A stretch of DNA of 64,000 nucleotides, taken from the NCBI GenBank assembly GCA_050633585.1, contig JBOEGT010000036.1, positions 13,951 to 77,950 of the forward strand. Reading direction: 5' to 3'. The DNA is from Arenicella sp. (GTDB lineage Bacteria > Pseudomonadota > Gammaproteobacteria > Arenicellales > Arenicellaceae). This document shows, one piece after another, positions 1-64,000 of the stretch. The number at the start of each line of letters is the position of its first letter. The stretch's first letter is position 1. The translations under genes were made by a program, and so were the position numbers. The notes beneath the pieces were generated by a model that ran no database searches, had not been told where the DNA came from, and worked only from the letters and a program-made list of their open reading frames with translations.

Positions 1-2
1 TG

Positions 3-467
3 GAATCAGGAGAGTTAGATGCATTAGAGTGGGTTGGACCATCGCTTGATTTGCGTATGGGTTTTCCAAAGGTTGCTCCATTCTATTACACCGGTTGGCA
101 TGAGCCAGCGACAGAGTTGAACTTTTTGGTGAATGAAAAAGCCTTTTCAGAACTGCCTAAAAAGTATCAACGGATACTCAAAACTGCCATGAAATTGGCG
201 GCGTATGATATGTATGTGCAAGCCTATCATGTCAGTGCTGAAAACTTGGCAACCATTCAAAAGGATTTTCCAAATGTTAAAATTCGCGCTTTTCCAACAA
301 AAGTTTATCGTAAATTGGTAAAGTCCACGAATGAGAAGTTAGATGAAATTGCGGAGTCAGGTGATGACTTAACAAAAGAAATCTTGCAATCCATTCGTAG
401 CTATCAAGAGAAAGCTCGTCTATGGACAAGATTTTCTGATCAAGCTTATACAAACAACGCGTTTTAA
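3..467 (+). CDS. TRAP transporter substrate-binding protein, DctP/TakP family (C-terminal fragment; the 5' end lies outside the window)
   Basis: The reading frame is open from the window edge. Its translation (LDALEWVGPSLDLRMGF...YYTGWHEP) aligns with the C-terminal halves of the four complete DctP paralogs in this window. Confidence 0.7.
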   Translation, partial: ESGELDALEWVGPSLDLRMGFPKVAPFYYTGWHEPATELNFLVNEKAFSELPKKYQRILKTAMKLAAYDMYVQAYHVSAENLATIQKDFPNVKIRAFPTKVYRKLVKSTNEKLDEIAESGDDLTKEILQSIRSYQEKARLWTRFSDQAYTNNAF

Positions 468-608
468 AAATAATAAAAAACACGTGAAAAAATTTCTTTG
501 CGTATAACTACGTATAGATCTACCTAGACTAGCGGATTTTATTTTTCAATGAATCCGCTAGACTATTAACTACCAACAATAAAACCTTCTAATTGAGGAA
601 TATAAATC

Positions 609-1670
609 ATGAAAAAAATGGCAAAAGTAGCTGCGGTTCTTGCAGCGGCAGCCTTCACAAGCAATGCGTTGGCAGCAGACATTACATTGAAGCTGGCTCA
701 TGTATGGCCAAAAGACTTCCCTTACTTTGCAACATCAGTATCGGAATATGCTGATCTCGTTTCTGAATTATCAGACGGGAAAATTGAGATTAAAGTTGAT
801 AGTAAAAACAAACACAAAGCGAATGCTGGTGGTGTTTTTGACTTCGTGAAGTCTGGTCAATACGATATTGGACAATCCGCATCTTACTATTATGGTGGTA
901 AAGATCCAGACACGTTATTTTTCACAACGATGCCATTTGGCATGACAGCGACTGAGCAAACAGCTTGGTTCTATGAAGGCGGTGGTCTTGATCTCGCCAA
1001 CAAAGTCTATGCAAAGCATGGCATGGAAGTGATGCCAGCGGCTAACACTGGCCAACAAATGGGTGGTTGGTTTCGCAAAGAGATTAATAGCGTTGACGAC
1101 TTAAAAGGCCTGAAAATGCGTATCCCTGGTTACGGCGGTAAAGTCATCGCGGGCTTGGGTGCTGTACCAACAAACTTGCCAGCAGGTGAGTTATATCAAG
1201 CACTAGAGCGTGGCACAATTGATGCGCTAGAGTGGGTTGGACCATCTCTTGATTTACGTATGGGCTTCCATAAAGTTGCACCCTACTACTACACAGGTTG
1301 GCATGAGCCTTCAACGGAATTGATGTACTTTTTCAACAAAAAGAAAATGGACTCTTTGCCAAAATGGGCACAATCTATTTTACGTAATGCGGCTAAGTTA
1401 ACGGCTTACTCAGCATCTAGTGAAATGTTTGATGCATCGGCTACTAACTGGGCGTCGATTACAACTGAGTATCCAAATGTGAAAGTAAAAAGTTTCCCAA
1501 CAGAAGTCATTGATGCATTGAAAGCCTCGAATGACAAGTTGATTGCTGAAGCGGCTGCAAAAGGCGGTTTAGCAAAAGAAATCATTGATTCGCAAGCGGC
1601 TTATTTGAAAAAAGCTCGTGCTTGGACAAGTATTGGTGATAAAGCTTACTTGAATTCAATCGCTAAGTAA
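609..1670 (+). CDS. dctP: TRAP transporter substrate-binding protein, DctP/TakP (COG4663-like) family
   Basis: 353 aa with a signal peptide ending in an AxA-type cleavage site. It carries the WPKDFP, MRIPG and EWVGP...YYTGWHEP motifs shared with its paralogs. It is followed by a terminator and then dctQ-dctM. Confidence 0.8.
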   Translation: MKKMAKVAAVLAAAAFTSNALAADITLKLAHVWPKDFPYFATSVSEYADLVSELSDGKIEIKVDSKNKHKANAGGVFDFVKSGQYDIGQSASYYYGGKDPDTLFFTTMPFGMTATEQTAWFYEGGGLDLANKVYAKHGMEVMPAANTGQQMGGWFRKEINSVDDLKGLKMRIPGYGGKVIAGLGAVPTNLPAGELYQALERGTIDALEWVGPSLDLRMGFHKVAPYYYTGWHEPSTELMYFFNKKKMDSLPKWAQSILRNAAKLTAYSASSEMFDASATNWASITTEYPNVKVKSFPTEVIDALKASNDKLIAEAAAKGGLAKEIIDSQAAYLKKARAWTSIGDKAYLNSIAK

Positions 1671-1691
1671 GTTTTAGCGAAGTGTTTACTG

Positions 1692-1726
1692 AAAGGGCGA
1701 AAACATTGTTTTCGCCCTTTTTTTAA
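1692..1726 (+). terminator. rho-independent terminator or attenuator between dctP and dctQM
   Basis: A 13-bp GC-containing stem (AAAGGGCGAAAAC / GTTTTCGCCCTTT) is followed by a T-run of six or more. Confidence 0.7.
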
Positions 1727-1777
1727 AGTCACAAACATATTATTGTAAAAATTTTCAATGAACGACTTAGGTTTATT

Positions 1778-2428
1778 ATGTTATTAAAGTTAGAAAAGGG
1801 GATTAATAAGCTCATGGATTGGGTAGGCATTTTTGCCGGCATTCTATTGATATTGTTAGTCGTTGTGATTGCCTTTAATGTGTTCAATCGTTATTGGTTT
1901 CAAATTGATGGCGTTGGTGTTGGCTTTGAAGAGTTAGGTTGGCATATTTATTCAGCCGTTTTTATGTTGGGTATACCCTTCGCTCTTAGGTCTGGCTCAC
2001 ATGTTCGAGTCGATTTAATCTTTGAAAACTTAACGCCTAAATCACAAGCGATTATTGACTTGGTTGGGTCATTGATTTTTCTCACTCCACTTTGTTTGAT
2101 CGTCATCTGGGGTGGTTGGATTTATGTGATAGAAGCATGGCAACTGGGTTCTCATCCAGATGCATTTTCTGACTTAATACGACAAATCATTACCACGGGT
2201 ATTGGAGAACAAAGCCAAGATCCAGGTGGTTTGTTAAATCGATGGTTTATTAAAGGCTTGATTCCTTTTACTTTCTTATTATTACTCCTAGCAGCAATTT
2301 CTTTCATGATTCACAAAATTAATATTTTATTGAATGTCGAAAAAGCCGATGACAAAGTCGTACATGGGCAGAGCTATATTGATGCGGGTCTAGAAAACGC
2401 ATCGGATACTACAGCAGAGGAGAAATAG
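1778..2428 (+). CDS. dctQ: TRAP transporter small permease, DctQ-like
   Basis: 216 aa and hydrophobic with four predicted TM segments. It sits immediately upstream of, and 2 nt from, a DctM-like gene. Confidence 0.65.
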   Translation: MLLKLEKGINKLMDWVGIFAGILLILLVVVIAFNVFNRYWFQIDGVGVGFEELGWHIYSAVFMLGIPFALRSGSHVRVDLIFENLTPKSQAIIDLVGSLIFLTPLCLIVIWGGWIYVIEAWQLGSHPDAFSDLIRQIITTGIGEQSQDPGGLLNRWFIKGLIPFTFLLLLLAAISFMIHKINILLNVEKADDKVVHGQSYIDAGLENASDTTAEEK

Positions 2429-2430
2429 TC

Positions 2431-3753
2431 ATGATGGGAGTATCAATTTTTATTGTCGCCTTGTTAGTCCTTTTATTTGGATTTCCGGTTGCATTTACCT
2501 TTGCGGGTATTGGCATTATTTTTGTTATCTTCTTTGCCGAAGCAAATCAATTAGTGCAAATTCCACATAGAATTTATGCCAACTTTGGTGATGGCGGTGA
2601 AGGTGTTGTTTTGATGGCAATACCACTTTTCATCTACATGGGCTTAATTCTTCAGCGAACTAAGTTGGCGGAACAATTGCTGGAGTCCATGGGCCGGCTG
2701 TTTGGTTCATTGCGAGGCGGTGTGGCGATTTCAACCGTATTAGTCGGTGCTCTTTTAGCGGCATCAACGGGTGTGGTTGGCGCTAGCGTAGTGGCAATGG
2801 GGTTAATTTCCTTGCCTGTTATGCTCAGATACGGCTATAGCAAAGAACTCGCGACAGGGACTATTTGCGCGGCTGGAACACTTGGACAAATTATTCCACC
2901 GTCAATTGTGTTAATCATCTTAGGTGATGTATTGAGTGTGCCTGTTGGCGATTTATTCCGCGCTGCTATTGTGCCGGGTTTAATTTTGATTGGTTGTTAT
3001 ATCACCTATATTTTACTTTTTTGCATCATAAAGCCTGATTCTGCGCCACCTGTTCCGTTGGAAGATGATAGCGTCTCTAAGACGAAGGTTATCCTTGATG
3101 CATTAGTCGCTGTAGTGCCGCCATTATTATTAATTTTGGTCGTATTAGGGTCTATTTTTTCAGGCTTTGCTACGCCGACAGAGTCTTCTGCCTTAGGGTG
3201 TATTGGCGCCGTTGTGTTGGCAATTGCTTATCGAAAATTTTCATTCTCAATGTTTTGGGAAGGGTCTTTAGAGACAGTCAAAATCACGGCTATGGTATTT
3301 GCTGTGTTGCTTGGCGCATCAATTTTTTCAATGGGTTTTGCATACACTGGTGGTGAGGAAGAGGTTGAAAAGTTATTACTGAGTATTCCGGGTGAGAAAT
3401 GGGGATTTTTGATTTTCGTGATGTTACTCATCATGGTGTTAGGTTTTTTCTTAGACTACATTGAAATTTCATATATTGTATTACCTTTGGTGTATGTCGT
3501 TGTCGAAGAACTAGGCATCAATGTTGTATGGTTTGCTATTCTGGTTGCAATGAACTTACAAACATCATTCCTGACACCACCATTTGGGTTTGCCCTCTTT
3601 TATTTAAAAGGAGTGGCTCCAGATAATGTGAGGACAGCGGATATTTATCGTGGTGTACTACCCTTTATTATGATTCAGTTCACTGTAGTGCTAGCGATTC
3701 TATTCTTCCCAGAATGGTTTGGCCTAACATCTGAAGCCGCTAAATTATGGTAA
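2431..3753 (+). CDS. dctM: TRAP transporter large permease, DctM
   Basis: 440-aa polytopic membrane protein. It shares about 50% identity by eye with the second DctM at 8726..10117, including the LGQIIPPSI and TSFLTPPFGFALFYLKGVAP motifs. Confidence 0.8.
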   Translation: MMGVSIFIVALLVLLFGFPVAFTFAGIGIIFVIFFAEANQLVQIPHRIYANFGDGGEGVVLMAIPLFIYMGLILQRTKLAEQLLESMGRLFGSLRGGVAISTVLVGALLAASTGVVGASVVAMGLISLPVMLRYGYSKELATGTICAAGTLGQIIPPSIVLIILGDVLSVPVGDLFRAAIVPGLILIGCYITYILLFCIIKPDSAPPVPLEDDSVSKTKVILDALVAVVPPLLLILVVLGSIFSGFATPTESSALGCIGAVVLAIAYRKFSFSMFWEGSLETVKITAMVFAVLLGASIFSMGFAYTGGEEEVEKLLLSIPGEKWGFLIFVMLLIMVLGFFLDYIEISYIVLPLVYVVVEELGINVVWFAILVAMNLQTSFLTPPFGFALFYLKGVAPDNVRTADIYRGVLPFIMIQFTVVLAILFFPEWFGLTSEAAKLW

Positions 3754-3823
3754 CGCCTATTGGGTCGGTGTCAGTTGTGTAGAAAATACAGTTGGCTAGT
3801 GCATCTTTAGCCAATGTTATACT

Positions 3824-3858
3824 GAAGGCGTCTTCATTTTCAATGAAGGCGCTTTTTT
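3824..3858 (+). terminator. rho-independent terminator after dctM
   Basis: An imperfect 11-bp stem (GCGTCTTCATT / AATGAAGGCGC) is followed by TTTTTT. Confidence 0.55.
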
Positions 3859-3892
3859 GTTTGTACGGTTTAATCGATCGAGGTGTTAAGCA

Positions 3893-5287
3893 ATGAAATT
3901 TAATCAAAAAGTTTTTCTGCTAGCAGTATTGCCAATGTTAGCGGCAATGCTATTCACAATTCTGTTAGTCAATGTTGAAACACGGCAATTGTCGAATAAA
4001 CAAGCATTCGAGCTCAAGCAAGCGCTACTAGATATTCGGAAAAATGAGTTAGTTAACTATACGAATTTGGCATTTTCAGCCATTGACCATATTTATAGTT
4101 CGCCAGAAATTGATGAAGGTTTTGCTAAAGAACGTGTGAAAGAAATTCTGACCAATCTTGAATATGCTCAAGATGGTTATTTCTATGCTTATACAGATAC
4201 AGGGACGAATGTTGTGCACCCAAAACAACCCTACCGTTTAGGAGAAAATTATTGGGATTTAACAGATCCTGAGGGCAAGCCAGTGATTCGCGAATTAATT
4301 CAACAGGCTCAAGGCGGTGGTGGATATACTGAATATATTTGGGATAAACCCTCGTTGGGAGCAACGGCCAAAAAATTAGGTTACTCCAGATTGTTAGATA
4401 ATTGGGGATGGATGGTCGGCACCGGCATGTATATTGATGACCTGGATAATCAAGTGATGACGATGCAATCTTCTATGGATAAACATATCAAACAAACCAG
4501 TTTTGTTATTTTAGCCATTGCATTAATTTCCGCTGCATTAATATTTATTTCTAATTTAGCGCTTCAGGTAAATGAACGAAAATTAGCAGACAATAAACTC
4601 CAAGAATTGACGAAGCGAGTTTTGAACACTCAAGATGAAGAGCGGCGACGAGTGTCACGTGAATTGCACGATGGTATATCTCAATCATTGGTAGCGATTA
4701 AGTACTCTCTTGAAGAAGCGGCATCCTTATTTGAGAAAAAAGACTCAGAACATGCGCGTTTAGTCGAACAAAGTAATCACTATTTAGAGACGACAATGCA
4801 AGAAGTTAGACGCATATCTCGTGATTTACACCCTAGCGTTTTAGACGACTTTGGTTTGATGGCCGCTGTCGATAGCATGGTTGAAGAGTTTAAAAAGCGC
4901 TGTGATATCGATGTGAACTTAAAGAAACTCAAGGTTCGTAACTTGTTGCCTCAAGATGCGAAAACCGCATTGTATCGTGTGACGCAAGAAGCCTTAACAA
5001 ATATTGAAAGGCATGCCGGAGCAAGTAAGGTCGACATTGAATTTAAAATGCGTGGTAAATGGTTTCAAGTGAGCATTGCGGATGATGGCGTTGGATTTGA
5101 TGTACACGGTAAGCGATTTAAAAAAATGCCAGAAGTAGGCATTGGTTTGAGGAATATGTCTGAGCGTTTGGGGTACTTTAAAGGGTCATTTGATATTAAA
5201 TCGACAGAGAACGGCACTGTGATTGTGGCAGCTATTCCTAGAAACTTAATTATGCAACCAACGCTGAATCAAACGGAGGAAGTATGA
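3893..5287 (+). CDS. sensor histidine kinase: periplasmic single-Cache domain, HisKA_3 (NarX/UhpB-type) and HATPase_c
   Basis: 464 aa. Two TM segments flank a periplasmic Cache-like domain (YAYTDTG...HP...G.NYWD). The H-box ELHDGISQSL and G-box DDGVGF are present. The gene overlaps the downstream response regulator by 4 nt. Confidence 0.75.
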   Translation: MKFNQKVFLLAVLPMLAAMLFTILLVNVETRQLSNKQAFELKQALLDIRKNELVNYTNLAFSAIDHIYSSPEIDEGFAKERVKEILTNLEYAQDGYFYAYTDTGTNVVHPKQPYRLGENYWDLTDPEGKPVIRELIQQAQGGGGYTEYIWDKPSLGATAKKLGYSRLLDNWGWMVGTGMYIDDLDNQVMTMQSSMDKHIKQTSFVILAIALISAALIFISNLALQVNERKLADNKLQELTKRVLNTQDEERRRVSRELHDGISQSLVAIKYSLEEAASLFEKKDSEHARLVEQSNHYLETTMQEVRRISRDLHPSVLDDFGLMAAVDSMVEEFKKRCDIDVNLKKLKVRNLLPQDAKTALYRVTQEALTNIERHAGASKVDIEFKMRGKWFQVSIADDGVGFDVHGKRFKKMPEVGIGLRNMSERLGYFKGSFDIKSTENGTVIVAAIPRNLIMQPTLNQTEEV

Positions 5288-5922
5288 ACACTGAAAAAAG
5301 TAAGATAACACTGGTGATTGTAGATGATCACCCCTTGGTCTTAGATGGGCTTGTCTCGCGTTTGGAACGTTCTGAACAAGTTGAAGTGATTGGTCAAGCA
5401 AGTAATGGGCAAGAGGCTATTCAACTGGTAGAGAAATTGATGCCTGATGTGGTGTTAATGGATATCAATATGCCTGTGATGAATGGCATCGATGCGGCTG
5501 AGATTTTTAAAGAACGATTTACAGCAGTTAAGTTATTGGTTTTGAGTATGCACGATGATCGCGAGTATGTGATGAACATGGCACGAGCGGGTGCCAAAGG
5601 ATATGTGTTAAAGAGTGCGTCAGCGGATGAGATGCTCATGGCGATCAAAGCCGTCCATATGGGAGGCGTGTACTTCAGCCCCAGTATTGCGGAAATTCTC
5701 ACGTCAAAAGAGAATAATATTCACGACGATACCCTAAGCTCGCGTGAACAAGTGGTGTTGAAATTACTTGCGAGTGGTATGAGCAATAAGGAAATGGCCA
5801 GAGAATTAGATATTAGTGTTCGAACCGTTGAAACGCACCGTCGTAATATAAAAAATAAACTTGAAATTTCAACGACCCCAGGCCTGGTCAGATATGCTAT
5901 TGACCATGGCTTAAGTGACTAA
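5284..5922 (+). CDS. response regulator, NarL/FixJ family (REC plus LuxR-type HTH)
   Basis: 212 aa. The receiver domain carries the VVLMDINMP phospho-acceptor region, and the C-terminus has a LuxR HTH (LSSREQVVLKLLASGMSNKEMARELDISVRTVETHR). Confidence 0.8.
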   Translation: MNTEKSKITLVIVDDHPLVLDGLVSRLERSEQVEVIGQASNGQEAIQLVEKLMPDVVLMDINMPVMNGIDAAEIFKERFTAVKLLVLSMHDDREYVMNMARAGAKGYVLKSASADEMLMAIKAVHMGGVYFSPSIAEILTSKENNIHDDTLSSREQVVLKLLASGMSNKEMARELDISVRTVETHRRNIKNKLEISTTPGLVRYAIDHGLSD

Positions 5923-5923
5923 T

Positions 5924-6748
5924 TTATTGATTTTCTTTTTCTAATAACGATGCCATTTCATTACTAATCGATTCTAGATTTTCTCCTCGCAGTAGGTCTT
6001 CGCTATTATGAGACTCCTCGTAGCGTAATTCAGCGATTCGTTTTTCAATCCCAGCAATATGTTTCTTCATTCTTTCACGAGCAAGAATCGGGTCTTTATT
6101 GAGGATTGCTTCCATGATTCCGCCATGTTCTTTGGGTAAGCGAACATGACGGTTTTCGGTGGATTCGTGGAAATAACTGCTCACACTCACTTCCAGTACG
6201 TTCAGCAAATTGCGCATTAAATGCACGATAGCAGGGTTGTTCGAGGCTTCGGCAATGGCCATATGAAATGCAACATCGGCTTTTGCTTCTTTCTCTGGCA
6301 CGCCATCATTATGCGTTTCCAGTAATTTTTCAAACGATAGTTTAATGTTTTCTCGTTGAGCGTTAGTGGCACGTTTAGCGGCAAAATAGGCAGAAAGTGC
6401 TTCTACGGCAAAACGCAGTTCTAAGATATCAAAAGAAGCATTTCGATCATTCGCAAATAACTCAAGCAAAGGATCTGCAAAAGAAGCACCTATTTCGTCA
6501 GTGATGTAGTTCCCACCGCCAGGAACTTTACGAACGATGCCTTTGGCCTGAAGTTTATTGATTGCTTCACGAATCGATGGGCGGGATACATTAAATTGCT
6601 CGGCCAATTCTCGTTCGGGCGGTAATTTATTACCGGCCAATAACTCTCCAGATACGATACGTTGTTGAATTGCTTCAGCAACAGTGTCTGAAATGGAGGT
6701 GGATTTAACTTCTTGAAATTTCATAAACCTTGGAGCATTAAAAGGCAA
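5924..6748 (-). CDS. GntR/FadR-family transcriptional regulator (wHTH plus FCD domain); candidate LutR-like regulator
   Basis: The N-terminal GntR HTH (KLPPERELAEQFNVSRPSIREAINKLQAKGIV) is followed by an FCD-type all-helical C-terminus. The start may be the internal Met at 6724, which has an AAGG Shine-Dalgarno sequence. It is divergent from dctP at 6969. Confidence 0.75.
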   Translation of the reverse strand: MPFNAPRFMKFQEVKSTSISDTVAEAIQQRIVSGELLAGNKLPPERELAEQFNVSRPSIREAINKLQAKGIVRKVPGGGNYITDEIGASFADPLLELFANDRNASFDILELRFAVEALSAYFAAKRATNAQRENIKLSFEKLLETHNDGVPEKEAKADVAFHMAIAEASNNPAIVHLMRNLLNVLEVSVSSYFHESTENRHVRLPKEHGGIMEAILNKDPILARERMKKHIAGIEKRIAELRYEESHNSEDLLRGENLESISNEMASLLEKENQ

Positions 6749-6763
6749 CTTTATTGTTTTTTA

Positions 6764-6787
6764 TTATAAATGACGCGTCATTTATAA
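6764..6787. promoter_or_regulatory. perfect 24-bp palindrome TTATAAATGACGCGTCATTTATAA
   Basis: I read this directly from the sequence. It lies just upstream of, or overlaps, the GntR start region in the divergent intergenic region. Confidence 0.5.
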
Positions 6788-6836
6788 GTGGTCAAACATA
6801 ATTTTAACATGGCAATTTTGAATTCTAATATAAAAT

Positions 6837-6851
6837 ATTGGTATTACCAAT
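6837..6851. promoter_or_regulatory. FadR/GntR-type operator-like palindrome ATTGGTATTACCAAT (copy 1)
   Basis: A 7-1-7 inverted repeat with a TGGTA-N-TACCA core. The identical 15-mer recurs at 25909..25923. Confidence 0.5.
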
Positions 6852-6876
6852 ATACCTGTGATACCCTCCTGCCACT

Positions 6877-6891
6877 ATTGGTAATACCAAT
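6877..6891. promoter_or_regulatory. FadR/GntR-type operator-like palindrome ATTGGTAATACCAAT (copy 2)
   Basis: Same motif as copy 1 with a different centre base. It lies 40 bp downstream of copy 1 and upstream of dctP at 6969. Confidence 0.5.
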
Positions 6892-6968
6892 AAACCATTA
6901 TTCAGAAATTAGACGTTTGATGGCTAAATTAACAATAAATACATAGCCAAATATTCCGGAGGAAATTC

Positions 6969-8036
6969 ATGAAATCATTTTTAATCAAGTCTGCTGCAGT
7001 TGCAGGTTTAACCGCGATCGCAGTAGGAATGTCGACACCAGCACTAGCAAAAGATAAACCTGTACTGTTGAAAATGCCCATTTACTACGGCTCTCACCTA
7101 CCTGGTTTAGGTTCCACGGCAAAATACGTTGCTGATAGAGCGTCTTTGCTAAGTGGTGGAGATGTCAAAATTAAATTATACGAACCGAAGAAATTAATTG
7201 GTTCAAAAGAAATTTTAGATGCAGTTTCAACCGGTAAAGTTCAGGCGGGCTTTGATACACCAGGGAATTGGGGAGGCAAAATGCCGGCGGCACGATTATT
7301 TTCTGCCGTTCCTTTTGGGCCAGAGGCACCAGAATACTTAGCGTGGCTAATGTATGGAAACGGTGGGAAATTACACCAAGAATTGTATGACAATTCAGGC
7401 TATAACGTGAAAACATTGACGTGCGGCATCATTGCCCCTGAAACCTCAGGCTGGTTCAAAAAAGAGATTAAAAGCCCAGAAGACTTAAAAGGCTTAAAAA
7501 TGCGTTTCTTTGGCTTAGGTGCTGAAGTGATGGAAAAATTAGGCGTGAGTACGGTTGGCCTTCCGGGCGGTGAAATTTTCCCAGCATTGGAAAAAGGAGC
7601 GATTGATGCAACAGAATTTTCAATGCCTGCCATCGATAAACGTATTGGTGTTAGTAAAATTGCAAAATACAACTACTATCCAGGTTGGCATCAGCAAGCA
7701 ACTGTTTTTGAACTCATTGTGAACAAAGACACCTGGAACGGGATGAGTGAGCGCCAACAAGCGATTGTGACAGAGCTTTGTCGTGCAGCGACCTTAGATT
7801 CATTAGCATTGGGTGAAGCTATTCAACCTCCCGTTATGGCGGAAAATGAAGCCAATGGTGTGAAAAATTTGTATTGGTCTGAAGATATGTTGGACACGTT
7901 TAAAGCAAAATGGGATGAAGTCGTGGTTGAACAAAAAGCAGCTGATCCAGCATTTGCAAAAATTTGGGCTGATTTAGAGGCATTCCGTAATAGCTATGCG
8001 CTATGGGAAAAGAATGCATTCTTGCCTCGCAAGTAA
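6969..8036 (+). CDS. dctP: TRAP transporter substrate-binding protein, DctP/TakP family
   Basis: 355 aa with a signal peptide (ALA-KD). Paralog motifs are present (MRFFGLGAEV, YYPGWHQQ). It is followed by an attenuator hairpin and dctQM. Confidence 0.8.
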   Translation: MKSFLIKSAAVAGLTAIAVGMSTPALAKDKPVLLKMPIYYGSHLPGLGSTAKYVADRASLLSGGDVKIKLYEPKKLIGSKEILDAVSTGKVQAGFDTPGNWGGKMPAARLFSAVPFGPEAPEYLAWLMYGNGGKLHQELYDNSGYNVKTLTCGIIAPETSGWFKKEIKSPEDLKGLKMRFFGLGAEVMEKLGVSTVGLPGGEIFPALEKGAIDATEFSMPAIDKRIGVSKIAKYNYYPGWHQQATVFELIVNKDTWNGMSERQQAIVTELCRAATLDSLALGEAIQPPVMAENEANGVKNLYWSEDMLDTFKAKWDEVVVEQKAADPAFAKIWADLEAFRNSYALWEKNAFLPRK

Positions 8037-8085
8037 AGCTTCGTCACTTTTACGTTCTACTTTTTAATAAGTAAATATTGCGTTT

Positions 8086-8118
8086 CAAGGATAGAAGGTT
8101 TTCCTTCTATCCTTGTTT
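8086..8118 (+). terminator. intra-operon hairpin or attenuator between dctP and dctQ
   Basis: A perfect 13-bp stem (CAAGGATAGAAGG / CCTTCTATCCTTG) with a TTTT loop is followed by TTTCAC. The T-tract is weak. Confidence 0.5.
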
Positions 8119-8153
8119 CACGCTTAATTTATTTGATTGAATAGGAAAAAACC

Positions 8154-8729
8154 ATGTCTTCAGGTTACCAATCTCTCGATCCAATACCTCCTGTGAGTGA
8201 TACTTCATTAGCGAAGTTCACCTTTGTTTTGGATAAAATTATTCATTTATCAGCACGCATTTTTTGTTGGTGTTACGTCTTATTAATAGCGGCTATTTTA
8301 ATCAATGTTGTTCTACGTTATGGCTTTAATAATGGCCTTATTGTTTTCGAAGAAATTCAGTGGCATTTATATGCTTTAGGCATGATGTTTGGTTTGTCAT
8401 ATGCCGAAATTACCAACAGCCAAGTCAGAGTCGACGTCGTTGCAGACAAGCTAACACGGCGCACTGTCCGGAAATGGGAAATTTTTGGCGCTTTGTTTTT
8501 TGTTTTACCATTTATCTTCGTTGTTCTATTTAACAGTATTGATTATGTGGCTGATTCATATCGGGTGAGTGAATCTTCCAATTCACCGCTTGGCTTGCCT
8601 TATCGTTGGGCCATTAAAGCTGTCATTCCAGCTAGCTTTGTTCTACTAGCAATTGCTGTTGTATCAAGGTTGCTGCATAACATTGATGCACTGATGACAC
8701 ACCAAGATCAGGTTAAAGGAGGTGAGTGA
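8154..8729 (+). CDS. dctQ: TRAP transporter small permease, DctQ
   Basis: 191 aa with four TM segments. It overlaps the downstream dctM by 4 nt. Confidence 0.7.
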   Translation: MSSGYQSLDPIPPVSDTSLAKFTFVLDKIIHLSARIFCWCYVLLIAAILINVVLRYGFNNGLIVFEEIQWHLYALGMMFGLSYAEITNSQVRVDVVADKLTRRTVRKWEIFGALFFVLPFIFVVLFNSIDYVADSYRVSESSNSPLGLPYRWAIKAVIPASFVLLAIAVVSRLLHNIDALMTHQDQVKGGE

Positions 8730-10117
8730 TGGAAATTAATGAATTATTGGTGATTGGCATGTTCCTCACGTTCATTGCCTTTTTGTTTACAGGGATTCCT
8801 GTTGGCTATGTCTTAGCCGGTGTTGGCGTCATATTTGGTTTTTTTGGATATTTGTCCGATGTGTATTTAGGCACCATTACAGGCATAGACCTCAATACAA
8901 TGGGCTTGGTGGTATCACGTCTATTTTCACTCATGGAAAATTGGGTATTAGTCGCATTGCCGATGTTCATCTTCATGGGGTTAATGTTAGACAAGTCAGG
9001 TGTCGCTGAACGATTGATGCTCTCGATGCAAGATTTATTTGGCAAAGTGCGAGGAGGCCTGGCGATTACAGTGACGTTGATTGGGATTATTCTAGCCGCA
9101 TCGACCGGAATTATTGGTGCGTCAGTTGTACTCTTAGGGTTATTATCTTTGCCAGCAATGATGAAGCAAGGTTATAGCAAGGCGCTAGCAACTGGAACAA
9201 TTTGTAGTGCTGGAACGTTAGGCATCTTGCTGCCCCCAAGTATCATGCTTGTGATCATGGCAGATCAATTAGCGTTATCCGTTGGGGATTTATTCATGGC
9301 TGCTGTCTTTCCTGGTTTAATACTTGGCGGCTTATATTTGGCCTATATATTTATAGTGTCCTACGCTAAACCGAATATGGCGCCTCTGCCTGCAGATTAC
9401 CGAAAAATGGAATGGTCAATTGTTTGGTCTGTTCTGAAAAACATTGTGCCACCGTTATTGTTAATTTTAGCCGTATTAGGGTCAATTTTTGCAGGTATTG
9501 CAACGCCGACTGAAGCCAGTGGTATAGGGGCTTTGGGAGCGACTTTATTAGCAGCCTATAATAAGCAACTCAATGTGAGTGTGTTTAAAGAAGTCAGCTT
9601 AGATGCTTATCGCACAACGGCCTATATTTTTATGATTTTCATCGGTGCGACAATGTTTGCGTTGGTGTTACGAGAGTTAGGTGGTGATGAACTGATTGAA
9701 CGAGGTTTAACCAGCTTACCTTTTGGGCCCTATGGTGTGTTGATTTCTATTTTATTGATCGTTTTCTTATTGGGTTTCTTATTAGATTGGATAGAAATCA
9801 CCTTGATCGTATTGCCATTATTAGCCCCGGTTATTATGGGTATGGATTTTGATGTAAATGGTTATGGCACTATTGATGAGCCAGTAGTCATTTGGTTTGT
9901 CATGCTGGTTGCCATCACGTTGCAAACGTCTTTTTTAACCCCGCCAGTAGGGTTTGCCTTGTTTTATTTAAAAGGGGTATGCCCGCCTGAAGTGAAGCTG
10001 ACAGATATCTATAAAGGTGTCACACCATTTATTGTTTTGCAGCTCATTGGGTTATCGATTGTTGTGTTATATCCATCGTTAACAACATGGCTTCCAGCCA
10101 TCGTGTATGGCAATTAA
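8726..10117 (+). CDS. dctM: TRAP transporter large permease, DctM
   Basis: 463-aa polytopic protein. It is a paralog of the gene at 2431..3753. Confidence 0.8.
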   Translation: MMEINELLVIGMFLTFIAFLFTGIPVGYVLAGVGVIFGFFGYLSDVYLGTITGIDLNTMGLVVSRLFSLMENWVLVALPMFIFMGLMLDKSGVAERLMLSMQDLFGKVRGGLAITVTLIGIILAASTGIIGASVVLLGLLSLPAMMKQGYSKALATGTICSAGTLGILLPPSIMLVIMADQLALSVGDLFMAAVFPGLILGGLYLAYIFIVSYAKPNMAPLPADYRKMEWSIVWSVLKNIVPPLLLILAVLGSIFAGIATPTEASGIGALGATLLAAYNKQLNVSVFKEVSLDAYRTTAYIFMIFIGATMFALVLRELGGDELIERGLTSLPFGPYGVLISILLIVFLLGFLLDWIEITLIVLPLLAPVIMGMDFDVNGYGTIDEPVVIWFVMLVAITLQTSFLTPPVGFALFYLKGVCPPEVKLTDIYKGVTPFIVLQLIGLSIVVLYPSLTTWLPAIVYGN

Positions 10118-10140
10118 GTTGGATGAAACGCTTTGGAACA

Positions 10141-10920
10141 TTATGAATCATCCAAGAGTTGGGCTCTGATTAAACGCTGTTCTTGTCGTTCAATCTCAAG
10201 AATACGATCGCGCTTGTCTCTGACATGGTCCATGGCGGCACGAGCAGCACTGTCAGGTTTTCGGTCAATAATGGCATTAAAGATCAGGCGATGATAAGCC
10301 TGAATCTGTTGTCTAGATCTTTCATGATGGTAAAGATTGCTAACGGTAACAACAACGCTGTTTTGAATGAGTTGCATGAGGTTTTGTAATGTATGAATCA
10401 AAACGGGGTTATGAGATGCGGCGTAAATTGAACGATGAAATTCATGGTCTAACTGTGCGGCATCCAGCATTTCAGCGTTGTTTGCATAGGCTTCATCCAT
10501 GGTATTGAATGCTTTGGTGATGCGATATAGGTCTTTTTCAGTTGCACGTTCAGCGGCGAGTTTGGCCGCTTGACCTTCTAAGAGTTCACGGACTTCGAGA
10601 AGATCAAAAAGCATTCGCGGGTGGTCATCATAGACTTTATTTAAGGTATTCGTTTCGGAGGAATTTTCTAAAAAGTTGCTAACAAAAGATCCTTTTCCAT
10701 GAACTGTATGAATGACACCGCGACCACGTAGTTCTTTGATGGCTTCTCTTACAACGGGTCTAGATGCATTTAAGCGTTCGCAGAGTTGTCTTTCAGAGGG
10801 TATTTTTTCACCGGGTTGTAAAAATCCATCGACAATTAAGCCTTCGATTTGTTGCATGATTTTTGAGCTGGATGACGCCGAAGTGTTTTTGTTTGACATT
10901 TTATTGAAAAAACTGGTCAT
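10141..10920 (-). CDS. glcC: GntR/FadR-family regulator, GlcC-like (glycolate operon regulator candidate)
   Basis: The GntR HTH (KIPSERQLCERLNASRPVVREAIKELRGRGVI) is followed by an FCD domain. The gene is divergent from glcB-glcG-glcDEF, the arrangement seen for E. coli glcC. Confidence 0.7.
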   Translation of the reverse strand: MTSFFNKMSNKNTSASSSSKIMQQIEGLIVDGFLQPGEKIPSERQLCERLNASRPVVREAIKELRGRGVIHTVHGKGSFVSNFLENSSETNTLNKVYDDHPRMLFDLLEVRELLEGQAAKLAAERATEKDLYRITKAFNTMDEAYANNAEMLDAAQLDHEFHRSIYAASHNPVLIHTLQNLMQLIQNSVVVTVSNLYHHERSRQQIQAYHRLIFNAIIDRKPDSAARAAMDHVRDKRDRILEIERQEQRLIRAQLLDDS

Positions 10921-10926
10921 ACCAGT
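10912..10926. promoter_or_regulatory. operator-like inverted repeat ACTGGTCATACCAGT (copy 1)
   Basis: ACTGGT-N3-ACCAGT matches the GntR/FadR consensus t.GT...AC.a. It overlaps the annotated start of the regulator gene. Confidence 0.5.
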
Positions 10927-10986
10927 AAGAGATTAAACATGAATAATAGCATTAAATGAGTTTTTAACTATGTTTCGTACGAATTC

Positions 10987-11001
10987 ACTGGTCATACCAG
11001 T
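10987..11001. promoter_or_regulatory. operator-like inverted repeat ACTGGTCATACCAGT (copy 2)
   Basis: An identical 15-mer lies 75 bp downstream of copy 1, in the glcC/glcB divergent promoter region. Confidence 0.5.
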
Positions 11002-11084
11002 ATTTTTGGCATGTAGACACTGGCCACTGTGCTCTCTATATTGGTGAATACATGAAACCCCTATGAAAATGAGGCACGACTCAA

Positions 11085-13250
11085 ATGACAAGCTATATCA
11101 AGAAAAATAACCTTTCAGTACATCCAGATTTAATTGAGCTGTTGGATAATCATATATTGCCAGGGTTGTCTGTATCGGCAGAGCAAGTGTGGACAGGTTT
11201 TTCGAAATTAGTTGAAGAATTAACGCCAGTGAACAAATCGTTACTGGCTAAACGCGAAGCCTTGCAAACTCAAATTGATGAATGGCACACAGCGAACCCA
11301 AATGCCTTGCCGAATAACTTTCAAGCCTATAAAGCCTTCTTACAAGAGATTGGCTATTTGGTTCCAGAAGGTGATGATTTTGCGGCGACCACAGAAAATG
11401 TTGATGCAGAAATTGCGAGTATTGCCGGGCCTCAATTAGTCGTTCCAGTGAATAACGCACGTTTTGCATTGAATGCCGCGAATGCGCGTTGGGGTAGTTT
11501 ATATGATGCTTACTATGGTACAGACGTCATTGATGAAAACGAAGGACGTGAAAAAACAGCGGCATATAACCCCATGCGTGGTAAAGCTGTGATTCAAAAA
11601 GCCGCTGAATTTCTGGACCACTCTATTCCGTTGGCTCTTGGAAAGCATGCCGAAGTTGCGGACTATCACATTGTTGAAAATCAAGTCATTGTGACATTAG
11701 AAAATGGCTCAACCTCAATGTTAAGCAATCCGGAACAATTTATCGCCAGTAACCAAAACGGGGATAAATTAGAGCTGCTATTCGAGAAAAACAATTTGCA
11801 TATTGAGGTCCAAATTGATCGAGATCATCCTATTGGTAAAGATTCGGCTGCGGGTGTTAAAGACATCGTGATTGAGTCAGCGATCAGTACCATTATGGAT
11901 TGTGAAGACTCTGTTGCTGCTGTTGACGGTGAGGATAAAGCCTTGGTGTACCGTAATTGGCTAGGCTTAATGAAAGGTGATTTACAAGAATCTTTTCAAA
12001 AAGGAGGTAAAACGATTACTCGTCAATTAAATCCAAATCGTACTTATACGGGTAAAGATGGAAATAAAGTGGAGTTACATGGCCGCAGTTTGTTATTGGT
12101 CAGGAACGTGGGTCATCTGATGACTAATCCTGCTATTTTGGACGGCCAAGGTAATCAAATTCCGGAAGGAATCATGGATGCGTTGTTCACGACGTTATGT
12201 GCGATGCATGACTTTAAAGATGATGCGCCTATTCACAATAGTCGTCAAAAAAGCATTTATATTGTTAAGCCAAAAATGCATGGACCGGATGAAGTGGCTT
12301 TTGCGAACACACTGTTTTCTCGAGTGGAAGATATGTTAGGTTTACCGCGCAATACAATGAAAATTGGTGTGATGGATGAAGAACGGCGCACGACAGTTAA
12401 TTTGAAGGAATGTATTCGTGCGGTGAAAGAGCGTATTGTGTTTATTAACACAGGGTTCTTGGATCGTACGGGTGATGAAATTCATACATCAATGCAAGCG
12501 GGCGCGTTCTTACCAAAAGAGCAAATCAAGCAAAAAACATGGATTCATGCCTATGAGGATTGGAATGTTGATACAGGCATTCAATGTGGTCTTCCTGGCG
12601 TCGCTCAAATCGGTAAAGGCATGTGGCCAAAGCCTGATGAAATGGCGCAAATGTTGGTCGCGAAAATTGATCATCCGAAGGCTGGAGCTAATTGTGCTTG
12701 GGTGCCCTCACCGACAGGTGCCACATTGCATGCTACTCACTACCACCAAGTCGATGTTTTTGCGGTTCAACAAGCATTAGCAAAACGACAAAAAGCAAAT
12801 GTAGATGATATTTTAACGGTACCATTGTTGGGTGATGTCAGTTTGACTCCCCAAGAAATACAAAATGAGTTAGATAACAACGCGCAAGGTATTTTAGGCT
12901 ATGTTGTGAGGTGGATTGATCAAGGTGTCGGTTGTTCAAAAGTGCCGGATATCAGCAACGTGGGCTTAATGGAAGACCGTGCGACACTGCGTATTTCAAG
13001 TCAATTGCTAGCGAATTGGCTTGAACACGGCATTTGTTCAGAACAAGAGGTGATGGAAGCCATGAAGCGAATGGCTCGCATTGTTGATCAACAAAATGAA
13101 AAAGATGCGAGTTACCAGAAAATGGCACCAAACTTCAATGGCGTTGCATTTAAATCAGCGTGTTCTCTTGTGTTTGAAGGGGTGAGTCAACCGAGTGGTT
13201 ATACTGAGCCATTGCTACATGCGTATCGCTTAGAGGCTAAAGCACAATAA
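11085..13250 (+). CDS. glcB: malate synthase G
   Basis: 721 aa. The length and sequence are typical of malate synthase G, and the gene heads a glc-type operon. Confidence 0.85.
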
Positions 13251-13288
13251 ACCGTTGAAGTATTAGACGATAAATAATTGAGGAAATT

Positions 13289-13717
13289 ATGATTTCAGTT
13301 AAACGATTAAGTATTGAAGATGCGCACATTTTACTAGCTGGCGCAAAAGCGAAAGCCGATGAAATTGGCGTGCCCATGTGCATTGCTATCACAGACGACT
13401 CAGGAAACCTAGTGGCATTTGAGCGCATGAATGGAGGCAAAGCACATAGTATCCAGGTTTCGATGGATAAAGCGTTTACCGCCGGTTCTGCGCGAAAAGC
13501 AACCCACGAATATAATGCGGCTAATACGCCCGGAAGTTTAGCGTTTGGTATTCACACTGAGTGTGGTGGCCGAATCAGTACGGTCGGTGGCGGATTACCT
13601 GTGCAGGTAGGTGATGACTTTGTTGGCGGTATTGGTGTGAGTTCGGGGACTCCACAGCAAGATATGGACGTTGCCCAAGCCGGGCTTGAGTATTTTCTAC
13701 ATCAAACTAGCAGTTAA
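13289..13717 (+). CDS. glcG: GlcG/DUF336 heme-binding-like protein
   Basis: 142 aa. The GGGLPV...GVSGG motif is typical of GlcG/PduO-C. The gene lies between glcB and glcD. Confidence 0.7.
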   Translation: MISVKRLSIEDAHILLAGAKAKADEIGVPMCIAITDDSGNLVAFERMNGGKAHSIQVSMDKAFTAGSARKATHEYNAANTPGSLAFGIHTECGGRISTVGGGLPVQVGDDFVGGIGVSSGTPQQDMDVAQAGLEYFLHQTSS

Positions 13718-13736
13718 CCATGATTATTTAAAGACT

Positions 13737-15239
13737 ATGAATGAAACGCTTACAGAGAAAACAGCGGTAAATCAGGATAAATTGGCGGCACGTTTTCGTC
13801 AATTTATGGATCCCGACTATGTCATTACTGACGCCGAAACACAGAAAGTGTATGAGTGTGATGGTTTAGCGGCATATTGTGAACTACCGATGGTGACCGT
13901 GTTGCCTGAAACGGTTGAACAAGTACAAAAAATCATGCGCATTTGTCATGAAAATGCGGTGCCTGTTGTGGCTCGTGGTGCGGGTACTGGCTTATCGGCG
14001 GGGGCGACTCCGAATGACTGCGGCGTATTACTGTCTTTAGCAAAATTTAATCAAATTTTAGACATAGACACTGAAGCACGTTTGGCGCGTCTTCAGCCTG
14101 GTGTGAGAAATCTAGCCGTCAGCGAAGCAGCGGCTGAATATGGTTTGTATTATGCGCCTGATCCGTCATCACAGATCGCATGCTCAATTGGAGGTAATGT
14201 CGCTGAAAACGCAGGCGGTGTGCATTGTTTAAAATATGGTTTAACCGTACATAATATAGTCAAAGTGCAAATGATCACCGTCGATGGAGAGCTCATTGAG
14301 TTAGGCAATGAGGGCTTAGACAGCTATGGTATGGACCTTTTAGCGCTAATCCATGGATCAGAAGGTTTGTTGGGTGTAGTGACTGAAGTGACCGTGAGGC
14401 TTTTGCCGACACCTGAAAAAGCACAAGTTGTGCTTGCTGGGTTTGACTCGGTAACAACGGCGGGTGACGCGGTTGCCAAAGTCATTGAGGAAGGTATCAT
14501 TCCTGGTGGTTTAGAAATGATGGATAGTTTTGCCATCATTGCGGCAGATGATTTTGCCAAAGCAGGCTATCCTCGTGATGCTAAAGCGCTTTTATTATGT
14601 GAAATCGATGGTACCGTTGAAGAAGTCGATCAATACATTGATCAAGTAGCGAAATTGTTTAAAAAGCTAGGAGCCACTTCGGTTCAAATTTCCCAAGATG
14701 AAGCGCAACGTATGTTGTTTTGGAAAGGCCGGAAATCGGCATTTCCAGCTGTGGGAAGAATTTCACCAGACTATTATTGTATGGATGGCACCATCCCACG
14801 AGGAGAGCTGTCTACTGTGTTATCTGAAATTGATCGCTTGTCTCAAGAATATGGTTTAAGAGTAGCCAATGTATTTCATGCGGGAGATGGTAATTTACAT
14901 CCGTTGATTTTATTTGATAGCAGTGTGCCAGGAGAGTTTGAAAAAACGGAAGAGTTTGGCGGTCGTATTTTAGAAGCATGCGTCGCAGCAGGGGGCTGTA
15001 TCACTGGAGAGCATGGCGTTGGATTAGAAAAAATTCGTCAAATGGCTGTGCAATTCAATGATCAAGAAATTACACAATTTCATGCTATTAAAAATGCCTT
15101 TGATCCCGTTGGTACGTTGAACCCAGGAAAAGGCATTCCAACACTTAAACGTTGTCAAGAATATCGTTCGATACGTGCTGGCAAGGAGACGTTGTCTTGC
15201 GGACATGAAGCGCACATCGAAGGAGCACACCATGCCTGA
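13737..15239 (+). CDS. glcD: glycolate oxidase FAD-binding subunit GlcD
   Basis: A FAD-binding PCMH domain is present (ARGAGTGLSAG). I set the start at the ATG at 13737 (MNETL), giving about 500 aa like E. coli GlcD. The track ORF begins further upstream at 13671. Confidence 0.8.
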   Translation: MNETLTEKTAVNQDKLAARFRQFMDPDYVITDAETQKVYECDGLAAYCELPMVTVLPETVEQVQKIMRICHENAVPVVARGAGTGLSAGATPNDCGVLLSLAKFNQILDIDTEARLARLQPGVRNLAVSEAAAEYGLYYAPDPSSQIACSIGGNVAENAGGVHCLKYGLTVHNIVKVQMITVDGELIELGNEGLDSYGMDLLALIHGSEGLLGVVTEVTVRLLPTPEKAQVVLAGFDSVTTAGDAVAKVIEEGIIPGGLEMMDSFAIIAADDFAKAGYPRDAKALLLCEIDGTVEEVDQYIDQVAKLFKKLGATSVQISQDEAQRMLFWKGRKSAFPAVGRISPDYYCMDGTIPRGELSTVLSEIDRLSQEYGLRVANVFHAGDGNLHPLILFDSSVPGEFEKTEEFGGRILEACVAAGGCITGEHGVGLEKIRQMAVQFNDQEITQFHAIKNAFDPVGTLNPGKGIPTLKRCQEYRSIRAGKETLSCGHEAHIEGAHHA

Positions 15240-16323
15240 TATTAGCCAACAATTAATTGACCAAATCAATGCCGCGACAGCGGATAAAACCCCTACTCGT
15301 ATTCAAGGTGGCGGTACTAAATTAGGGCTTGGTCGAGTGATTAACACGGAAGAAAGCCTTATTTCCACGCAAGGTCATAGCGGGATTGTTGAATATAAGC
15401 CGGTTGAATTAATCATGACTGTTCGCGGCGGGACGACATTAGCTGAAATAGATGCTGAATTAGCGAAAAATAACCAAATGTTAGCGTGTGACCCCCGTCG
15501 ATACGATGGTAAAGCAACGATTGCTGGGTCACTTGCTACGAATCAGTCTGGCCATGCAAGGCCTTGGTTTGGATCCTTAAGGGATCATGTATTAGGCATC
15601 AAATTGATCAATGGGCACGGAGAACATTTACGTTTTGGTGGCCAGGTGATGAAAAACGTTGCGGGCTATGATGTGTCACGTTTGCAAGCTGGTGCGATGG
15701 GAGCTTTTGGGTTAATTTCTGAAGTGAGCTTCAAAGTATTACCTCGACTTGAAAGTAGTGTGTCATTGAGTCAGTCTATTGATCCTCAAGAGGCTCTAGC
15801 CCTGATGAATAAGTTGGCCGGAACATCGAAACCAATTACTGCGGCTAGCTGGATAGATGGGCGTATCTATATTCGTATCGAAGGGCCTAGAAAAGCGGTG
15901 GATGCTACCAGCAAACAATGGCAATCTGAATATGGTTTGGCGTGCCTTGATGAGCCTGATGCAGTCACTCTATGGCAGTCTTTGCGTGAACATAAGCATG
16001 TGTTCTTTGAGGGTACGGAAGATGAAAAGACATTATGGAAATTTTCAGTTAATGCGGCGGCAAGCCATATTTCACCCGAACAACATTGGGCATTCGATTG
16101 GTGTGGATCACAACGCTGGTTGATAGGGGAGTTCTCTCTCGAAGAGCTAGCTGAGCATGCTAAAAGAATGGGAGGTACTGTTCAACACTACAGTGGGGGT
16201 GATCGTGACCATGATTTAGCCTTGCCACAAAACGAGGCAGTCAAACAGATAATGATCAACTTAAAGAGATCATTTGATCCTGAAAATATCTTTAACCGCG
16301 GCCGTTTATACAGCTGGCTCTAA
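15232..16323 (+). CDS. glcE: glycolate oxidase subunit GlcE (FAD-binding)
   Basis: The start at MPDISQQ overlaps the glcD stop (ATGCCTGA). About 363 aa with an FAD_binding_4 domain. Confidence 0.75.
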   Translation: MPDISQQLIDQINAATADKTPTRIQGGGTKLGLGRVINTEESLISTQGHSGIVEYKPVELIMTVRGGTTLAEIDAELAKNNQMLACDPRRYDGKATIAGSLATNQSGHARPWFGSLRDHVLGIKLINGHGEHLRFGGQVMKNVAGYDVSRLQAGAMGAFGLISEVSFKVLPRLESSVSLSQSIDPQEALALMNKLAGTSKPITAASWIDGRIYIRIEGPRKAVDATSKQWQSEYGLACLDEPDAVTLWQSLREHKHVFFEGTEDEKTLWKFSVNAAASHISPEQHWAFDWCGSQRWLIGEFSLEELAEHAKRMGGTVQHYSGGDRDHDLALPQNEAVKQIMINLKRSFDPENIFNRGRLYSWL

Positions 16324-16343
16324 AACTGATTGAAGGCAATACT

Positions 16344-17573
16344 ATGCATACTGAACTACACCCTGAGCTAGTAAATAACCCAAAGGCTGAAGATGCGAAA
16401 AGCATCATCGAAGCCTGTGTACACTGCGGTTTTTGTACAGCGACGTGCCCGACTTATCAGCATTTTAATGATGAGCGTGATGGACCACGAGGGCGTATTT
16501 ACTTGATCAAGCAATTGCTTGAAACCAACGAAGTGACAGAAAAGACCCAGACACATTTAGATCGTTGCCTCACGTGTCGTAGTTGTGAAACGACTTGTCC
16601 ATCTGGCGTGCAGTACGGGCGTTTGGTTGATATTGGTAAAGGGATGGTTGAAGAAAAAGTATCCCGTGGTGTTATGGATACTCTGTCTCGCTGGATGCTG
16701 CGTAAGCTCTTACCTTATCCAAAGCGCTTTGGTATTTTTCTGCGGTTGGGCCAGTTATTTAGGCCGTTGATGATTGGGCCGTTGAGTGTGATTGCCAAAA
16801 AAGTACCACAGAAGCAAAAACATACTCCTTGGCCGTCCACAAGCCATCCCCGCCGAATGCTAGCGTTAGCAGGCTGTGCGCAAAGTGTTGCAACGCCGAA
16901 TACTAATCAAGCCACGGCAAGAGTATTAGATAAATTAGGTATTACCTTAGTAGAAGAGCCGAATGCAGGGTGTTGCGGAGCTGTGGATTATCATCTTGGT
17001 GCGCATGATGATGGATTAAATGCCATGCGCAAAAATATTGATGCGTGGTGGCCAGCTGTTGAAGCAGGGGCTGAAGCGTTAGTGATGACAGCTTCAGGCT
17101 GCGGAGTCATGGTTGAAGAGTATGCTGAGCTGTTTGCGAATGATGCTGAATATGCTGAAAAAGCAAAGCGTATTTCAGCAATGACAAAAGATATCAGTCA
17201 AATTTTAGAAAACGAAGATTTGACGCAGTTAGGCCTTGATCAAGCCAAATTCAGAGAGATTAAAACAGCGGTTCATTGCCCTTGTACATTGCAGCATGGA
17301 ATGAAGTTGACGAATAATGTCGATAACATTCTTGAAAAAGTCGGCGTGCCGCTTGCAAATACGAAAGAAAGGCATATGTGTTGTGGTTCCGCTGGCACAT
17401 ATTCCGTCTTGCAGTCTGAAACAGCGGGAGAGTTATTGAATAAAAAACTCACCGCATTAACGGTGGATGATCCTGATCAAATTGTCACGTCTAATGTTGG
17501 TTGTCAGTTGCATTTGAATACGAAATCAACAGTCCCAGTGAAGCATTGGATAGAATTGCTTGATCAAGGCTGA
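16344..17573 (+). CDS. glcF: glycolate oxidase iron-sulfur subunit GlcF
   Basis: 409 aa. Two 4Fe-4S ferredoxin motifs (CVHCGFCTATCP and CLTCRSCETTCP) plus C-terminal CCG domains. Confidence 0.85.
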   Translation: MHTELHPELVNNPKAEDAKSIIEACVHCGFCTATCPTYQHFNDERDGPRGRIYLIKQLLETNEVTEKTQTHLDRCLTCRSCETTCPSGVQYGRLVDIGKGMVEEKVSRGVMDTLSRWMLRKLLPYPKRFGIFLRLGQLFRPLMIGPLSVIAKKVPQKQKHTPWPSTSHPRRMLALAGCAQSVATPNTNQATARVLDKLGITLVEEPNAGCCGAVDYHLGAHDDGLNAMRKNIDAWWPAVEAGAEALVMTASGCGVMVEEYAELFANDAEYAEKAKRISAMTKDISQILENEDLTQLGLDQAKFREIKTAVHCPCTLQHGMKLTNNVDNILEKVGVPLANTKERHMCCGSAGTYSVLQSETAGELLNKKLTALTVDDPDQIVTSNVGCQLHLNTKSTVPVKHWIELLDQG

Positions 17574-17595
17574 GAGGCGTGCAAATACTAAATTC

Positions 17596-18024
17596 ATGAG
17601 AAATCATTCACACATGCTAAGCCGTAGCCAACAACTTGAAAGCTCAAGCCTAGGATTTTTGGTCGGTTTTGCAGGCTTGCTTGTATTTCAATTACTGGGT
17701 GAAGTGCTTGTTAGACTCATGGGGCTGCCTGTACCAGGTCCTGTCATCGGTTTACTGTTCTTGTTGATCTTTTTGTTGTGGAGAAAGTGGCGAAAGCTAA
17801 GTGAACCAGAATCATTATTGAGTACTTCATCAATGTTGTTAACACATTTGTCGTTGTTATTTGTTCCAGCTGGGGTCGGCATTATTACCCATATAGATAG
17901 AATTAAAACGCAGTGGTTATCCATTTCAGTTGCATTAGTTTTCGCATCATTCATCACATTATTTGTCACCGCATGGAGTTTGAAGTGGTTAATTCGTTTA
18001 ATGAATAAACGAGAACCAGAATAG
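17596..18024 (+). CDS. lrgA: LrgA/CidA family holin-like membrane protein (start uncertain)
   Basis: Small four-TM protein with the LPVPGPVIGLLFLL motif typical of LrgA. The track ORF starts with TTG at 17560 and overlaps glcF. Candidate ATG starts are at 17596 and 17614. Confidence 0.65.
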   Translation: MRNHSHMLSRSQQLESSSLGFLVGFAGLLVFQLLGEVLVRLMGLPVPGPVIGLLFLLIFLLWRKWRKLSEPESLLSTSSMLLTHLSLLFVPAGVGIITHIDRIKTQWLSISVALVFASFITLFVTAWSLKWLIRLMNKREPE

Positions 18025-18094
18025 TGAATGTTAAGCCGATGTTATTTCAGTCCAAGTTATTACTGTCGTTACTTTAGAAAAAGCGAGGCCGAAC

Positions 18095-18814
18095 GTGGAA
18101 AAAGCAAACCTTGATGTATTGTGGGTATATTTATCTACCTCTCCTTTGGCCGGGCTGACAGTGACTCTTGTTGCTTATTTATTGGCTTATGGCTTACAAA
18201 AGAAAACGCAATCACACCCTTTAGCCAATACAGTTCTCGTCTCAGTGGTCATTATTCTGATAACACTGCAATTAACGAAAACGTCGTATGAAGACTATTT
18301 TGAAGGTGCTCAATTCATTCACTTTTTATTGGGCCCAGCGACAGTTGCGCTTGCCGTGCCGCTCTATCGGCAGCTCGATGATGTAAAGCAATATTTATTG
18401 CCTATTTTTTTATCGGTGTCCATAGGTATCACTGCTGGAACCGTATCTGTTGTGGGCATTTCAAAATTGCTTGGCGCTGATCTGGCTACACAAATGTCGT
18501 TATCCGTGCGATCTGTGACCGCACCTGTAGCCATGGGAATTGCCGAGAAAATAGGAGGCATTGCGTCATTGTCTGTTGTCATGGTGCTAATCACCGGTAT
18601 CTTGGGTGCAATGTTTGGTGGGAAAATTTTGCGATTGGCTGGCATAAAAAGTGACATGATGATTGCGATCGCAATGGGCAATAATTCTCATGGCATTGGC
18701 ACAGCCAGAGCATTTACTATTAATCAGCGCAAAGGCGCTTACGCGGCATTAGCGATGGCATTAGCGGTCATTTTAAATGCCATTATGTTGCCTTGGTTAG
18801 TCACTATCATTTAA
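18095..18814 (+). CDS. lrgB: LrgB/CidB family membrane protein (homolog of plant PLGG1 glycolate/glycerate transporter)
   Basis: 239-aa polytopic protein. The LrgB-like sequence includes GPATVALAVPLY and GIGTARAF. It lies immediately downstream of lrgA. Confidence 0.75.
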   Translation: MEKANLDVLWVYLSTSPLAGLTVTLVAYLLAYGLQKKTQSHPLANTVLVSVVIILITLQLTKTSYEDYFEGAQFIHFLLGPATVALAVPLYRQLDDVKQYLLPIFLSVSIGITAGTVSVVGISKLLGADLATQMSLSVRSVTAPVAMGIAEKIGGIASLSVVMVLITGILGAMFGGKILRLAGIKSDMMIAIAMGNNSHGIGTARAFTINQRKGAYAALAMALAVILNAIMLPWLVTII

Positions 18815-18833
18815 CGTCATTAGGGAAATTTTA

Positions 18834-19916
18834 ATGCACAATATGCAAGTTATCACTGACATCAGTATTCGGCCCATACTTCTTCCAATGGTCGAACCGC
18901 ACAGAACGGCTAGTGGAGTGATTAACGAGTCTCCGTTAATACTCATCGATATAATGACCAATGAAGGTGTTGTTGGCCATGGTGTGTTGTTCACTTATAC
19001 ACAGCTGGCTTTGCGTTCCATTGCAGAGTTCTTAGATAGCCTAAAAGCGTTATTAATAGGTGAAGTGCTGGCGCCTTTAAATGTGTCACAACGCCTACTA
19101 GAAAAGTTTCGTTTATTGGGCACCCAAGGCTTTGTAGGCATGGCTTTAGCCGGCATTGATATGGCGATGTGGGATGCATTAGCTCGATCAAAACAACAAT
19201 CTTTAGTGGCGGCATTAGGGGGGGAACATACACCTACTCCTGTTTATGGTGCAGTGGGTTTCGATGGTGAAAAATGTAGTGCTCACCAAGCAGAGCACTG
19301 GGCAAAGCAAGGTTTTAAAGGCGTCAAAGCGAAAATTGGGTATGCTTCTGTTAACGAAGATATAGCGGTTGTGCGTGCTATGCGTCAAGCAGTTGGGCCT
19401 GATGTTTCAATCATGGTGGATTATAATCAAAGCTTGTCACCTGCTGACGCGATTCATCGTTCTCAACAACTAGATCAAGAAGGCCTTACATGGATTGAAG
19501 AGCCTACATTAGCGCATAATTTTACGGGTCATGGCCACATTTCCAATAACACTCGCACGACTATTCAATGTGGTGAGAATTGGTGGGGTATCCAAGATGT
19601 GCAGCATGCAATTGATGCGAAGGCATCTGATTATTTCATGCTGGATGCAATGAAGATTGGTGGAGTGACTGGATGGATGAAGGCTGCGGCAATGGCTGAA
19701 GCGGTGAATGTACCTGTGTCGAGCCATTTGTGGTCAGAGCTAAGCGCGAGTTTACTGTCGTGTTCTGCTACAGCCAATTGGTTGGAATATTGTGATTGGT
19801 GGAGTCCTCTTCTTCAACAACCTTTAATGATTGACAATGGCATGGCAATACCGAATGAAGAGGTTGGCAGTGGCATTGAGTGGAATGAAGCGATTGTTGA
19901 TCAATATAAATGTTAA
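18834..19916 (+). CDS. enolase-superfamily enzyme, mandelate racemase/muconate lactonising subgroup (acid-sugar or tartrate dehydratase-like)
   Basis: 360 aa with a KxK motif (GVKAKIGY). Metal-ligand positions are in MVDYNQS, WIEEP and MLDAMKIGG. Confidence 0.65.
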   Translation: MHNMQVITDISIRPILLPMVEPHRTASGVINESPLILIDIMTNEGVVGHGVLFTYTQLALRSIAEFLDSLKALLIGEVLAPLNVSQRLLEKFRLLGTQGFVGMALAGIDMAMWDALARSKQQSLVAALGGEHTPTPVYGAVGFDGEKCSAHQAEHWAKQGFKGVKAKIGYASVNEDIAVVRAMRQAVGPDVSIMVDYNQSLSPADAIHRSQQLDQEGLTWIEEPTLAHNFTGHGHISNNTRTTIQCGENWWGIQDVQHAIDAKASDYFMLDAMKIGGVTGWMKAAAMAEAVNVPVSSHLWSELSASLLSCSATANWLEYCDWWSPLLQQPLMIDNGMAIPNEEVGSGIEWNEAIVDQYKC

Positions 19917-19929
19917 CTGACAAAAAATA

Positions 19930-20721
19930 ATGATGCCGAAGTTTTGCGCGAATCTAAGTACCCTTTTTACTGAATATGATTTTTTGGATCGTTTTGAGAT
20001 AGCATCTGACGCTGGATTTGAAGCGGTAGAGTGCCAGTTTCCTTATGCTGAATCTGCTCAGGATATTCAGCAACGCTTGCTTGCGAACGATCTACAGTTA
20101 ATTTTGCACAACTTTCCTGCAGGTGATTGGGATGCTGGAGAGAGAGGGATTGCCTGCTTGCCAGACAGAGTTGACGATTTTAAGGCGGGTGTAGATCAAG
20201 CAATTGAATATGCTAGCCTTTTAGGCTGTAGAAAACTGAATGTCTTAGCCGGGCTTGCGCCTGAAAGTATTTCTCCAGAGGAATTGACACAGACATTATT
20301 AAGCAACCTTCGTTATGCCGCAAACCAGCTAAAGCCATATGGTATTGATTTGCTGATCGAAGCCATCAACACACAAGATGTTCCTGGTTTTTTTGTCAAC
20401 AACACTCAACAGGTTTTGGCATTGATTCATAATCTATCCCTTCAACACGATAATGTGTTTATGCAATATGATATTTATCACATGCAAATTATGGAAGGTA
20501 ATTTAACTCGAACGATAAGCGATAACCTGAGCCAAATTCGCCATATTCAATTAGCCGATAATCCCTTACGCCAAGAACCAGGCACTGGGGAAATTAATTT
20601 TGATTTTTTACTGCAAACAATAGATCAACTGGGCTATCAAGGATGGATTGGTTGTGAGTATTTCCCCAAAAATGACACGATAAGCGGTTTATCGTGGATG
20701 GAGAATTATTCTTCTAAGTAA
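19930..20721 (+). CDS. hyi: hydroxypyruvate isomerase
   Basis: 263 aa with a TIM-barrel Hyi-like N-terminus (MPKFCANLSTLFTEYDFLDRF). It is adjacent to glxR. Confidence 0.75.
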   Translation: MMPKFCANLSTLFTEYDFLDRFEIASDAGFEAVECQFPYAESAQDIQQRLLANDLQLILHNFPAGDWDAGERGIACLPDRVDDFKAGVDQAIEYASLLGCRKLNVLAGLAPESISPEELTQTLLSNLRYAANQLKPYGIDLLIEAINTQDVPGFFVNNTQQVLALIHNLSLQHDNVFMQYDIYHMQIMEGNLTRTISDNLSQIRHIQLADNPLRQEPGTGEINFDFLLQTIDQLGYQGWIGCEYFPKNDTISGLSWMENYSSK

Positions 20722-21587
20722 ACGTTGATCAAATTTGCTGGATCGATGTCGGCATAACCGATGTTGCAATATTGTCGCATGAGTTGTTGGGCAAGAGATG
20801 CGATGGGTGTGTTGCTGTTATGTGACTCAGCCATACCAGATGCTAAATCTAAGTCTTTTGCTAGTGTTTTAGTGTGCCACTTAATATCGTCAAAATCGGC
20901 ATCAACCATGCGTTGTCCTGTTAGCTGGAAAGGAATGGAATCTGCAAAACCTCCTGCTAGAGCGCTGGGTATTTTTTCACTATGAATACCTGATTTTTTA
21001 GCCAGCGCTAAGACTTCCGCCATAACCAATATATTGCAGCTCACAATCATTTGGTTGCATACTTTGGTCGCTTGACCACTGCCGACAGGCCCCATATGAG
21101 TGACTCGTTGAGATAGGTGTGCAAGGATTGGTCGAATGGCATCGACATCTTCGGTGTTGCCTCCAGACATGACGACTAGCTTGCCTGATTCGGCGCCCGC
21201 CACCCCGCCAGAAACCGGTGAATCTATCCATCGCATGCCTGATGCTTGATGAAGTTTTTTAGCGAATATTTTGGTTTGCGCGGGATCAATGCTAGAAAAG
21301 TCGATGAGTACTTTGTTGGCATGACTGTTTTGCAAAAACTCATTTGACAAAACAACTTTTTCGACTGCATCGGTATCAGTCAAACAGCACATGATAATGT
21401 CATTGTTGGCAACTAACTCACCGATTGAATTTGCAACGGTAGCTCCTTGTGCTTTTAGTTCATCGCACTTTTCGATCGTACGATTCCAGACAGTCAGTTG
21501 CATTCCTGCCTTTAATAAGCGTTGGCTCATTGGGTGACCCATTAAGCCAATGCCGATAAAACCAATTTTGGGTTGATGAGACGCCAT
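20706..21587 (-). CDS. glxR: 2-hydroxy-3-oxopropionate (tartronate semialdehyde) reductase, GlxR/GarR family
   Basis: 293 aa. An N-terminal Rossmann fold (IGFIGIGLMGHPM) and 3-hydroxyisobutyrate dehydrogenase-family motifs are present. Confidence 0.75.
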   Translation of the reverse strand: MASHQPKIGFIGIGLMGHPMSQRLLKAGMQLTVWNRTIEKCDELKAQGATVANSIGELVANNDIIMCCLTDTDAVEKVVLSNEFLQNSHANKVLIDFSSIDPAQTKIFAKKLHQASGMRWIDSPVSGGVAGAESGKLVVMSGGNTEDVDAIRPILAHLSQRVTHMGPVGSGQATKVCNQMIVSCNILVMAEVLALAKKSGIHSEKIPSALAGGFADSIPFQLTGQRMVDADFDDIKWHTKTLAKDLDLASGMAESHNSNTPIASLAQQLMRQYCNIGYADIDPANLINVYLEE

Positions 21588-21601
21588 GTTTTCGAAAAAT
21601 G

Positions 21602-22045
21602 TTATTTGCTTTGAACGGTGTAACGTAAGAGTTCAACGACTTGTTCGGGAGTTTTGGCCCATGCCATCGCGGCGCTATCGACTTCTTTTAGCGGGTGGAT
21701 AATCGCTTCATCATGCAGAGTGATGTACGGCGTGTTTAGGGCGGCGCAATAACCGGCGTCAAAAGCGGCGTTCCATTGTTTGTATTTATCACCAAAGCGA
21801 ATGATGGCGATATCGCATTGCTCGAGTAAGTTGCGAATACGAATTGCATTAACGCTAGCTGATTGATGATCGCGCCAAAAACTCTCTTCAGGTTTGCCTA
21901 ATACATCACCCGCCGCATCACTGCTTTCATGGTCAGTGTTGGCAGATGTGAATTCGATATTTAAACCAAGCTTTTCACAGCCATCAATAATTTGCTCACG
22001 CCAGTCGGTGTGAATTTCACCGGATAAATAAACTTGCCATTCCAT
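21602..22045 (-). CDS. YtoQ-family protein (nucleoside 2-deoxyribosyltransferase-like fold)
   Basis: 148 aa from the internal Met (MEWQVYLSGEIHTDWRE). The N-terminal extension in the track ORF is probably spurious. Confidence 0.5.
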   Translation of the reverse strand: MEWQVYLSGEIHTDWREQIIDGCEKLGLNIEFTSANTDHESSDAAGDVLGKPEESFWRDHQSASVNAIRIRNLLEQCDIAIIRFGDKYKQWNAAFDAGYCAALNTPYITLHDEAIIHPLKEVDSAAMAWAKTPEQVVELLRYTVQSK

Positions 22046-22208
22046 AATGTTTGAATAAATAAGTAATAAAAATAAGGGCTTCAAATTAACACAATAACAC
22101 GCAAGATAAACTAGAATTTACATGATATGCATGCCTATTATGGATTGTTAGGCGTTATACTCAATCTTAAATTACACTGTACATCTCTCATTAAACGGTA
22201 TTCATTGC

Positions 22209-22967
22209 ATGTTATCTAAGCAACAACAGAATCAATTTATCCGTGATGGTTATCTCGTTTTACCCAACTTACTTGATGAGCAGGAGTTAGCGAGTTTACG
22301 TGCGAAGACTCATGAGCATTTGCAGGAAAATATTCAACCGTTTGAGCGTGAAACGGATGTCCATTATCCGGGCGCGCCGGAATCTGAAGATGCGCCTGGT
22401 GGTGGCACTATTCGACGCCTATTACAGGCCTATTCTCGCCATCAGTTATATCGATCTCGTGCCGAAAATTCGACAGTTGTTGATATCATCAAGTCGTTAT
22501 TACAGGCTGAAAGTCTGTATTTAACACCGAATCATCATAACTGTGTGATGACTAAGCAACCTGAATTTAGTTCACAAACTAACTGGCATCGAGACACTCG
22601 TTACTGGCATTTTAGCAACAAATATTTAATAAATGCGTGGTATGCACTGGGTGATGAAAGAGTTGAAAATGGAGGCATGTTATTGCTGCCGGGCTCGCAC
22701 CGTTGGGATGTGAACGCTGGCGCGCTTGATGAAGACCAGTTCTTGTTAGAGGACCATCCAAGCAATCAAGCGCGACTGTCCCTTTCGGAACAAGTGGATC
22801 TACAGGCAGGAGATTGCCTGTTGTTTAGTGCGCATTGTTTTCATGCTGCGGGAGCGAATAACACTGATCAAGCGAAGTTTTCGTTAGTGTATACCTACCA
22901 TTCGGAGAAAACCCTTAGCTTGCCAAGTACTAAATCAAGTATTTTACCTTCCATTAAAATCGGCTAA
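22209..22967 (+). CDS. phytanoyl-CoA dioxygenase (PhyH) family Fe(II)/2-oxoglutarate oxygenase
   Basis: 252 aa. A HxD...H facial triad (WHRDTRYW ... FHAAG) is present. Confidence 0.6.
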   Translation: MLSKQQQNQFIRDGYLVLPNLLDEQELASLRAKTHEHLQENIQPFERETDVHYPGAPESEDAPGGGTIRRLLQAYSRHQLYRSRAENSTVVDIIKSLLQAESLYLTPNHHNCVMTKQPEFSSQTNWHRDTRYWHFSNKYLINAWYALGDERVENGGMLLLPGSHRWDVNAGALDEDQFLLEDHPSNQARLSLSEQVDLQAGDCLLFSAHCFHAAGANNTDQAKFSLVYTYHSEKTLSLPSTKSSILPSIKIG

Positions 22968-22985
22968 CACGGTTCTCAACTTCAT

Positions 22986-23870
22986 ATGCTGCTCAGACTA
23001 TTACCTTTCGCCTTTGTTTTGTTCTGGAGCACAGGCTTCATTGCTGCCAAGTATGGTTTGCCTTATGCGGGACCTTATACTTTTCTAGCGGCAAGATTCA
23101 TTTTAGTTTTAATCATGTTGGCCGTGATTGTTGTCTTATTTAAGTCTCGTTTACCCAACAACAAAGCAAGCTATTTTCATTTATTTGTTGTTGGTATGAC
23201 CGTTCAAGTGATGTACCTAGGAGGCGTTTTTAGCGCAATTAAATTAGGTTTGCCCGCAGGCATTACCGCGGTTATTGTTGGTATGCAACCTATTTTAACA
23301 GCGTTTATTATTCACCGTTTTAGCTCTCTGTCCGTTATTATCACAACGATTGTCGGCTTTCTGGGTTTATTATTAGTGGTCATAGATTTTGGTGCATGGC
23401 AGTCCGGTTTAACCAGGCAACTAGAAACCAATGTTGATTGGTTAATGTATGTTCCGTCGTTGATTGCCTTATTTGGCATAACATTTGGAACGTTATATCA
23501 GAAAAAATTCTGTGCTGACGTGCCAGTCATTGTGAATGCATTCATTCAATTTATTCCAACTTGCGTTGTTTTTATTATTTTAGCTTTCTTGTTTGAGGCA
23601 GAGCCGAGTATTCAGATTGATTGGCATCCAAATTTTATGTTGGCACTGCTGTGGTCAGTCATCGTCTTATCTATTGTCTCAATCTTGCTGATGAATCTGC
23701 TTTATCAACATAATTCCGCGAGTAGCGCGGCAAGTTATTTTTACCTGACTCCGCCTGTGGCATTGGTGATGAGTTATTTTCTGTTTGATGAAACGATTAG
23801 TGTACTTAACTTTATCGGTATTGCGTTGGTTGTTGTCAGTGTTTACATGTCTAATAAGTTGAAGTTGTAA
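22986..23870 (+). CDS. EamA/DMT-family transporter
   Basis: 294 aa with ten TM segments and an internal duplication typical of EamA. Confidence 0.65.
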   Translation: MLLRLLPFAFVLFWSTGFIAAKYGLPYAGPYTFLAARFILVLIMLAVIVVLFKSRLPNNKASYFHLFVVGMTVQVMYLGGVFSAIKLGLPAGITAVIVGMQPILTAFIIHRFSSLSVIITTIVGFLGLLLVVIDFGAWQSGLTRQLETNVDWLMYVPSLIALFGITFGTLYQKKFCADVPVIVNAFIQFIPTCVVFIILAFLFEAEPSIQIDWHPNFMLALLWSVIVLSIVSILLMNLLYQHNSASSAASYFYLTPPVALVMSYFLFDETISVLNFIGIALVVVSVYMSNKLKL

Positions 23871-23874
23871 GACA

Positions 23875-24834
23875 ATGAACGTGCAAAGACGACACAAGCT
23901 GCCTAGGCAGTTAATGGATACTCTAAAAAAGCATATTCATAAAGAAAAATTACCCGATAATTTTTTAAACACTGTCGAAACTTTCTATTGGCCTATTGTT
24001 TGCGAGATCGTGGATCGGCTCAAACATATCGATCATGATGAAACAGTGCCTCCTTTCTTTTTGGGAGTTCAAGGCGCTCAAGGCAGCGGCAAGTCAACGC
24101 TAGCCAGCTTTATCAAATTGATGTTAGAGCAAGGGTTTGCAAAAAACTGTTTGGTGTTGTCGATCGATGATTTTTATCGGACGAAGGCTGAGCGCAAAGC
24201 GTTGGGTAGTCAAGTCCATCCATTACTCACTACCCGTGGTGTGCCAGGCACGCATGATATTGATTTGTTCAATGATACTTGGGACAGCATCAAACAAATC
24301 GGAGAAGGACAAACACTAGATATTGTGACGTTTGATAAGTCTTTGGATGATAGAGCGGCTAAAAAGGATTGGCAGCGTGTGTCAATGCCACAGGATGTAG
24401 TTATTCTTGAAGGTTGGTGTGTGGGTGTTTCAGCGCAGAAAAAAACGGATTTGATACAGCCGATTAATGCGCTTGAAACACATGAAGATGCTGATGGGCG
24501 TTGGCGGCAATATGTGAATGATCAAATTCAGCACCATTACAAACCCGTCTATGATCAGTTCAATGGCTTAGTGGTATTGCAGTCACCTTCCTTTGAATGT
24601 GTTTTACAGTGGCGAACTAAGCAAGAGCGTAAGTTGATTGAAAAGTTGCAGGCGAATGATCAACCATTACATGACACCATGAGCCCCACGCAGATCAAAC
24701 GATTTATCTCTTATTATCAGCGATTAACTGAGCATGCGATGGAAACGTTGCCTGAGAAAGCTGATTGGCTGCTGGTGCTACATGCAAATCATGCTGTTAC
24801 CAACTTAGTGCAGCGTGCCAATGAAAATGAATAG
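23875..24834 (+). CDS. P-loop kinase, COG4240/GLYK-like (candidate D-glycerate 3-kinase)
   Basis: 319 aa with a Walker A motif (GVQGAQGSGKSTL) in a PRK/uridine-kinase-like arrangement. It sits in a glycerate-pathway gene neighbourhood. Confidence 0.5.
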   Translation: MNVQRRHKLPRQLMDTLKKHIHKEKLPDNFLNTVETFYWPIVCEIVDRLKHIDHDETVPPFFLGVQGAQGSGKSTLASFIKLMLEQGFAKNCLVLSIDDFYRTKAERKALGSQVHPLLTTRGVPGTHDIDLFNDTWDSIKQIGEGQTLDIVTFDKSLDDRAAKKDWQRVSMPQDVVILEGWCVGVSAQKKTDLIQPINALETHEDADGRWRQYVNDQIQHHYKPVYDQFNGLVVLQSPSFECVLQWRTKQERKLIEKLQANDQPLHDTMSPTQIKRFISYYQRLTEHAMETLPEKADWLLVLHANHAVTNLVQRANENE

Positions 24835-25011
24835 GTAATGGGTAAAGTGTGCTTCATCAATCATTCTTTTCCTATCGATGTTCACAGTAGTCTGTAGCGA
24901 AAGGGGGTGCTACAGTATTAGCGTTACTCGTTAAACCTGTCAGAAGTGATGATTTAGCGTTGATTACGATCACCGCAAAACATGCTGTGAGTGTCAGTCA
25001 ATTTATTACCG

Positions 25012-25875
25012 TCAAGCCTTGTGCTCTTTTCCGGCTAAAAACCACGATGAAAACCCTGAAACCACAATCACCGCTAAACCGATTTGGCTCCAACTATCAG
25101 GCCAATCACTGAAGATAGTGATGCCATACAATGTGGCAAATAAAAGTTGTGTATAGATAAACGGAGATACAATGTTTGCGGGTAAGCGGCGGTTACCTTC
25201 CACCATCAATAAATTTCCAGCCGCAGATCCGAAAGCACTCAGTAATACCAATAGTGAGATATTAGTATTCATCGTTTCTGGGAGATGTGAAAGACCAAAA
25301 GGAGCTAACGCGATCGATCCGAAGAATAGCTGGGATATCAGCATAAAGCGTGGACGATAATATTTGACTAACCACTTATTACACACTAAATATCCTGTGT
25401 AGAAACAGCTTGCACACAGCGCAAATAGAATACCTATCGACATACTAACACTGGGTTTTACGACGGCCAATACACCACAAAAGCCAATGAGGAGCAGTAG
25501 CGTTCGAGGCAGTGTAATGTGCTCTTTGAGTAATGCGGCAGATAAAAAATAAGAAATAACCGGTGCAATGAAAAGTGCGGCAAAAACATTGGCAATCGGT
25601 TCGGTGCTGAGCGCCGTTAAAATTGACCAAATTGACCCAGTAATGCATCCACCACGCAACATAATGCGCCAATTAAATAACGCATGGATCTCTGATAGTT
25701 TTAAGCCACTTAACGGTAATAGTAAAACAAAGCCTAAGCAAAACCGACTCCATGCGACGAACGAGGAGTTGATCCCTTGTTGTGTTAATAACTTCCCCCC
25801 GACATCGCCCAATGGAATTAAACCCATAGCCAGTAACAAAATACCGATGGAAGATAACGTCGTTTGATTATTCAT
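25012..25875 (-). CDS. EamA/DMT-family transporter
   Basis: 287-aa polytopic membrane protein with two EamA repeats. Confidence 0.65.
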   Translation of the reverse strand: MNNQTTLSSIGILLLAMGLIPLGDVGGKLLTQQGINSSFVAWSRFCLGFVLLLPLSGLKLSEIHALFNWRIMLRGGCITGSIWSILTALSTEPIANVFAALFIAPVISYFLSAALLKEHITLPRTLLLLIGFCGVLAVVKPSVSMSIGILFALCASCFYTGYLVCNKWLVKYYRPRFMLISQLFFGSIALAPFGLSHLPETMNTNISLLVLLSAFGSAAGNLLMVEGNRRLPANIVSPFIYTQLLFATLYGITIFSDWPDSWSQIGLAVIVVSGFSSWFLAGKEHKA

Positions 25876-25908
25876 AAGTTCTTATAACAGCGAGCCTTAA
25901 ATAGAGGA

Positions 25909-25923
25909 AGCATATTTTCTGAT
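25909..25923. promoter_or_regulatory. operator-like palindrome ATTGGTATTACCAAT (identical to 6837..6851)
   Basis: An exact copy of the motif from the GntR/dctP divergent region. It lies 70 bp upstream of dctP at 25993. Confidence 0.5.
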
Positions 25924-25992
25924 AAATTATTGGTATTACCAATTTACAATATTTATGATAGAATCACTATCCCTTTATGGGAGGAGTAAAAT

Positions 25993-27063
25993 ATGCGAAA
26001 AATAATCACCATTATTTGTATGGCGTTCACCCTGTTCAGTTCTTCATGGGCACAGTCACAATCAACCTATCAGTGGAAAATTGCTGAAACATGGCCCAAA
26101 GACTTCCCGTTGTTTGGAGATGCAGTGAAAAAGTTTATCGATAATGTCACACTATTATCGAATGGTCGTTTAAACATAAAGTCCGAAGCACGAGATGTTC
26201 ATAAAAAACCCTTAGGCGTATTTGATATGGTCAAAGAGGGAGACTATGAAATGGGTCATTCCGCTTCTTTTTATTGGAAAGACAAAGATATCAATACTGC
26301 CTTTTTTACGTCTTTGCCGATGGGATTAACAGCGGTTGAGCAATATGGATGGTTTTATTATGGTGGCGGTCAATCACTGATGGAAAAAGCCTATGCGAAA
26401 TATGGTTTATTATCGTTTCCTGGCGGTAATACGGGCATGCAAATGGGCGGATGGTTCAATAAACCGATTAATACCATTGAAGATTTGCAAGGTCTAAAAA
26501 TGCGCATTCCAGGTCTTGGGGGGCAAGTCTTGCAAGAATTAGGTGTTGAAACCGTCAATATCCCAGCGGGTGATTTATTAGACGCATTGAAAACGGGCAA
26601 AGTAGATGCATTAGAATGGGTTGGTCCTTCTATGGATGTGGGTATGGGTTTCCATACGGCAGCAAAATATTATTACACTGGTTGGCATGAACCGGCCACT
26701 GAATTGCAATTCATCATTAATCAAAAAGCATTCGATACATTGCCTAAAGATTTGCAGCAAGTTGTTTTAAAATCGATGCGTTTGGCCGCATATGATACGT
26801 ACATTCAGGCGTACCACTCGAATTCAGAAAACTTGGATCTGATTTTGAGAGAACATCCAGATATTATTATTCGTGCATTTCCGCCTCGCGTATTTAAAAA
26901 AATACTTGCTAAAACAATCGAAGTATTGGATGCCTTAGAGAAATCTTCTAATGACCCATTAACTCGTGATATTGTGGGTTCTATTAAAAATTACAAAAAT
27001 AAAGTCCGTCAATGGACACGTTTTTCTGATACCGCGTATATTAACTCCACGCCAGGGTTTTAA
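25993..27063 (+). CDS. dctP: TRAP transporter substrate-binding protein, DctP/TakP family (orphan; co-oriented with lutABC)
   Basis: 356 aa with a signal peptide and the paralog motifs WKIAETWPKDFPLFGD, MRIPGLGGQV and YYTGWHEP. Confidence 0.8.
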   Translation: MRKIITIICMAFTLFSSSWAQSQSTYQWKIAETWPKDFPLFGDAVKKFIDNVTLLSNGRLNIKSEARDVHKKPLGVFDMVKEGDYEMGHSASFYWKDKDINTAFFTSLPMGLTAVEQYGWFYYGGGQSLMEKAYAKYGLLSFPGGNTGMQMGGWFNKPINTIEDLQGLKMRIPGLGGQVLQELGVETVNIPAGDLLDALKTGKVDALEWVGPSMDVGMGFHTAAKYYYTGWHEPATELQFIINQKAFDTLPKDLQQVVLKSMRLAAYDTYIQAYHSNSENLDLILREHPDIIIRAFPPRVFKKILAKTIEVLDALEKSSNDPLTRDIVGSIKNYKNKVRQWTRFSDTAYINSTPGF

Positions 27064-27111
27064 CCGATATGCAGTTTACATGAGTCAGCCATAGATATTG
27101 TTAGAAGCACT

Positions 27112-27894
27112 ATGTCAAAAGATAAGCAACATAAACGTGAAGTTGGCCTTTTTGTCACATGCCTCGCTGATGTGATGAGGCCATCCATTGGTTTTGCCGC
27201 TATACAGTTGTTAGAGCAAGCAGGCTGTAACGTGATGGTGCCAACAACACAAACCTGCTGCGGGCAACCAGCGTTTAATAGCGGGGATGATTTTGGAACG
27301 TCAAAAATTGCCAAACAATTGATTACACAATTTGAAGCGTTTGATCATGTGGTCGTGCCATCGGGTTCTTGTGCTTCAATGATAAAAACGCATTTTCCTG
27401 AGCTTTTTCAGGATGACCCATTTTGGCTTGATCGCAGCCAGAGGCTATCAGCTAAAACATATGAACTATTGTCTTTCTTAGTAGATATATGTGGTTTTTC
27501 GCCTGAATCTATCACGTTAAAAAACAGCTATACCTATCATCACAGTTGCTCAGGCCTTCGTGACATGAAAGTCACCACTCAGCCCAAAAAACTACTGAAC
27601 ACTGTGGAAGGCCTCGAACATATTGAGCTCAAAGGTAGCACTGAATGTTGTGGTTTTGGGGGGACGTTTTGTGTCAAGTATTCTGATATCTCTAATCAAA
27701 TTGTTGAAGAGAAAGTGGATAACATTCGTGAGACTGGAGCCAATATTTTACTCGGAGGCGATTGGGGGTGCCTAATGAATATGTCTGGAAAACTCAATCG
27801 AGATAAGTCACCAGACGAACCCAAGATCACGGCTATGCATACGGCGGAAGTCTTGGCAGGAATGGCCGATCAAATTCTCACTGAATCGAAATGA
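27112..27894 (+). CDS. lutA: L-lactate utilisation protein LutA (CCG-domain Fe-S oxidoreductase)
   Basis: 260 aa with two CCG cysteine-rich domains (CCGQP...CGFGG), YkgE-like. Confidence 0.8.
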   Translation: MSKDKQHKREVGLFVTCLADVMRPSIGFAAIQLLEQAGCNVMVPTTQTCCGQPAFNSGDDFGTSKIAKQLITQFEAFDHVVVPSGSCASMIKTHFPELFQDDPFWLDRSQRLSAKTYELLSFLVDICGFSPESITLKNSYTYHHSCSGLRDMKVTTQPKKLLNTVEGLEHIELKGSTECCGFGGTFCVKYSDISNQIVEEKVDNIRETGANILLGGDWGCLMNMSGKLNRDKSPDEPKITAMHTAEVLAGMADQILTESK

Positions 27895-29318
27895 TCAACA
27901 CTCAACCTGAACGATTTAAGCAAAATGTGAGTAAAGCATTGGAAGATCCAATGCTCAAAGTGGCAATTCGCCGAACAACAGATAATGCTGAGACAAAGCG
28001 TGCTTTGGCAGTGAATGCGTTCCCAGATTTTGCTGCCTTACGCGATCAAGGTGCAAGAATTAAAGATCATAGCATTCAACATTTAGCGCATTATTTAACC
28101 GAGTTTGAAAAAAACGCGCAAGCCAATGGCGCAATGGTTCATTGGGCGCGTGATGCTCAGGAAGCATCGCAAATTGTGTTAGATATTTGTCAGCAAAAAA
28201 AAGCCAAATCAGTAACACGTAGCAAGTCCATGTTAGGTGAAGAAATTGGATTGCCTGACGTATTAGACAATTCTGGGATTCAGCGCATTGAAACGGATCT
28301 TGCCGAGCATATTATCCAATTGGCATGTGAAACTCCCTCGCATATTATTTGGCCGGCATTGCATAAAACACGCGAAGACGTTATTGAACTATTCAAAAAA
28401 CACCATGAGAAAAAAGCACAATCAGATGAGATTGAAGATTTAGTTAAAAGTGCTCGAGTGGAGCTGCGTCAGAAATTCCTGAATGCAGATGTCGGGATTA
28501 CGGGAACCAACTTTTTGCTAGCAGATTCTGGTGCAACATGCACGGTCACTAATGAAGGGAATGCAGAGCTCACGGCTACACCGCCTAAAACACAAATTGT
28601 TACCGCTGGTATTGAGAAAATTGTTCCTGGCATGGCGCATGCAGTGCCTTTATTGCGGCTATTAGTTCGATCAGCTACGGGTGCTGACATTACGCAATAT
28701 ACGACCTTTCACAACGGACCAAAACGTCAAAATGATGCCGATGGGCCAGACGAATATCACATTGTTCTCGTTGATAATGGTCGTACCAAGATGTTGTTAG
28801 AAGAGGATATGGCGGAGATGCTGCGTTGTATACGCTGTGGTGCCTGCATGAACCATTGTGTTGTTTATAAACACATTGGCGGGCATGCTTATGGAGGCAC
28901 ATATCCAGGCCCGATGGGCTCAGTGCTCACACCCGTATTAGATGGGTTAGATAGATCAAAAAATCTTGCGCATTCTTGTACTTTAAATGGCAAATGCCAA
29001 GAAGTTTGTCCAGTGAATATTCCGCTACCGACTATGCTGAGAACATGGCGGGCAAAGTCTTGGCAACGAGGCCATGAGGCTATTGCAAGCCGTTTCGGCA
29101 TTAATAGTTTTATTCGATTGGCCACCTTGCCGAGCGTTTATCATTTTTCAACAGCGATCGCTGTGAAGTGTATGCGCATGCTCAGTAAAGATGGATGGAT
29201 TCGTCGTATGCCCTTAGCCGATGCTTGGACAAAGAATCGCGACATGCCTGCTCCTGCACCTACTACATTTATGCAGCAATACAAAAAAAGAAGGGTAAAT
29301 GAGGTGAAAAAATCATGA
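27891..29318 (+). CDS. lutB: L-lactate utilisation protein LutB (4Fe-4S protein)
   Basis: 475 aa. A DUF162/LUD domain is followed by ferredoxin motifs CIRCGACMNHC and CTLNGKCQEVCP. It overlaps lutA by 4 nt. Confidence 0.8.
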   Translation: MINTQPERFKQNVSKALEDPMLKVAIRRTTDNAETKRALAVNAFPDFAALRDQGARIKDHSIQHLAHYLTEFEKNAQANGAMVHWARDAQEASQIVLDICQQKKAKSVTRSKSMLGEEIGLPDVLDNSGIQRIETDLAEHIIQLACETPSHIIWPALHKTREDVIELFKKHHEKKAQSDEIEDLVKSARVELRQKFLNADVGITGTNFLLADSGATCTVTNEGNAELTATPPKTQIVTAGIEKIVPGMAHAVPLLRLLVRSATGADITQYTTFHNGPKRQNDADGPDEYHIVLVDNGRTKMLLEEDMAEMLRCIRCGACMNHCVVYKHIGGHAYGGTYPGPMGSVLTPVLDGLDRSKNLAHSCTLNGKCQEVCPVNIPLPTMLRTWRAKSWQRGHEAIASRFGINSFIRLATLPSVYHFSTAIAVKCMRMLSKDGWIRRMPLADAWTKNRDMPAPAPTTFMQQYKKRRVNEVKKS

Positions 29319-29974
29319 AGCAATCAGCGCGAGATGCGATCTTAAACCGCCTATATAATGCTGCAGCAAATAACGGCCAAGAATGTTCTGCTGATAGCAT
29401 TAATATGCAAGCTCAAGAAATGTTAAGAAATTCACCACATGCGCCACTCGCTTCGTCAGACCCCATCGAAGCCTTTATAGCCAGAATTGCAAACGGCCAT
29501 GTGATTGGGACAAGCTGCTCAACGTTAAGCTCGGTTCAAGAATTGCCAGCCGCTGTGAAGTCATATCTGCAAGAACATAAACTTGGAGAAGATATTGGCA
29601 TTCAAGAGTTACCCCTGTTTACTGCGCTGGATTGGCAAGGCTTGAATAACACCGGGCCTCAGTTGGATGGGTTGGAAGATGGGTTAACATCGCTGAGTTA
29701 TGCAGATTTTGGGATTGCTGAAACCGGTTCGGTGGTTTTCCACTCGGGAGAGAATCGACCGGTGTTATTGAATTTTTTATCATTGCATCAAATGATTGTG
29801 ATTCACGCCGATAATATTTTGTCTTTGCTAGATGATTATGCCAAAAACGTGGATACGGTGGCGCCTCCAAGAAACACGATTTGGATTACAGGAGCGAGTG
29901 GAACAACCGATATTGAAGGTGTCTTGGTTCAAGGCGCTCATGGCCCTTGTTTTGTCCATATTTTTATTATTTAA
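29315..29974 (+). CDS. lutC: L-lactate utilisation protein LutC
   Basis: 219 aa with a LUD domain. It overlaps lutB by 4 nt. Confidence 0.7.
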   Translation: MKQSARDAILNRLYNAAANNGQECSADSINMQAQEMLRNSPHAPLASSDPIEAFIARIANGHVIGTSCSTLSSVQELPAAVKSYLQEHKLGEDIGIQELPLFTALDWQGLNNTGPQLDGLEDGLTSLSYADFGIAETGSVVFHSGENRPVLLNFLSLHQMIVIHADNILSLLDDYAKNVDTVAPPRNTIWITGASGTTDIEGVLVQGAHGPCFVHIFII

Positions 29975-30129
29975 GCAGAATTACGCAGTTTTACGTATAA
30001 AAAAAGTATTAACCCCTATCAAAATGAGTCAAAAATGACTCATTTTCCCTTAACATATTTTCGTTGACCTTTATAATAAGCATTTCCTAATATACGAATT
30101 TTTCACACCTACCATAGGCCGAGAACCAC

Positions 30130-30399
30130 ATGCTAGTAGATCAATTAACACAAGCCGTCACATTATTCGGTTTGGGCATGGGAACAGTATTTGTTTTGCT
30201 GACCCTTCTTATTACCTGCGTCAGTTTACTGTCTTCCGCCTGTTTAAAGTTTGAAACCAATCCAGTACATGCTGTGCCAAATATTGGTGCCGCAGCCACA
30301 CCTCGAGTTGACCCGAGTCGTCAAAACAGCATGTCTGAGCAAGAAAAATCCATTGTGATTGCTGCCATACAAGCGCACCGTCAGGCCAAAGGCCTGTAA
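30130..30399 (+). CDS. oadG: oxaloacetate decarboxylase gamma subunit
   Basis: 89 aa with a single N-terminal TM segment. It is directly upstream of oadA. Confidence 0.65.
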   Translation: MLVDQLTQAVTLFGLGMGTVFVLLTLLITCVSLLSSACLKFETNPVHAVPNIGAAATPRVDPSRQNSMSEQEKSIVIAAIQAHRQAKGL

Positions 30400-30475
30400 A
30401 TCTCTTGGCAGATACCCCGATATGCCATTCAATAGTTATAGTTACACAGTAACGAAATAAAACCGTTTTATTATT

Positions 30476-32257
30476 ATGAGCAAACTATTTATTAACGATG
30501 TAGTCCTGCGCGATGCGCACCAATCTCTTTTTGCAACGCGTCTTCGTTTAGACGATATGCTACCGATTGCTGAACAGTTAGATGATATTGGCTACTGGGC
30601 ATTAGAAACTTGGGGTGGCGCAACATTTGACTCTTGCATACGTTTCTTGGGTGAAGATCCGTGGGTCCGTTTAAGAGAACTCAATAGTGTGCTTCAAAAA
30701 ACACCGCAGATGATGCTGTTACGTGGTCAGAACTTATTGGGCTATCGCCATTATGCGGACGATGTTGTTTATAAGTTTGTTGAGCGTGCGGCAGCAAATG
30801 GCATGGATGTGTTTCGAATTTTCGATGCCATGAACGACGTGCGTAACCTAGAGACAGCCATTAAAGCCGTTAAAGAAACGGGTAAACACGCGCAAGGTAC
30901 CTTGTCTTATACGATCAGCGAAGTCCATTCGTTAAAGGGCTGGATCAGCATGGCAAAGCAATTAGAAGACTTGGGTTGTGACTCTATTTGCATTAAAGAC
31001 ATGGCGGGTTTGTTGCAGCCGTATGTGGCCGAAAAACTCGTTAAAGGCATTAAAAAAGTCTGTGATATCCCAGTTAATTTGCATGCGCATGCGACAACGG
31101 GTTTGAGCACAGCTACGTTAATGAAAGCGATTGATGCGGGTATTGATATAGTTGATACATCCATTTCAACCATGAGTTTAACCTATGGGCACACGCCGAC
31201 AGAAACCATTGTTTCCATCATGGAAGGAAGCAAGCGAGATACAGGTTTGGATTTAGCAGCATTTGAACCGATTGCCGACCACTTTCGTGAAGTGCGCAAG
31301 AAGTACTGGAAGTTTGAAGGTGAATTAAAAGGTGTTGATGCGCGTATTCTCAATGCACAGGTCCCTGGTGGCATGCTCACCAACATGGAAAATCAGCTAA
31401 AAGAGCAAGGCTTTGGCGATAAATTTGCAGAAGTGTTACAAGAAGTGCCACGAGTGCGTGCTGACTTGGGGTATCTACCTTTGGTGACCCCCACCTCGCA
31501 AATTGTGGGCACTCAGGCAGTGTTGAATGTAGTGATGGGAGAACGCTACCAAAACATCACCAAGGAAACACGCGGTGTGTTGCTAGGTGAATATGGTGCG
31601 ACACCAGCACCCGTTGATAAAGCATTGCAAGCGCGTGTTTTAGAGGACGGTGGTGAAGTCATCACGCATCGACCTGCAGATGGTATTGATCCTGAAATGG
31701 ACACCATGATTGATGAGGTCAAACAGTTAGCGAAAGATGAAAGTTTTGATCTGGCTGACAACGCTGAAGATGATGCATTGATTTATGCCTTATTCCAACA
31801 AATAGGTTTGAAATTTTTGAAGCATCGAAACGATCCATCAGCGTTTGAACCTGTCCCGGTAGCGAAAAGTGACAGCATATCTGAAGGCCCAGAAACCTAC
31901 ACCGTCGAAGTAGATGGCAAGCAATTCAATGCGGTTGTCACTGATGGAGGCTCGGACATACAGGTAGGTGTTGCAGGTGCGCCAGTGGTGAATCCTGCCG
32001 CGGCGACAGAAGCGGTTGCGGTGGCCACAGTCAGCACAGGTGAAAGTGTGCCAATCACTGCTCCTCTAAGCGGTAATATTTTTAAAGTGATCGCACAACC
32101 CGGTCAAGCGGTTGAGGAAGGCGATGTCATTATCATCATGGAAGCCATGAAGATGGAGACTGAAGTGCGTTCCTCGAGCAAAGGTTTAGTCTCACAAATT
32201 CACGTGAAAGAAGGTGATGCTGTGACAGCCGGTCAAACGATTATCACGTTGGGTTAG
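30476..32257 (+). CDS. oadA: oxaloacetate decarboxylase alpha subunit (carboxyltransferase plus biotinyl domain)
   Basis: 593 aa. The N-terminal pyruvate carboxyltransferase TIM barrel is followed by a C-terminal biotin attachment motif EAMKME. Confidence 0.85.
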
Positions 32258-32328
32258 TCCTTTACTATTGAGATTCACACGATTCAGAACGACAGTTCTA
32301 GAACAGAAAAGATTACACGAGAATACAT

Positions 32329-33459
32329 ATGGAAGGCATTTTAAAACTCTGGGCGCAATCAGGTTTCGTTAACTGGGAACTCCCACAGCTAATCATGGTA
32401 GTTGTGGGTGTGGCCTTGATTTACCTGGCGATCAAAAAGAAATTTGAACCGCTACTCTTGTTGCCAATTGGCTTTGGCACCATTTTAAGTAATATTCCAA
32501 TTGCTGGCATGGCCGAAGTGAATGGTTTGTTATACATGATCTACACAGTTGGCATTGAAACAGGTATTTTTCCCTTGCTCATTTTTATGGGTGTTGGCGC
32601 ACTCACCGACTTCAGTGCATTGATCGCAAACCCACGAACTTTGTTGCTAGGTGCGGCTGCTCAAATTGGCATTTTCGCCACTTTAATTGGCGCGATTGCC
32701 TTAAATGCAGTGCCTGGCTTTGAGTTCAGCATGCAAGATGCGGCCGCCATTGCCATTATTGGTGGTGCAGATGGTCCAACAGCGATTTTCCTTGCCAGTC
32801 GACTCGCACCAGAGCTTCTGGGTGCCATTGCGGTAGCGGCCTATTCTTACATGGCGCTGGTACCAATCATTCAACCGCCAATCATGCGCGCCTTGACCAC
32901 ACAAAAAGAGCGTGAGATTAAAATGGAGCAATTGCGTGAAGTGAGCAAACTAGAGCAATTGTTGTTCCCGTTTGTCGTTTTAGCGGTGACAGCATTATTC
33001 ATTCCTGCTTCACTGCCGCTAATCGGTATGCTGTGTTTCGGTAATATCTTGCGAGTGAGTGGTGTAGTAGAACGTTTAAGCAATGCCGCTCAAAACGAAA
33101 TCATGAACACGGTCACCATTTTTCTTGGCTTAGCGGTCGGCTCAAAGATGTCAGCTGACAAATTTTTGAACGTTGAAACTTTAGGTATTTTAGGACTTGG
33201 CGCTGTCGCATTCTGTGTCGGAACCGCCTGTGGTGTGATGATGGCAAAAGTGTTGAATAAATTTTCGAAAAATCCAATCAACCCACTCATTGGTGCAGCG
33301 GGTGTTTCAGCTGTGCCGATGGCCGCACGAGTCGCTAATAAAGTGGGCTTAGAAGCGAACCCGCACAATTTTTTGTTGATGCATGCGATTGGGCCAAACC
33401 TTGCTGGCGTGATAGGCTCAGCAGTAGCGGCAGGTATCTTACTGTCGGTGCTTGGATAA
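32329..33459 (+). CDS. oadB: oxaloacetate decarboxylase beta subunit (Na+ pump)
   Basis: 376-aa polytopic protein. The OadB-like sequence includes GADGPTAIF and NLLMHAIGP. Confidence 0.8.
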
Positions 33460-33483
33460 GCTTCTGCCTTAAAATATCATTGA

Positions 33484-33512
33484 AAACGCGGCCTTGTATG
33501 CCGCGTTTTTTT
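33484..33512 (+). terminator. rho-independent terminator after oadB
   Basis: Stem AAAACGCGGC / GCCGCGTTTT followed by T7. Confidence 0.75.
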
Positions 33513-33550
33513 GTAGCGTGAATAGATCATTTATAGATAAATAGGGCATT

Positions 33551-34078
33551 ATGAAACCGTTTAAGTTAATTGAAAACCTTAGCATTGTGGTTGCTATATT
33601 AGCCTTTGGCATCATGTCAGGGTTTTTCTGGACTTACACATTTAATGTCAATTTGGCTATGTTAAATGTCGATGGTCAAACGTATGCGCAGATGCAGTCA
33701 CTCTTCAATGAAAATGTTCGCCATTCTATGTTTTTTATCTTTTTCTTTGGAGGCGGGGCATTTTCATTGCTAGCCTTAGTGATCAATTTTCGGCATATTA
33801 AACATGCTAGTTTTTGGCTATTAGCAATTGCCGTTTTGATCTACATTTTAGGGGTAATTTTTTTTACTGCTCAAGTTAATTTACCTCTCAATGAATATAC
33901 CGAGTCATGGGACCCTGATAGCTTGCCAGCTGACTGGACAACGACTAGAAACGCGTGGAATCACGCCAATGCGATACGCGTTGCGACATCATTTACCTCT
34001 TTCGTTTTATGCGTATTAGCGTTATGCATTAGGTGTAGTCATGCACCCAATGAAAATCAAGTTGATAGCAATAATTGA
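33551..34078 (+). CDS. small integral membrane protein (DUF1772-like, 4 TM)
   Basis: 175 aa and hydrophobic. No catalytic motifs were recognised. Confidence 0.4.
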   Translation: MKPFKLIENLSIVVAILAFGIMSGFFWTYTFNVNLAMLNVDGQTYAQMQSLFNENVRHSMFFIFFFGGGAFSLLALVINFRHIKHASFWLLAIAVLIYILGVIFFTAQVNLPLNEYTESWDPDSLPADWTTTRNAWNHANAIRVATSFTSFVLCVLALCIRCSHAPNENQVDSNN

Positions 34079-34141
34079 TTGTTAAAACTTTGGTAATTAC
34101 GGTACATTTAAGGTCTACATTTTATATTTCAGGAGAAGAAG

Positions 34142-35593
34142 ATGTCATCAATTGGATCGATTATATTGCTAGCAGGTATCGCGTGGTTTTTATTTACTGT
34201 AGTGATCAAATTTTCTAGTAATGAAAAACTCACAATCATTAAAAACAAACTGAATAATTTAAGGGTTTTAGCATTTCCCGCTATCGTTATTGGTTCTTTA
34301 CTCATGCTATTTGGTAATAGCATTTTTTATGCAGAACCGGGCTATATATATCATGTTAGAACCGTCACAGGTGCTGAAAAAGTAGTGTCTAGTGTTGGGT
34401 ATAAATTTTACCCATTTGGACGCTGGAACTCTTGGAAAAGAGAGATGACAGTTCAAGCGGTTGCTAGCCGAGTTGATCTTAAGCAATACAGTGGTGATCA
34501 AGTGAACGCTGAGAGTGAATCTTCATCTACCAGTGCCTCTTTGCAACCGATTCGCCTTATGTTCTTAGACAATGTTGACGCCTTAAGTGATGCGACGGTT
34601 AGGTTTAGGATCCCTGCCGACGAAGAATCTTTTCTCAAAATGGCTCATGGCTATAGAACGCCAGAAAATTTACTACGAACGGCTTTGATTCCGGCGTTTA
34701 AAGAAACCTTGCAAGCAACGGCTTCTTTGATGTCGGCGGAAGCCTATTATTCCGGTGGACGAACAGAATTCAACAATGAATTTGAAAATCAAATGAGCGA
34801 TGGTATTTATATTGTTCGACGAGAAGAACAGAAAGTATCATCGATGGAAATTGCGAATAGTTCGGCAAATGCCGCCTTAGGTGCGGAGCAAGAAAACTTT
34901 GGCAATCAATCTAAAACAGAGTTTAAAGTTACGAAACAAGAAGATAGCTCGGGTAAATTGTTACGCAATTCTCAGAAGTTTGCGAACTTTGGAATCGTTG
35001 TTGTGGATGCTCGGGTGACGGACATGAACCCAAATAAAGCTTTTTTACAGCGTATGACTCTGAAACAAAAAGCCTCTGCTGATAGAGCGATTGCGAGAGA
35101 GCAACGTATTCAGGAACAAGAGCAGCGGCTTTTAGCTATTTCAAAAGGTGAACGAGAAGTGGCTGAACGTCAAGCGGCAGCAAAGGTTATTCAAATTGAA
35201 AAAACAACGGATGCGGAAACGACAAAGCAACTAGCAATTACCAAGGCGAACCAACAGAAAGAGCAAGCTCAAATCGATAAGGAAACATCTCAAATTAAAC
35301 TTGAGCAAGCCGCTATCGATGCGGAACGGATTAAAACGTTAGCCGATGCGGAAGCGCATAAGAAAAAAGTGTTGATTGAGGCGGACAACGCCTTGCAACC
35401 AAAGCTTGAAGCGGAAGTGCAGATTCAGAAAATGTGGGCTGATGCTTATGCGAAACGACAAGTGCCTCAATATGTTTTTGGCGACAATGATACAACTCCA
35501 AAAGGCGGAGATTCCGAAACAGCTACTTTTATGAAGCTAATGACATTACAGGCCGCTAAAAATTTAAATTACAACCGCGAAGTGAAGAAATAG
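34142..35593 (+). CDS. SPFH/Band-7 family protein, flotillin-like (FloT/YqiK-type)
   Basis: 483 aa. An N-terminal TM hairpin and an SPFH-like region are followed by a long C-terminal E/A/Q/K-rich coiled coil (QKEQAQIDKETSQIKLEQAAIDAERIK...). Confidence 0.45.
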   Translation: MSSIGSIILLAGIAWFLFTVVIKFSSNEKLTIIKNKLNNLRVLAFPAIVIGSLLMLFGNSIFYAEPGYIYHVRTVTGAEKVVSSVGYKFYPFGRWNSWKREMTVQAVASRVDLKQYSGDQVNAESESSSTSASLQPIRLMFLDNVDALSDATVRFRIPADEESFLKMAHGYRTPENLLRTALIPAFKETLQATASLMSAEAYYSGGRTEFNNEFENQMSDGIYIVRREEQKVSSMEIANSSANAALGAEQENFGNQSKTEFKVTKQEDSSGKLLRNSQKFANFGIVVVDARVTDMNPNKAFLQRMTLKQKASADRAIAREQRIQEQEQRLLAISKGEREVAERQAAAKVIQIEKTTDAETTKQLAITKANQQKEQAQIDKETSQIKLEQAAIDAERIKTLADAEAHKKKVLIEADNALQPKLEAEVQIQKMWADAYAKRQVPQYVFGDNDTTPKGGDSETATFMKLMTLQAAKNLNYNREVKK

Positions 35594-35775
35594 CGATAGC
35601 AAACACTGCGATAGCTTTGAAGACTTGAGTAAATTCTTCGAAGCGTCCAGTGTGGTTTCAGGTTCTCTGCTTTGTGATTAAATCCTTCTGCTAGCAGAGA
35701 GCGAAGCTAGATGTAAACGGTTTTATAATTGTGTCACGAACTGATAGCCTATGAAGGTCCAAACTAGGTCGATAG

Positions 35776-36186
35776 GTGAACAAAGTGGCAAACAATATTA
35801 AAACAGGCGTTGCTGGCATGGTCGCTGCTGCCCGAAAACAGATTTTGGAAATCGATGCTGAGGATGTTTTTGCTCAGTTAGACCATGATGGTGTTTTGGT
35901 GGTTGATATTCGAGACATTCGTGAACGACAGCGTGATGGCTTTATTCCAGGTAGTTTTCATTGTCCTCGAGGTATGGCGGAATTTTGGGTTGATCCTGAT
36001 AGCCCATATTACAAACCCGTATTTAGTGAAGAAAAGACGTTTATTTTCCATTGTGCGTCAGGTTGGCGCTCGGCATTGACGGTGCAAACTTTGCAAGGCA
36101 TGGGGATGACAGGTATTGCCCATATGACGCATGGGTTTGGGTCATGGAAAAAAATGGGTGGACCAATTAGTTTTCCAAAAAAATAA
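35776..36186 (+). CDS. rhodanese-domain sulfurtransferase
   Basis: 136 aa with the active-site loop CASGWRS. Confidence 0.65.
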   Translation: MNKVANNIKTGVAGMVAAARKQILEIDAEDVFAQLDHDGVLVVDIRDIRERQRDGFIPGSFHCPRGMAEFWVDPDSPYYKPVFSEEKTFIFHCASGWRSALTVQTLQGMGMTGIAHMTHGFGSWKKMGGPISFPKK

Positions 36187-36267
36187 TAGTCACATGGAGA
36201 TAGCTGCCCAATATTTTTTGTCTTGAACGCTAACAGGTACGTATCTTTATCGCATATTTTTTCCCTG

Positions 36268-36615
36268 TTAAAGGGCTTTCATATGTTTTAAATTTTGTTT
36301 GAATTCTTTCAAAAGTTCTTTTTGTGGAAGCGAGTATTGATTCGCATAGCCATTTAATATTTTTCTAGCTTTTGCGACTTTTATTAAACCGAATATGCTG
36401 GAACCTAAGACGAGGCAAATGAAGACAGCGAATCCGCCTATTAATGAAGCTAAGCTTCCTTCGCCTTGGCTATGTTTGAGCAAGGAAAATGCACCGAACG
36501 CAATGCCGCCTGTCATAAAACCTAGCGTGATGAATGGGTTTGGCCACTTTTGATGCACCGTCTTAATTTCATCATGGGAAAGCTTGGATAAGTGCAGTGT
36601 GCTATCGATAGACAT
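36268..36615 (-). CDS. small membrane protein (hypothetical)
   Basis: Two TM segments. I set the start at the internal Met (MSIDSTL). The track ORF extends to 36687. Confidence 0.35.
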   Translation of the reverse strand: MSIDSTLHLSKLSHDEIKTVHQKWPNPFITLGFMTGGIAFGAFSLLKHSQGEGSLASLIGGFAVFICLVLGSSIFGLIKVAKARKILNGYANQYSLPQKELLKEFKQNLKHMKAL

Positions 36616-36813
36616 GGGTACTCCTTGTGCAATGAATGAATTGATTTCTCGTATTCTATGCGAGCGAGTTTTGCATTCATGTTGCATGACTAAAAATTAT
36701 TGATTCCTGTGTGTGGTCAATGTTTATCGAGTTAAGCAGAATCATCAATATACATGCGGGATAAGTGTTAATCTTCGCTGACACAAGATATAGGCATTCA
36801 TCACAATAAGCTC

Positions 36814-37152
36814 ATGGCAAATAGTAAAAAATATAGTTATCAAATTGAACAAGTAAAGGCGCTTTGGACGGCTCAGATCATCCGAAAAGCCAGCTCAAAA
36901 TTACTGGTCGTTAGCAAGGAAAAAGAAGGGTTTGCCACAGAATCAGAAGCTAAAGAGTGGGCGGAAAAAAATTTGGCAGAGTTTACTGCCACATTGAGTT
37001 CTAGTAACCAACGCCATGGCGAACAACGTAAAGCAAATGAAGAAGGACGCCGTCAACGATCGGTTCGCCGTTCAGAGAAAACACAACTCGAAAAGCAACA
37101 AGCGGCGGAGCAAGCACTGAGCGAGGCCGAGGATAATCGTTCCGTCGACTAA
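36814..37152 (+). CDS. hypothetical charged protein
   Basis: 112 aa, K/E/R/Q-rich, with no TM segments. No family was recognised. Confidence 0.35.
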   Translation: MANSKKYSYQIEQVKALWTAQIIRKASSKLLVVSKEKEGFATESEAKEWAEKNLAEFTATLSSSNQRHGEQRKANEEGRRQRSVRRSEKTQLEKQQAAEQALSEAEDNRSVD

Positions 37153-37244
37153 GGGTATGGTGTCGTCATCACATGTTGAAATGTGCGACTATTAATCCAA
37201 TGACAATGGTATCGGGTATCAGAGAAGAGTGACTGATGAGTGCC

Positions 37245-37556
37245 TTATTGCGCGCTAAATTTTTGTGGGCGTAGCACTTCAATATCGCTAGTAAAAGCTA
37301 CCATGCCATAGTTTTCGTAGTAGGTGCGCTGTAAATGTTTGGTGAAGTGATCGGCAAAGCTGCTATCGCAGATAATCTCTACTCGAATATTTGAGTTTGC
37401 TTCCCAAGAACCGGCTCGTGCACCACTGCTGCCTTTGCCCTTCGCATTGCTAATGGTGTACCCCATTGCGCCGTGTTCTTCAATGTCGTCTATCAATCGA
37501 GATTCTAAGATTGATTCCGTGTAAATAGTAATCAGTTTTGTGTTTTCGTTTTTCAT
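37245..37556 (-). CDS. P-II-like signal-transduction protein (SbtB-like)
   Basis: 103 aa. The beta-alpha-beta P-II fold is recognisable (ITIYTES...GYTISNAKGKGSSG ... VRVEIIC). It sits immediately downstream of the DUF897 permease on the same strand. Confidence 0.55.
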   Translation of the reverse strand: MKNENTKLITIYTESILESRLIDDIEEHGAMGYTISNAKGKGSSGARAGSWEANSNIRVEIICDSSFADHFTKHLQRTYYENYGMVAFTSDIEVLRPQKFSAQ

Positions 37557-37568
37557 GAGCGATACCTT

Positions 37569-38522
37569 TTATGAGAACAGGCTATGTGCATATTGAGAAA
37601 AGGCATGATAAACCGGAATGCCTAAAATGATATTAAACGGAAAGGTGATGCCAAGTGAAGCGCTTAATGACAAGGTTGGGTTTGCCTCTGGCACAGAGAT
37701 TCGCATGGCAGCTGGAACGGCAATGTAAGAGGCGCTAGCAAACAAGGTGGCTAAAATAGCAGTTCCACCAATGGATAAATCTAAAATAACACCGACCATT
37801 GACCCTATTGCGCCAAAGCCAAGAGGCGTCAGGATGCCAAATAAGAATAGAAAAATGCCATAACGTTTTAAACTGTTCAATTGAGTGGCTGTGATTAAGC
37901 CCATTTCGAGCAAAAATAATGCTAAAACACCTTTAAATAGGTCAAAAAATAAAGGTGAAATTGATTCAACACCGCTAGGGCCGCTGACCCAACCAATCAG
38001 CAATCCTCCAACTAATAACATGACACCACGGCCGAGCATGACTTCATGCATGACATTCGACCACTGTGTTTCTTTCGCTAAGCCTTTGGAAAGCACAATG
38101 CCGACCAAAATGGCAGGTATTTCTAACAAGACAACAAACAATGCCATGTGTTCTTCAAACACAATGTTACGAGTGTTCATATAAGCGACGGCTACTGCAA
38201 AGGTGCCCACACTAACGGAACCATAATGTGCGGCGATGGAAGCCGAGTCTGCACGATTAAACCGACCAATATGGCGTAACACTGGAAAAATGATAAATGG
38301 CAATACAAAGCCCATGCTGACAATGACAACAATTTGTGGCAATAAAATGCCAAAGGGTTGCTTGGCCAGTTCAATGCCTCCCTTCAATCCGATGGTAAGC
38401 AAAAGTAGCATGGAGATTAAGTCGTAAATTTGGCTGGGTAAGCGCAACTCAGACTTCATGACACCTGCAAATAGCCCAAATAAAAAGAACCAAATGACGG
38501 GATCAATGGCATTAAGAGACAT
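37569..38522 (-). CDS. DUF897 / SbtA-like sodium-dependent bicarbonate-transporter-family permease
   Basis: 317-aa polytopic protein with a ten-TM inverted-repeat appearance. It is paired with the P-II-like gene. Confidence 0.5.
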   Translation of the reverse strand: MSLNAIDPVIWFFLFGLFAGVMKSELRLPSQIYDLISMLLLLTIGLKGGIELAKQPFGILLPQIVVIVSMGFVLPFIIFPVLRHIGRFNRADSASIAAHYGSVSVGTFAVAVAYMNTRNIVFEEHMALFVVLLEIPAILVGIVLSKGLAKETQWSNVMHEVMLGRGVMLLVGGLLIGWVSGPSGVESISPLFFDLFKGVLALFLLEMGLITATQLNSLKRYGIFLFLFGILTPLGFGAIGSMVGVILDLSIGGTAILATLFASASYIAVPAAMRISVPEANPTLSLSASLGITFPFNIILGIPVYHAFSQYAHSLFS

Positions 38523-38612
38523 AGTTAAACCTGTATTATCGTGACATAAATGAAAGGCTCAACCACCGTTGAGCCTTTTAAAACGTGATGAACTATAAAT
38601 CGTATCGATTCA

Positions 38613-39344
38613 TTAAGCTGCTACGCCTTGATCAGCTTGTTGCTCTAGGTAAGCAGGAAAACCTTTGGGAAGTTCTAAAGCAATAGCAAGGTCATTCAGA
38701 AATGCGCGTTCGCTTTGCTCGTCGACTTCGATGGCTAAGTATGCCGACAAATAAACTTCAGGTTTGTGCTCTTCATGCTCAATCGCATTGACGATGTCTT
38801 GGATGCTTATTTCTTGTGTCATTAAATCGAAAATAGCGGCTTTTTCATCGGAGCTAAGGTCCAACTTTCCAATCGCGTCAAATAAGTGTTTCTGTTCGAG
38901 TGCATCGATATGCCCATCAGCCTTAGAAGCAGCAATCATTGCCATGATGAGGGTCATATGCAAGGGCGTTGAAGCCGTTTCTGGTTCAGCTGGAGTATTG
39001 AGAGTTATCTGACTTATTTCTTGCTCAGTCACTGCTTGAGTTTGCCCCATTGCTTTGTTTTTTTGCCAATTATCATACGCTTTGTAGGCGAGTCCACCTA
39101 GCACAGCTGTGCCGCCAACTTTGGCAACACCTGCGGCCATTTTTCGAGCGGATTTACTGCTCATTAATAAAGCCATGACGCCACCCGCGGCTGCACCTCC
39201 GGCTAAGCCTCCTGGAAAAAAGCTACTCAGAGAATCTAGTAGATTCCCTTGTGTATTCTCAGAAGAGTTATTGACTTGATTGTGACTGGGTTGATCTTGA
39301 TTGTTGCTTTGAGAAAGACTAGAAAGTAAATTTTGAATATTCAT
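38613..39344 (-). CDS. DUF533/TerB-like (YebE-type) membrane-associated protein
   Basis: 243 aa. A low-complexity N-terminus and a GG/AA-rich TM segment are followed by a C-terminal TerB-like helical domain. Confidence 0.45.
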   Translation of the reverse strand: MNIQNLLSSLSQSNNQDQPSHNQVNNSSENTQGNLLDSLSSFFPGGLAGGAAAGGVMALLMSSKSARKMAAGVAKVGGTAVLGGLAYKAYDNWQKNKAMGQTQAVTEQEISQITLNTPAEPETASTPLHMTLIMAMIAASKADGHIDALEQKHLFDAIGKLDLSSDEKAAIFDLMTQEISIQDIVNAIEHEEHKPEVYLSAYLAIEVDEQSERAFLNDLAIALELPKGFPAYLEQQADQGVAA

Positions 39345-39381
39345 ATTAGTGACCTAGTTTATTAGCGTTGTGATCAAAAAA

Positions 39382-49632: not shown

Positions 49633-49709
49633 GGTGGATTAGACGGGAATCGAACCCGTAACCCGCGAATGATGAGTTCGCTGCTCTAACCAATTGAGCT
49701 ACTATCCAG
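49633..49709 (-). tRNA. tRNA-like gene, anticodon CAU (Met/Ile2-type), with a defective acceptor stem; possible pseudo-tRNA
   Basis: Reverse complement: TGGATAG-TA-GCTC-AATTGGTTA-GAGC-A-GCGAA-CTCATCA-TTCGC-GGGTT-ACGGG-TTCGATT-CCCGT-CTAATCC-A-CCA. The D, anticodon and T arms are canonical. The acceptor 5' strand TGGATAG does not pair with CTAATCC, as if shifted by one nucleotide, and position 37 is C. Confidence 0.5.
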
Positions 49710-50591
49710 TTGGTGTCTGATCAGTCATGTTTTTGAGGCATACCAAGTCCACATGTGGTTGGCACCAGACTGGATTCAAGAACCAGTTATCGTTTCAAAA
49801 TGATGAGTTGATCGAACTCTGTCTAACACTGTTTCCTTAGAGTTCCCTGTCTCAATATTCAGCGTTGATGCTGCATGCAATTTATTCTTAATGAATATTG
49901 CTGAATATTGAGCATAAAAAAACCTCGAAGGCGGCTGCCATTCGAGGTTTGCAAATGCATATCAAGAAGGCTGCCAACGCAGCCTTCGAATAATCGTGAC
50001 TACGTGTCTAAATTTTTTCCACTTTCTGCGCTTTGGCGTTGCACACGGTGAGCAACGATTCCCGCAGGGTCATCTGCATGACGTGCTTGCGAGCGCATCT
50101 CTACGTTACGCGGCGAATCAGCTAATCGCTGAAAACCGTGTATTGAGAGGTTTAAATTTTGTATTGAATATTTCATGGGAGCGGGAATATACGCCTAAAA
50201 AATGAGTTGTCAAATATTTTTTTGAGAAATAAAAAATATTTATCTATTTATTAGTGTTTTGTTAAGTGGTTGTTTTTTATTGATTTTATTTTTTTGAAAA
50301 TATTTTATAAATATGGAGCATTTCGCTATTCATCGTCATATTTTTTAATGAATTTGAGTTGAAAATGCAAGATGAATGAGCAATAAAATTCAATTTCAAA
50401 CACTAGTAATTTTTGTTTATAGGTATGTTGAATAGTGTCGTTTTGTCATGCGTGGCTTTTTTTGTGGAGGTTTTTTTGTTTGGTTGGCGACTCATTTTTC
50501 TTTGATGAAAATGAGCTATTCCTCTAAAACGTATTGCGACATTTATCTCGCAATCACGTTTCAGAGGATAGTCAAAGAATGAATTTTTAGA

Positions 50592-52664
50592 CTAAAAATC
50601 TTCTATAAATTCGCTACCAACAACATGCCTCAACCACCAATCATCATTTGAAATCGGTTCGCCGCACTTATCTAAAATAGACAGTGATGGGCAGCTTCCC
50701 GCTTGACCAGATATAGTGATGTAATCTCCATCAAATGATGTAAAGCTGACTTCCATTTGGTCGTCATAGGTAGGAGCCTGTTCGATCAATATACCCACAG
50801 CAATGCGTTCGCCCATGCGTAGGCTGTCATAGTAGTCAGAATAGTAATGCACGCCTGCCATGTTACGGCCAATCGAAATATTTGCGGCTAGCTTATCCAG
50901 TTCTCCCTGTATGGTAAGTTTGCCTTCAAATTGCTCATCTCTTGTTAAGGTTTCACCGGGTTCAACGCCTTTTTTAGTGGGTGCAATATCAGGTCGAAAA
51001 GCAAAATCTAGTGTCCGTTCGGTCTTACTATCACAGTCTTCATACATCTCAAAAAAAGCTTTAAGCATGGTGACGCATCCGCCAGCCACTGTTGCGTGAC
51101 CAGCACCATAGGCCGGATGCATTGGCGAACCTTCTGGGAAGGCCATAGGCAGTAAAAGGTTTGCTTTGTCAAAGCTGCTGTCGGTGATTTTTTTACCATG
51201 AAGAGAAGGCAAAATGTCATTTTTTACAGTGACTTTGCTATCTTTCGCTTTGGCCTTTTGTTGATTATTGTGCTCGATAACCGCTTTTAAGAGATGTTTG
51301 TCAATGCCATGTAACGAGTCTTTGAAGGCATCTCCAGCACAACCTAAGTCTTTGGTGCCACCTAATTGACTGACGGTGTATCTCGCGCCCATTACCTCTG
51401 GTCTTGCGCGACGATGGTAGTTAAACTTTTGTCGGCGTACCCCTTTTAAGCAACGCGTCGCCACTTCAGTGACTAAGGACAAAATATGTGGTCCCCCAAA
51501 GGTGGCAAACGAGTCTCTTTTCCCGGAAGGGCTGGGTTCTGGAAAGCCCTTTGAAAAAGGGACGCCATTGCCAAGAAGGATTAATCCAGCATTGAGATAG
51601 GCTTCATAGAGAGCATCAAAATGAACATATGTGGCGAGATCTCTTGGTGTGGTGATAAAGCGTTTTTTTGACTCATATTTATCCAAGCCTTTAAAGTTTG
51701 CTCCGTTTTGCACGTCCATCCATGATGACCAGTCTGTCATATAATCAAGCCCGTTTAAGTGGGTAATTGTGCGCTGATCAATCGTCAAAGAACCATAGCC
51801 AATGTAACCATTTTGGTTTGAAAATGCTGATGAATCACAGCTTTTGCTGATGGTATTACCGGCTATTGAGTTGTTTCCGACGAGTAAGAATTGCGAGATG
51901 TAATGCCCTTTTTTTGCACCTTCGGTTGATCCTCTAAATAGAGTTTCTAAGGATATTTTTCCTTCACAGTCGAGTCTAGCATCGCGTCGGTTGCGTTCGA
52001 ATCGGTCCAGTTTAACGTTGCCGCTGACATAATGCATGCCGTTTAATGCCGACACGACTTTTGTTGGAGTAATAGTGGCATGACCTCCATTAATGCAAGT
52101 GTTATCGCCTGCTTCAATGCGTTCAAACGGTACATCACGCAACAACGCTAAGCTATAGACTTCGGCCATTTCAAAACCGACTTCATTACTTTTTCCGGCT
52201 AATCTTGGCGCTGGAGCCATGCCAACCGCACCTGCATCTGGGCCTTGTAGCTCATAAGTATGCCCTGCCCGTGGGCTTTCCCAGCCGCGCCATTGGGTTT
52301 CTCCTTTTTCGGTTTTAGGGCAATTGAAGGATAAATTGCTTTCGGCCATACGGTCTTCAGCGGATAACACATGATTTTCGAATAATGAGCGATCTTCTGA
52401 GTTAATGGCTTCGACAAACTTTCTATAGTCAGTAGCGTCATCTACCAGTCCCGTGTGTGGGTTGTGGAACAAACCTTTGGTGAAGTTGGTTGGGTAACCC
52501 GATTCTTGAGGTGAGCTAGGACCAAAATCTTGCTCTTCAAGGTTTGATGATGTTTTCGCTTGAGGGCGAAGTCTGGCGACTTCGGTGGCGAGATCGCGAA
52601 ACTTTTTTGCGGCTTTTGCGCGGCTTGAGCCGTTCTGGCTGGGTTCTGAAAATGGTAATTTCAT
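50592..52664 (-). CDS. vanadium-dependent haloperoxidase family protein (PAP2/acid-phosphatase superfamily, large bacterial type)
   Basis: About 690 aa from the Met at 52664 (MKLPF), which has a GGAG Shine-Dalgarno sequence 7 nt upstream. The tripartite PAP2/V-HPO motifs are K-x6-RP (KFNYHRRARPE), PAYGAGHAT and R-x5-H-x3-D (GRNMAGVHYYSDYYD). The size fits a V-haloperoxidase rather than a small phosphatase of about 250 aa. Confidence 0.6.
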   Translation of the reverse strand: MKLPFSEPSQNGSSRAKAAKKFRDLATEVARLRPQAKTSSNLEEQDFGPSSPQESGYPTNFTKGLFHNPHTGLVDDATDYRKFVEAINSEDRSLFENHVLSAEDRMAESNLSFNCPKTEKGETQWRGWESPRAGHTYELQGPDAGAVGMAPAPRLAGKSNEVGFEMAEVYSLALLRDVPFERIEAGDNTCINGGHATITPTKVVSALNGMHYVSGNVKLDRFERNRRDARLDCEGKISLETLFRGSTEGAKKGHYISQFLLVGNNSIAGNTISKSCDSSAFSNQNGYIGYGSLTIDQRTITHLNGLDYMTDWSSWMDVQNGANFKGLDKYESKKRFITTPRDLATYVHFDALYEAYLNAGLILLGNGVPFSKGFPEPSPSGKRDSFATFGGPHILSLVTEVATRCLKGVRRQKFNYHRRARPEVMGARYTVSQLGGTKDLGCAGDAFKDSLHGIDKHLLKAVIEHNNQQKAKAKDSKVTVKNDILPSLHGKKITDSSFDKANLLLPMAFPEGSPMHPAYGAGHATVAGGCVTMLKAFFEMYEDCDSKTERTLDFAFRPDIAPTKKGVEPGETLTRDEQFEGKLTIQGELDKLAANISIGRNMAGVHYYSDYYDSLRMGERIAVGILIEQAPTYDDQMEVSFTSFDGDYITISGQAGSCPSLSILDKCGEPISNDDWWLRHVVGSEFIEDF

Positions 52665-53063
52665 CTTATGTCTCCGTACTGTCATGATTAACAAAAGTGT
52701 TGTTTTAAAACGCCTGAGTATGTATCTAACATCATGGATGTTGATTTGATTCATGCGTGCCGATAAGCGAATCTCCTTCTTTGGTTTTTATCCTTTTGCT
52801 ATGAGTCCTATGCAGTTCCTGAGTCGCTAGCCTTGATTCCTATCGCGAAGTCAGTATCTTCCTTAGTCCATTTGCATCATTAAAAAATCAATATTTCTTT
52901 TGTAGCGGCTGACTAATCATCTAATCACTTGCTGCCACTCAGAAATACGGAGCCCAGAGACAACCTGTCTCAAATATCGGCTGCAAAACGATAACAACTC
53001 ATACTCTGTTGGACGGCTTGTCTAACAAAATTTTTAATTACTTATCCTTCATTTAAGGTTTCC

Positions 53064-53513
53064 TTAAGTCATGCGACGAGATAAAAATAAGCCAATTAAC
53101 ATAAATGCGACGCCGAAAAACCGTGTGCTATTTAAAGGCGTGGCTTGCGTACTGAATAAGCCGAAATGGTCGATAATGGAGGCAGATATCACTTGCCCCA
53201 ATAGGACAAAAAAGATTGAATTACCCACGCCGTAACGAGGCACTAACCAGGTAATTGATAGTACGTAAAATGCAACAAACATGCCGCCAATGTAAAGGTA
53301 AATAGGCACCATTTTAAATGTTTTCATGGCTGGGAAACCTTGTATAAATGTGGCTGATAAGCAAATTAAAAAAGCCCCCAAAAACAGAATAGTCGCAGCA
53401 GTGGTTGTTGAATCTAAGCGTAAACCAAGTCTGCTACTAATGCTGGCCATGACAGGAATTCCAATGCCTGCCACCAATGCTAATGTCGAATAATATAGAG
53501 TTGATGACATCAT
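53064..53513 (-). CDS. YdcZ/DUF606-type small DMT-family transporter
   Basis: 149 aa with four to five TM segments. Confidence 0.5.
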   Translation of the reverse strand: MMSSTLYYSTLALVAGIGIPVMASISSRLGLRLDSTTTAATILFLGAFLICLSATFIQGFPAMKTFKMVPIYLYIGGMFVAFYVLSITWLVPRYGVGNSIFFVLLGQVISASIIDHFGLFSTQATPLNSTRFFGVAFMLIGLFLSRRMT

Positions 53514-53716
53514 TAACGACTCATTTTACGACGTTGAGTTACTGTGTCACCACCAATTCCCCAATTATCGGTTTGCACGACATCAATGGTCACAATAGTT
53601 GTTTCTGGGTTTTTATTTAGCTCTCGTTGTAATAGTTCAGTGACAGATTTGATAAGTGTGGCTTTTTTTTCGGTGGTTAAGTTTTCTGGTGTGAGTTTGA
53701 AATTGACGTATGGCAT
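53513..53716 (-). CDS. tautomerase (4-oxalocrotonate tautomerase-like) family protein
   Basis: 67 aa starting with the Met-Pro catalytic N-terminus (MPYVNFKL...). A GIGG motif is present, and the start has an AGGA Shine-Dalgarno sequence. The track ORF extends 14 codons further upstream. Confidence 0.6.
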   Translation of the reverse strand: MPYVNFKLTPENLTTEKKATLIKSVTELLQRELNKNPETTIVTIDVVQTDNWGIGGDTVTQRRKMSR

Positions 53717-53816
53717 GGTTTTGTTCCTATTCTCTTGCTTGAGAGTTGACGATAACAACTTCCTTTATTCATTTAAAATGATTGTTTTTGCATTTTAATA
53801 TCAATATTATTGATGA

Positions 53817-54674
53817 ATGGATTATCTTTTATTAAATACTTTTCTACAGGTTGCTCGGTGTGGCAGTTTTTCTAAAGCCGCTGATGCAATGAATTGCGTT
53901 CAATCGAATGTCACCGCTCGTATCAAGCGTCTAGAGTTATATTTTGATCAAGTGTTGTTTGAACGTGGGCGAGGAGGTGCTCGTTTAACGGAGTTTGGGC
54001 GCCAGCTAGAATCTCAAGCCACAGAGTTAATGCGAGCGCATGAAAAAGCTGAGCAAGAGCTCTTAGATGCAGCAGGTAAATCGGCCAAACTGAAGCTGGG
54101 TTCCATGGAAACCACTGCCGGTGCTCGTCTACCAAAAGTTCTGAAATGGCTTTCATCACAGGCACCTGAAGCCGAGTTATCTTTGCAAACAGGGACAACT
54201 GGAGAATTAACATTAAAGGTCTGGGAACGTGAAATTGATGCGGCTTTTGTTGCAGGTCCTGTTGATGAAAAAAGATTTCACTGTATTCCTGTGTTTGCAG
54301 AAAAACTCGTGTTGGCAAGGCCTACCAAAGGTCAAGAGGCATTAGTATTTATGGCGTTTCGTAATTCATGCAGTTATCGCAATATTTCAAACCAATGGCT
54401 GAGGATGTCTGGAAAAAGTGATACAAAAACCATCGAGATGGGAACGCTTGACGGCATTCTTGGTTGTGTTGAAGCCGGAATGGGTTTTGCTATTTTTGCA
54501 GAAAGTGCCATTAATACTTATCGTGAATTTGACAATATCACGGTGGAACAACTGCCCGCAGAGATTGCTAACACGACAACATATTTAATATGGCGTTATG
54601 ACCATAAACCCAGCCAAACGCACCAAAAATTGATGAATTATTTTTCGGAATTAAGCTGCGAAAAAGAAAAATAA
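53817..54674 (+). CDS. LysR-family transcriptional regulator
   Basis: 285 aa with a LysR HTH (LLNTFLQVARCGSFSKAADAMNCVQSNVTARIKRLE). It is divergent from the tautomerase-ydcZ pair. Confidence 0.8.
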   Translation: MDYLLLNTFLQVARCGSFSKAADAMNCVQSNVTARIKRLELYFDQVLFERGRGGARLTEFGRQLESQATELMRAHEKAEQELLDAAGKSAKLKLGSMETTAGARLPKVLKWLSSQAPEAELSLQTGTTGELTLKVWEREIDAAFVAGPVDEKRFHCIPVFAEKLVLARPTKGQEALVFMAFRNSCSYRNISNQWLRMSGKSDTKTIEMGTLDGILGCVEAGMGFAIFAESAINTYREFDNITVEQLPAEIANTTTYLIWRYDHKPSQTHQKLMNYFSELSCEKEK

Positions 54675-54683
54675 GAGACTCCG

Positions 54684-55031
54684 TTATTTCACGTCAGGTT
54701 TTTCGTAGAAAATATAGGATGTTGAATAATCACTGAACTCGAAGTAGACCTTTTTACCCTCATTCGCGTCTTTCACGCCATTCAAGTTAGCATCTAGAAT
54801 TCCGTAACCAAAACGATAAGGTCTTGGCACGCTACCTTGTGTGGCGACCGCCGTGCTGAGCTTGTCAATTTGAATGAAACGTTTTGCAAGTTTATCGCCA
54901 GCGTACACTTCTAAGACGCCATTAGTACCCGTCCAGTTTTGTACCGCACGACCAAATTTGTTTTGTGTTTCTTGTGTGCAAGCAGCCGTTAATAGAGAGA
55001 GCGTTAGAATGCTAAATAGAGACTTTTTCAT
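54684..55031 (-). CDS. lipoprotein (hypothetical)
   Basis: 115 aa with a lipobox (LLTAAC). Confidence 0.45.
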   Translation of the reverse strand: MKKSLFSILTLSLLTAACTQETQNKFGRAVQNWTGTNGVLEVYAGDKLAKRFIQIDKLSTAVATQGSVPRPYRFGYGILDANLNGVKDANEGKKVYFEFSDYSTSYIFYEKPDVK

Positions 55032-55046
55032 AAGAATGCGTTGAGG

Positions 55047-55256
55047 CTATGCCGGTTGGTCAGGTATTAATGAGCTTTTAATCTTCTTCACTTGTTCTTC
55101 TAGGGTCAAGAGTTGTTTTTTCAAGCGACTAAGTTCGACTTGGTTACAATTTTTCGCTTTTTTGCACGTCTCAATTGCTTGTGTGAGGTCGCGATGCTGG
55201 CTTTTAATTTCAGCGAGTTTGGCGTGCAGTTGTTCTTGGTCAGGCAGATTATGCAT
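55047..55256 (-). CDS. DUF465/YdcH-like coiled-coil protein
   Basis: 69 aa. The helical HNLP...QLLTLEEQ pattern is typical of YdcH-type proteins. Confidence 0.45.
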   Translation of the reverse strand: MHNLPDQEQLHAKLAEIKSQHRDLTQAIETCKKAKNCNQVELSRLKKQLLTLEEQVKKIKSSLIPDQPA

Positions 55257-55474
55257 AGATTAAATTTTCATTTGTTTGCTTAAGAGCTGTTGACGTTGCT
55301 TTTGCGGTTTTGTCATTATAATAGGCTAGAATGGTAGCACGGGATATGCAAACAACATATCTTGTCGTGGGTAAAGATTGATGAGTGTTTGTTAAAAGAT
55401 TTCTGAAAACGATGTTTGTATCACAAAAATCGTTTTATACTAAAACTACAATACGCAACGTTCAGGAGTAAATT

Positions 55475-56089
55475 ATGTCGAATAATAATATACGCACTTT
55501 TGTTGGCTTACCGATCCCTGAACCACTATTGAACCACCTGAGTATCATGGCATCCAGCTTGGCTGCATTGGATGCGAATCGTATGTCGTGGGTGATTGAG
55601 AAAAACTATCATTTGACGCTTTTATTTTTAGGCGAACAATCACCACAGTGGTTGGATGATTTTGCACAAGCCTTAGATGAGGAGCTCTATTTTGAACCCC
55701 AAGAACTGTCCGTTTCACGTATTTTGCCCTTTCCCGAGAGTTCACCCAGGCTTTTAGCGGCGATTGTAGACGACACAGATAGCCTAGTGGCATTGCATCA
55801 TGATATTAAACGTATTGCAGCAAGTTTGGGCCACCAAGCCGAAAAGCATCGCTTTATGCCTCACATTACCTTAGCCAGAAAGTTTCCTCGTCATGGCCAT
55901 CAAAGTATTCCACCTGCGGTCGATAAAATTTCTGGCGAGGCCAGAGAACTCGTTGTTTATGAGAGTCAGCTTCATCAAGACGGCGCCCGCTATTTTCCAT
56001 TATATGGCTATGAAGCGGTCACCTACGATGGATATGATGACAACGGTTACGATGTTGAAAGTTATGATATTGAGGCTAAAGCCGTTTAA
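55475..56089 (+). CDS. thpR: RNA 2',3'-cyclic phosphodiesterase ThpR (2H / LigT family)
   Basis: 204 aa with two H-x-T-x motifs (HLTLLFLG and HITLAR). Confidence 0.7.
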   Translation: MSNNNIRTFVGLPIPEPLLNHLSIMASSLAALDANRMSWVIEKNYHLTLLFLGEQSPQWLDDFAQALDEELYFEPQELSVSRILPFPESSPRLLAAIVDDTDSLVALHHDIKRIAASLGHQAEKHRFMPHITLARKFPRHGHQSIPPAVDKISGEARELVVYESQLHQDGARYFPLYGYEAVTYDGYDDNGYDVESYDIEAKAV

Positions 56090-56919
56090 TGAAAGTAGAC
56101 TTACATTGTCATAGCCATTTTTCAGATGGCACATTGACTCCTACAGAAGTTGTCGATTTAGCGGTCAAAAACGATGTTGAATTATTGGCTTTGACGGACC
56201 ATGATTCAGTTCAAGGTTTAGAAGAAGCACGTCAACGCTGTCAATTTCACGGTATTAAAATGATTGATGGTGTTGAAATTTCAGTCAGTTGGAATGGATA
56301 TAGTATCCATGTTGTTGGCTTAAATATTGATGATCAACATCCAAATATGATCGCACTATTGGAAAAAAACGCCATTCTTCGCCATGACCGTGTTGTCAAA
56401 ATGATAGAAAAGCTTCAGGCAATCGACTTAGATGTAATGCCTTATTTAAACACTGTTATCCCAGACAATGGCTTGATTACCCGCACTCATCTTGGGCGAG
56501 CATTGGTTGAAATTGGTGCTGTCAATAAAATGGATAAAGCGTTTAAGAAGTACCTTGGCAAAGGCAAATGCGCGTATGTTGAGGGCAATTGGGTGAGCCT
56601 AAGTGATGCGGTTCAAGCCATTATAGATTCTGGTGGAGATGCTGTGATTGCACACCCCATGCGTTATCGCATTGGTGCGACACGTTTAGACGCATTGGTG
56701 AGTGATTTTGCTAAAGCGGGTGGCAAAGGCTTGGAAGTCGTGACGGCAACACAAGATGTGAATCAACAGCGCCGGTGTTTGCAACTCGCTGAGCAATATC
56801 AATTGCAGGCTTCAATCGGTTCAGACTTTCATAGCTTGGACCAACCATGGGCAATGCTGGGTCGATGCCCTTCTCTGCCAGCAAAAGCCATCCCAATTTG
56901 GCAAAACTGGTCGGACTAA
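56089..56919 (+). CDS. PHP-domain 5'-3' exoribonuclease / nucleotidase (TrpH/YciV, RNase AM-like)
   Basis: 276 aa with the PHP N-terminal motif VDLHCHSHFSDG. The start overlaps the thpR stop. Confidence 0.7.
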   Translation: MKVDLHCHSHFSDGTLTPTEVVDLAVKNDVELLALTDHDSVQGLEEARQRCQFHGIKMIDGVEISVSWNGYSIHVVGLNIDDQHPNMIALLEKNAILRHDRVVKMIEKLQAIDLDVMPYLNTVIPDNGLITRTHLGRALVEIGAVNKMDKAFKKYLGKGKCAYVEGNWVSLSDAVQAIIDSGGDAVIAHPMRYRIGATRLDALVSDFAKAGGKGLEVVTATQDVNQQRRCLQLAEQYQLQASIGSDFHSLDQPWAMLGRCPSLPAKAIPIWQNWSD

Positions 56920-56961
56920 TTCATAGCGCGTTCCACAAGGTGACGCATCAGCAGAGGTGAA

Positions 56962-57927
56962 ATGAAAGCGGTAGTTCGTTCAGAATATGGTTCTCCAAAT
57001 GTGCTGAGTATTCAAGATATTACCGCACCTCGACCCAATGACAATGAAGTGTTAGTGCGTATTTATGCCACAACAGTCAACCGGACAGATTGTGGTATTT
57101 TGAGCGGAAAACCGTTTTTAATTCGATTTTTTACTGGACTGTTGAAGCCAAAGCATCACACGCCAGGAACAGACTTTGCTGGAAGGATTGAAGCAGTTGG
57201 TAAGCATGTCGACCAATTTAAGGTCGGTGATGATGTGTGGGGTTTGGATGATGAGGGCTTGTCATCTCATGCGGAATATATGGTCATTGAACACCATAAA
57301 GGGATAACACATATGCCAACAGGTTTTAGTTATCAGCAAGCGGTGGCTTGTGCGGAAGGAGCACATTATGCGTTTAACTTTATCAATAAAGTCACAGTAA
57401 ACAGAGGAGATAAAGTGTTAGTGAATGGCGCCACAGGGGCCATTGGCTCCGCGGCTTTGCAACTGCTCAAGTCTAAGGGAGCGATTGTGACAGCTGTTGG
57501 CAACACACCCAATCTTGCGTTGTTGGAATCACTTGGGGCGGATAAAGTCGTTGATTATTTACAGGAGGATTTTCTGAATGATGCTGATAAATATCACTTT
57601 GTCTTTGATGCCGTTGGCAAAAGTTCATTTTCGGCATGCAAAAAAATCATGGAGCAGAAAGCCGTTTATATTTCATCTGAATTGGGACCTCATCATCAGA
57701 ACTTATATTTACCGCTAGTCACTAAGTTTTTGGGTAAACAAAAAGTGATATTCCCCATCCCTTTTAATTGCCGCCGAAGTATTGAATTCATGACGGCATT
57801 GGCTGAAAAAGGACAGTTTAAGGCGGTCATTGATCGTGAATATCCCATGGATGATATTAAAGCTGCCTATGATTATGTGGCGAGTGGGCAAAAGACAGGC
57901 AATGTGGTCATCAATTGTTCTACTTAA
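56962..57927 (+). CDS. NADPH:quinone oxidoreductase / zinc-type alcohol dehydrogenase-like (MDR) protein
   Basis: 321 aa with a GroES-like N-terminus and a Rossmann motif GATGAIGSAA. Confidence 0.65.
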   Translation: MKAVVRSEYGSPNVLSIQDITAPRPNDNEVLVRIYATTVNRTDCGILSGKPFLIRFFTGLLKPKHHTPGTDFAGRIEAVGKHVDQFKVGDDVWGLDDEGLSSHAEYMVIEHHKGITHMPTGFSYQQAVACAEGAHYAFNFINKVTVNRGDKVLVNGATGAIGSAALQLLKSKGAIVTAVGNTPNLALLESLGADKVVDYLQEDFLNDADKYHFVFDAVGKSSFSACKKIMEQKAVYISSELGPHHQNLYLPLVTKFLGKQKVIFPIPFNCRRSIEFMTALAEKGQFKAVIDREYPMDDIKAAYDYVASGQKTGNVVINCST

Positions 57928-58121
57928 TCGCTAACAACTCGAAAATTAATCTTATTCTATAATTCAGAACTTTTTTAAGTGCATGAAAATAAAAGGGATT
58001 TTATTTTTTTATTCTTTTTCTATACACAAGGAAGTTTGCGGTACGCTGTTTTCTTACGATAGTCATATATTCAGGAATCAACCTGATTATAAAAGCTAAC
58101 TAAACTCGTAAGAGGTGCCAT

Positions 58122-58505
58122 ATGTATACAACACTGACCTATTTAATTTATATCATCGCCACAATTTTTATCACGGTATTTGTCGCTCGCACATTGAGTA
58201 AAAACGGTGAAATTTACCTGGTTGATGGTTTTGATGGAAATGAGTTATTAGCGTCTTCAGTGAACCATATGCTGGTGGTTGGTTTTTATCTATTGAATCT
58301 AGGGTTTGCCTTGCTAAGAATGAGAACAAACACTGCCATTGAAAGTGTTGAAGGGATGGTTGTCTACTTAAGTTCTGGTTTAGGCTTTGTTTTATTTGCG
58401 CTAGGAATCGCACACTTTTTCAACATGTATGTCATTTCTCAATTTCGTAAAAATAAAACCAAAACAGCAAATATTCAGAAAAACGAAACAGAAAGCTGGT
58501 CTTAA
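58122..58505 (+). CDS. small membrane protein (hypothetical)
   Basis: 127 aa with three to four TM segments. Confidence 0.35.
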   Translation: MYTTLTYLIYIIATIFITVFVARTLSKNGEIYLVDGFDGNELLASSVNHMLVVGFYLLNLGFALLRMRTNTAIESVEGMVVYLSSGLGFVLFALGIAHFFNMYVISQFRKNKTKTANIQKNETESWS

Positions 58506-58572
58506 TTAACCCAAACATGGTGCCGAGATCCTCGGCACCTTTACTGAATTTAAATGATAAGTAGGAGGAAAA

Positions 58573-58950
58573 ATGTTTAAGCAAGGGTTTTATTATGGGG
58601 CTTGGGGGCCATTGTTTGGCGCTGTTTTATATTATGTCGGGGCAATACTCTGGTTATTAATGAATGCAAAAGGTGATTACTCTTCAGTAAAAATAATGTC
58701 AGAGTTTTTCCCCTTGTTGATATTTGCTTACTTATTCGCAGGCATACCCGCGTTTTTGACAGGTATAGCCGCACATTTTCTAGGGAAACAGAATATAGCC
58801 ATTATCGGGTTAATAGGAGGTTTTTTATCTTTTTGGATTTTTCCAATCATTTTCGGGGAAATTGATATGAAGCTTGCATTATTATTCGGTGCGATAGGTG
58901 CCATTTCAGCCTGTGTTTTAGCGAAAATTAATGTCAAAAGAGATTCATAA
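58573..58950 (+). CDS. small membrane protein (hypothetical)
   Basis: 125 aa with four TM segments. Confidence 0.35.
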   Translation: MFKQGFYYGAWGPLFGAVLYYVGAILWLLMNAKGDYSSVKIMSEFFPLLIFAYLFAGIPAFLTGIAAHFLGKQNIAIIGLIGGFLSFWIFPIIFGEIDMKLALLFGAIGAISACVLAKINVKRDS

Positions 58951-58995
58951 ACGCTATGATTTAAGCCTGTAAAACACGCTACTCACTGATTAATT

Positions 58996-61632
58996 ATGAT
59001 TGACGCTTCTTCAGCTTCACAGGCTCCTCAACAAAATAACGCAATTTACCTCAAAGATTACCAAGCGCCCTTGTTTGATATTGAATCGGTTGATTTGCAA
59101 TTTGACTTAGTTGCTGGTCGGACATTGGTCACATCAGTGTTGAAAATAAAGGCGTTGTCTGAAAGTCGGCAACTTGTTTTAGATGGAGAACAGCTTGAAA
59201 TAGTCTCGATTCAATTGGATGGTAAGGACTTGTCGAGCGATCAATACCAGTATGAGGATAACCAGCTAAGGCTTCAGAATGTGCCAGAGTCGTTTGAGTT
59301 GCGAACTGTTGTGGCGATTGAGCCTGAGCAAAACACACAGTTGTCGGGTTTGTATCAATCGAGTGGAAATTATTGCACGCAGTGTGAGGCGGAAGGCTTT
59401 CGTCGTATCACCTTCTTTTTAGATAGGCCGGATGCATTAAGTGTCTTTACGGTAAAAATCATTGCTGATAAGGCTGATTTTCCGGTGTTGTTGGCCAATG
59501 GTAATCCGCAGGATAGTGGCGATTTAGAGAATGGTAAGCATTTTGCCGTATGGGATGATCCACACCCAAAACCTTCTTATCTATTTGCTTTAGTCGCAGG
59601 AAAATTAGAAAAAGTCAGTGGTGAATTTACCACTCAGTCTGGTGAGACAGTGGAATTGAATATTTTTGCTGAATCGCACAATGTTGATAAATGTGATTAC
59701 GCCTTAGGTGCCCTGGTGCGTTCTATGGAGTGGGATGAAAAAGTCTATGGCAGAGAATATGATTTAACGGTGTATAACGTCGTTGCTGTTGATGATTTCA
59801 ATATGGGGGCGATGGAAAACAAAGGCTTGAATGTCTTCAATTCTAAATACGTTCTCGCATTACCAGACACGGCCACAGACGGTGACTTTGAAGGTATTGA
59901 AAGCGTCATTGGTCATGAATATTTTCATAATTGGTCGGGTAATCGAGTGACTTGCCGTGATTGGTTCCAGCTGAGTTTAAAAGAAGGTTTCACCGTCTTT
60001 CGTGATCAAGAGTTTAGCGGCGATATGGGGTCACGTGGTGTGAAGCGTATTAATGATGTGAATATTTTACGCACACACCAATTCAAAGAAGATGCAGGAC
60101 CGATGGCGCACCCTGTCCGGCCGGCTTCCTATGAGGAAATTAATAACTTCTACACTGTCACGGTCTACAACAAAGGGGCTGAAGTGGTACGCATGTTGCA
60201 CAGCCTTTTAGGTGTGGAACTCTTTCGAAAAGGCACCGACCTATATTTTGATCGCCATGATGGGCAGGCTGTGACAACTGACGATTTTGTACAAGCGTTG
60301 GCAGATGCCAGTGGTCGAGACTTTACGCAGTTCAAGCGTTGGTACTTTCAGGCTGGCACACCGACATTGACGCTTTCAGAAACGTATGCGGGTGGTGTGT
60401 ATCGATTAACGATTGAACAATCTTGCCCACAAACGTCTGATATGCTCAATGAAGATGGCAGCGAAAAGTTCACAAAGCAACCGTTTCATATGCCACTAAG
60501 CATTCGATTGTTGTCAGAAAATGGCGTTGAACTGTTAGCTGAACAAGTCTTAGAGTTGACCGAGGAAAAGCAGACGTTCGAGTTCACAGATATTGTTTCT
60601 CGCCCCGTGCTTTCATTTTTACGCGGCTATAGTGCGCCAGTAAAAATTCAACGTGAACAAAGCAGTGAAGACTTAGATTGCTTGATTCGTTACGACAACG
60701 ACCCCTTTGTGCGCTGGGAAGCCATGCAACAACGTATGTTAAATGCCCTATTAGCGCAATACAAGAAAGGTAAAATTGCGACGCGTTTGCCAGAATCAAT
60801 GGGGATTTTGTTTCAGCAAATGTTAGCCGCCGCGGATGAAGAAGATCCCGCCATGTTAGCGGCTTTGATGATATTGCCTAACGAAAGCTATTTGTCGGGT
60901 TTTTGTGAACCTGTCGAACCACAGTTATTACGTGCTATCCGAGAATCATTTGCGGATTTGATTGCGATGGAATGTGAACAGTTACTCTTAGCAACGTATA
61001 TGAATCATCATAATCCTGATTATGAGCTGAATGGCTTAGAAGCCGGAAAGCGTGATTTAAAAAATGTCTGCCTGAGTTACTTAATGCGCCTTGATCAAGA
61101 GGCTTATTTTGACATTGCACAAGCTCAGTTTGATGCGGCCAATAATATGACGGACTCTTATGCGGCCATGAACGCATTGGTTAACTCCAGTTATGCTGAG
61201 AAACAAACAGTGTTAAGCGCGTTTTATGATCAGTGGCAAGACAATGCTTTGGTACTTGATAAATGGTTTACGGTCCAAGCCAGTGCGAGAAATACTGACA
61301 CCTTTGAGCAAGTCCAGCGTTTGTTTTCACATGCAGCGTTTAGCATGAAAAATCCGAATAAAGTGCGCTCCTTGCTGGGTGCTTTTGCGCAAAATATGGG
61401 TGGTTTTCATCGCAAAGACGGTGCCCCATATCAGTTTTATGCCGATCGAGTGTTAGAGCTCGATGCGATCAACCCGCAAGTGGCCGCTCGCATGGTAGGC
61501 GCGTTTAATTCATGGAAAGCATTTGATAAAGTGTTTGCCGATTTAATGGTCACCGAACTTCAGCGAATAGAAGCACACCCTGGACTTTCTAAAGACGTGA
61601 CAGAAATTGTTTCTAAAGCCTTAAAGCACTAG
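58996..61632 (+). CDS. pepN: aminopeptidase N
   Basis: 878 aa. M1 zinc-peptidase motifs GAMEN and HEYFHNWSGNRVT...E are present. Confidence 0.85.
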   Translation: MIDASSASQAPQQNNAIYLKDYQAPLFDIESVDLQFDLVAGRTLVTSVLKIKALSESRQLVLDGEQLEIVSIQLDGKDLSSDQYQYEDNQLRLQNVPESFELRTVVAIEPEQNTQLSGLYQSSGNYCTQCEAEGFRRITFFLDRPDALSVFTVKIIADKADFPVLLANGNPQDSGDLENGKHFAVWDDPHPKPSYLFALVAGKLEKVSGEFTTQSGETVELNIFAESHNVDKCDYALGALVRSMEWDEKVYGREYDLTVYNVVAVDDFNMGAMENKGLNVFNSKYVLALPDTATDGDFEGIESVIGHEYFHNWSGNRVTCRDWFQLSLKEGFTVFRDQEFSGDMGSRGVKRINDVNILRTHQFKEDAGPMAHPVRPASYEEINNFYTVTVYNKGAEVVRMLHSLLGVELFRKGTDLYFDRHDGQAVTTDDFVQALADASGRDFTQFKRWYFQAGTPTLTLSETYAGGVYRLTIEQSCPQTSDMLNEDGSEKFTKQPFHMPLSIRLLSENGVELLAEQVLELTEEKQTFEFTDIVSRPVLSFLRGYSAPVKIQREQSSEDLDCLIRYDNDPFVRWEAMQQRMLNALLAQYKKGKIATRLPESMGILFQQMLAAADEEDPAMLAALMILPNESYLSGFCEPVEPQLLRAIRESFADLIAMECEQLLLATYMNHHNPDYELNGLEAGKRDLKNVCLSYLMRLDQEAYFDIAQAQFDAANNMTDSYAAMNALVNSSYAEKQTVLSAFYDQWQDNALVLDKWFTVQASARNTDTFEQVQRLFSHAAFSMKNPNKVRSLLGAFAQNMGGFHRKDGAPYQFYADRVLELDAINPQVAARMVGAFNSWKAFDKVFADLMVTELQRIEAHPGLSKDVTEIVSKALKH

Positions 61633-61831
61633 TTTTTTGGGCTTTAGTTTGATTAATCAATCCGTGCGCATTTCTATTAGTGGAAATGCGTATATTTAAC
61701 TTGATTCAACTAAAGTGCTTTGTAAAGTTATTTAATGATTTCAAAAGGGTGCTGAGATAAAGTGAACGTATCAGAAAAACAAATCGAGCATGCCTTATAT
61801 GCAAATGTTATGCATCAATAAGAGAAGAAGT

Positions 61832-62170
61832 ATGAATACTATAGAAACTCCTGAAAGCTGGAATGAGCATGCTCCTTTAGTGATGGTCACAAATTTATGT
61901 ATTGGGCCAAACCGGGAGAGAATACGTTTCATTTTTCGGGAGGAGCCAAACAATGATGCGGACTCGGGCTGGGTATTTTTTTGTGGTTATGAGCCGCCCG
62001 GTTACGCTGATGATTCAAGTAATTTCTCAATATGTCCACTAAAAAGTATTCTGGAAATAGAGCCGGAATTAGCAGCATTAGTAAATTCGCCAATTGGCAG
62101 TGCATGGGAAAAAACTCCCGAAAGCACTGAATGGATTCAAGTAGATAACTTCCAGTACGAAGATGCATAA
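61832..62170 (+). CDS. hypothetical protein (cassette ORF 1)
   Basis: 112 aa from the internal ATG (MNTIETPESW). No family was recognised. Confidence 0.4.
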   Translation: MNTIETPESWNEHAPLVMVTNLCIGPNRERIRFIFREEPNNDADSGWVFFCGYEPPGYADDSSNFSICPLKSILEIEPELAALVNSPIGSAWEKTPESTEWIQVDNFQYEDA

Positions 62171-62271
62171 CAAGCGGCACCACGCAGACACCCAAACCTC
62201 CGCGGCTTTTGTGGTTTCGCGGCGCTCAACTTTAACACAAAAGCCACTCTGGTTTGGCCGCTGGTGTACCG
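62164..62271 (+). repeat. attC-like imperfect palindrome 1
   Basis: The left end GCATAAC overlaps the ORF stop. The inner arms are GGCTTTTGTG...CACAAAAGCC, and the outer arms (CGGCACCACGCAG...CCAAACC versus GGTTTGGCCGCTGGTGTACCG) are partly complementary. The right end is GTTAACT. Confidence 0.45.
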
Positions 62272-62289
62272 GGCGTTAACTGTACGAGT

Positions 62290-62568
62290 ATGAAAAATTT
62301 AGAAACTATAGCGAACGCGGGAAACACGGAAGTTCCATGTTACTTGGCAACTCAGTCATTGGGTTTTGATTTTTCGCGGATCAACGAAGGTGAAGACAAC
62401 GAAATGTGGATTGCGGAAAGTTCTGAATGTAGGTTTGTTGCTTCTAATCAATTAGAGTTGTTAGGTCTAATATACATGCGTAATCTGAGGGGGGCAGAGT
62501 GGAAGGCATCGGATGCCGAAATAGATGTCTATCTTAAACAATATTACCCCAAAGCACTGGAGAGTTAG
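62290..62568 (+). CDS. hypothetical protein (cassette ORF 2)
   Basis: 92 aa from the ATG at 62290 (MKNLETIANAG). Confidence 0.4.
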   Translation: MKNLETIANAGNTEVPCYLATQSLGFDFSRINEGEDNEMWIAESSECRFVASNQLELLGLIYMRNLRGAEWKASDAEIDVYLKQYYPKALES

Positions 62569-62579
62569 TCATGTGCCAG

Positions 62580-62673
62580 ATCACAGTTAACAAGCACATC
62601 AAGTTTGCCAGCAAAATCCGCTGGCCGGATTTCCCGCTGTGCTCCACTCCAGCCGCTTATGTGGGTGTTAGAC
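62580..62673 (+). repeat. attC-like imperfect palindrome 2
   Basis: The left arm GTTAACAAGCACATCAAG is the imperfect reverse complement of CTTATGTGGGTGTTAGAC. The inner repeat is GCCAGC...GCTGGC. It ends in the GTTAGAC core. Confidence 0.45.
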
Positions 62674-62688
62674 CTAGTGGAAAAAAAT

Positions 62689-63216
62689 ATGAATTTATCT
62701 AAAAGTCGCAAAGAAACAATCAGTACATATATCAAAGCAAAGGATGATAATAAACCACACTTAATGAAAGATGTTTTTGAAAATTCTGCAAGCTTAAGCA
62801 TGAAAGTGAAATCAGATGCAATTTCATTTCCCTCTGAATCACAAGGGTTAGATTCTATCACCAATATTTTGGTTAGTGATTTTAGTCAAAAATATGAAAA
62901 TGTGTATACATTTTGCATGAGTGATTCAATAATGTTTGATGAAGAAAACACGCTGTGCAAATGGGTTGTGGTGATGACAGACAGGAAAGAAGGTAATATA
63001 CGAGTTGGATTTGGTGGTTATAAATGGGTTTTTAATAACGATCTAGTAAAGCAATTAACGATATCAATTGAATATATGATCGCATTGGAAAAGATGCAAA
63101 GTGAAGAGATATTTCTATGGACAAATAAGAAGAATTACCCATGGTGTGATTCTGGTGAGTTTCTTAAAGGGGTACCTGAATCTATTTCTTTTTTGGCGAA
63201 TGGTCTAACAAGCTAG
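62689..63216 (+). CDS. hypothetical protein (cassette ORF 3)
   Basis: 175 aa from the ATG at 62689 (MNLSKSRKETI). The upstream part of the track ORF lies within the palindrome. Confidence 0.4.
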   Translation: MNLSKSRKETISTYIKAKDDNKPHLMKDVFENSASLSMKVKSDAISFPSESQGLDSITNILVSDFSQKYENVYTFCMSDSIMFDEENTLCKWVVVMTDRKEGNIRVGFGGYKWVFNNDLVKQLTISIEYMIALEKMQSEEIFLWTNKKNYPWCDSGEFLKGVPESISFLANGLTS

Positions 63217-63272
63217 TTGTATGAGACGCATTAAACGTGCGCTCCACAATAGAGTGTTAAGTGTAAAAAATT

Positions 63273-63866
63273 ATGAAAATTATTATAAGTTTAGTTTTAT
63301 TTTTCTATCCTTTAGTTTCTTTAGCTAATCCAGTATTAGATGTAATTGCTGAGTTAGACATACCTGAAGAAGATTTTGAATATTATTGGGGCAGCTCCTG
63401 TAATCCTAATTGGCAACGAAAAATCCCTGTTACCCTATTAAAAGATGAATCTTTGCTTTATTTTAGAGGAATACAAACTGGAATGATGGCTGTAGAAAAA
63501 TATGATTCAGAGTTTGCTTGGCTAACGCTAGGTGAAAAATGCGAAGCACTAAATAATTATTATTTTCATGGTAATACTAATATTGGTCTAATTTCTAGTT
63601 TTATTGAACAAGATAAATTATTTAAAACTCAATATAGTCATAGTGCATTAGATGCATGGTCAATTGAAAAATATGGAGCTATGTCAATGAATGGGAAACT
63701 AAACGAAAGAATATTTAAACTTTGTCAAATACTAGAAAAGAAGGGTTTGCTGAGAATTATTGTAAGAAATAGTACTTTCAACGGAAAGCCTTCTAAATCG
63801 TATAAAAATAAATTGACGGCAGATGGACTGGTGCTTGACAAGGCATTGCAGCGGACAAGCCGCTGA
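63273..63866 (+). CDS. secreted hypothetical protein (cassette ORF 4)
   Basis: 197 aa with a signal peptide (LVSLA-NP). Coding is AT-rich. Confidence 0.4.
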   Translation: MKIIISLVLFFYPLVSLANPVLDVIAELDIPEEDFEYYWGSSCNPNWQRKIPVTLLKDESLLYFRGIQTGMMAVEKYDSEFAWLTLGEKCEALNNYYFHGNTNIGLISSFIEQDKLFKTQYSHSALDAWSIEKYGAMSMNGKLNERIFKLCQILEKKGLLRIIVRNSTFNGKPSKSYKNKLTADGLVLDKALQRTSR

Positions 63867-63888
63867 ATCCGGCGCTAGGAGCATCAAT

Positions 63889-64000
63889 ATGTACAAGATA
63901 GTAATAATTGCCACTCTTCTATTTTCATCAAATGCTTTTGCAGAGAATTATTATGGCTGGGCAGGAAGTTGTGAGGAGATAATTTACAATTTTGATTTTC
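63889..64000 (+). CDS. secreted hypothetical protein, N-terminal fragment (continues beyond the window)
   Basis: The ATG at 63889 is followed by a signal-peptide-like MYKIVIIATLLFSSNAFA. Confidence 0.3.
   Translation, partial: MYKIVIIATLLFSSNAFAENYYGWAGSCEEIIYNFDF

Follow-up and report, generated by a model that had tools for sequence, protein, structure and literature searches.

Predicted PdhR-type operators shared by a TRAP transporter operon and a dctP-lutABC lactate oxidation operon in Arenicella sp.

Three exact copies of one 15-bp palindrome in the 64-kb stretch of Arenicella sp. DNA analysed here (all of it referred to as the window) are probably the operators, O1 to O3, of an adjacent transcriptional regulator of the FadR subfamily, which would control both a TakP-type TRAP transporter operon (dctPQM) and, 19 kb away, an operon in which an orphan TRAP binding protein gene precedes lutABC; to this reading, which draws on sequence comparison, we assign a probability of about 0.7. 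That one GntR/FadR-type regulator co-controls the TRAP operon and dctP-lutABC over this distance had been proposed in a preliminary description of the same DNA, and phylogenetic footprinting supports the proposal; its gene calls for the regulator ORF, dctPQM, the orphan dctP and lutABC were confirmed by Pfam and NCBIfam models. The result is a concrete predicted regulon for an uncultured marine Arenicella lineage, composed of a regulator, three operators, a TRAP importer for lactate or pyruvate, and LutABC. Its features are as follows.

5924..6724, minus strand: GntR/FCD regulator (FadR subfamily, beside PdhR and LldR), 266 aa, assigned by Pfam and NCBIfam; predicted binder of O1-O3
6837..6851, no strand: predicted operator O1, ATTGGTATTACCAAT, exact match, PdhR-type box
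6877..6891, no strand: predicted operator O2, ATTGGTAATACCAAT, exact match
6969..8036, plus strand: dctP1, TakP-type TRAP solute-binding protein; Pfam DctP (PF03480), 134 bits
8154..8729, plus strand: dctQ1, TRAP small membrane subunit; Pfam DctQ (PF04290), 74 bits
8726..10117, plus strand: dctM1, TRAP large membrane subunit; TIGR00786, 294 bits (cut-off 268), and Pfam DctM (PF06808), 248 bits
25929..25943, no strand: predicted operator O3, ATTGGTATTACCAAT, exact match, in the intergenic region between the divergent eamA and orphan dctP genes
25993..27063, plus strand: orphan TakP-family solute-binding protein, first gene of the lut operon; Pfam DctP, 169 bits
27112..27894, plus strand: lutA (lldE), CCG-domain subunit of the LutABC L-lactate oxidising complex; two Pfam CCG domains, 104.5 bits
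27891..29318, plus strand: lutB (lldF), LUD and 4Fe-4S subunit; TIGR00273, 447.5 bits (cut-off 444.8)
29315..29974, plus strand: lutC (lldG), LUD-domain subunit; Pfam LUD_dom, 59.8 bits

The pattern ATTGGTAWTACCAAT (ATTGGTA-W-TACCAAT) has three exact matches in the 64 kb (6837-6851, 6877-6891 and 25929-25943); in 100 dinucleotide-preserving shuffles of the window, its mean count was 0.00 and its maximum 0. All three matches are intergenic and promoter-proximal. O1 and O2 lie between the regulator gene on the minus strand and the TakP-type operon formed by dctP1, dctQ1 and dctM1, which is transcribed divergently from it; the centre of O1 is 120 nt upstream of the regulator ATG, that of O2 is 85 nt upstream of the dctP1 ATG, and the two centres are 40 bp apart. 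Between the 3' end of O3 and the orphan dctP ATG at 25993 there are 49 nt; measured from the centre of O3, the distance is 57 nt. The first two 15-mers had been placed exactly in the preliminary description; the identical third copy exists as described there, but at 25929-25943 instead of 25909-25923, 20 nt off, and the distance of 70 bp to the orphan dctP has to be replaced by the 49 nt (3' end) or 57 nt (centre) given here. The divergent eamA gene was considered as a target of O3 and rejected: the box persists in the related loci L043/44 and L046, where the upstream gene is a PhyH gene in the same orientation, and the O3 box therefore belongs to dctP. At up to three mismatches, the window otherwise contained scattered matches and one different palindrome pair, ACTGGTCATACCAGT, at 10912-10926 and 10987-11001 in front of the glcC-like neighbour gene. 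A weight matrix scored O1-O3 at 26-29 bits and the next-best match in the window at 14, a comparison that is descriptive only, because the matrix was built from all sites collected later and these were chosen by similarity. The window as a whole is AT-rich.

The E. coli PdhR box is (A)ATTGGTnnnACCAAT(T) (PMC7660256), and O1, O2 and O3 are all perfect 15-mer matches to ATTGGTnnnACCAAT. The FadR-type consensus match claimed for them earlier also holds, as TTGGT-ATT-ACCAA, present three times in the window, fits the TKGT-N3-ACMA consensus that is common to GlcC, LldR and PdhR within the FadR subfamily, where double sites are also common in divergons that include the regulator gene (PMC4494728). 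Each target of E. coli LldR has two copies of the LldR box, AAnTGGTCnGACCAnTT (PMC10272880); the sites in Arenicella are not of this type, sharing the TGGT-N3-ACCA core with it but having an invariant TA-W-TA centre in place of TC-n-GA. The invariant core of the box is TGGTA-W-TACCA.

The regulator ORF was called at 5924-6748 with a TTG start (274 aa), and an ATG start at 6724 yields 266 aa; since several NCBI Arenicella sp. MAGs record exactly the 266-aa product, and a lookup of the 274-aa product found no record, the ATG at 6724 is most probably the true start. The 274-aa ORF matched the Pfam GntR wHTH domain (PF00392) over residues 20-82 with 77.8 bits (cut-off 27) and the Pfam FCD domain (PF07729) with 81.1 bits (cut-off 24.3). 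Among the NCBIfam models, PdhR (NF007001) scored 208.4 bits against a cut-off of 330, LldR (NF007741) 186.2 bits against 311, and GlcC 139 bits; with these scores below the cut-offs, the protein is an equivalog of neither PdhR, LldR nor GlcC. Its identity is 35% to E. coli PdhR, 35% to E. coli LldR and 31% to the GlcC-like regulator encoded 4 kb away. Bacillus subtilis LutR is a GntR/FCD-type regulator of lutABC and of the lactate transporter gene lutP; no LutR-named model was found among the NCBIfam matches of the Arenicella regulator. Among the proteins and models compared, its closest characterised relatives appear to be the proteobacterial PdhR and LldR, and all measurable affinities point to the PdhR/LldR/GlcC group; the regulator is better called PdhR/LldR-like than LutR-like, the term first proposed, and probably represents a lineage next to these two. 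Its recognition helix (VSRPSIREAI) resembles that of E. coli PdhR (VSRPSLREAI) more than that of LldR (VSRNSLREAL), which fits a PdhR-type box. In the FCD domain, residues D150, H154, H200 and H222 do not vary among 34 orthologues and, by analogy with established FCD structures, may be metal ligands; the D-x3-H pair is present in this regulator and in E. coli LldR and absent from E. coli PdhR.

The box is conserved in about 12 independent related loci in all. GTDB species genomes were scanned with an alignment of the 34 regulator orthologues, and metagenomic homologues were also looked up; in every independent locus with a regulator orthologue 44-80% identical to that of the window (L006-L011, L046, L053, L054, L055), a box lies just upstream of the regulator gene, differing at 0-3 positions and keeping the TGGT...ACCA core intact. 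The divergent order of regulator and dctPQM is kept in L006, L007, L009, L011, L046, L053, L054 and L055, with DctP 72-86% and DctM 84-92% identical. Close relatives (L046, L053, L054) have a second box at a distance of 37-40 bp, and more distant ones (L009, L010, L011) have theirs at 19-20 bp, spacings that equal four and two helical turns, respectively. In the alignment of the intergenic regions the boxes are the best-conserved blocks, and the flanks of O1 are conserved together with the box (TAATATAAAAT-box-ATACCTrTG) in L006, L008 and L046. The L008 regulator, which has no TRAP operon beside it, still keeps one box with the flanks of O1; in L010 (Granulosicoccaceae) a perfect box pair stands beside ABC-transporter and enolase-superfamily genes, and the regulon is therefore not fixed across the clade. 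Since the box follows the regulator gene across genomes, it is likely bound by the encoded protein, which would probably regulate its own gene. The exact box was absent from the loci of distant, mostly deltaproteobacterial FCD regulators (L012-L042, 30-36% identical), and the comparison makes no use of these loci.

The genes behind the TRAP operon differ among these loci. In L007, orthologous dctPQM genes are followed by 2-oxoacid:ferredoxin oxidoreductase genes. In L055, the regulator is divergent from dctPQM, dld and an lldD-like gene, all in the same orientation; DctP and DctM are 79% and 84% identical to those of the window, the dld product combines FAD_binding_4 and Lact-deh-memb domains, and the lldD-like gene is 80% identical to its counterpart in L045. 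A well-conserved TRAP system (DctPQM 79-92% identical across relatives, once together with dld and lldD) thereby gains a functional annotation.

At the second locus of the window, lutABC forms one operon with overlapping start and stop codons (the lutC start overlaps the lutB stop). The oadGAB genes downstream of lutC were examined as further regulon members and set aside; they have a strong promoter-like site of their own, TTAACA-16-TATAAT (30050-30077), without a box. Orthologues of the orphan DctP (77-84% identical) occur on five independent contig families (L043/44, L045, L046/47, L048/49), and in each the box, with 0-1 mismatch, is found 45-55 nt upstream of the ATG within diverged flanking sequence; these positions were read from motif coordinates, as a MAFFT alignment of the upstream regions misplaces the box of L048. 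The orthologues always precede either lutABC (L046, L048/49) or the gene of an FMN-dependent dehydrogenase (L043/44, L045) whose best model is L-lactate dehydrogenase; with 325 bits against a cut-off of 376, this enzyme has to be called LldD-like rather than proven LldD. In L046 the regulator is divergent from dctPQM-PhyH-dctP-lutABC-oadG; the two loci, separated by 19 kb in the window, thus form one contiguous block in this relative. A stretch composed of the box and TTTACAATATwTATGAT recurs in L045 and L046, and before dctP in L011. Together with L055, the second-locus comparisons link lactate oxidation to the regulator, the TRAP system and the orphan binding protein.

The scan for this motif envisaged in the preliminary description was run on the 64-kb window and 52 related loci; within that range only promoter-linked copies were found, and every exact copy in the 52 loci stood in front of either the regulator gene or the orphan dctP. 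Among JGI metagenome contigs, at least 120 carry the exact 15-mer, most of them without a recognisable related gene nearby among the matches listed; in 23 of 120 contigs among these matches, the 15-mer is no more than 400 nt from a PdhR/LldR-like gene, and the scan is useful as an enrichment test only. The contigs without a related gene, and the AT-rich composition of the window, are what chance matches or a dispersed repeat of no regulatory role would lead one to expect. Against this stand three copies observed where none was expected, all three of them in promoter regions, the lack of copies elsewhere in the related loci, and orthologous positions that are kept in about 12 independent loci despite diverged flanks; this conservation effectively refutes both a chance and a repeat origin.

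The 23 metagenomic matches listed comprise nine pdhR-aceE arrangements, six in which a PdhR-like gene is divergent from lutABC or lldP-lutABC, two of lldPRD type, and a few others. Regulators linked to lutABC share 44-51% identity with E. coli PdhR but only 37-39% with the regulator of the window, a split by which at least three lineages use the identical box: canonical PdhR at aceE, PdhR-like proteins at lldP-lutABC, and the clade of the window regulator. Control of lactate regulons through a PdhR-type box is thus already widespread. The sharing of one 15-mer by at least three regulator lineages is also the reason to consider that the boxes might be bound mainly by another PdhR/LldR paralogue, with the adjacent regulator recognising a different motif or sharing the sites; a true PdhR elsewhere in the genome, if present, could bind the same sites. 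This explanation is nevertheless very improbable, as the box follows the regulator gene even without an adjacent TRAP operon (L008, L010), which is a signature of autoregulation, and as the neighbouring GlcC-like paralogue has its distinct box, ACTGGTCATACCAGT.

With the adjacent regulator as the favoured binder, a repression mechanism can be outlined, for which we infer the binding protein, the promoter positions, the sign of regulation and the effector; the sites, their rarity, their conservation alongside the regulator and target genes, and the identities of these genes are what the analysis shows. O1 overlaps the -35 hexamer (TTGGTA) of a predicted minus-strand promoter, TTGGTA-17-TAGAAT (6850-6822), which faces the regulator gene. 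On the plus strand, O1 begins at, or a few nt from, the transcription starts implied by the -10-like hexamers TAATAT and TAAAAT; a search downstream of O2 found no convincing plus-strand promoter. All promoters named here are consensus matches only. O3 overlaps the -35 hexamer of a predicted promoter with a TG extension, TTACCA-17-TAGAAT (25936-25964), the only good plus-strand prediction in this region. One dimer would bind each 15-bp palindrome, and two dimers may cooperate in the divergent region, where the distance of about four helical turns between O1 and O2 leads one to expect that they bind together. The bound dimers would shut off the regulator's own promoter, the -35 hexamer of which is inside O1, and dctPQM as well, given that O1 spans the likely transcription start of this operon, with O2 about 40 nt downstream. 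At the promoter of orphan dctP-lutABC, the overlap of the single box O3 with the -35 hexamer suggests that bound regulator would compete with RNA polymerase. Binding of a 2-hydroxy or 2-oxo monocarboxylate to the FCD metal site may then release the protein from DNA, so that the uptake of lactate and its oxidation to pyruvate would be induced together.

E. coli LldR is a dual regulator, and pure repression is accordingly an assumption here. The Arenicella regulator might instead be an activator or a dual regulator, as E. coli LldR is at lldPRD, which it activates from two boxes per target (PMC10272880); the helix-phased spacing of the boxes at the divergent locus, 20 or about 40 bp, would suit this arrangement. 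The overlap of O1 and O3 with predicted -35 hexamers, and the position of O1 at the likely dctP start, are typical of repression, however, and make activation rather unlikely. Promoter occlusion is the simplest model of how the regulator acts.

As for the effector, the conserved targets, being lactate dehydrogenases, give lactate a somewhat better than even chance; the main alternative, pyruvate, stays a live one given the perfect E. coli PdhR box. A regulator that is functionally a PdhR would sense pyruvate, which LutABC produces and which is probably a TRAP substrate, and would run an uptake regulon for pyruvate or 2-oxo acids that includes lactate oxidation. Several lines of evidence agree with this possibility: the sites themselves, the top NCBIfam model (PdhR with 208 bits, versus 186 for LldR), the recognition helix, which is nearest to that of PdhR, and the 2-oxoacid:ferredoxin oxidoreductase genes that follow dctPQM in L007. 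The nearest characterised relatives of the binding proteins handle pyruvate, and TakP binds it, as TTHA0766 binds lactate (PMC5812351). In Shewanella, moreover, lldP-dld and oadGAB are predicted targets of PdhR (PMC5343134). On the other side, the score is well under the PdhR equivalog cut-off, neither aceE nor aceF was found in the neighbourhood of the regulator, be it in the window or in the orthologous loci (L001-L011, L046, L053-L055), and the FCD D-x3-H pair is shared with E. coli LldR and missing from E. coli PdhR. The slot behind the orphan dctP, furthermore, is always filled by a lactate dehydrogenase (LutABC or LldD-like), to which L055 adds Dld, the gene set of a lactate regulon. A functional PdhR is on balance the less likely case, and the regulator is somewhat better read as a putative lactate-responsive relative of PdhR and LldR.

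The Arenicella regulator and E. coli PdhR share the GntR wHTH and FCD domains, identical half-sites, a near-identical recognition helix, and a box before their own gene that implies autoregulation in both; they differ in overall sequence (35% identity; 208 bits against the equivalog cut-off of 330), in gene neighborhood (not beside aceEF), in targets (a TRAP system and lactate dehydrogenases in Arenicella), in the box centre, which is fixed as A-W-T in Arenicella, and in the FCD D-x3-H pair, which PdhR lacks. The LldR systems of E. coli and Pseudomonas (lldPRD, lldPDE) resemble the Arenicella case in a FadR-subfamily regulator linked to lactate uptake and to L- (and D-) lactate dehydrogenases, in the TGGT-N3-ACCA core, and in two boxes per target at the main locus; the order dctPQM-dld-lldD in L055 mirrors lldP-lldD-dld. 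An operator linked to lactate uptake and dehydrogenase genes, as in LldR systems, was found before dctP-lutABC (O3), before dctP and the lldD-like gene in L043-L045, and before dctPQM-dld-lldD in L055. Different from LldR are again the sequence (35% identity; 186 bits against 311) and the centre of the E. coli box, AAnTGGTCnGACCAnTT, as well as uptake by a TRAP system in place of the LldP permease and the splitting of the regulon over two loci 19 kb apart. The metagenomic loci with a PdhR-like gene divergent from lutABC or lldP-lutABC (L100, L106, L107, L124, L149, L162) have the exact 15-mer in the divergent region and LutABC as target, yet they represent a separate lineage that is paired with the LldP permease and not with TRAP.

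For the transporter, the nearest parallels are TakP, the pyruvate/2-oxo-acid TRAP binding protein of R. sphaeroides, and TTHA0766 of T. thermophilus, with which the Arenicella DctPs have a binding-protein clade in common, and the TRAP lactate transporter "LakP-DctQM" annotated next to lutABC in the gammaproteobacterium Thiobius (PMC10952691); what sets Arenicella apart from these is an extra orphan binding protein that heads the dehydrogenase operon and is linked to the transporter by a common operator. The replacement of LldP by TRAP uptake and the orphan binding protein in this position are mildly unusual, and a literature search found no paper joining TRAP, L-lactate, lldD and GntR. The LldR, PdhR and GlcC regulons have already been reconstructed across Proteobacteria (PMC5343134), and the understanding of the PdhR/LldR regulator family is left unchanged by what is a sound but ordinary regulon prediction.

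Among solved structures, the best relative of DctP1 is TakP (2HZK, E 1e-53), with a further match to the lactate-binding TTHA0766. The orphan DctP matches 4PET (E 5e-129) and 5CM6 (E 5e-128) over nearly its full length, entries that we take from their PDB titles to be pyruvate complexes; its further PDB matches are the "ketoacid-binding protein" 7UG8, TakP and TTHA0766. Both binding proteins thus seem to fall within the monocarboxylate clade of TakP (pyruvate) and TTHA0766 (lactate). A second TRAP system occupies positions 1-3753 of the window and adjoins the genes of a dCache histidine kinase and a NarL-type response regulator. The orphan DctP is 34% identical to DctP1, and 46% and 54% identical to the products of dctP0 and of a partial dctP, both of this second system; being nearer to the latter proteins, it should not be assumed to feed the co-regulated DctQM. 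In a speculative and rather improbable combination, the regulator would found a third, hitherto undescribed orthologous group beside PdhR and LldR, with PdhR-type DNA specificity and a TRAP-based lactate regulon, and the orphan binding protein, kept at the front of whatever lactate dehydrogenase operon is there, would be more than a spare part: a shared receptor that delivers lactate or pyruvate to a second DctQM or signals to the dCache histidine kinase encoded next to the second TRAP system. Each of these two roles, if true, would cross-wire the two TRAP systems.

Finally, the window contains two FadR-type paralogues only 4 kb apart, the PdhR/LldR-like regulator and its GlcC-like neighbour, which would keep separate regulons; their boxes differ at two symmetric positions.

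In close relatives, the slot behind the orphan dctP, which is occupied in the window by lutABC (27112-29974), holds an lldD-like FMN dehydrogenase gene instead, at the following positions in three loci with orphan-dctP orthologues:

L043, 5807-6952: lldD-like FMN dehydrogenase
L044, 7117-8262: lldD-like FMN dehydrogenase
L045, 7103-8248: lldD-like FMN dehydrogenase

The same operator lies upstream whichever of the two dehydrogenase types fills the slot; the alternation of the lldD-like gene and lutABC behind the orphan dctP is a non-orthologous displacement. Behind the lactate dehydrogenase genes, both the window and every relative carrying the orphan dctP (L043-L049) have the genes of a Na+-translocating oxaloacetate decarboxylase, oadGAB (30130-33459 in the window):

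30130-30399: oadG
30476-32257: oadA
32329-33459: oadB

In the window, oadGAB lacks a PdhR-type box and has its own strong promoter-like site (TTAACA-16-TATAAT, 30050-30077).

PdhR-like regulators with 44-51% identity to E. coli PdhR are encoded divergently from lldP-lutABC or lutABC on metagenome contigs L100, L106, L107, L124, L149, and L162, and the intergenic region of these contigs holds a 15-mer identical to that of the window. These lutABC-linked regulators are a separate lineage, with a lactate regulon run from the PdhR box.

Orthologues of the window regulator also occur beside other genes. In a Granulosicoccaceae genome (L010, 6117-12937), a 45%-identical regulator retains a perfect box pair, 20 bp apart, but adjoins genes for the permease and ATPase of an ABC transporter and a gene of the mandelate racemase/enolase superfamily; these differing neighbors suggest a shifted regulon. 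At L007 (298-5654), the orthologous dctPQM is followed on its 3' side by 2-oxoacid:ferredoxin oxidoreductase genes (POR gamma, alpha, and beta domains), a gene for a Pyr_redox_2/Fer4_20 protein, and one for a CCG protein resembling LutA, a hint that this TRAP system is connected with 2-oxo acids. In one of the near-identical MAGs (L002, 8823-9756), dctP1 was called as two fragments of 137 and 58 aa; the gene may be frameshifted or a pseudogene there, or the assembly may be wrong. A conserved block, AATGGCTAAATTAACA, between O2 and dctP1 (window about 6919-6935), 35-50 nt before the start codon of the latter, is found at equivalent positions in the regulator loci L046 and L006 but is absent from L053 and L054; it was matched to no promoter or known motif.

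A second GntR/FCD regulator in the window faces glcB-glcG-glcDEF (region 10857-11084); its GlcC-like assignment, at 251 bits, falls below the cut-off of 301. It is accompanied by a palindrome pair, ACTGGTCATACCAGT, 75 bp apart:

10912-10926: GlcC-type box
10987-11001: GlcC-type box

Compared with the PdhR-type box, the main change is at positions 2 and 14, a symmetric pair that reads C/G here rather than T/A. Among the regulator-orthologue loci, L054 (5600-5691) keeps a similar pair, ACTGGTATTACCAGT, at a spacing of 77 bp, and L008 has a single GlcC-type box (6465-6479). One GlcC-type box is overlapped by the 259-aa ORF of the GlcC-like regulator; NCBI calls a 238-aa product for this gene, with a start near 10856 (coordinates mapped from L001).

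Window 1-5922 holds a second TRAP system, consisting of two TakP-family binding-protein genes, dctQ, and dctM, followed by two regulatory genes:

end at 467: TakP-family binding protein, partial
609-1670: TakP-family binding protein
3893-5287: dCache histidine kinase
5284-5922: NarL/GerE-type response regulator

The orphan DctP (25993) shares 46-54% identity with the binding proteins of this second system, compared to 34% with DctP1.

Follow-up and report, generated by a model that had tools for sequence, protein, structure and literature searches.

What does an lrgAB gene pair do at the 3' side of a bacterial glycolate operon? Glycolate carries one of the largest flows of carbon from algae to bacteria and, to our knowledge, the only characterised bacterial permeases for it are the enterobacterial LctP-family proteins GlcA and LldP. 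The question arises from a 64-kb stretch of Arenicella sp. DNA, analysed here over its whole length and called the window, in which the gene order is glcB-glcG-glcD-glcE-glcF-lrgA-lrgB, followed by a mandelate-racemase-like gene and hyi. The features of this locus are the following (identities of the glc products refer to E. coli K-12):

6969..10117, + strand: TRAP genes dctPQM beside glcC (Pfam DctQ, DctM)
10141..10920, - strand: GlcC-like GntR/FCD regulator, divergent from the operon (Pfam GntR and FCD)
10912..10926, unstranded: operator-like palindrome ACTGGTCATACCAGT, copy 1, on the glcC side, a perfect copy
10987..11001, unstranded: operator-like palindrome ACTGGTCATACCAGT, copy 2, 12 nt 5' of the promoter-like -35 hexamer of glcB
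11085..13250, + strand: glcB, malate synthase G, first gene of the operon (54% identity to GlcB)
13289..13717, + strand: glcG, HbpS-like (PF03928, E 5e-35; 32% identity to GlcG)
13737..15239, + strand: glcD, FAD-linked subunit of glycolate dehydrogenase (66% identity to GlcD)
15232..16323, + strand: glcE (39% identity to GlcE), overlapping glcD by 8 nt
16344..17573, + strand: glcF, Fe-S subunit (52% identity to GlcF; Pfam CCG twice and Fer4)
17614..18024, + strand: lrgA, small four-helix subunit (PF03788, E 4.3e-25; open reading frame 17560-18024)
18095..18814, + strand: lrgB, carrier core subunit (PF04172, E 1.4e-72)
18834..19916, + strand: mandelate-racemase-like gene of the enolase superfamily, 19 nt 3' of lrgB
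19930..20721, + strand: hyi, hydroxypyruvate isomerase type, last gene on this strand (TIGR03234, 364.8 bits; cut-off 353)

Judged from sequence, GlcD, GlcE, GlcF, GlcB, GlcC and GlcG of the window are true glc orthologues. GlcB carries the Pfam domains MS_N, MSG_insertion, MS_TIM-barrel and MS_C, and GlcD carries FAD_binding_4 and FAD-oxidase_C. The arrangement is that of a glc operon, with GlcD, GlcE and GlcF encoded contiguously with malate synthase G and GlcG on one strand. From glcB to hyi, the intergenic spacers measure, in order, 38, 19, -8, 20, 40, 70, 19 and 13 nt.

The earlier note on this DNA had lrgA beginning within or immediately after glcF, with no terminator in between and lrgB next. 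The gene does follow glcF, at 40 nt, and its start is likely the ATG at 17614, because the gene call published for the identical contig agrees on it with an alignment of homologues; the ATG at 17596 is an alternative possible start. The TTG at 17560, which would overlap the end of glcF by 14 nt, only marks the longest possible reading frame, and a start there is unlikely. In the public call, the lrgA product has 136 aa, and a hydropathy scan found hydrophobic segments in it. The lrgB gene starts with GTG, with GAGG 8 nt upstream, and its product matches the PF04172 profile over its full length (244 bits, positions 1-213 of 214). As for terminators, the note was right: no terminator-like site was seen on the + strand from 16344 to 20721, and neither the glcF-lrgA spacer (z -0.4) nor the lrgA-lrgB spacer (z +0.7) folds better than shuffled sequence. 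No promoter-like hexamer pair lies in the glcF-lrgA spacer, promoter-like matches in the lrgAB region are fewer than in shuffled sequence, and an internal lrgAB promoter found no support, the only candidates being weak 9-of-12 matches within coding sequence. We infer that the glc genes and lrgAB almost certainly share a transcript, to which the racemase-like gene probably belongs too. The operon described in the note correctly placed lrgAB after glcF but was too short, as the predicted one extends from glcB through hyi. A recent insertion of lrgAB was also considered and rejected, since its G+C and GC3 equal those of the flanking genes.

The public gene call starts the divergent glcC-like gene at 10857 (238 aa). 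Its product is 45% identical to E. coli GlcC and, among NCBIfam models, scores highest with GlcC (251.5 bits; LldR 158.9, PdhR 157.5), although this is below the GlcC cut-off of 301. Two perfect copies of ACTGGTCATACCAGT occur in the window, where chance would give 0.03. The best promoter-like site of the region on the + strand, TAGACA-17-TATATT (11014-11042), has 10 of 12 matches. The CTGGTnnnACCAG motif was also found elsewhere: loci L008 and L088 have it ahead of glcB, the E. coli-like locus L110 has it between glcC and glcD, and a Marinobacter contig (L009) has two copies ahead of glcC-lrgAB. On that contig, a GlcC-like gene, lrgA, lrgB and dctP stand in this order behind two GlcC-type boxes.

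The comparison set consisted of 82 loci of the closest LrgB relatives, in all of which an LrgA gene lies directly 5' of LrgB. The scores of the window LrgB fall below the curated NCBIfam cut-offs for LrgB/CidB/YohK equivalogs (TIGR00659, 180.7 against 249.7 bits; PRK10711, 151.9 against 267; PRK04288, the LrgB model, 119.5 against 264), which places it in a separate subfamily. Among the genuine neighbour families of this LrgB clade, GlcF occurs most often, in 11 of the 82 loci and about five lineages: the clade of the window, Colwellia, Hydrogenophaga (four loci), Herminiimonas and Cupriavidus (four loci). The glcF-lrgAB arrangement is additionally present on two further metagenome contigs. 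Relatives with 74-79% identity in LrgB retain glcC and the whole glcBGDEF-lrgAB-racemase series. The spacer between glcF and lrgA shrinks to 3-12 nt in L160, L162, L057 and L058; in Cupriavidus it measures 180-290 nt, so that co-transcription is less certain there. The gene order in four Cupriavidus species of the set is glcD-(kch)-glcE-glcF-lrgA-lrgB. Also, malate synthase A lies directly 5' of lrgAB in seven Rhodocyclaceae loci, and glcG precedes lrgAB in one locus (L005). A glcF or aceB neighbour in 18 of 82 loci and at least six lineages, when thousands of genes could have stood there, shows that the adjacency is not due to chance. About 60 of the 82 members of the same clade are found in unrelated contexts. 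In the reciprocal scan of metagenomes from GlcF, lrgAB was downstream in 2 of 80 loci and glcA in one, so most glcDEF loci have no adjacent transporter at all, and lrgAB after glcF is a minority solution among glcF loci.

We infer from these data that lrgAB encodes a secondary carrier whose substrate is a small 2-hydroxy or 2-oxo acid and whose role is tied to glycolate/glyoxylate metabolism. The functional tie is well supported by genome comparison, through the predicted co-transcription, the recurrent linkage in many unrelated lineages, the GlcC-type operators of the Marinobacter contig and the 3' position, which is like that of glcA. Glycolate uptake is the leading reading of what the carrier does, and we give this substrate and direction an even chance of being right. 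Candidates for the substrate are glycolate, glyoxylate, glycerate and other 2-hydroxy acids. The Rhodocyclaceae loci speak for glyoxylate no less than for glycolate, as the metabolite that aceB-lrgAB and the glcB contexts have in common is glyoxylate, not glycolate.

On the leading reading, LrgA and LrgB would be two subunits of one secondary carrier, with LrgB as the transport core bearing re-entrant hairpins and LrgA as its four-helix partner. The pair would be transcribed within a GlcC-controlled operon, glcB-glcG-glcD-glcE-glcF-lrgA-lrgB-(racemase-like)-hyi, which GlcC would switch on from both ACTGGTCATACCAGT boxes when glycolate is present. LrgAB would then carry the C2 acid glycolate across the inner membrane, and perhaps glyoxylate or a C3 2-hydroxy acid as well; GlcDEF would oxidise glycolate to glyoxylate, and malate synthase G would convert glyoxylate to malate. 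LrgAB would thus stand in for the LctP-type permease GlcA, in a non-orthologous displacement. If PftAB and YohJK are a guide, a gradient probably drives the transport, which would be reversible, so that net uptake would be set by intracellular consumption. The LrgB family is described as having a helical membrane core with two re-entrant hairpins and as kin to CPA/AT-type carriers (PMC8396727), and the fold appears closer to that of the carboxylate carriers CitS and AspT than to a pore. The search of the PDB returned no solved structure of the family, its sole match being a chance one (E 0.5).

LrgAB is not the only candidate carrier of the window. The earlier note had seen no glcA/lldP-type permease in the window, and tblastn with E. 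coli GlcA indeed found no match to it there at E<=10; also, no GlcA or LldP gene lies within 10 kb of lrgAB in 85 loci. Its statement that E. coli has no dedicated transporter at this place was mistaken, as glcA is the permease gene at the 3' end of glcDEFGBA. It also missed the TRAP systems, one of which adjoins glcC. The window holds two complete TRAP systems (609-3753 and 6969-10117) and two orphan DctP genes. The note's proposal that LrgAB is the glycolate/glycerate uptake system therefore keeps its tie to glycolate/glyoxylate, on the ground of recurrent synteny, but not the idea of a sole uptake system, given a TRAP system in the same locus.

One of the TRAP systems, either the one adjacent to glcC or another of those represented by the four DctP-type proteins of the window, might take up glycolate, leaving LrgAB as a reversible valve of low affinity through which glyoxylate, glycolate or pyruvate would be released or taken back under pathway overload. 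We consider this unlikely, although several observations speak for it. The dctPQM genes lie directly beside glcC, DctM is 84-85% conserved beside glcB in L088 and L008, and the binding protein, among PDB entries, best matches TakP (2hzk) and a keto-acid-binding protein (7ug8). This system could serve to take up glycolate at high affinity. The window, Colwellia (L008) and Marinobacter (L009) each have both TRAP genes and lrgAB, so that one does not replace the other, which suggests different roles. The glcDEF, glcB and aceB contexts have in common glyoxylate, a toxic aldehyde-acid, and a valve role is known for the bidirectional PftAB with pyruvate (PMC5626966) and proposed for YohJK, as an exporter of 3-hydroxypropionate (PMC7642389). 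Also, a glcDEF mutant of C. necator excretes glycolate by a route that is not known (PMC7486775). However, the TRAP system next to glcC has its own PdhR/LldR-like regulator (5924-6748) and two upstream palindromes of a different kind, ATTGGTnnnACCAAT, and no GlcC box was found at it, so that it looks like part of a pyruvate/lactate-type regulon. It is apparently a rival or complementary uptake system in a separate regulon. Moreover, no TRAP match was found in the examined flanks of glcDEF-lrgAB in L168-L171, Cupriavidus and Hydrogenophaga, and exporters are rarer than importers in substrate-induced catabolic operons. The TRAP system of the Marinobacter contig was rejected as an orthologue of the glc-adjacent one, as its DctP is 53% and 47% identical to the other DctP proteins of the window and 35% to the glc-adjacent one.

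It is also conceivable, if quite improbable, that LrgAB serves the genes downstream of it and imports a chiral 2-hydroxy acid of three or more carbons (glycerate, lactate or similar), which the racemase-like enzyme would racemise and pass on to Hyi, a tartronate-semialdehyde-reductase-like enzyme and a GLYK-like kinase. The racemase-like gene keeps its place after lrgB in L006 and L168-L171, and its product is 45% identical to the true mandelate racemase of P. putida over 353 residues, ungapped and with the catalytic motifs retained. Within 6 kb are found hyi, a reductase gene assigned to the 2-hydroxy-3-oxopropionate reductase family and a kinase gene, the best matches of which among solved structures are D-glycerate 3-kinases, and PLGG1 transports glycerate besides glycolate (PMC4368765). 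Nevertheless, the reductase scores 223 bits, under its family cut-off of 340. The Hyi score also exceeds the cut-off of the 2-oxo-tetronate isomerase model. No gcl gene was found in the window; a 593-aa reading frame at 30476, considered as glyoxylate carboligase, was rejected and is the alpha subunit of oxaloacetate decarboxylase. Outside the clade of the window, lrgAB follows glcF or aceB without a racemase-like gene (Colwellia, Hydrogenophaga, Herminiimonas, Cupriavidus and Rhodocyclaceae); the constant partner across lineages is glycolate/glyoxylate metabolism and not the racemase.

Finally, that LrgAB is a holin/antiholin-like pair modulating murein hydrolases and lysis, next to glcF by chance or hitch-hiking and without metabolic meaning, is highly improbable: the database name "CidB/LrgB family autolysis modulator" is a historical annotation, S. 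aureus CidA and LrgA did behave as holin-like proteins in a lysis-cassette test and most LrgB relatives have unrelated contexts, but the same S. aureus paper ties these proteins to the transport of by-products of carbohydrate metabolism (PMC8805020), the fold appears carrier-like (PMC8396727), no murein hydrolase or LytS/LytT-type (LytSR) two-component genes were found flanking lrgAB, and neither the recurrent glcF or aceB adjacency nor the GlcC-type boxes ahead of lrgAB in L009 fit with it.

The leading reading, glycolate uptake by LrgAB, can be extended to a more general proposal, which we put forward tentatively and regard as rather doubtful: glc-linked LrgAB pairs would be unfused bacterial counterparts of PLGG1 in function and fold, carrying glycolate (and glycerate or glyoxylate), and the missing importer of marine and soil proteobacteria that have no GlcA or LldP. 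If true, the association seen here with a racemase-like gene and a homologue of the plant-type D-glycerate 3-kinase would imply that the photorespiratory transporter had its substrate range before LrgA and LrgB fused.

A full-text search found no publication that connects lrgAB of bacteria with glcDEF, glycolate or glyoxylate; its matches were co-mentions in plant or Bacillus/Priestia papers. The papers on glycolate metabolism in Paracoccus (PMC11323563) and Cupriavidus (PMC7486775) name no transporter, and a 2025 preprint, which detected no glcA among its marine isolates of Alpha- and Gammaproteobacteria, explicitly anticipates glycolate transporters yet to be discovered (10.1101/2025.09.29.679071). 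In C. necator at ambient CO2, glcD1, kch, glcE and glcF are up by 2.2-2.6 log2 units, and H16_A3098/H16_A3099, the putative lrgAB tags, are not among the supplement entries listed, which go down to log2 1.08 (PMC7486775). LrgAB is a reasonable candidate for a glycolate or glyoxylate carrier in bacteria without the known permeases. Its position beside glcDEF or aceB and its membership in the family of the chloroplast glycolate carrier make it a concrete and genetically testable one, for which Cupriavidus strains offer a tractable host, C. necator H16 being able to grow on glycolate. If the reading is true, proteobacterial LrgAB would gain a metabolic role in place of the misleading label "murein hydrolase effector", with relevance for engineering glycolate uptake or export.

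The LrgA/LrgB family offers precedents for the carriage of small hydroxy or oxo monocarboxylates, which support the leading reading: glycolate/glycerate with PLGG1 (PMC4368765), pyruvate with PftAB (PMC5626966) and 3-hydroxypropionate with YohJK, a putative exporter (PMC7642389). PLGG1 belongs to the same two Pfam families as the window pair, which likewise is predicted to be a carrier and not a pore, and lies amid glycolate metabolism with glycerate genes nearby. However, PLGG1 is a single fused polypeptide of about 12 helices that works in photorespiratory exchange at the plastid envelope, whereas the window has two genes, parted by a stop codon and a 70-nt spacer with no LrgA-LrgB fusion, in a catabolic operon of a heterotroph-like marine gammaproteobacterium. 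PftAB (YsbAB) of Bacillus subtilis is similarly a two-subunit complex of LrgA/LrgB type for a small 2-oxo monocarboxylate, substrate-induced and with facilitated, reversible transport (PMC5626966). PftAB and the LrgAB pairs of streptococci and staphylococci are pyruvate carriers under LytST-type control and tied to pyruvate metabolism; the window pair has a GlcC-type GntR regulator and, as partners, enzymes of glycolate/glyoxylate metabolism. YohJK of E. coli is the closest characterised proteobacterial homologue (YohK is 37% identical to the window LrgB), with a small hydroxy-monocarboxylate as substrate and export as the proposed direction (PMC7642389). Its genes are isolated between dusC and cdd under the control of YieP, unlike the window lrgAB within the glc operon. 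The E. coli glc system itself has its counterpart in the window in a GlcC-like regulator, an operator-like palindrome, the GlcD, GlcE, GlcF, GlcG and GlcB orthologues and a transporter on the 3' side. The gene order differs, being glcB-G-D-E-F in the window and glcDEFGBA in E. coli, and where E. coli has the LctP-family GlcA, the window has LrgAB, with the racemase-like and hyi genes after it.

The glycolate oxidation locus of the window carries an lrgAB pair behind its glc genes, within a run of nine genes on the plus strand (identities refer to E. coli K-12):

10141-10920, minus strand, GntR/FCD regulator (glcC-like), divergent from glcB; 45% identity to GlcC
11085-13250, plus strand, glcB, malate synthase G; 54% identity to GlcB
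13289-13717, plus strand, glcG; 32% identity to GlcG
13737-15239, plus strand, glcD; 66% identity to GlcD
15232-16323, plus strand, glcE; 39% identity to GlcE
16344-17573, plus strand, glcF; 52% identity to GlcF
17614-18024, plus strand, lrgA, LrgA family; Pfam match E 4.3e-25
18095-18814, plus strand, lrgB, LrgB family; Pfam match E 1.4e-72, whole profile covered
18834-19916, plus strand, enolase-superfamily (mandelate-racemase-like) gene, starting 19 nt after lrgB
19930-20721, plus strand, hydroxypyruvate-isomerase-type gene (hyi)

The glc proteins are genuine orthologues of their E. coli K-12 counterparts. A contig identical to the window is present in metagenome assembly GCA_041156805.1, and the nearest named relative of the window LrgB comes from the uncultured Arenicellaceae bin L006 (86% identity).

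The earlier note, whose coordinates were those of the longest ORFs, placed lrgA within glcF or directly behind it, with no terminator between. The direct succession stands, with a 40-nt spacer free of terminator-like hairpins. The start inside glcF does not, as the public gene call and homologue alignment favour ATG 17614, past the glcF stop, as the probable start over TTG 17560, which opens the longest lrgA ORF and overlaps the end of glcF. Terminator-like hairpins were sought on the plus strand from glcB through hyi, and none was found. Neither spacer flanking lrgA folded more stably than shuffled controls (z -0.4 and +0.7). The glcF-lrgA spacer contained no promoter-like match, and such matches were fewer in the region than in shuffles (25 vs 34). 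Because, in addition, the gaps along the nine genes measure 38, 19, -8, 20, 40, 70, 19 and 13 nt, in order, and the genes are uniform in base composition, we infer that lrgAB is very likely co-transcribed with the glc genes.

The divergent regulator matched the GlcC model best, at 251.5 bits (below the curated cut-off of 301) vs 158.9 for LldR and 157.5 for PdhR. The glcC-glcB spacer contains two perfect copies of ACTGGTCATACCAGT (10912-10926 and 10987-11001; chance expectation 0.03). The region's best promoter-like site, TAGACA-17-TATATT (11014-11042), follows 12 nt after the second copy. The core motif CTGGTnnnACCAG recurs at other loci: it closely precedes glcB in a Colwellia bin (L008) and a TARA contig (L088), falls between glcC and glcD on an E. 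coli-like contig (L110), and occurs twice ahead of the glcC-like gene of a Marinobacter bin (L009). It occupies such a position upstream of glc or glcC genes in six of the eight motif-containing loci fetched, and we read it as a putative GlcC operator. On the 4-kb contig of L009, which has no glc enzyme genes, a GlcC-like gene, lrgA, lrgB and dctP lie on one strand (700-3853) behind two GlcC-type palindromes. This string looks like a transporter-only GlcC regulon.

Recurrence was assessed in 80 genome loci, taken with 10 kb flanks, that encode the nearest relatives of the window LrgB (46-86% identity), together with loci from an exact protein look-up. All flanking ORFs were clustered, and spurious antisense ORFs of high-G+C genomes were set aside before neighbour families were ranked. 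Every one of the 82 non-redundant loci had an lrgA gene immediately before lrgB, and GlcF was their commonest real neighbour family. glcF is followed by lrgAB in 11 loci, always on the same strand and, where the contig extends far enough, preceded by glcE and glcD: the window, Colwellia L008, Hydrogenophaga L042, L047, L053 and L058, Herminiimonas L057, and Cupriavidus L059, L064, L069 and L079. The same order was found on two unassigned metagenome contigs (L160, L162), while L168-L171 (LrgB 79% and 74% identity) keep glcC, glcBGDEF, lrgAB and the racemase-like gene, and one large contig (L005) has the order glcG-lrgA-lrgB. The glcF-lrgA spacer measures 3-12 nt in L160, L162, L057 and L058, and 180-290 nt in Cupriavidus. 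Also, malate synthase A (aceB) lies directly upstream of lrgA-lrgB in seven Rhodocyclaceae loci (L026, L030, L032, L043, L062, L074, L077), the gene passing the cut-off for this enzyme (TIGR01344, 753.7 bits). This constitutes a second, independent glyoxylate-linked context of the same LrgB clade.

The linkage is beyond chance, as one specific neighbour among several thousand genes recurs in about a quarter of the loci, spread over six or more lineages, and glycolate and glyoxylate are the theme common to the linked contexts. Because the linked loci are dispersed over gamma- and betaproteobacterial branches of the LrgB tree that match taxonomy, the linkage was either acquired several times or long retained. 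About 60 of the 82 loci have no related neighbour, e.g. Thiothrix, Leucothrix, most Marinobacter and one 59%-identical metagenome contig. A reverse scan of 80 metagenomic GlcF loci (49-70% identity) found lrgAB after glcF in two (L160, L162) and glcA in one, the E. coli-like L110; most had no adjacent transporter among the query proteins. The arrangement is real and recurrent, yet a minority solution.

Several linked loci carry additional genes. In the Colwellia bin, glcF and lrgA are separated by a gene for NAD-malic enzyme (L008 7796-9490), so that the string glcB-glcG-glcDEF-maeA-lrgAB encodes the path from glycolate through glyoxylate and malate to pyruvate, plus the carrier. The Cupriavidus loci have a second GlcD-like FAD oxidase (30% identical) upstream, and an extra gene of about 1 kb between glcD and glcE, in the position of 'kch', which the C. 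necator study regards as a possible fourth subunit (PMC7486775). In several Rhodocyclaceae (some of the seven aceB loci, plus L022, L025, L027 and L048), genes for a FixL-like histidine kinase and a FixJ-like response regulator follow lrgAB.

A glcA/lldP-type permease is indeed absent from the window, where tblastn with E. coli GlcA gave no match at E<=10. The accompanying statement that E. coli lacks a dedicated transporter was wrong, since glcA stands at the 3' end of glcDEFGBA. Besides LrgAB, the candidate carriers of the window are two complete TRAP systems and two orphan DctP genes. The operon dctP-dctQ-dctM (6969-10117), which stops 24 nt short of the glcC 3' end, could be an uptake system for glycolate or glyoxylate: a DctM 84-85% identical is encoded beside glcB in L088 and L008, and the binding protein of the window system is closest, among solved structures, to TakP (2hzk) and other TRAP binding proteins of the keto-acid or pyruvate type. 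However, this system has no GlcC box and possesses its own divergent regulator (5924-6748), which is PdhR/LldR-like (208 and 186 bits vs 139 for GlcC), and two ATTGGTnnnACCAAT palindromes (6834-6853 and 6877-6895). The TRAP regulon (5924-10117) is separate from that of the GlcC boxes, at a distance of 4 kb. TRAP and LrgAB coexist rather than replace each other in the window, Colwellia and Marinobacter L009; the L009 DctP resembles the remaining DctP genes of the window more closely than the glc-adjacent one. This pattern suggests two roles, possibly high- vs low-affinity uptake, or 2-oxo vs 2-hydroxy acids.

For LrgAB, proposed earlier as the glycolate or glycerate uptake system, two C2 substrates are favoured: glycolate may be the cargo in view of GlcC control, the glcA-equivalent position and the plant precedent, and glyoxylate in view of the aceB-lrgAB operons and the bacterial precedent of pyruvate, a 2-oxo acid. 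Only in the window's clade is there a pointer to a C3 hydroxy acid. The product of the gene after lrgB (18834-19916) aligns without gaps to Pseudomonas putida mandelate racemase over 353 residues, at 45% identity, and retains all catalytic motifs (KxK, three metal ligands, His-Asp pair and Glu); because glycolate is achiral, such an enzyme has no obvious role in a glycolate operon. The gene is kept 3' of lrgB in L006 and L168-L171, and near lrgAB lie three further genes, for the Hyi isomerase, for a member of the 2-hydroxy-3-oxopropionate reductase family (below cut-off) and for a D-glycerate 3-kinase-related P-loop kinase. However, the racemase-like gene is missing from the other glcF-lrgAB lineages, and the C3 reading is therefore ranked below the C2 reading.

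The surroundings contain further genes for small acids. The isomerase (19930-20721, plus strand) scores above the NCBIfam cut-offs for hydroxypyruvate isomerase and for 2-oxo-tetronate isomerase alike, and the convergent dehydrogenase (20706-21587, minus strand) resembles 2-hydroxy-3-oxopropionate reductase (223 vs cut-off 340 bits). The P-loop kinase (23875-24834, plus strand), 5 kb from lrgAB after PhyH and EamA genes, has no Pfam match; among solved structures it is closest to D-glycerate 3-kinases of the plant/fungal GLYK type (6ckg E 5e-18, 7xpc, 1odf). The classical glycerate pathway is incomplete in the window, since it holds no glyoxylate carboligase gene. At 25993-33459, an orphan DctP adjoins lutABC-type lactate utilisation genes, then Na+-pumping oxaloacetate decarboxylase alpha and beta subunits; with the glc locus, these genes make up a small-organic-acid island. 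An SbtA-like (Sbt_1 family) membrane protein near a LysR-type regulator (37569-40753, minus strand) looks like a bicarbonate transporter in an apparent heterotroph.

The window pair belongs to the LrgA/LrgB family. It falls outside the curated groups, as LrgB scores below the cut-offs of all equivalogs (LrgB, CidB, YohK); YohK is 37% identical to it. The PDB copy searched contains no solved structure of the LrgB family. An AlphaFold2 model built with 59 homologues was all-helical (mean pLDDT 72, pTM 0.66), with long helices and two short-helix pairs (130-152 and 187-209), where the invariant motifs S140-T142-P144-V145-A146-M147 and G195-H199-G200-G202-T203 are located. On the most economical model, LrgAB would be a heteromeric, gradient-driven carrier of a C2 or C3 2-hydroxy or 2-oxo monocarboxylate, with net flux directed inward because it would be made together with the enzymes consuming its substrate.

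Full-text literature searches found no paper in which bacterial lrgAB is connected with glcDEF, glycolate or glyoxylate, and the study of the C. necator glcD-kch-glcE-glcF operon leaves the downstream pair unmentioned (PMC7486775). According to a 2025 preprint, glcA is mostly absent from marine isolates and further glycolate transporters are still to be found (10.1101/2025.09.29.679071). A glc-linked role for LrgAB would be a straightforward extension of known family function and is readily testable. Small acids are the cargo of all the characterised relatives cited here: PLGG1 transports glycolate and glycerate (PMC4368765), PftAB mediates facilitated, reversible transport of pyruvate (PMC5626966), and YohJK is an apparent exporter of 3-hydroxypropionate (PMC7642389). 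PLGG1 is a fused LrgA-LrgB, whereas the window has two unfused genes, and the pyruvate carriers are under LytST-type control, which the window lrgAB lacks. Finally, where the E. coli glc operon has an LctP-type permease, that of the window has the LrgAB pair in its place.

Follow-up and report, generated by a model that had tools for sequence, protein, structure and literature searches.

A probable small CALIN (cluster of attC sites lacking integron-integrase) downstream of pepN in Arenicella sp.

The pepN locus and extent of the array

The window, the 64-kb stretch of DNA analysed here, derives from Arenicella sp. (Arenicellales, Gammaproteobacteria), a marine bacterium, and contains at its right end, 3' of pepN, three intact promoterless cassettes of one ORF and one attC site each, followed by a run of ORFs with decayed attC sites; all features described lie on the + strand. 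The spacer between pepN and cassette 1 (61633..61806) measures 174 bp from the pepN stop to the first junction, has a GC content of 0.316 and holds a terminator-like hairpin for pepN at 61664-61693. No recognisable attI and no integrase coding capacity are present in this spacer, and the bottom strand of 61690-61815 is predicted to be unstructured (z = +0.54), with no attC-like fold. The cassettes have short 5' UTRs of 11-24 nt that lack promoters. Cassette expression is probably weak: pepN is followed by the terminator-like hairpin, and the + strand has no consensus promoter upstream of 62905, hence none ahead of cassettes 1-3.

The initial annotation placed pepN upstream of the array, let the array run off the window end and reported no intI in the window, all of which is borne out: tblastn with IntI1, a query verified as 100% identical to annotated intI1, gave a best E of 1.8 across the 62 kb upstream and found no integrase in the window. 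The array exceeds the window at its right end, where two assemblies break precisely. It can be followed in the sister contig L099, which is 99.27% identical to the window across 11.7 kb; L099 carries ORF5, ORF6, an attC site of 119 bp (L099 12574-12692, 26.1 PWM bits) and a DUF6194 cassette (E = 1e-46), and the array closes ~1.5 kb beyond the window with a terminal R'' half-site, after which comes a conserved core gene. In the closest other relative, the orthologue of this gene (68% identity, E = 2.6e-39) lies 1.5 kb away from pepN. With the right boundary read from this sister population rather than from the window's own contig, the array is bounded, at ~3.5 kb and 7 ORFs. Nor did tblastn detect IntI in L099, where 2 kb of downstream sequence is available before the contig ends, and neither IS elements nor intI were seen in the 64 kb or the L099 extension. 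In L001 two genes absent from the window lie between pepN and the conserved gene, and therefore no empty-site comparison is possible.

Cassettes and their gene products

Cassette 1 (61808..62275, 468 bp, GC 0.416) contains ORF1 (61832-62170, 112 aa), the TAA stop codon of which falls within the R'' box of attC1. ORF1 matches the Pfam family Imm33/DUF2185 (PF09951) with E = 5.6e-22 and 77.8 bits, against a cutoff of 25.4, and is predicted from its sequence to be an orphan immunity protein. Cassette 2 (62276..62667, 392 bp) contains ORF2 (62290-62568, 92 aa), a small conserved alpha/beta protein of no known function, the predicted fold of which is confident but unmatched; elsewhere, the ORF2 family adjoins a Tse2-type toxin, in L101 a Tse2-like ADP-ribosyltransferase. 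Cassette 3 (62668..63256, 589 bp) contains ORF3 (62689-63216, 175 aa), with the R'' box lying inside the last codons of the gene. The ORF3 model (pLDDT 94.4) has 415 PDB matches at E <= 0.001, the best being limonene epoxide hydrolase and ketosteroid isomerase, and its modelled fold is NTF2/SnoaL-like. The match of ORF1 and the fold of ORF3 overturn the description of these ORFs as being without recognisable families. Searching PDB sequences with profiles of ORF2, ORF3 and ORF4 gave no meaningful match, and PADLOC assigned zero defence-system families to ORF1-4.

The region from cassette 4 onward (63257..64000) contains ORF4 (63273-63866, 197 aa) and ORF5, which starts at 63889 and continues past the window end. 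A search of 1.84 billion representatives yielded just 19 distant relatives of ORF4, which matches nothing in Pfam or the PDB. The four consecutive same-strand ORFs are thus present with the lengths first listed, each preceded by a GTTRRRY-like heptamer, although GTTAACT lies at 62275 and not 62265, and GTTAAGT at 63256 and not 63246. Two signal peptides had been counted among them; the N-terminus of ORF4 is signal-peptide-like, but the second such N-terminus belongs to the partial ORF5. Likewise, the markedly lower GC ascribed to the ORFs applies to ORF3-5 (0.31-0.33), while ORF1 and ORF2, at 0.41-0.42, are on a par with the core genes (0.425 +/- 0.021). The cargo of the whole array consists of Imm33, the small alpha/beta protein, the NTF2-like protein, two predicted secreted proteins, a membrane protein and DUF6194.

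The R'' box ACTTAAC expected for cassette 4 is absent from 63257..64000. Between the ORF4 stop and the ORF5 start lies a candidate decayed attC site (63833..63880, GC 0.60) with the cores GCTTGAC...GCTAGGA, in which GAC/GCT stand in place of AAC/GTT and the R'' agrees with the expected ACTTAAC at 5/7 positions; it is the best window match of a home-made class 1 attC model, at 15.2 bits and an E of 0.38 that is not significant alone. Cassettes 4 and 5 have likely fused through decay of the intervening attC; with several internal attC sites decayed, ORF4-ORF6 form one fused block. An independent Logan contig has the same ORF4-ORF5 layout, with 99.3% identity.

Structure of the attC sites

An attC site was recognised by inverse cores, R'' RYYYAAC and R' GTTRRRY with invariant AAC/GTT, enclosing an imperfect palindrome of ~57-141 bp, the bottom strand of which forms an R box, an unpaired central spacer, an L box and a variable end structure, with extrahelical bases on the R''/L'' arm only. 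Such sites are recombined by the integrase as folded single-stranded DNA, and the extrahelical bases set the choice of strand. Three such sites occur in the window: attC1 (62165..62281, 117 bp, R'' GCATAAC, R' GTTAACT), attC2 (62585..62673, 89 bp, R'' AGTTAAC, R' GTTAGAC) and attC3 (63203..63262, 60 bp, R'' GTCTAAC, R' GTTAAGT). Palindromic spacers had been described after ORF1 and ORF2, and are confirmed there with lengths of 117 and 89 bp rather than ~95-110; attC3 had been overlooked, as only the first two spacers were described as palindromes. The palindromes were called GC-rich, which is true of attC1 (0.56) and attC2 (0.53) but not of attC3 (0.42). AAC/GTT is invariant in all three, whereas the strict RYYYAAC fits attC3 only, the R'' boxes of attC1 and attC2 deviating; R' conforms to GTTRRRY in 2/3 sites, the exception being GTTAACT. 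The sites are heterogeneous, with only the core motifs in common and, including that of L099, lengths of 117, 89, 60 and 119 bp. No other copies of the palindromes exist in the 64 kb, blastn-short returning each site itself and chance 9-12-mers.

Predicted folding of the bottom strand as DNA gives attC1 an energy of -26.9 kcal/mol (z = -2.9; 0/200 shuffles as good), with a 5-bp R helix, a 2+2 loop and an L stem, an end-motif PWM score of 16.3 bits and a dG/nt of -0.23. The fold of attC3 (-8.8 kcal/mol, z = -2.15; PWM 15.2 bits, dG/nt -0.147) has a weak folding energy, as does attC6 of L099; attC1 and attC3 fold canonically, as do class 1 controls, with R helix, 2+2 internal loop, L stem and variable loop. 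For attC2 (PWM 17.5 bits, dG/nt -0.18), the minimum free energy fold is branched, the canonical R+L hairpin with one 3'-arm bulge lies 2.1 kcal/mol higher, and the R-box pair probability is ~0.8; on the modelled folds it is structurally the weakest of the three window sites. Predicted bulges are confined to the 3' arm, with 5'/3' counts of 0/3 in attC1, 0/2 in attC3, 0/1 in L099 attC6 and 0/3 in the attC of L101; in predicted folds of class 1 controls, 5'-arm bulges number 0 in 12/14 and 3'-arm bulges 1-3 in 13/14.

The PWM+fold detector combines folding energy with an end-motif PWM learned from class 1 sites only; at a strict cut (PWM >= 15 bits, dG/nt <= -0.14), it gives 4 hits on both strands of the 64 kb, of which 3 are attC1-3 and the fourth is a plain terminator-type hairpin. 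At lenient thresholds it returns ~114 hits per Mb in unrelated loci, and single-site scores alone are therefore not decisive. Covariance model R1, built from 14 trimmed class 1 attC cores, missed attC1-3 but also its own training members arr-3, dfrA27 and estX; as the model detects aadA-type 60-bp sites only and fails on several of the long sites it was trained on, its failure to score attC1-3 carries no information against them. An Rfam scan of 55-64 kb gave no match, which is likewise uninformative since Rfam has no attC family. Through an arm-complementarity palindrome scorer, attC sites could not be separated from background hairpins; attC1 scored low because of its bulges.

Cassette boundaries

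In three consecutive cassettes the start of the unit is the reverse complement of its own R'' box at 7/7 positions, and the match extends to 9-11 nt; the proposal that the left end of a spacer is complementary to the core opening its own unit is thus upheld. By comparison, the two ends of one palindrome match at TAAC/GTTA only (4/7). The left junction J0 (61807..61813, GTTATGC) has a genomic G directly before the TTATGC of the first cassette, and the crossover may be placed between G61807 and T61808; TGTTATGCATC at J0 is the exact reverse complement, over 11 nt, of the sequence around the attC1 R''. At the level of sequence J0 matches the published 5'-G|WT-3' pattern of genomic (attG) insertion.

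Short matches of this kind also arise by chance, as 3.9% of GTT sites have an exact 7-mer complement no more than 500 nt away, and a search for chains (R', its complement as R'', next R') yields chains of 4-8 in shuffled sequence as well; no naive probability is therefore quoted for the 7-mer matches, and their significance rests on complementarity at positions that are fixed independently by the hairpin ends. At these positions, 3 heptamer bases per cassette are not invariant, which over 3 cassettes gives a chance estimate of about 4^-9. Across the window TAACAAGC is found 4 times against 2.7 expected and is not over-represented, though 3/4 copies share a strand and cluster in 1,046 bp.

Cassette counterparts in other genomes

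The boundaries seen here recur in homologous cassettes of L081 and L101. Cassette 2 is found in L101 with identical GTTAACT/AGTTAAC cores and an 82-bp attC of its own, and an ORF2 homologue lies within an array of at least 24 ORFs in L102; the three-way homology opens at the R' core. The counterpart of cassette 3 (75% amino-acid identity) is located in a cassette array of Marinomonas sp. THO17 which features many toxin-antitoxin and GNAT genes, and the DNA homology starts at GTTAGAC. Copies of the ORF3 family in Enterovibrio, Marinomonas 5E14-1 and one more genome are solitary among housekeeping genes with no clear attC; the family is therefore not exclusively cassette-borne.

Class assignment and possible origins

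The region is very probably the attI-proximal part of a small CALIN in the Arenicella sp. chromosome, between pepN and a conserved core gene. [quoted passage not shown] 2016 (PMC4889954) together with proposed origins; 83% have <6 attC sites and 95% have no nearby intI pseudogene (PMC4889954). Membership calls for at least 2 attC sites clustered on one strand and no integrase or pseudogene within 4-10 kb; here the intact sites, 3 in the window and a fourth in L099, all lie on the + strand within 2.8 kb, and the stretch free of integrase extends over 62 kb upstream and 2 kb downstream in L099. The array shares with described CALINs (PMC4889954) its small size, cassettes unrelated to resistance genes and the lack of a nearby intI pseudogene; it has no essential difference from them, the decayed internal attC sites and the ORF4-ORF6 block being its own features. 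A complete integron would have intI by attI and Pc upstream of the first cassette, where instead the pepN stop lies 174 bp away. The initial annotation had read the locus either as a CALIN or as the distal part of a chromosomal integron; site anatomy, the boundary signature, cassettes elsewhere and the lack of intI favour the first.

Each cassette would once have been circular, and would have been inserted by an integron integrase cutting between G and TT of the core site, so that the TTRRRY at its start is complementary to the R'' of the same cassette. The first cassette would most likely have entered a genomic G|WT (attG-type) site, or an attI whose integrase later vanished, with later cassettes added or carried along. 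As no local integrase is present, the intact cassettes (1-3 and the ORF6 and ORF7 units) would be movable only with IntI in trans, and the decayed sites would hold ORF4-ORF6 frozen in place.

It is possible, though doubtful, that the array was split by rearrangement from a complete integron elsewhere in the genome, or is serviced in trans by a resident integron; it would then be a functionally linked satellite rather than an orphan relic. For about half of CALINs an IntI is encoded on the same replicon, and rearrangement is among the origins proposed for them (PMC4889954); furthermore, three or four sites look intact, and L102, from the same assembly series, bears its large cassette array with the ORF2 homologue, but the search of the 64 kb and the L099 extension returned neither intI nor an IS element.

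It is considered unlikely that the array is a natural product of the attG-type route, by which an integrase acting in trans would have placed the first cassette at G|WT after pepN in an integrase-less lineage. Growth by attC x attC additions would then have produced a small store of interbacterial-conflict genes, represented by the orphan Imm33, the ORF2 family with its Tse2-type neighbour elsewhere and the secreted proteins; cassette content may still vary among co-existing strains, as the same-point breaks in two assemblies suggest. Cassette insertion at genomic G|WT (attG) sites has been reported by Loot et al. (bioRxiv 10.1101/2022.09.11.507474), and the Arenicella junction resembles those insertions in its genomic G followed by cassette TTATGC, with no att-like structure upstream; theirs, however, are single cassettes obtained experimentally in E. 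coli, whereas here there are several cassettes and a decayed right junction, so that the insertion route cannot be proven.

The second reading of the initial annotation, the distal part of a large sedentary Vibrio-type chromosomal integron with its integrase beyond the window, is highly improbable. The array does leave the window, the host is a marine gammaproteobacterium, and homologous cassettes reside in the large Marinomonas and L102 arrays; the cargo style of small orphan ORFs, toxin/immunity-related and NTF2-like, is also that of Vibrio/Marinomonas sedentary integrons, and cassette 3 is common to Marinomonas sp. THO17. Cassette polarity, however, sets the attI/intI end at pepN, with 174 bp only and no integrase, and in L099 the array stops ~1.5 kb past the window before a conserved core gene, again with no intI. 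Sedentary integrons have >19 homogeneous attC sites (sedentary attC being typically homogeneous; PMC4889954) and a resident intI, while the Arenicella array is integrase-less and has ~7 ORFs, 4 intact sites that share core motifs only, and core genes on both flanks. It is scarcely credible that the locus comprises ordinary small genes and generic intergenic palindromes (REP/BIME or terminators) unrelated to integrons: intergenic hairpins are common, the palindrome scorer and core-chain search did no better than background or shuffles, and TAACAAGC is not enriched, but many near-identical dispersed copies, as expected of REP/BIME and named beforehand as the refuting result, are not found within the 64 kb, where no palindrome has a second copy, no T-runs lie behind the stems (+ strand, this region), the bulges are one-sided like those of real attC sites, complementarity links each unit start to its own downstream R'' and not the ends of one palindrome, and unrelated genomes carry these ORFs too, with homology that opens exactly at the core site.

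Relation to known systems

The CALIN is a well-known kind of element, found here in a little-studied lineage; no integron literature on Arenicella/Arenicellales was found in the literature searched. Current understanding is unchanged by this CALIN, which is of use as a cleanly delimited example from Arenicellales, with both chromosomal flanks identified and cassettes traceable to arrays in other genera. It provides a natural case for the origin of integrase-less arrays, by secondary-site insertion or integrase loss, and for attC decay and cassette fusion; its cargo, small conserved proteins with no assigned function, agrees with the idea that cassettes act as a reservoir for conflict and niche genes.

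In comparison to class 1 integrons, the Arenicella array is without intI1, attI1, Pc, the 3'-conserved segment and resistance genes, and its sites score towards the lower end of class 1 values for both PWM and energy. The architecture is nonetheless that of class 1 cassettes (aadA1, dfrA14, arr-3, estX), including the end motifs YAAC-AAR... and ...GGC-GTTRRRY, the one-sided bulges and short promoterless 5' UTRs of 11-24 nt; attC3 has the same length (60 bp) and the same R'' (GTCTAAC) as the attC of aadA1.

Structure and boundaries of the cassette array

The region downstream of pepN is a bounded array of about 3.5 kb with 7 ORFs, lying between two core genes. pepN (58996−61632, +) is followed by a terminator-like hairpin (61664−61693) and, on the plus strand, by ORF1 (61832−62170; 112 aa), ORF2 (62290−62568; 92 aa), ORF3 (62689−63216; 175 aa), ORF4 (63273−63866; 197 aa), and ORF5, which begins at 63889 and is interrupted by the window end. 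The palindromes after ORF1, -2, and -3, with limits set by their end boxes, are attC1 (62165−62281; 117 bp; GCATAAC...GTTAACT), attC2 (62585−62673; 89 bp; AGTTAAC...GTTAGAC), and attC3 (63203−63262; 60 bp; GTCTAAC...GTTAAGT); the left and right core boxes are denoted R'' and R', and the beginning TAACAAGC is common to all three. The four heptamers that the initial annotation placed ahead of the ORFs are all present; for two of them the coordinate given was 10 bp too low, the actual positions being 62275 (GTTAACT) and 63256 (GTTAAGT). In-frame ATG alternatives for ORF1 at 61790 and 61799 both lie upstream of the cassette boundary, and the public gene call uses 61799 (123 aa), which would place the start codon beyond the cassette; 61832, a start with GAGAAGAAG ahead of it, fits the cassette structure better.

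An Arenicella sp. MAG (Arenicellales, Gammaproteobacteria) encodes proteins with 100% identity to ORF2 (ACRBEE_09200) and ORF3 (ACRBEE_09205). The sister contig L099 (GCA_041156565.1) matches window 52290−64000 with 99.27% identity and continues for 2,038 bp beyond; past the window end it holds, in order, the full-length ORF5 (127 aa, signal-peptide-like), a 178 aa membrane ORF (ORF6) with no recognisable attC ahead of it, a 119 bp attC (GTCTAAC...GTTAGAA; 26.1 PWM bits, weak folding), a DUF6194 ORF (E = 1e-46), and an R''-like half-site without a partner (TTCCAAC-AAG; 6/7 to the expected TTCTAAC). The next gene, on the minus strand, is 68% identical (E = 2.6e-39) to a gene of L001, the closest other relative, where the counterpart is 1.5 kb from pepN; in L001 no cassettes follow pepN, which is 78% identical. 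No integrase is found in L099 or in the window (tblastn with IntI1, a query 100% identical to annotated intI1; best E = 1.8). By cassette polarity the attI-proximal end is the pepN side, which has just 174 unstructured bases. The array, which ends at a core gene in L099, is thus bounded between two core genes; the distal part of a large integron, one of two options initially put forward, is not borne out, and the other, a cluster of attC sites lacking integron integrase (CALIN), is supported. This kind of element is already well described; what is new is its occurrence in the Arenicella lineage, for which a literature search returned no integron literature. Its value is modest and lies chiefly in offering a natural case, with clean boundaries, in which to study the formation and decay of integrase-less arrays.

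Evidence for attC sites

The decisive feature is complementarity within each unit: the opening heptamer is the exact reverse complement of the R'' of its own downstream palindrome (7/7, extending to 9−11 nt), whereas the two ends of any single palindrome have only TAAC/GTTA in common (4/7). Crossovers at G|TT between different circular cassettes leave this pattern, which self-contained palindromes would lack. TAACAAGC is not enriched window-wide, with 4 copies on both strands against 2.7 expected from shuffles, three of them on one strand inside 1,046 bp. Exact 7-mer complements anywhere within 500 nt are common (3.9% of GTT sites), and a chain search on shuffled sequence gives chains of similar length; significance therefore rests on where the matches fall, since the hairpin ends and the TAACAAGC motif define those positions independently; three non-invariant bases in each of three cassettes give a chance estimate of roughly 4^-9. 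Generic repeats, the reading that would have undone the cassette interpretation, find no support, as the palindromes have no further copies in the 64 kb; attC1−3 have only core motifs in common with each other. The core observation of the initial annotation is real, with several corrections.

Single-strand DNA folding of the bottom strand predicts, for both attC1 and attC3, an R box (terminal helix of 5 bp), then a 2+2 internal loop, and an L box (imperfect stem) that ends in a variable loop; the z-scores are −2.9 and −2.15, respectively. As controls, 14 authentic class 1 integron attC sites taken from sequenced plasmids (dfrA14, aac(6')-IIc, aadA1, aadA2, lnu(F), arr-3, aac(6')-Ib, dfrB1, blaOXA-2, dfrA27, estX, cmlA1, qacL, and a HAD-family cassette) fold in the same way, and their ends carry the motifs YAAC-AAR... 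and ...GGC-GTTRRRY in common. In these controls the extrahelical bases are one-sided, with 0 pure bulges on the R'/L' arm in 12/14 sites and 1−3 on the L''/R'' arm in 13/14; the predicted folds of attC1 (0 vs 3) and attC3 (0 vs 2) agree. The minimum-energy fold of attC2 is branched, like that of blaOXA-2; reaching the canonical fold, which has one bulge on the 3' arm, costs a further 2.1 kcal/mol, and the R-box pairing probability of attC2 is about 0.8; it is predicted to be the weakest of the three sites.

The attC family is absent from Rfam. A covariance model made from trimmed class 1 cores as a stand-in detected no sites but those of aadA type, failing even on several of the sequences it was trained on, so its silence on attC1−3 is uninformative. 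A second detector combined PWMs for both ends, from class 1 sites only, with constrained bottom-strand folding energy; attC1, -2, and -3 score 16.3, 17.5, and 15.2 bits and −0.23, −0.18, and −0.147 kcal/mol per nt, compared to 9.5 to 25 bits and −0.18 to −0.37 kcal/mol per nt for class 1 sites in leave-one-out tests. Four sites on the two strands of the 64 kb pass a cut of PWM ≥ 15 bits and dG/nt ≤ −0.14, three of them being attC1−3; the fourth (46771−46824, −) is a perfect, plain 10-bp hairpin between two minus-strand genes, its ends unpaired in the free fold, and is probably a terminator, exemplifying the detector's false positives. With lenient cut-offs, unrelated loci totalling 1.39 Mb yield some 114 hits per Mb, so single-site scores are supportive rather than decisive.

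Related cassettes in other genomes

An ORF3 homologue, 75% identical, is found in the chromosome of Marinomonas sp. THO17 within a long series of small same-strand ORFs, including ParE/ParD, YoeB/Phd, and GNAT genes; DNA homology begins exactly at GTTAGAC, runs across ORF3 to TCTAACAAGCTA, and decays afterwards. The attC after this homologue (AP031575.1, 10515−10570) is shortened to about 55 bp and holds the start codon of the next gene, encoding a RibD_C-domain protein; the two cassettes appear to be fused, paralleling the decay proposed for window 63833−63880. Some ORF3-family members are solitary amid housekeeping genes, and the family is therefore not exclusively cassette-borne.

The ORF2 homologue in L101 (GCA_947487765.1) has the identical GTTAACT start and AGTTAAC R'', and its own 82-bp attC (18.2 bits, −0.167); that in L102 (GCA_041156805.1) lies among at least 24 small same-strand ORFs. 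Three-way homology between the window, L101, and L102 begins at the R' core, and upstream sequence is unrelated. In L101 (CANKXO010000004.1, 8001−9078) a gene for a Tse2-type ADP-ribosyltransferase toxin (PF18648) and an ORF of 70 aa come after the ORF2-family cassette; the cluster adjoins core genes, has no integrase within 8 kb on either side, and may be another mini-CALIN with a toxin/immunity pair. The L102 contig (JBFPDY010001147.1, 1−12521) belongs to the assembly series that yielded the Arenicella contigs and has the look of a large cassette array; its ORFs include beta-lactamase-family, GFA, flavodoxin-like, and Macro-domain proteins, and no IntI is found between positions 1 and 12521.

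Cassette cargo

ORF1 is an Imm33/DUF2185 protein (E = 5.6e-22); Imm33 is a predicted immunity partner of HNH-fold nuclease toxins (PMC3482391), and is an orphan in this array. ORF2 is modelled confidently (pLDDT 93.6); the model has no significant counterpart among known structures, its resemblance to a dsRBD topology being weak. ORF3 is confidently predicted (pLDDT 94.4) to adopt an NTF2/SnoaL-like cone. A 'nuclear transport factor 2 family protein' cassette occurs in class 1 integrons of two IncHI2 plasmids (L088 and L091, 1028−1435) beside the resistance cassettes aac(6')-IIc, ereA2, aac(3)-IIg, and arr; judging by its family name, it has the fold class in common with ORF3. A set of 1.84 billion representatives contains just 19 relatives of ORF4, all distant, and PADLOC reports nothing for ORF1−4. 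The GC content of ORF1, -2, and -6 is about 0.41, like core genes, and that of ORF3−5 is 0.31−0.33, which suggests mixed cassette origins.

Probable decay, possible arrival routes, and mobility

Cassette 4 opens with TTAAGT, and its expected R'', ACTTAAC, is absent. A 48-bp hairpin (GCTTGAC...GCTAGGA; 63833−63880) is placed exactly between the ORF4 stop and the ORF5 start and is the class 1 covariance model's best window hit (15.2 bits, E = 0.38); it may be an attC with AAC/GTT cores mutated to GAC/GCT, which would have fused the neighbouring cassettes.

The left junction joins a genomic G immediately to TTATGC of the first cassette, and the sequence upstream has no att-like structure. Integrase-mediated cassette insertion occurs at genomic 5'-G|WT-3' (attG) sites (bioRxiv 10.1101/2022.09.11.507474), a pattern that fits this junction, and the array could have arrived by this route; loss of an adjacent intI/attI is equally compatible with it. 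The right junction is decayed, and no empty site is available for comparison. To be mobile now, the cassettes would require an integrase supplied in trans. Cassettes 1−3 have no consensus promoter ahead of them, and expression, if any, would therefore depend on pepN read-through.

A second sister contig, L100 (GCA_041156785.1; 9,154 bp), ends at the window's last base inside ORF5 (window 64000 = L100 9154 = L099 11711), where L099 reads through; two assemblies breaking at one position suggest that strains differ in sequence or cassettes from this point on. Window 55050−55177, among short minus-strand ORFs, is a small variable segment between sister populations, being 128 nt in the window and about 76 nt in L100 with both flanks aligning.
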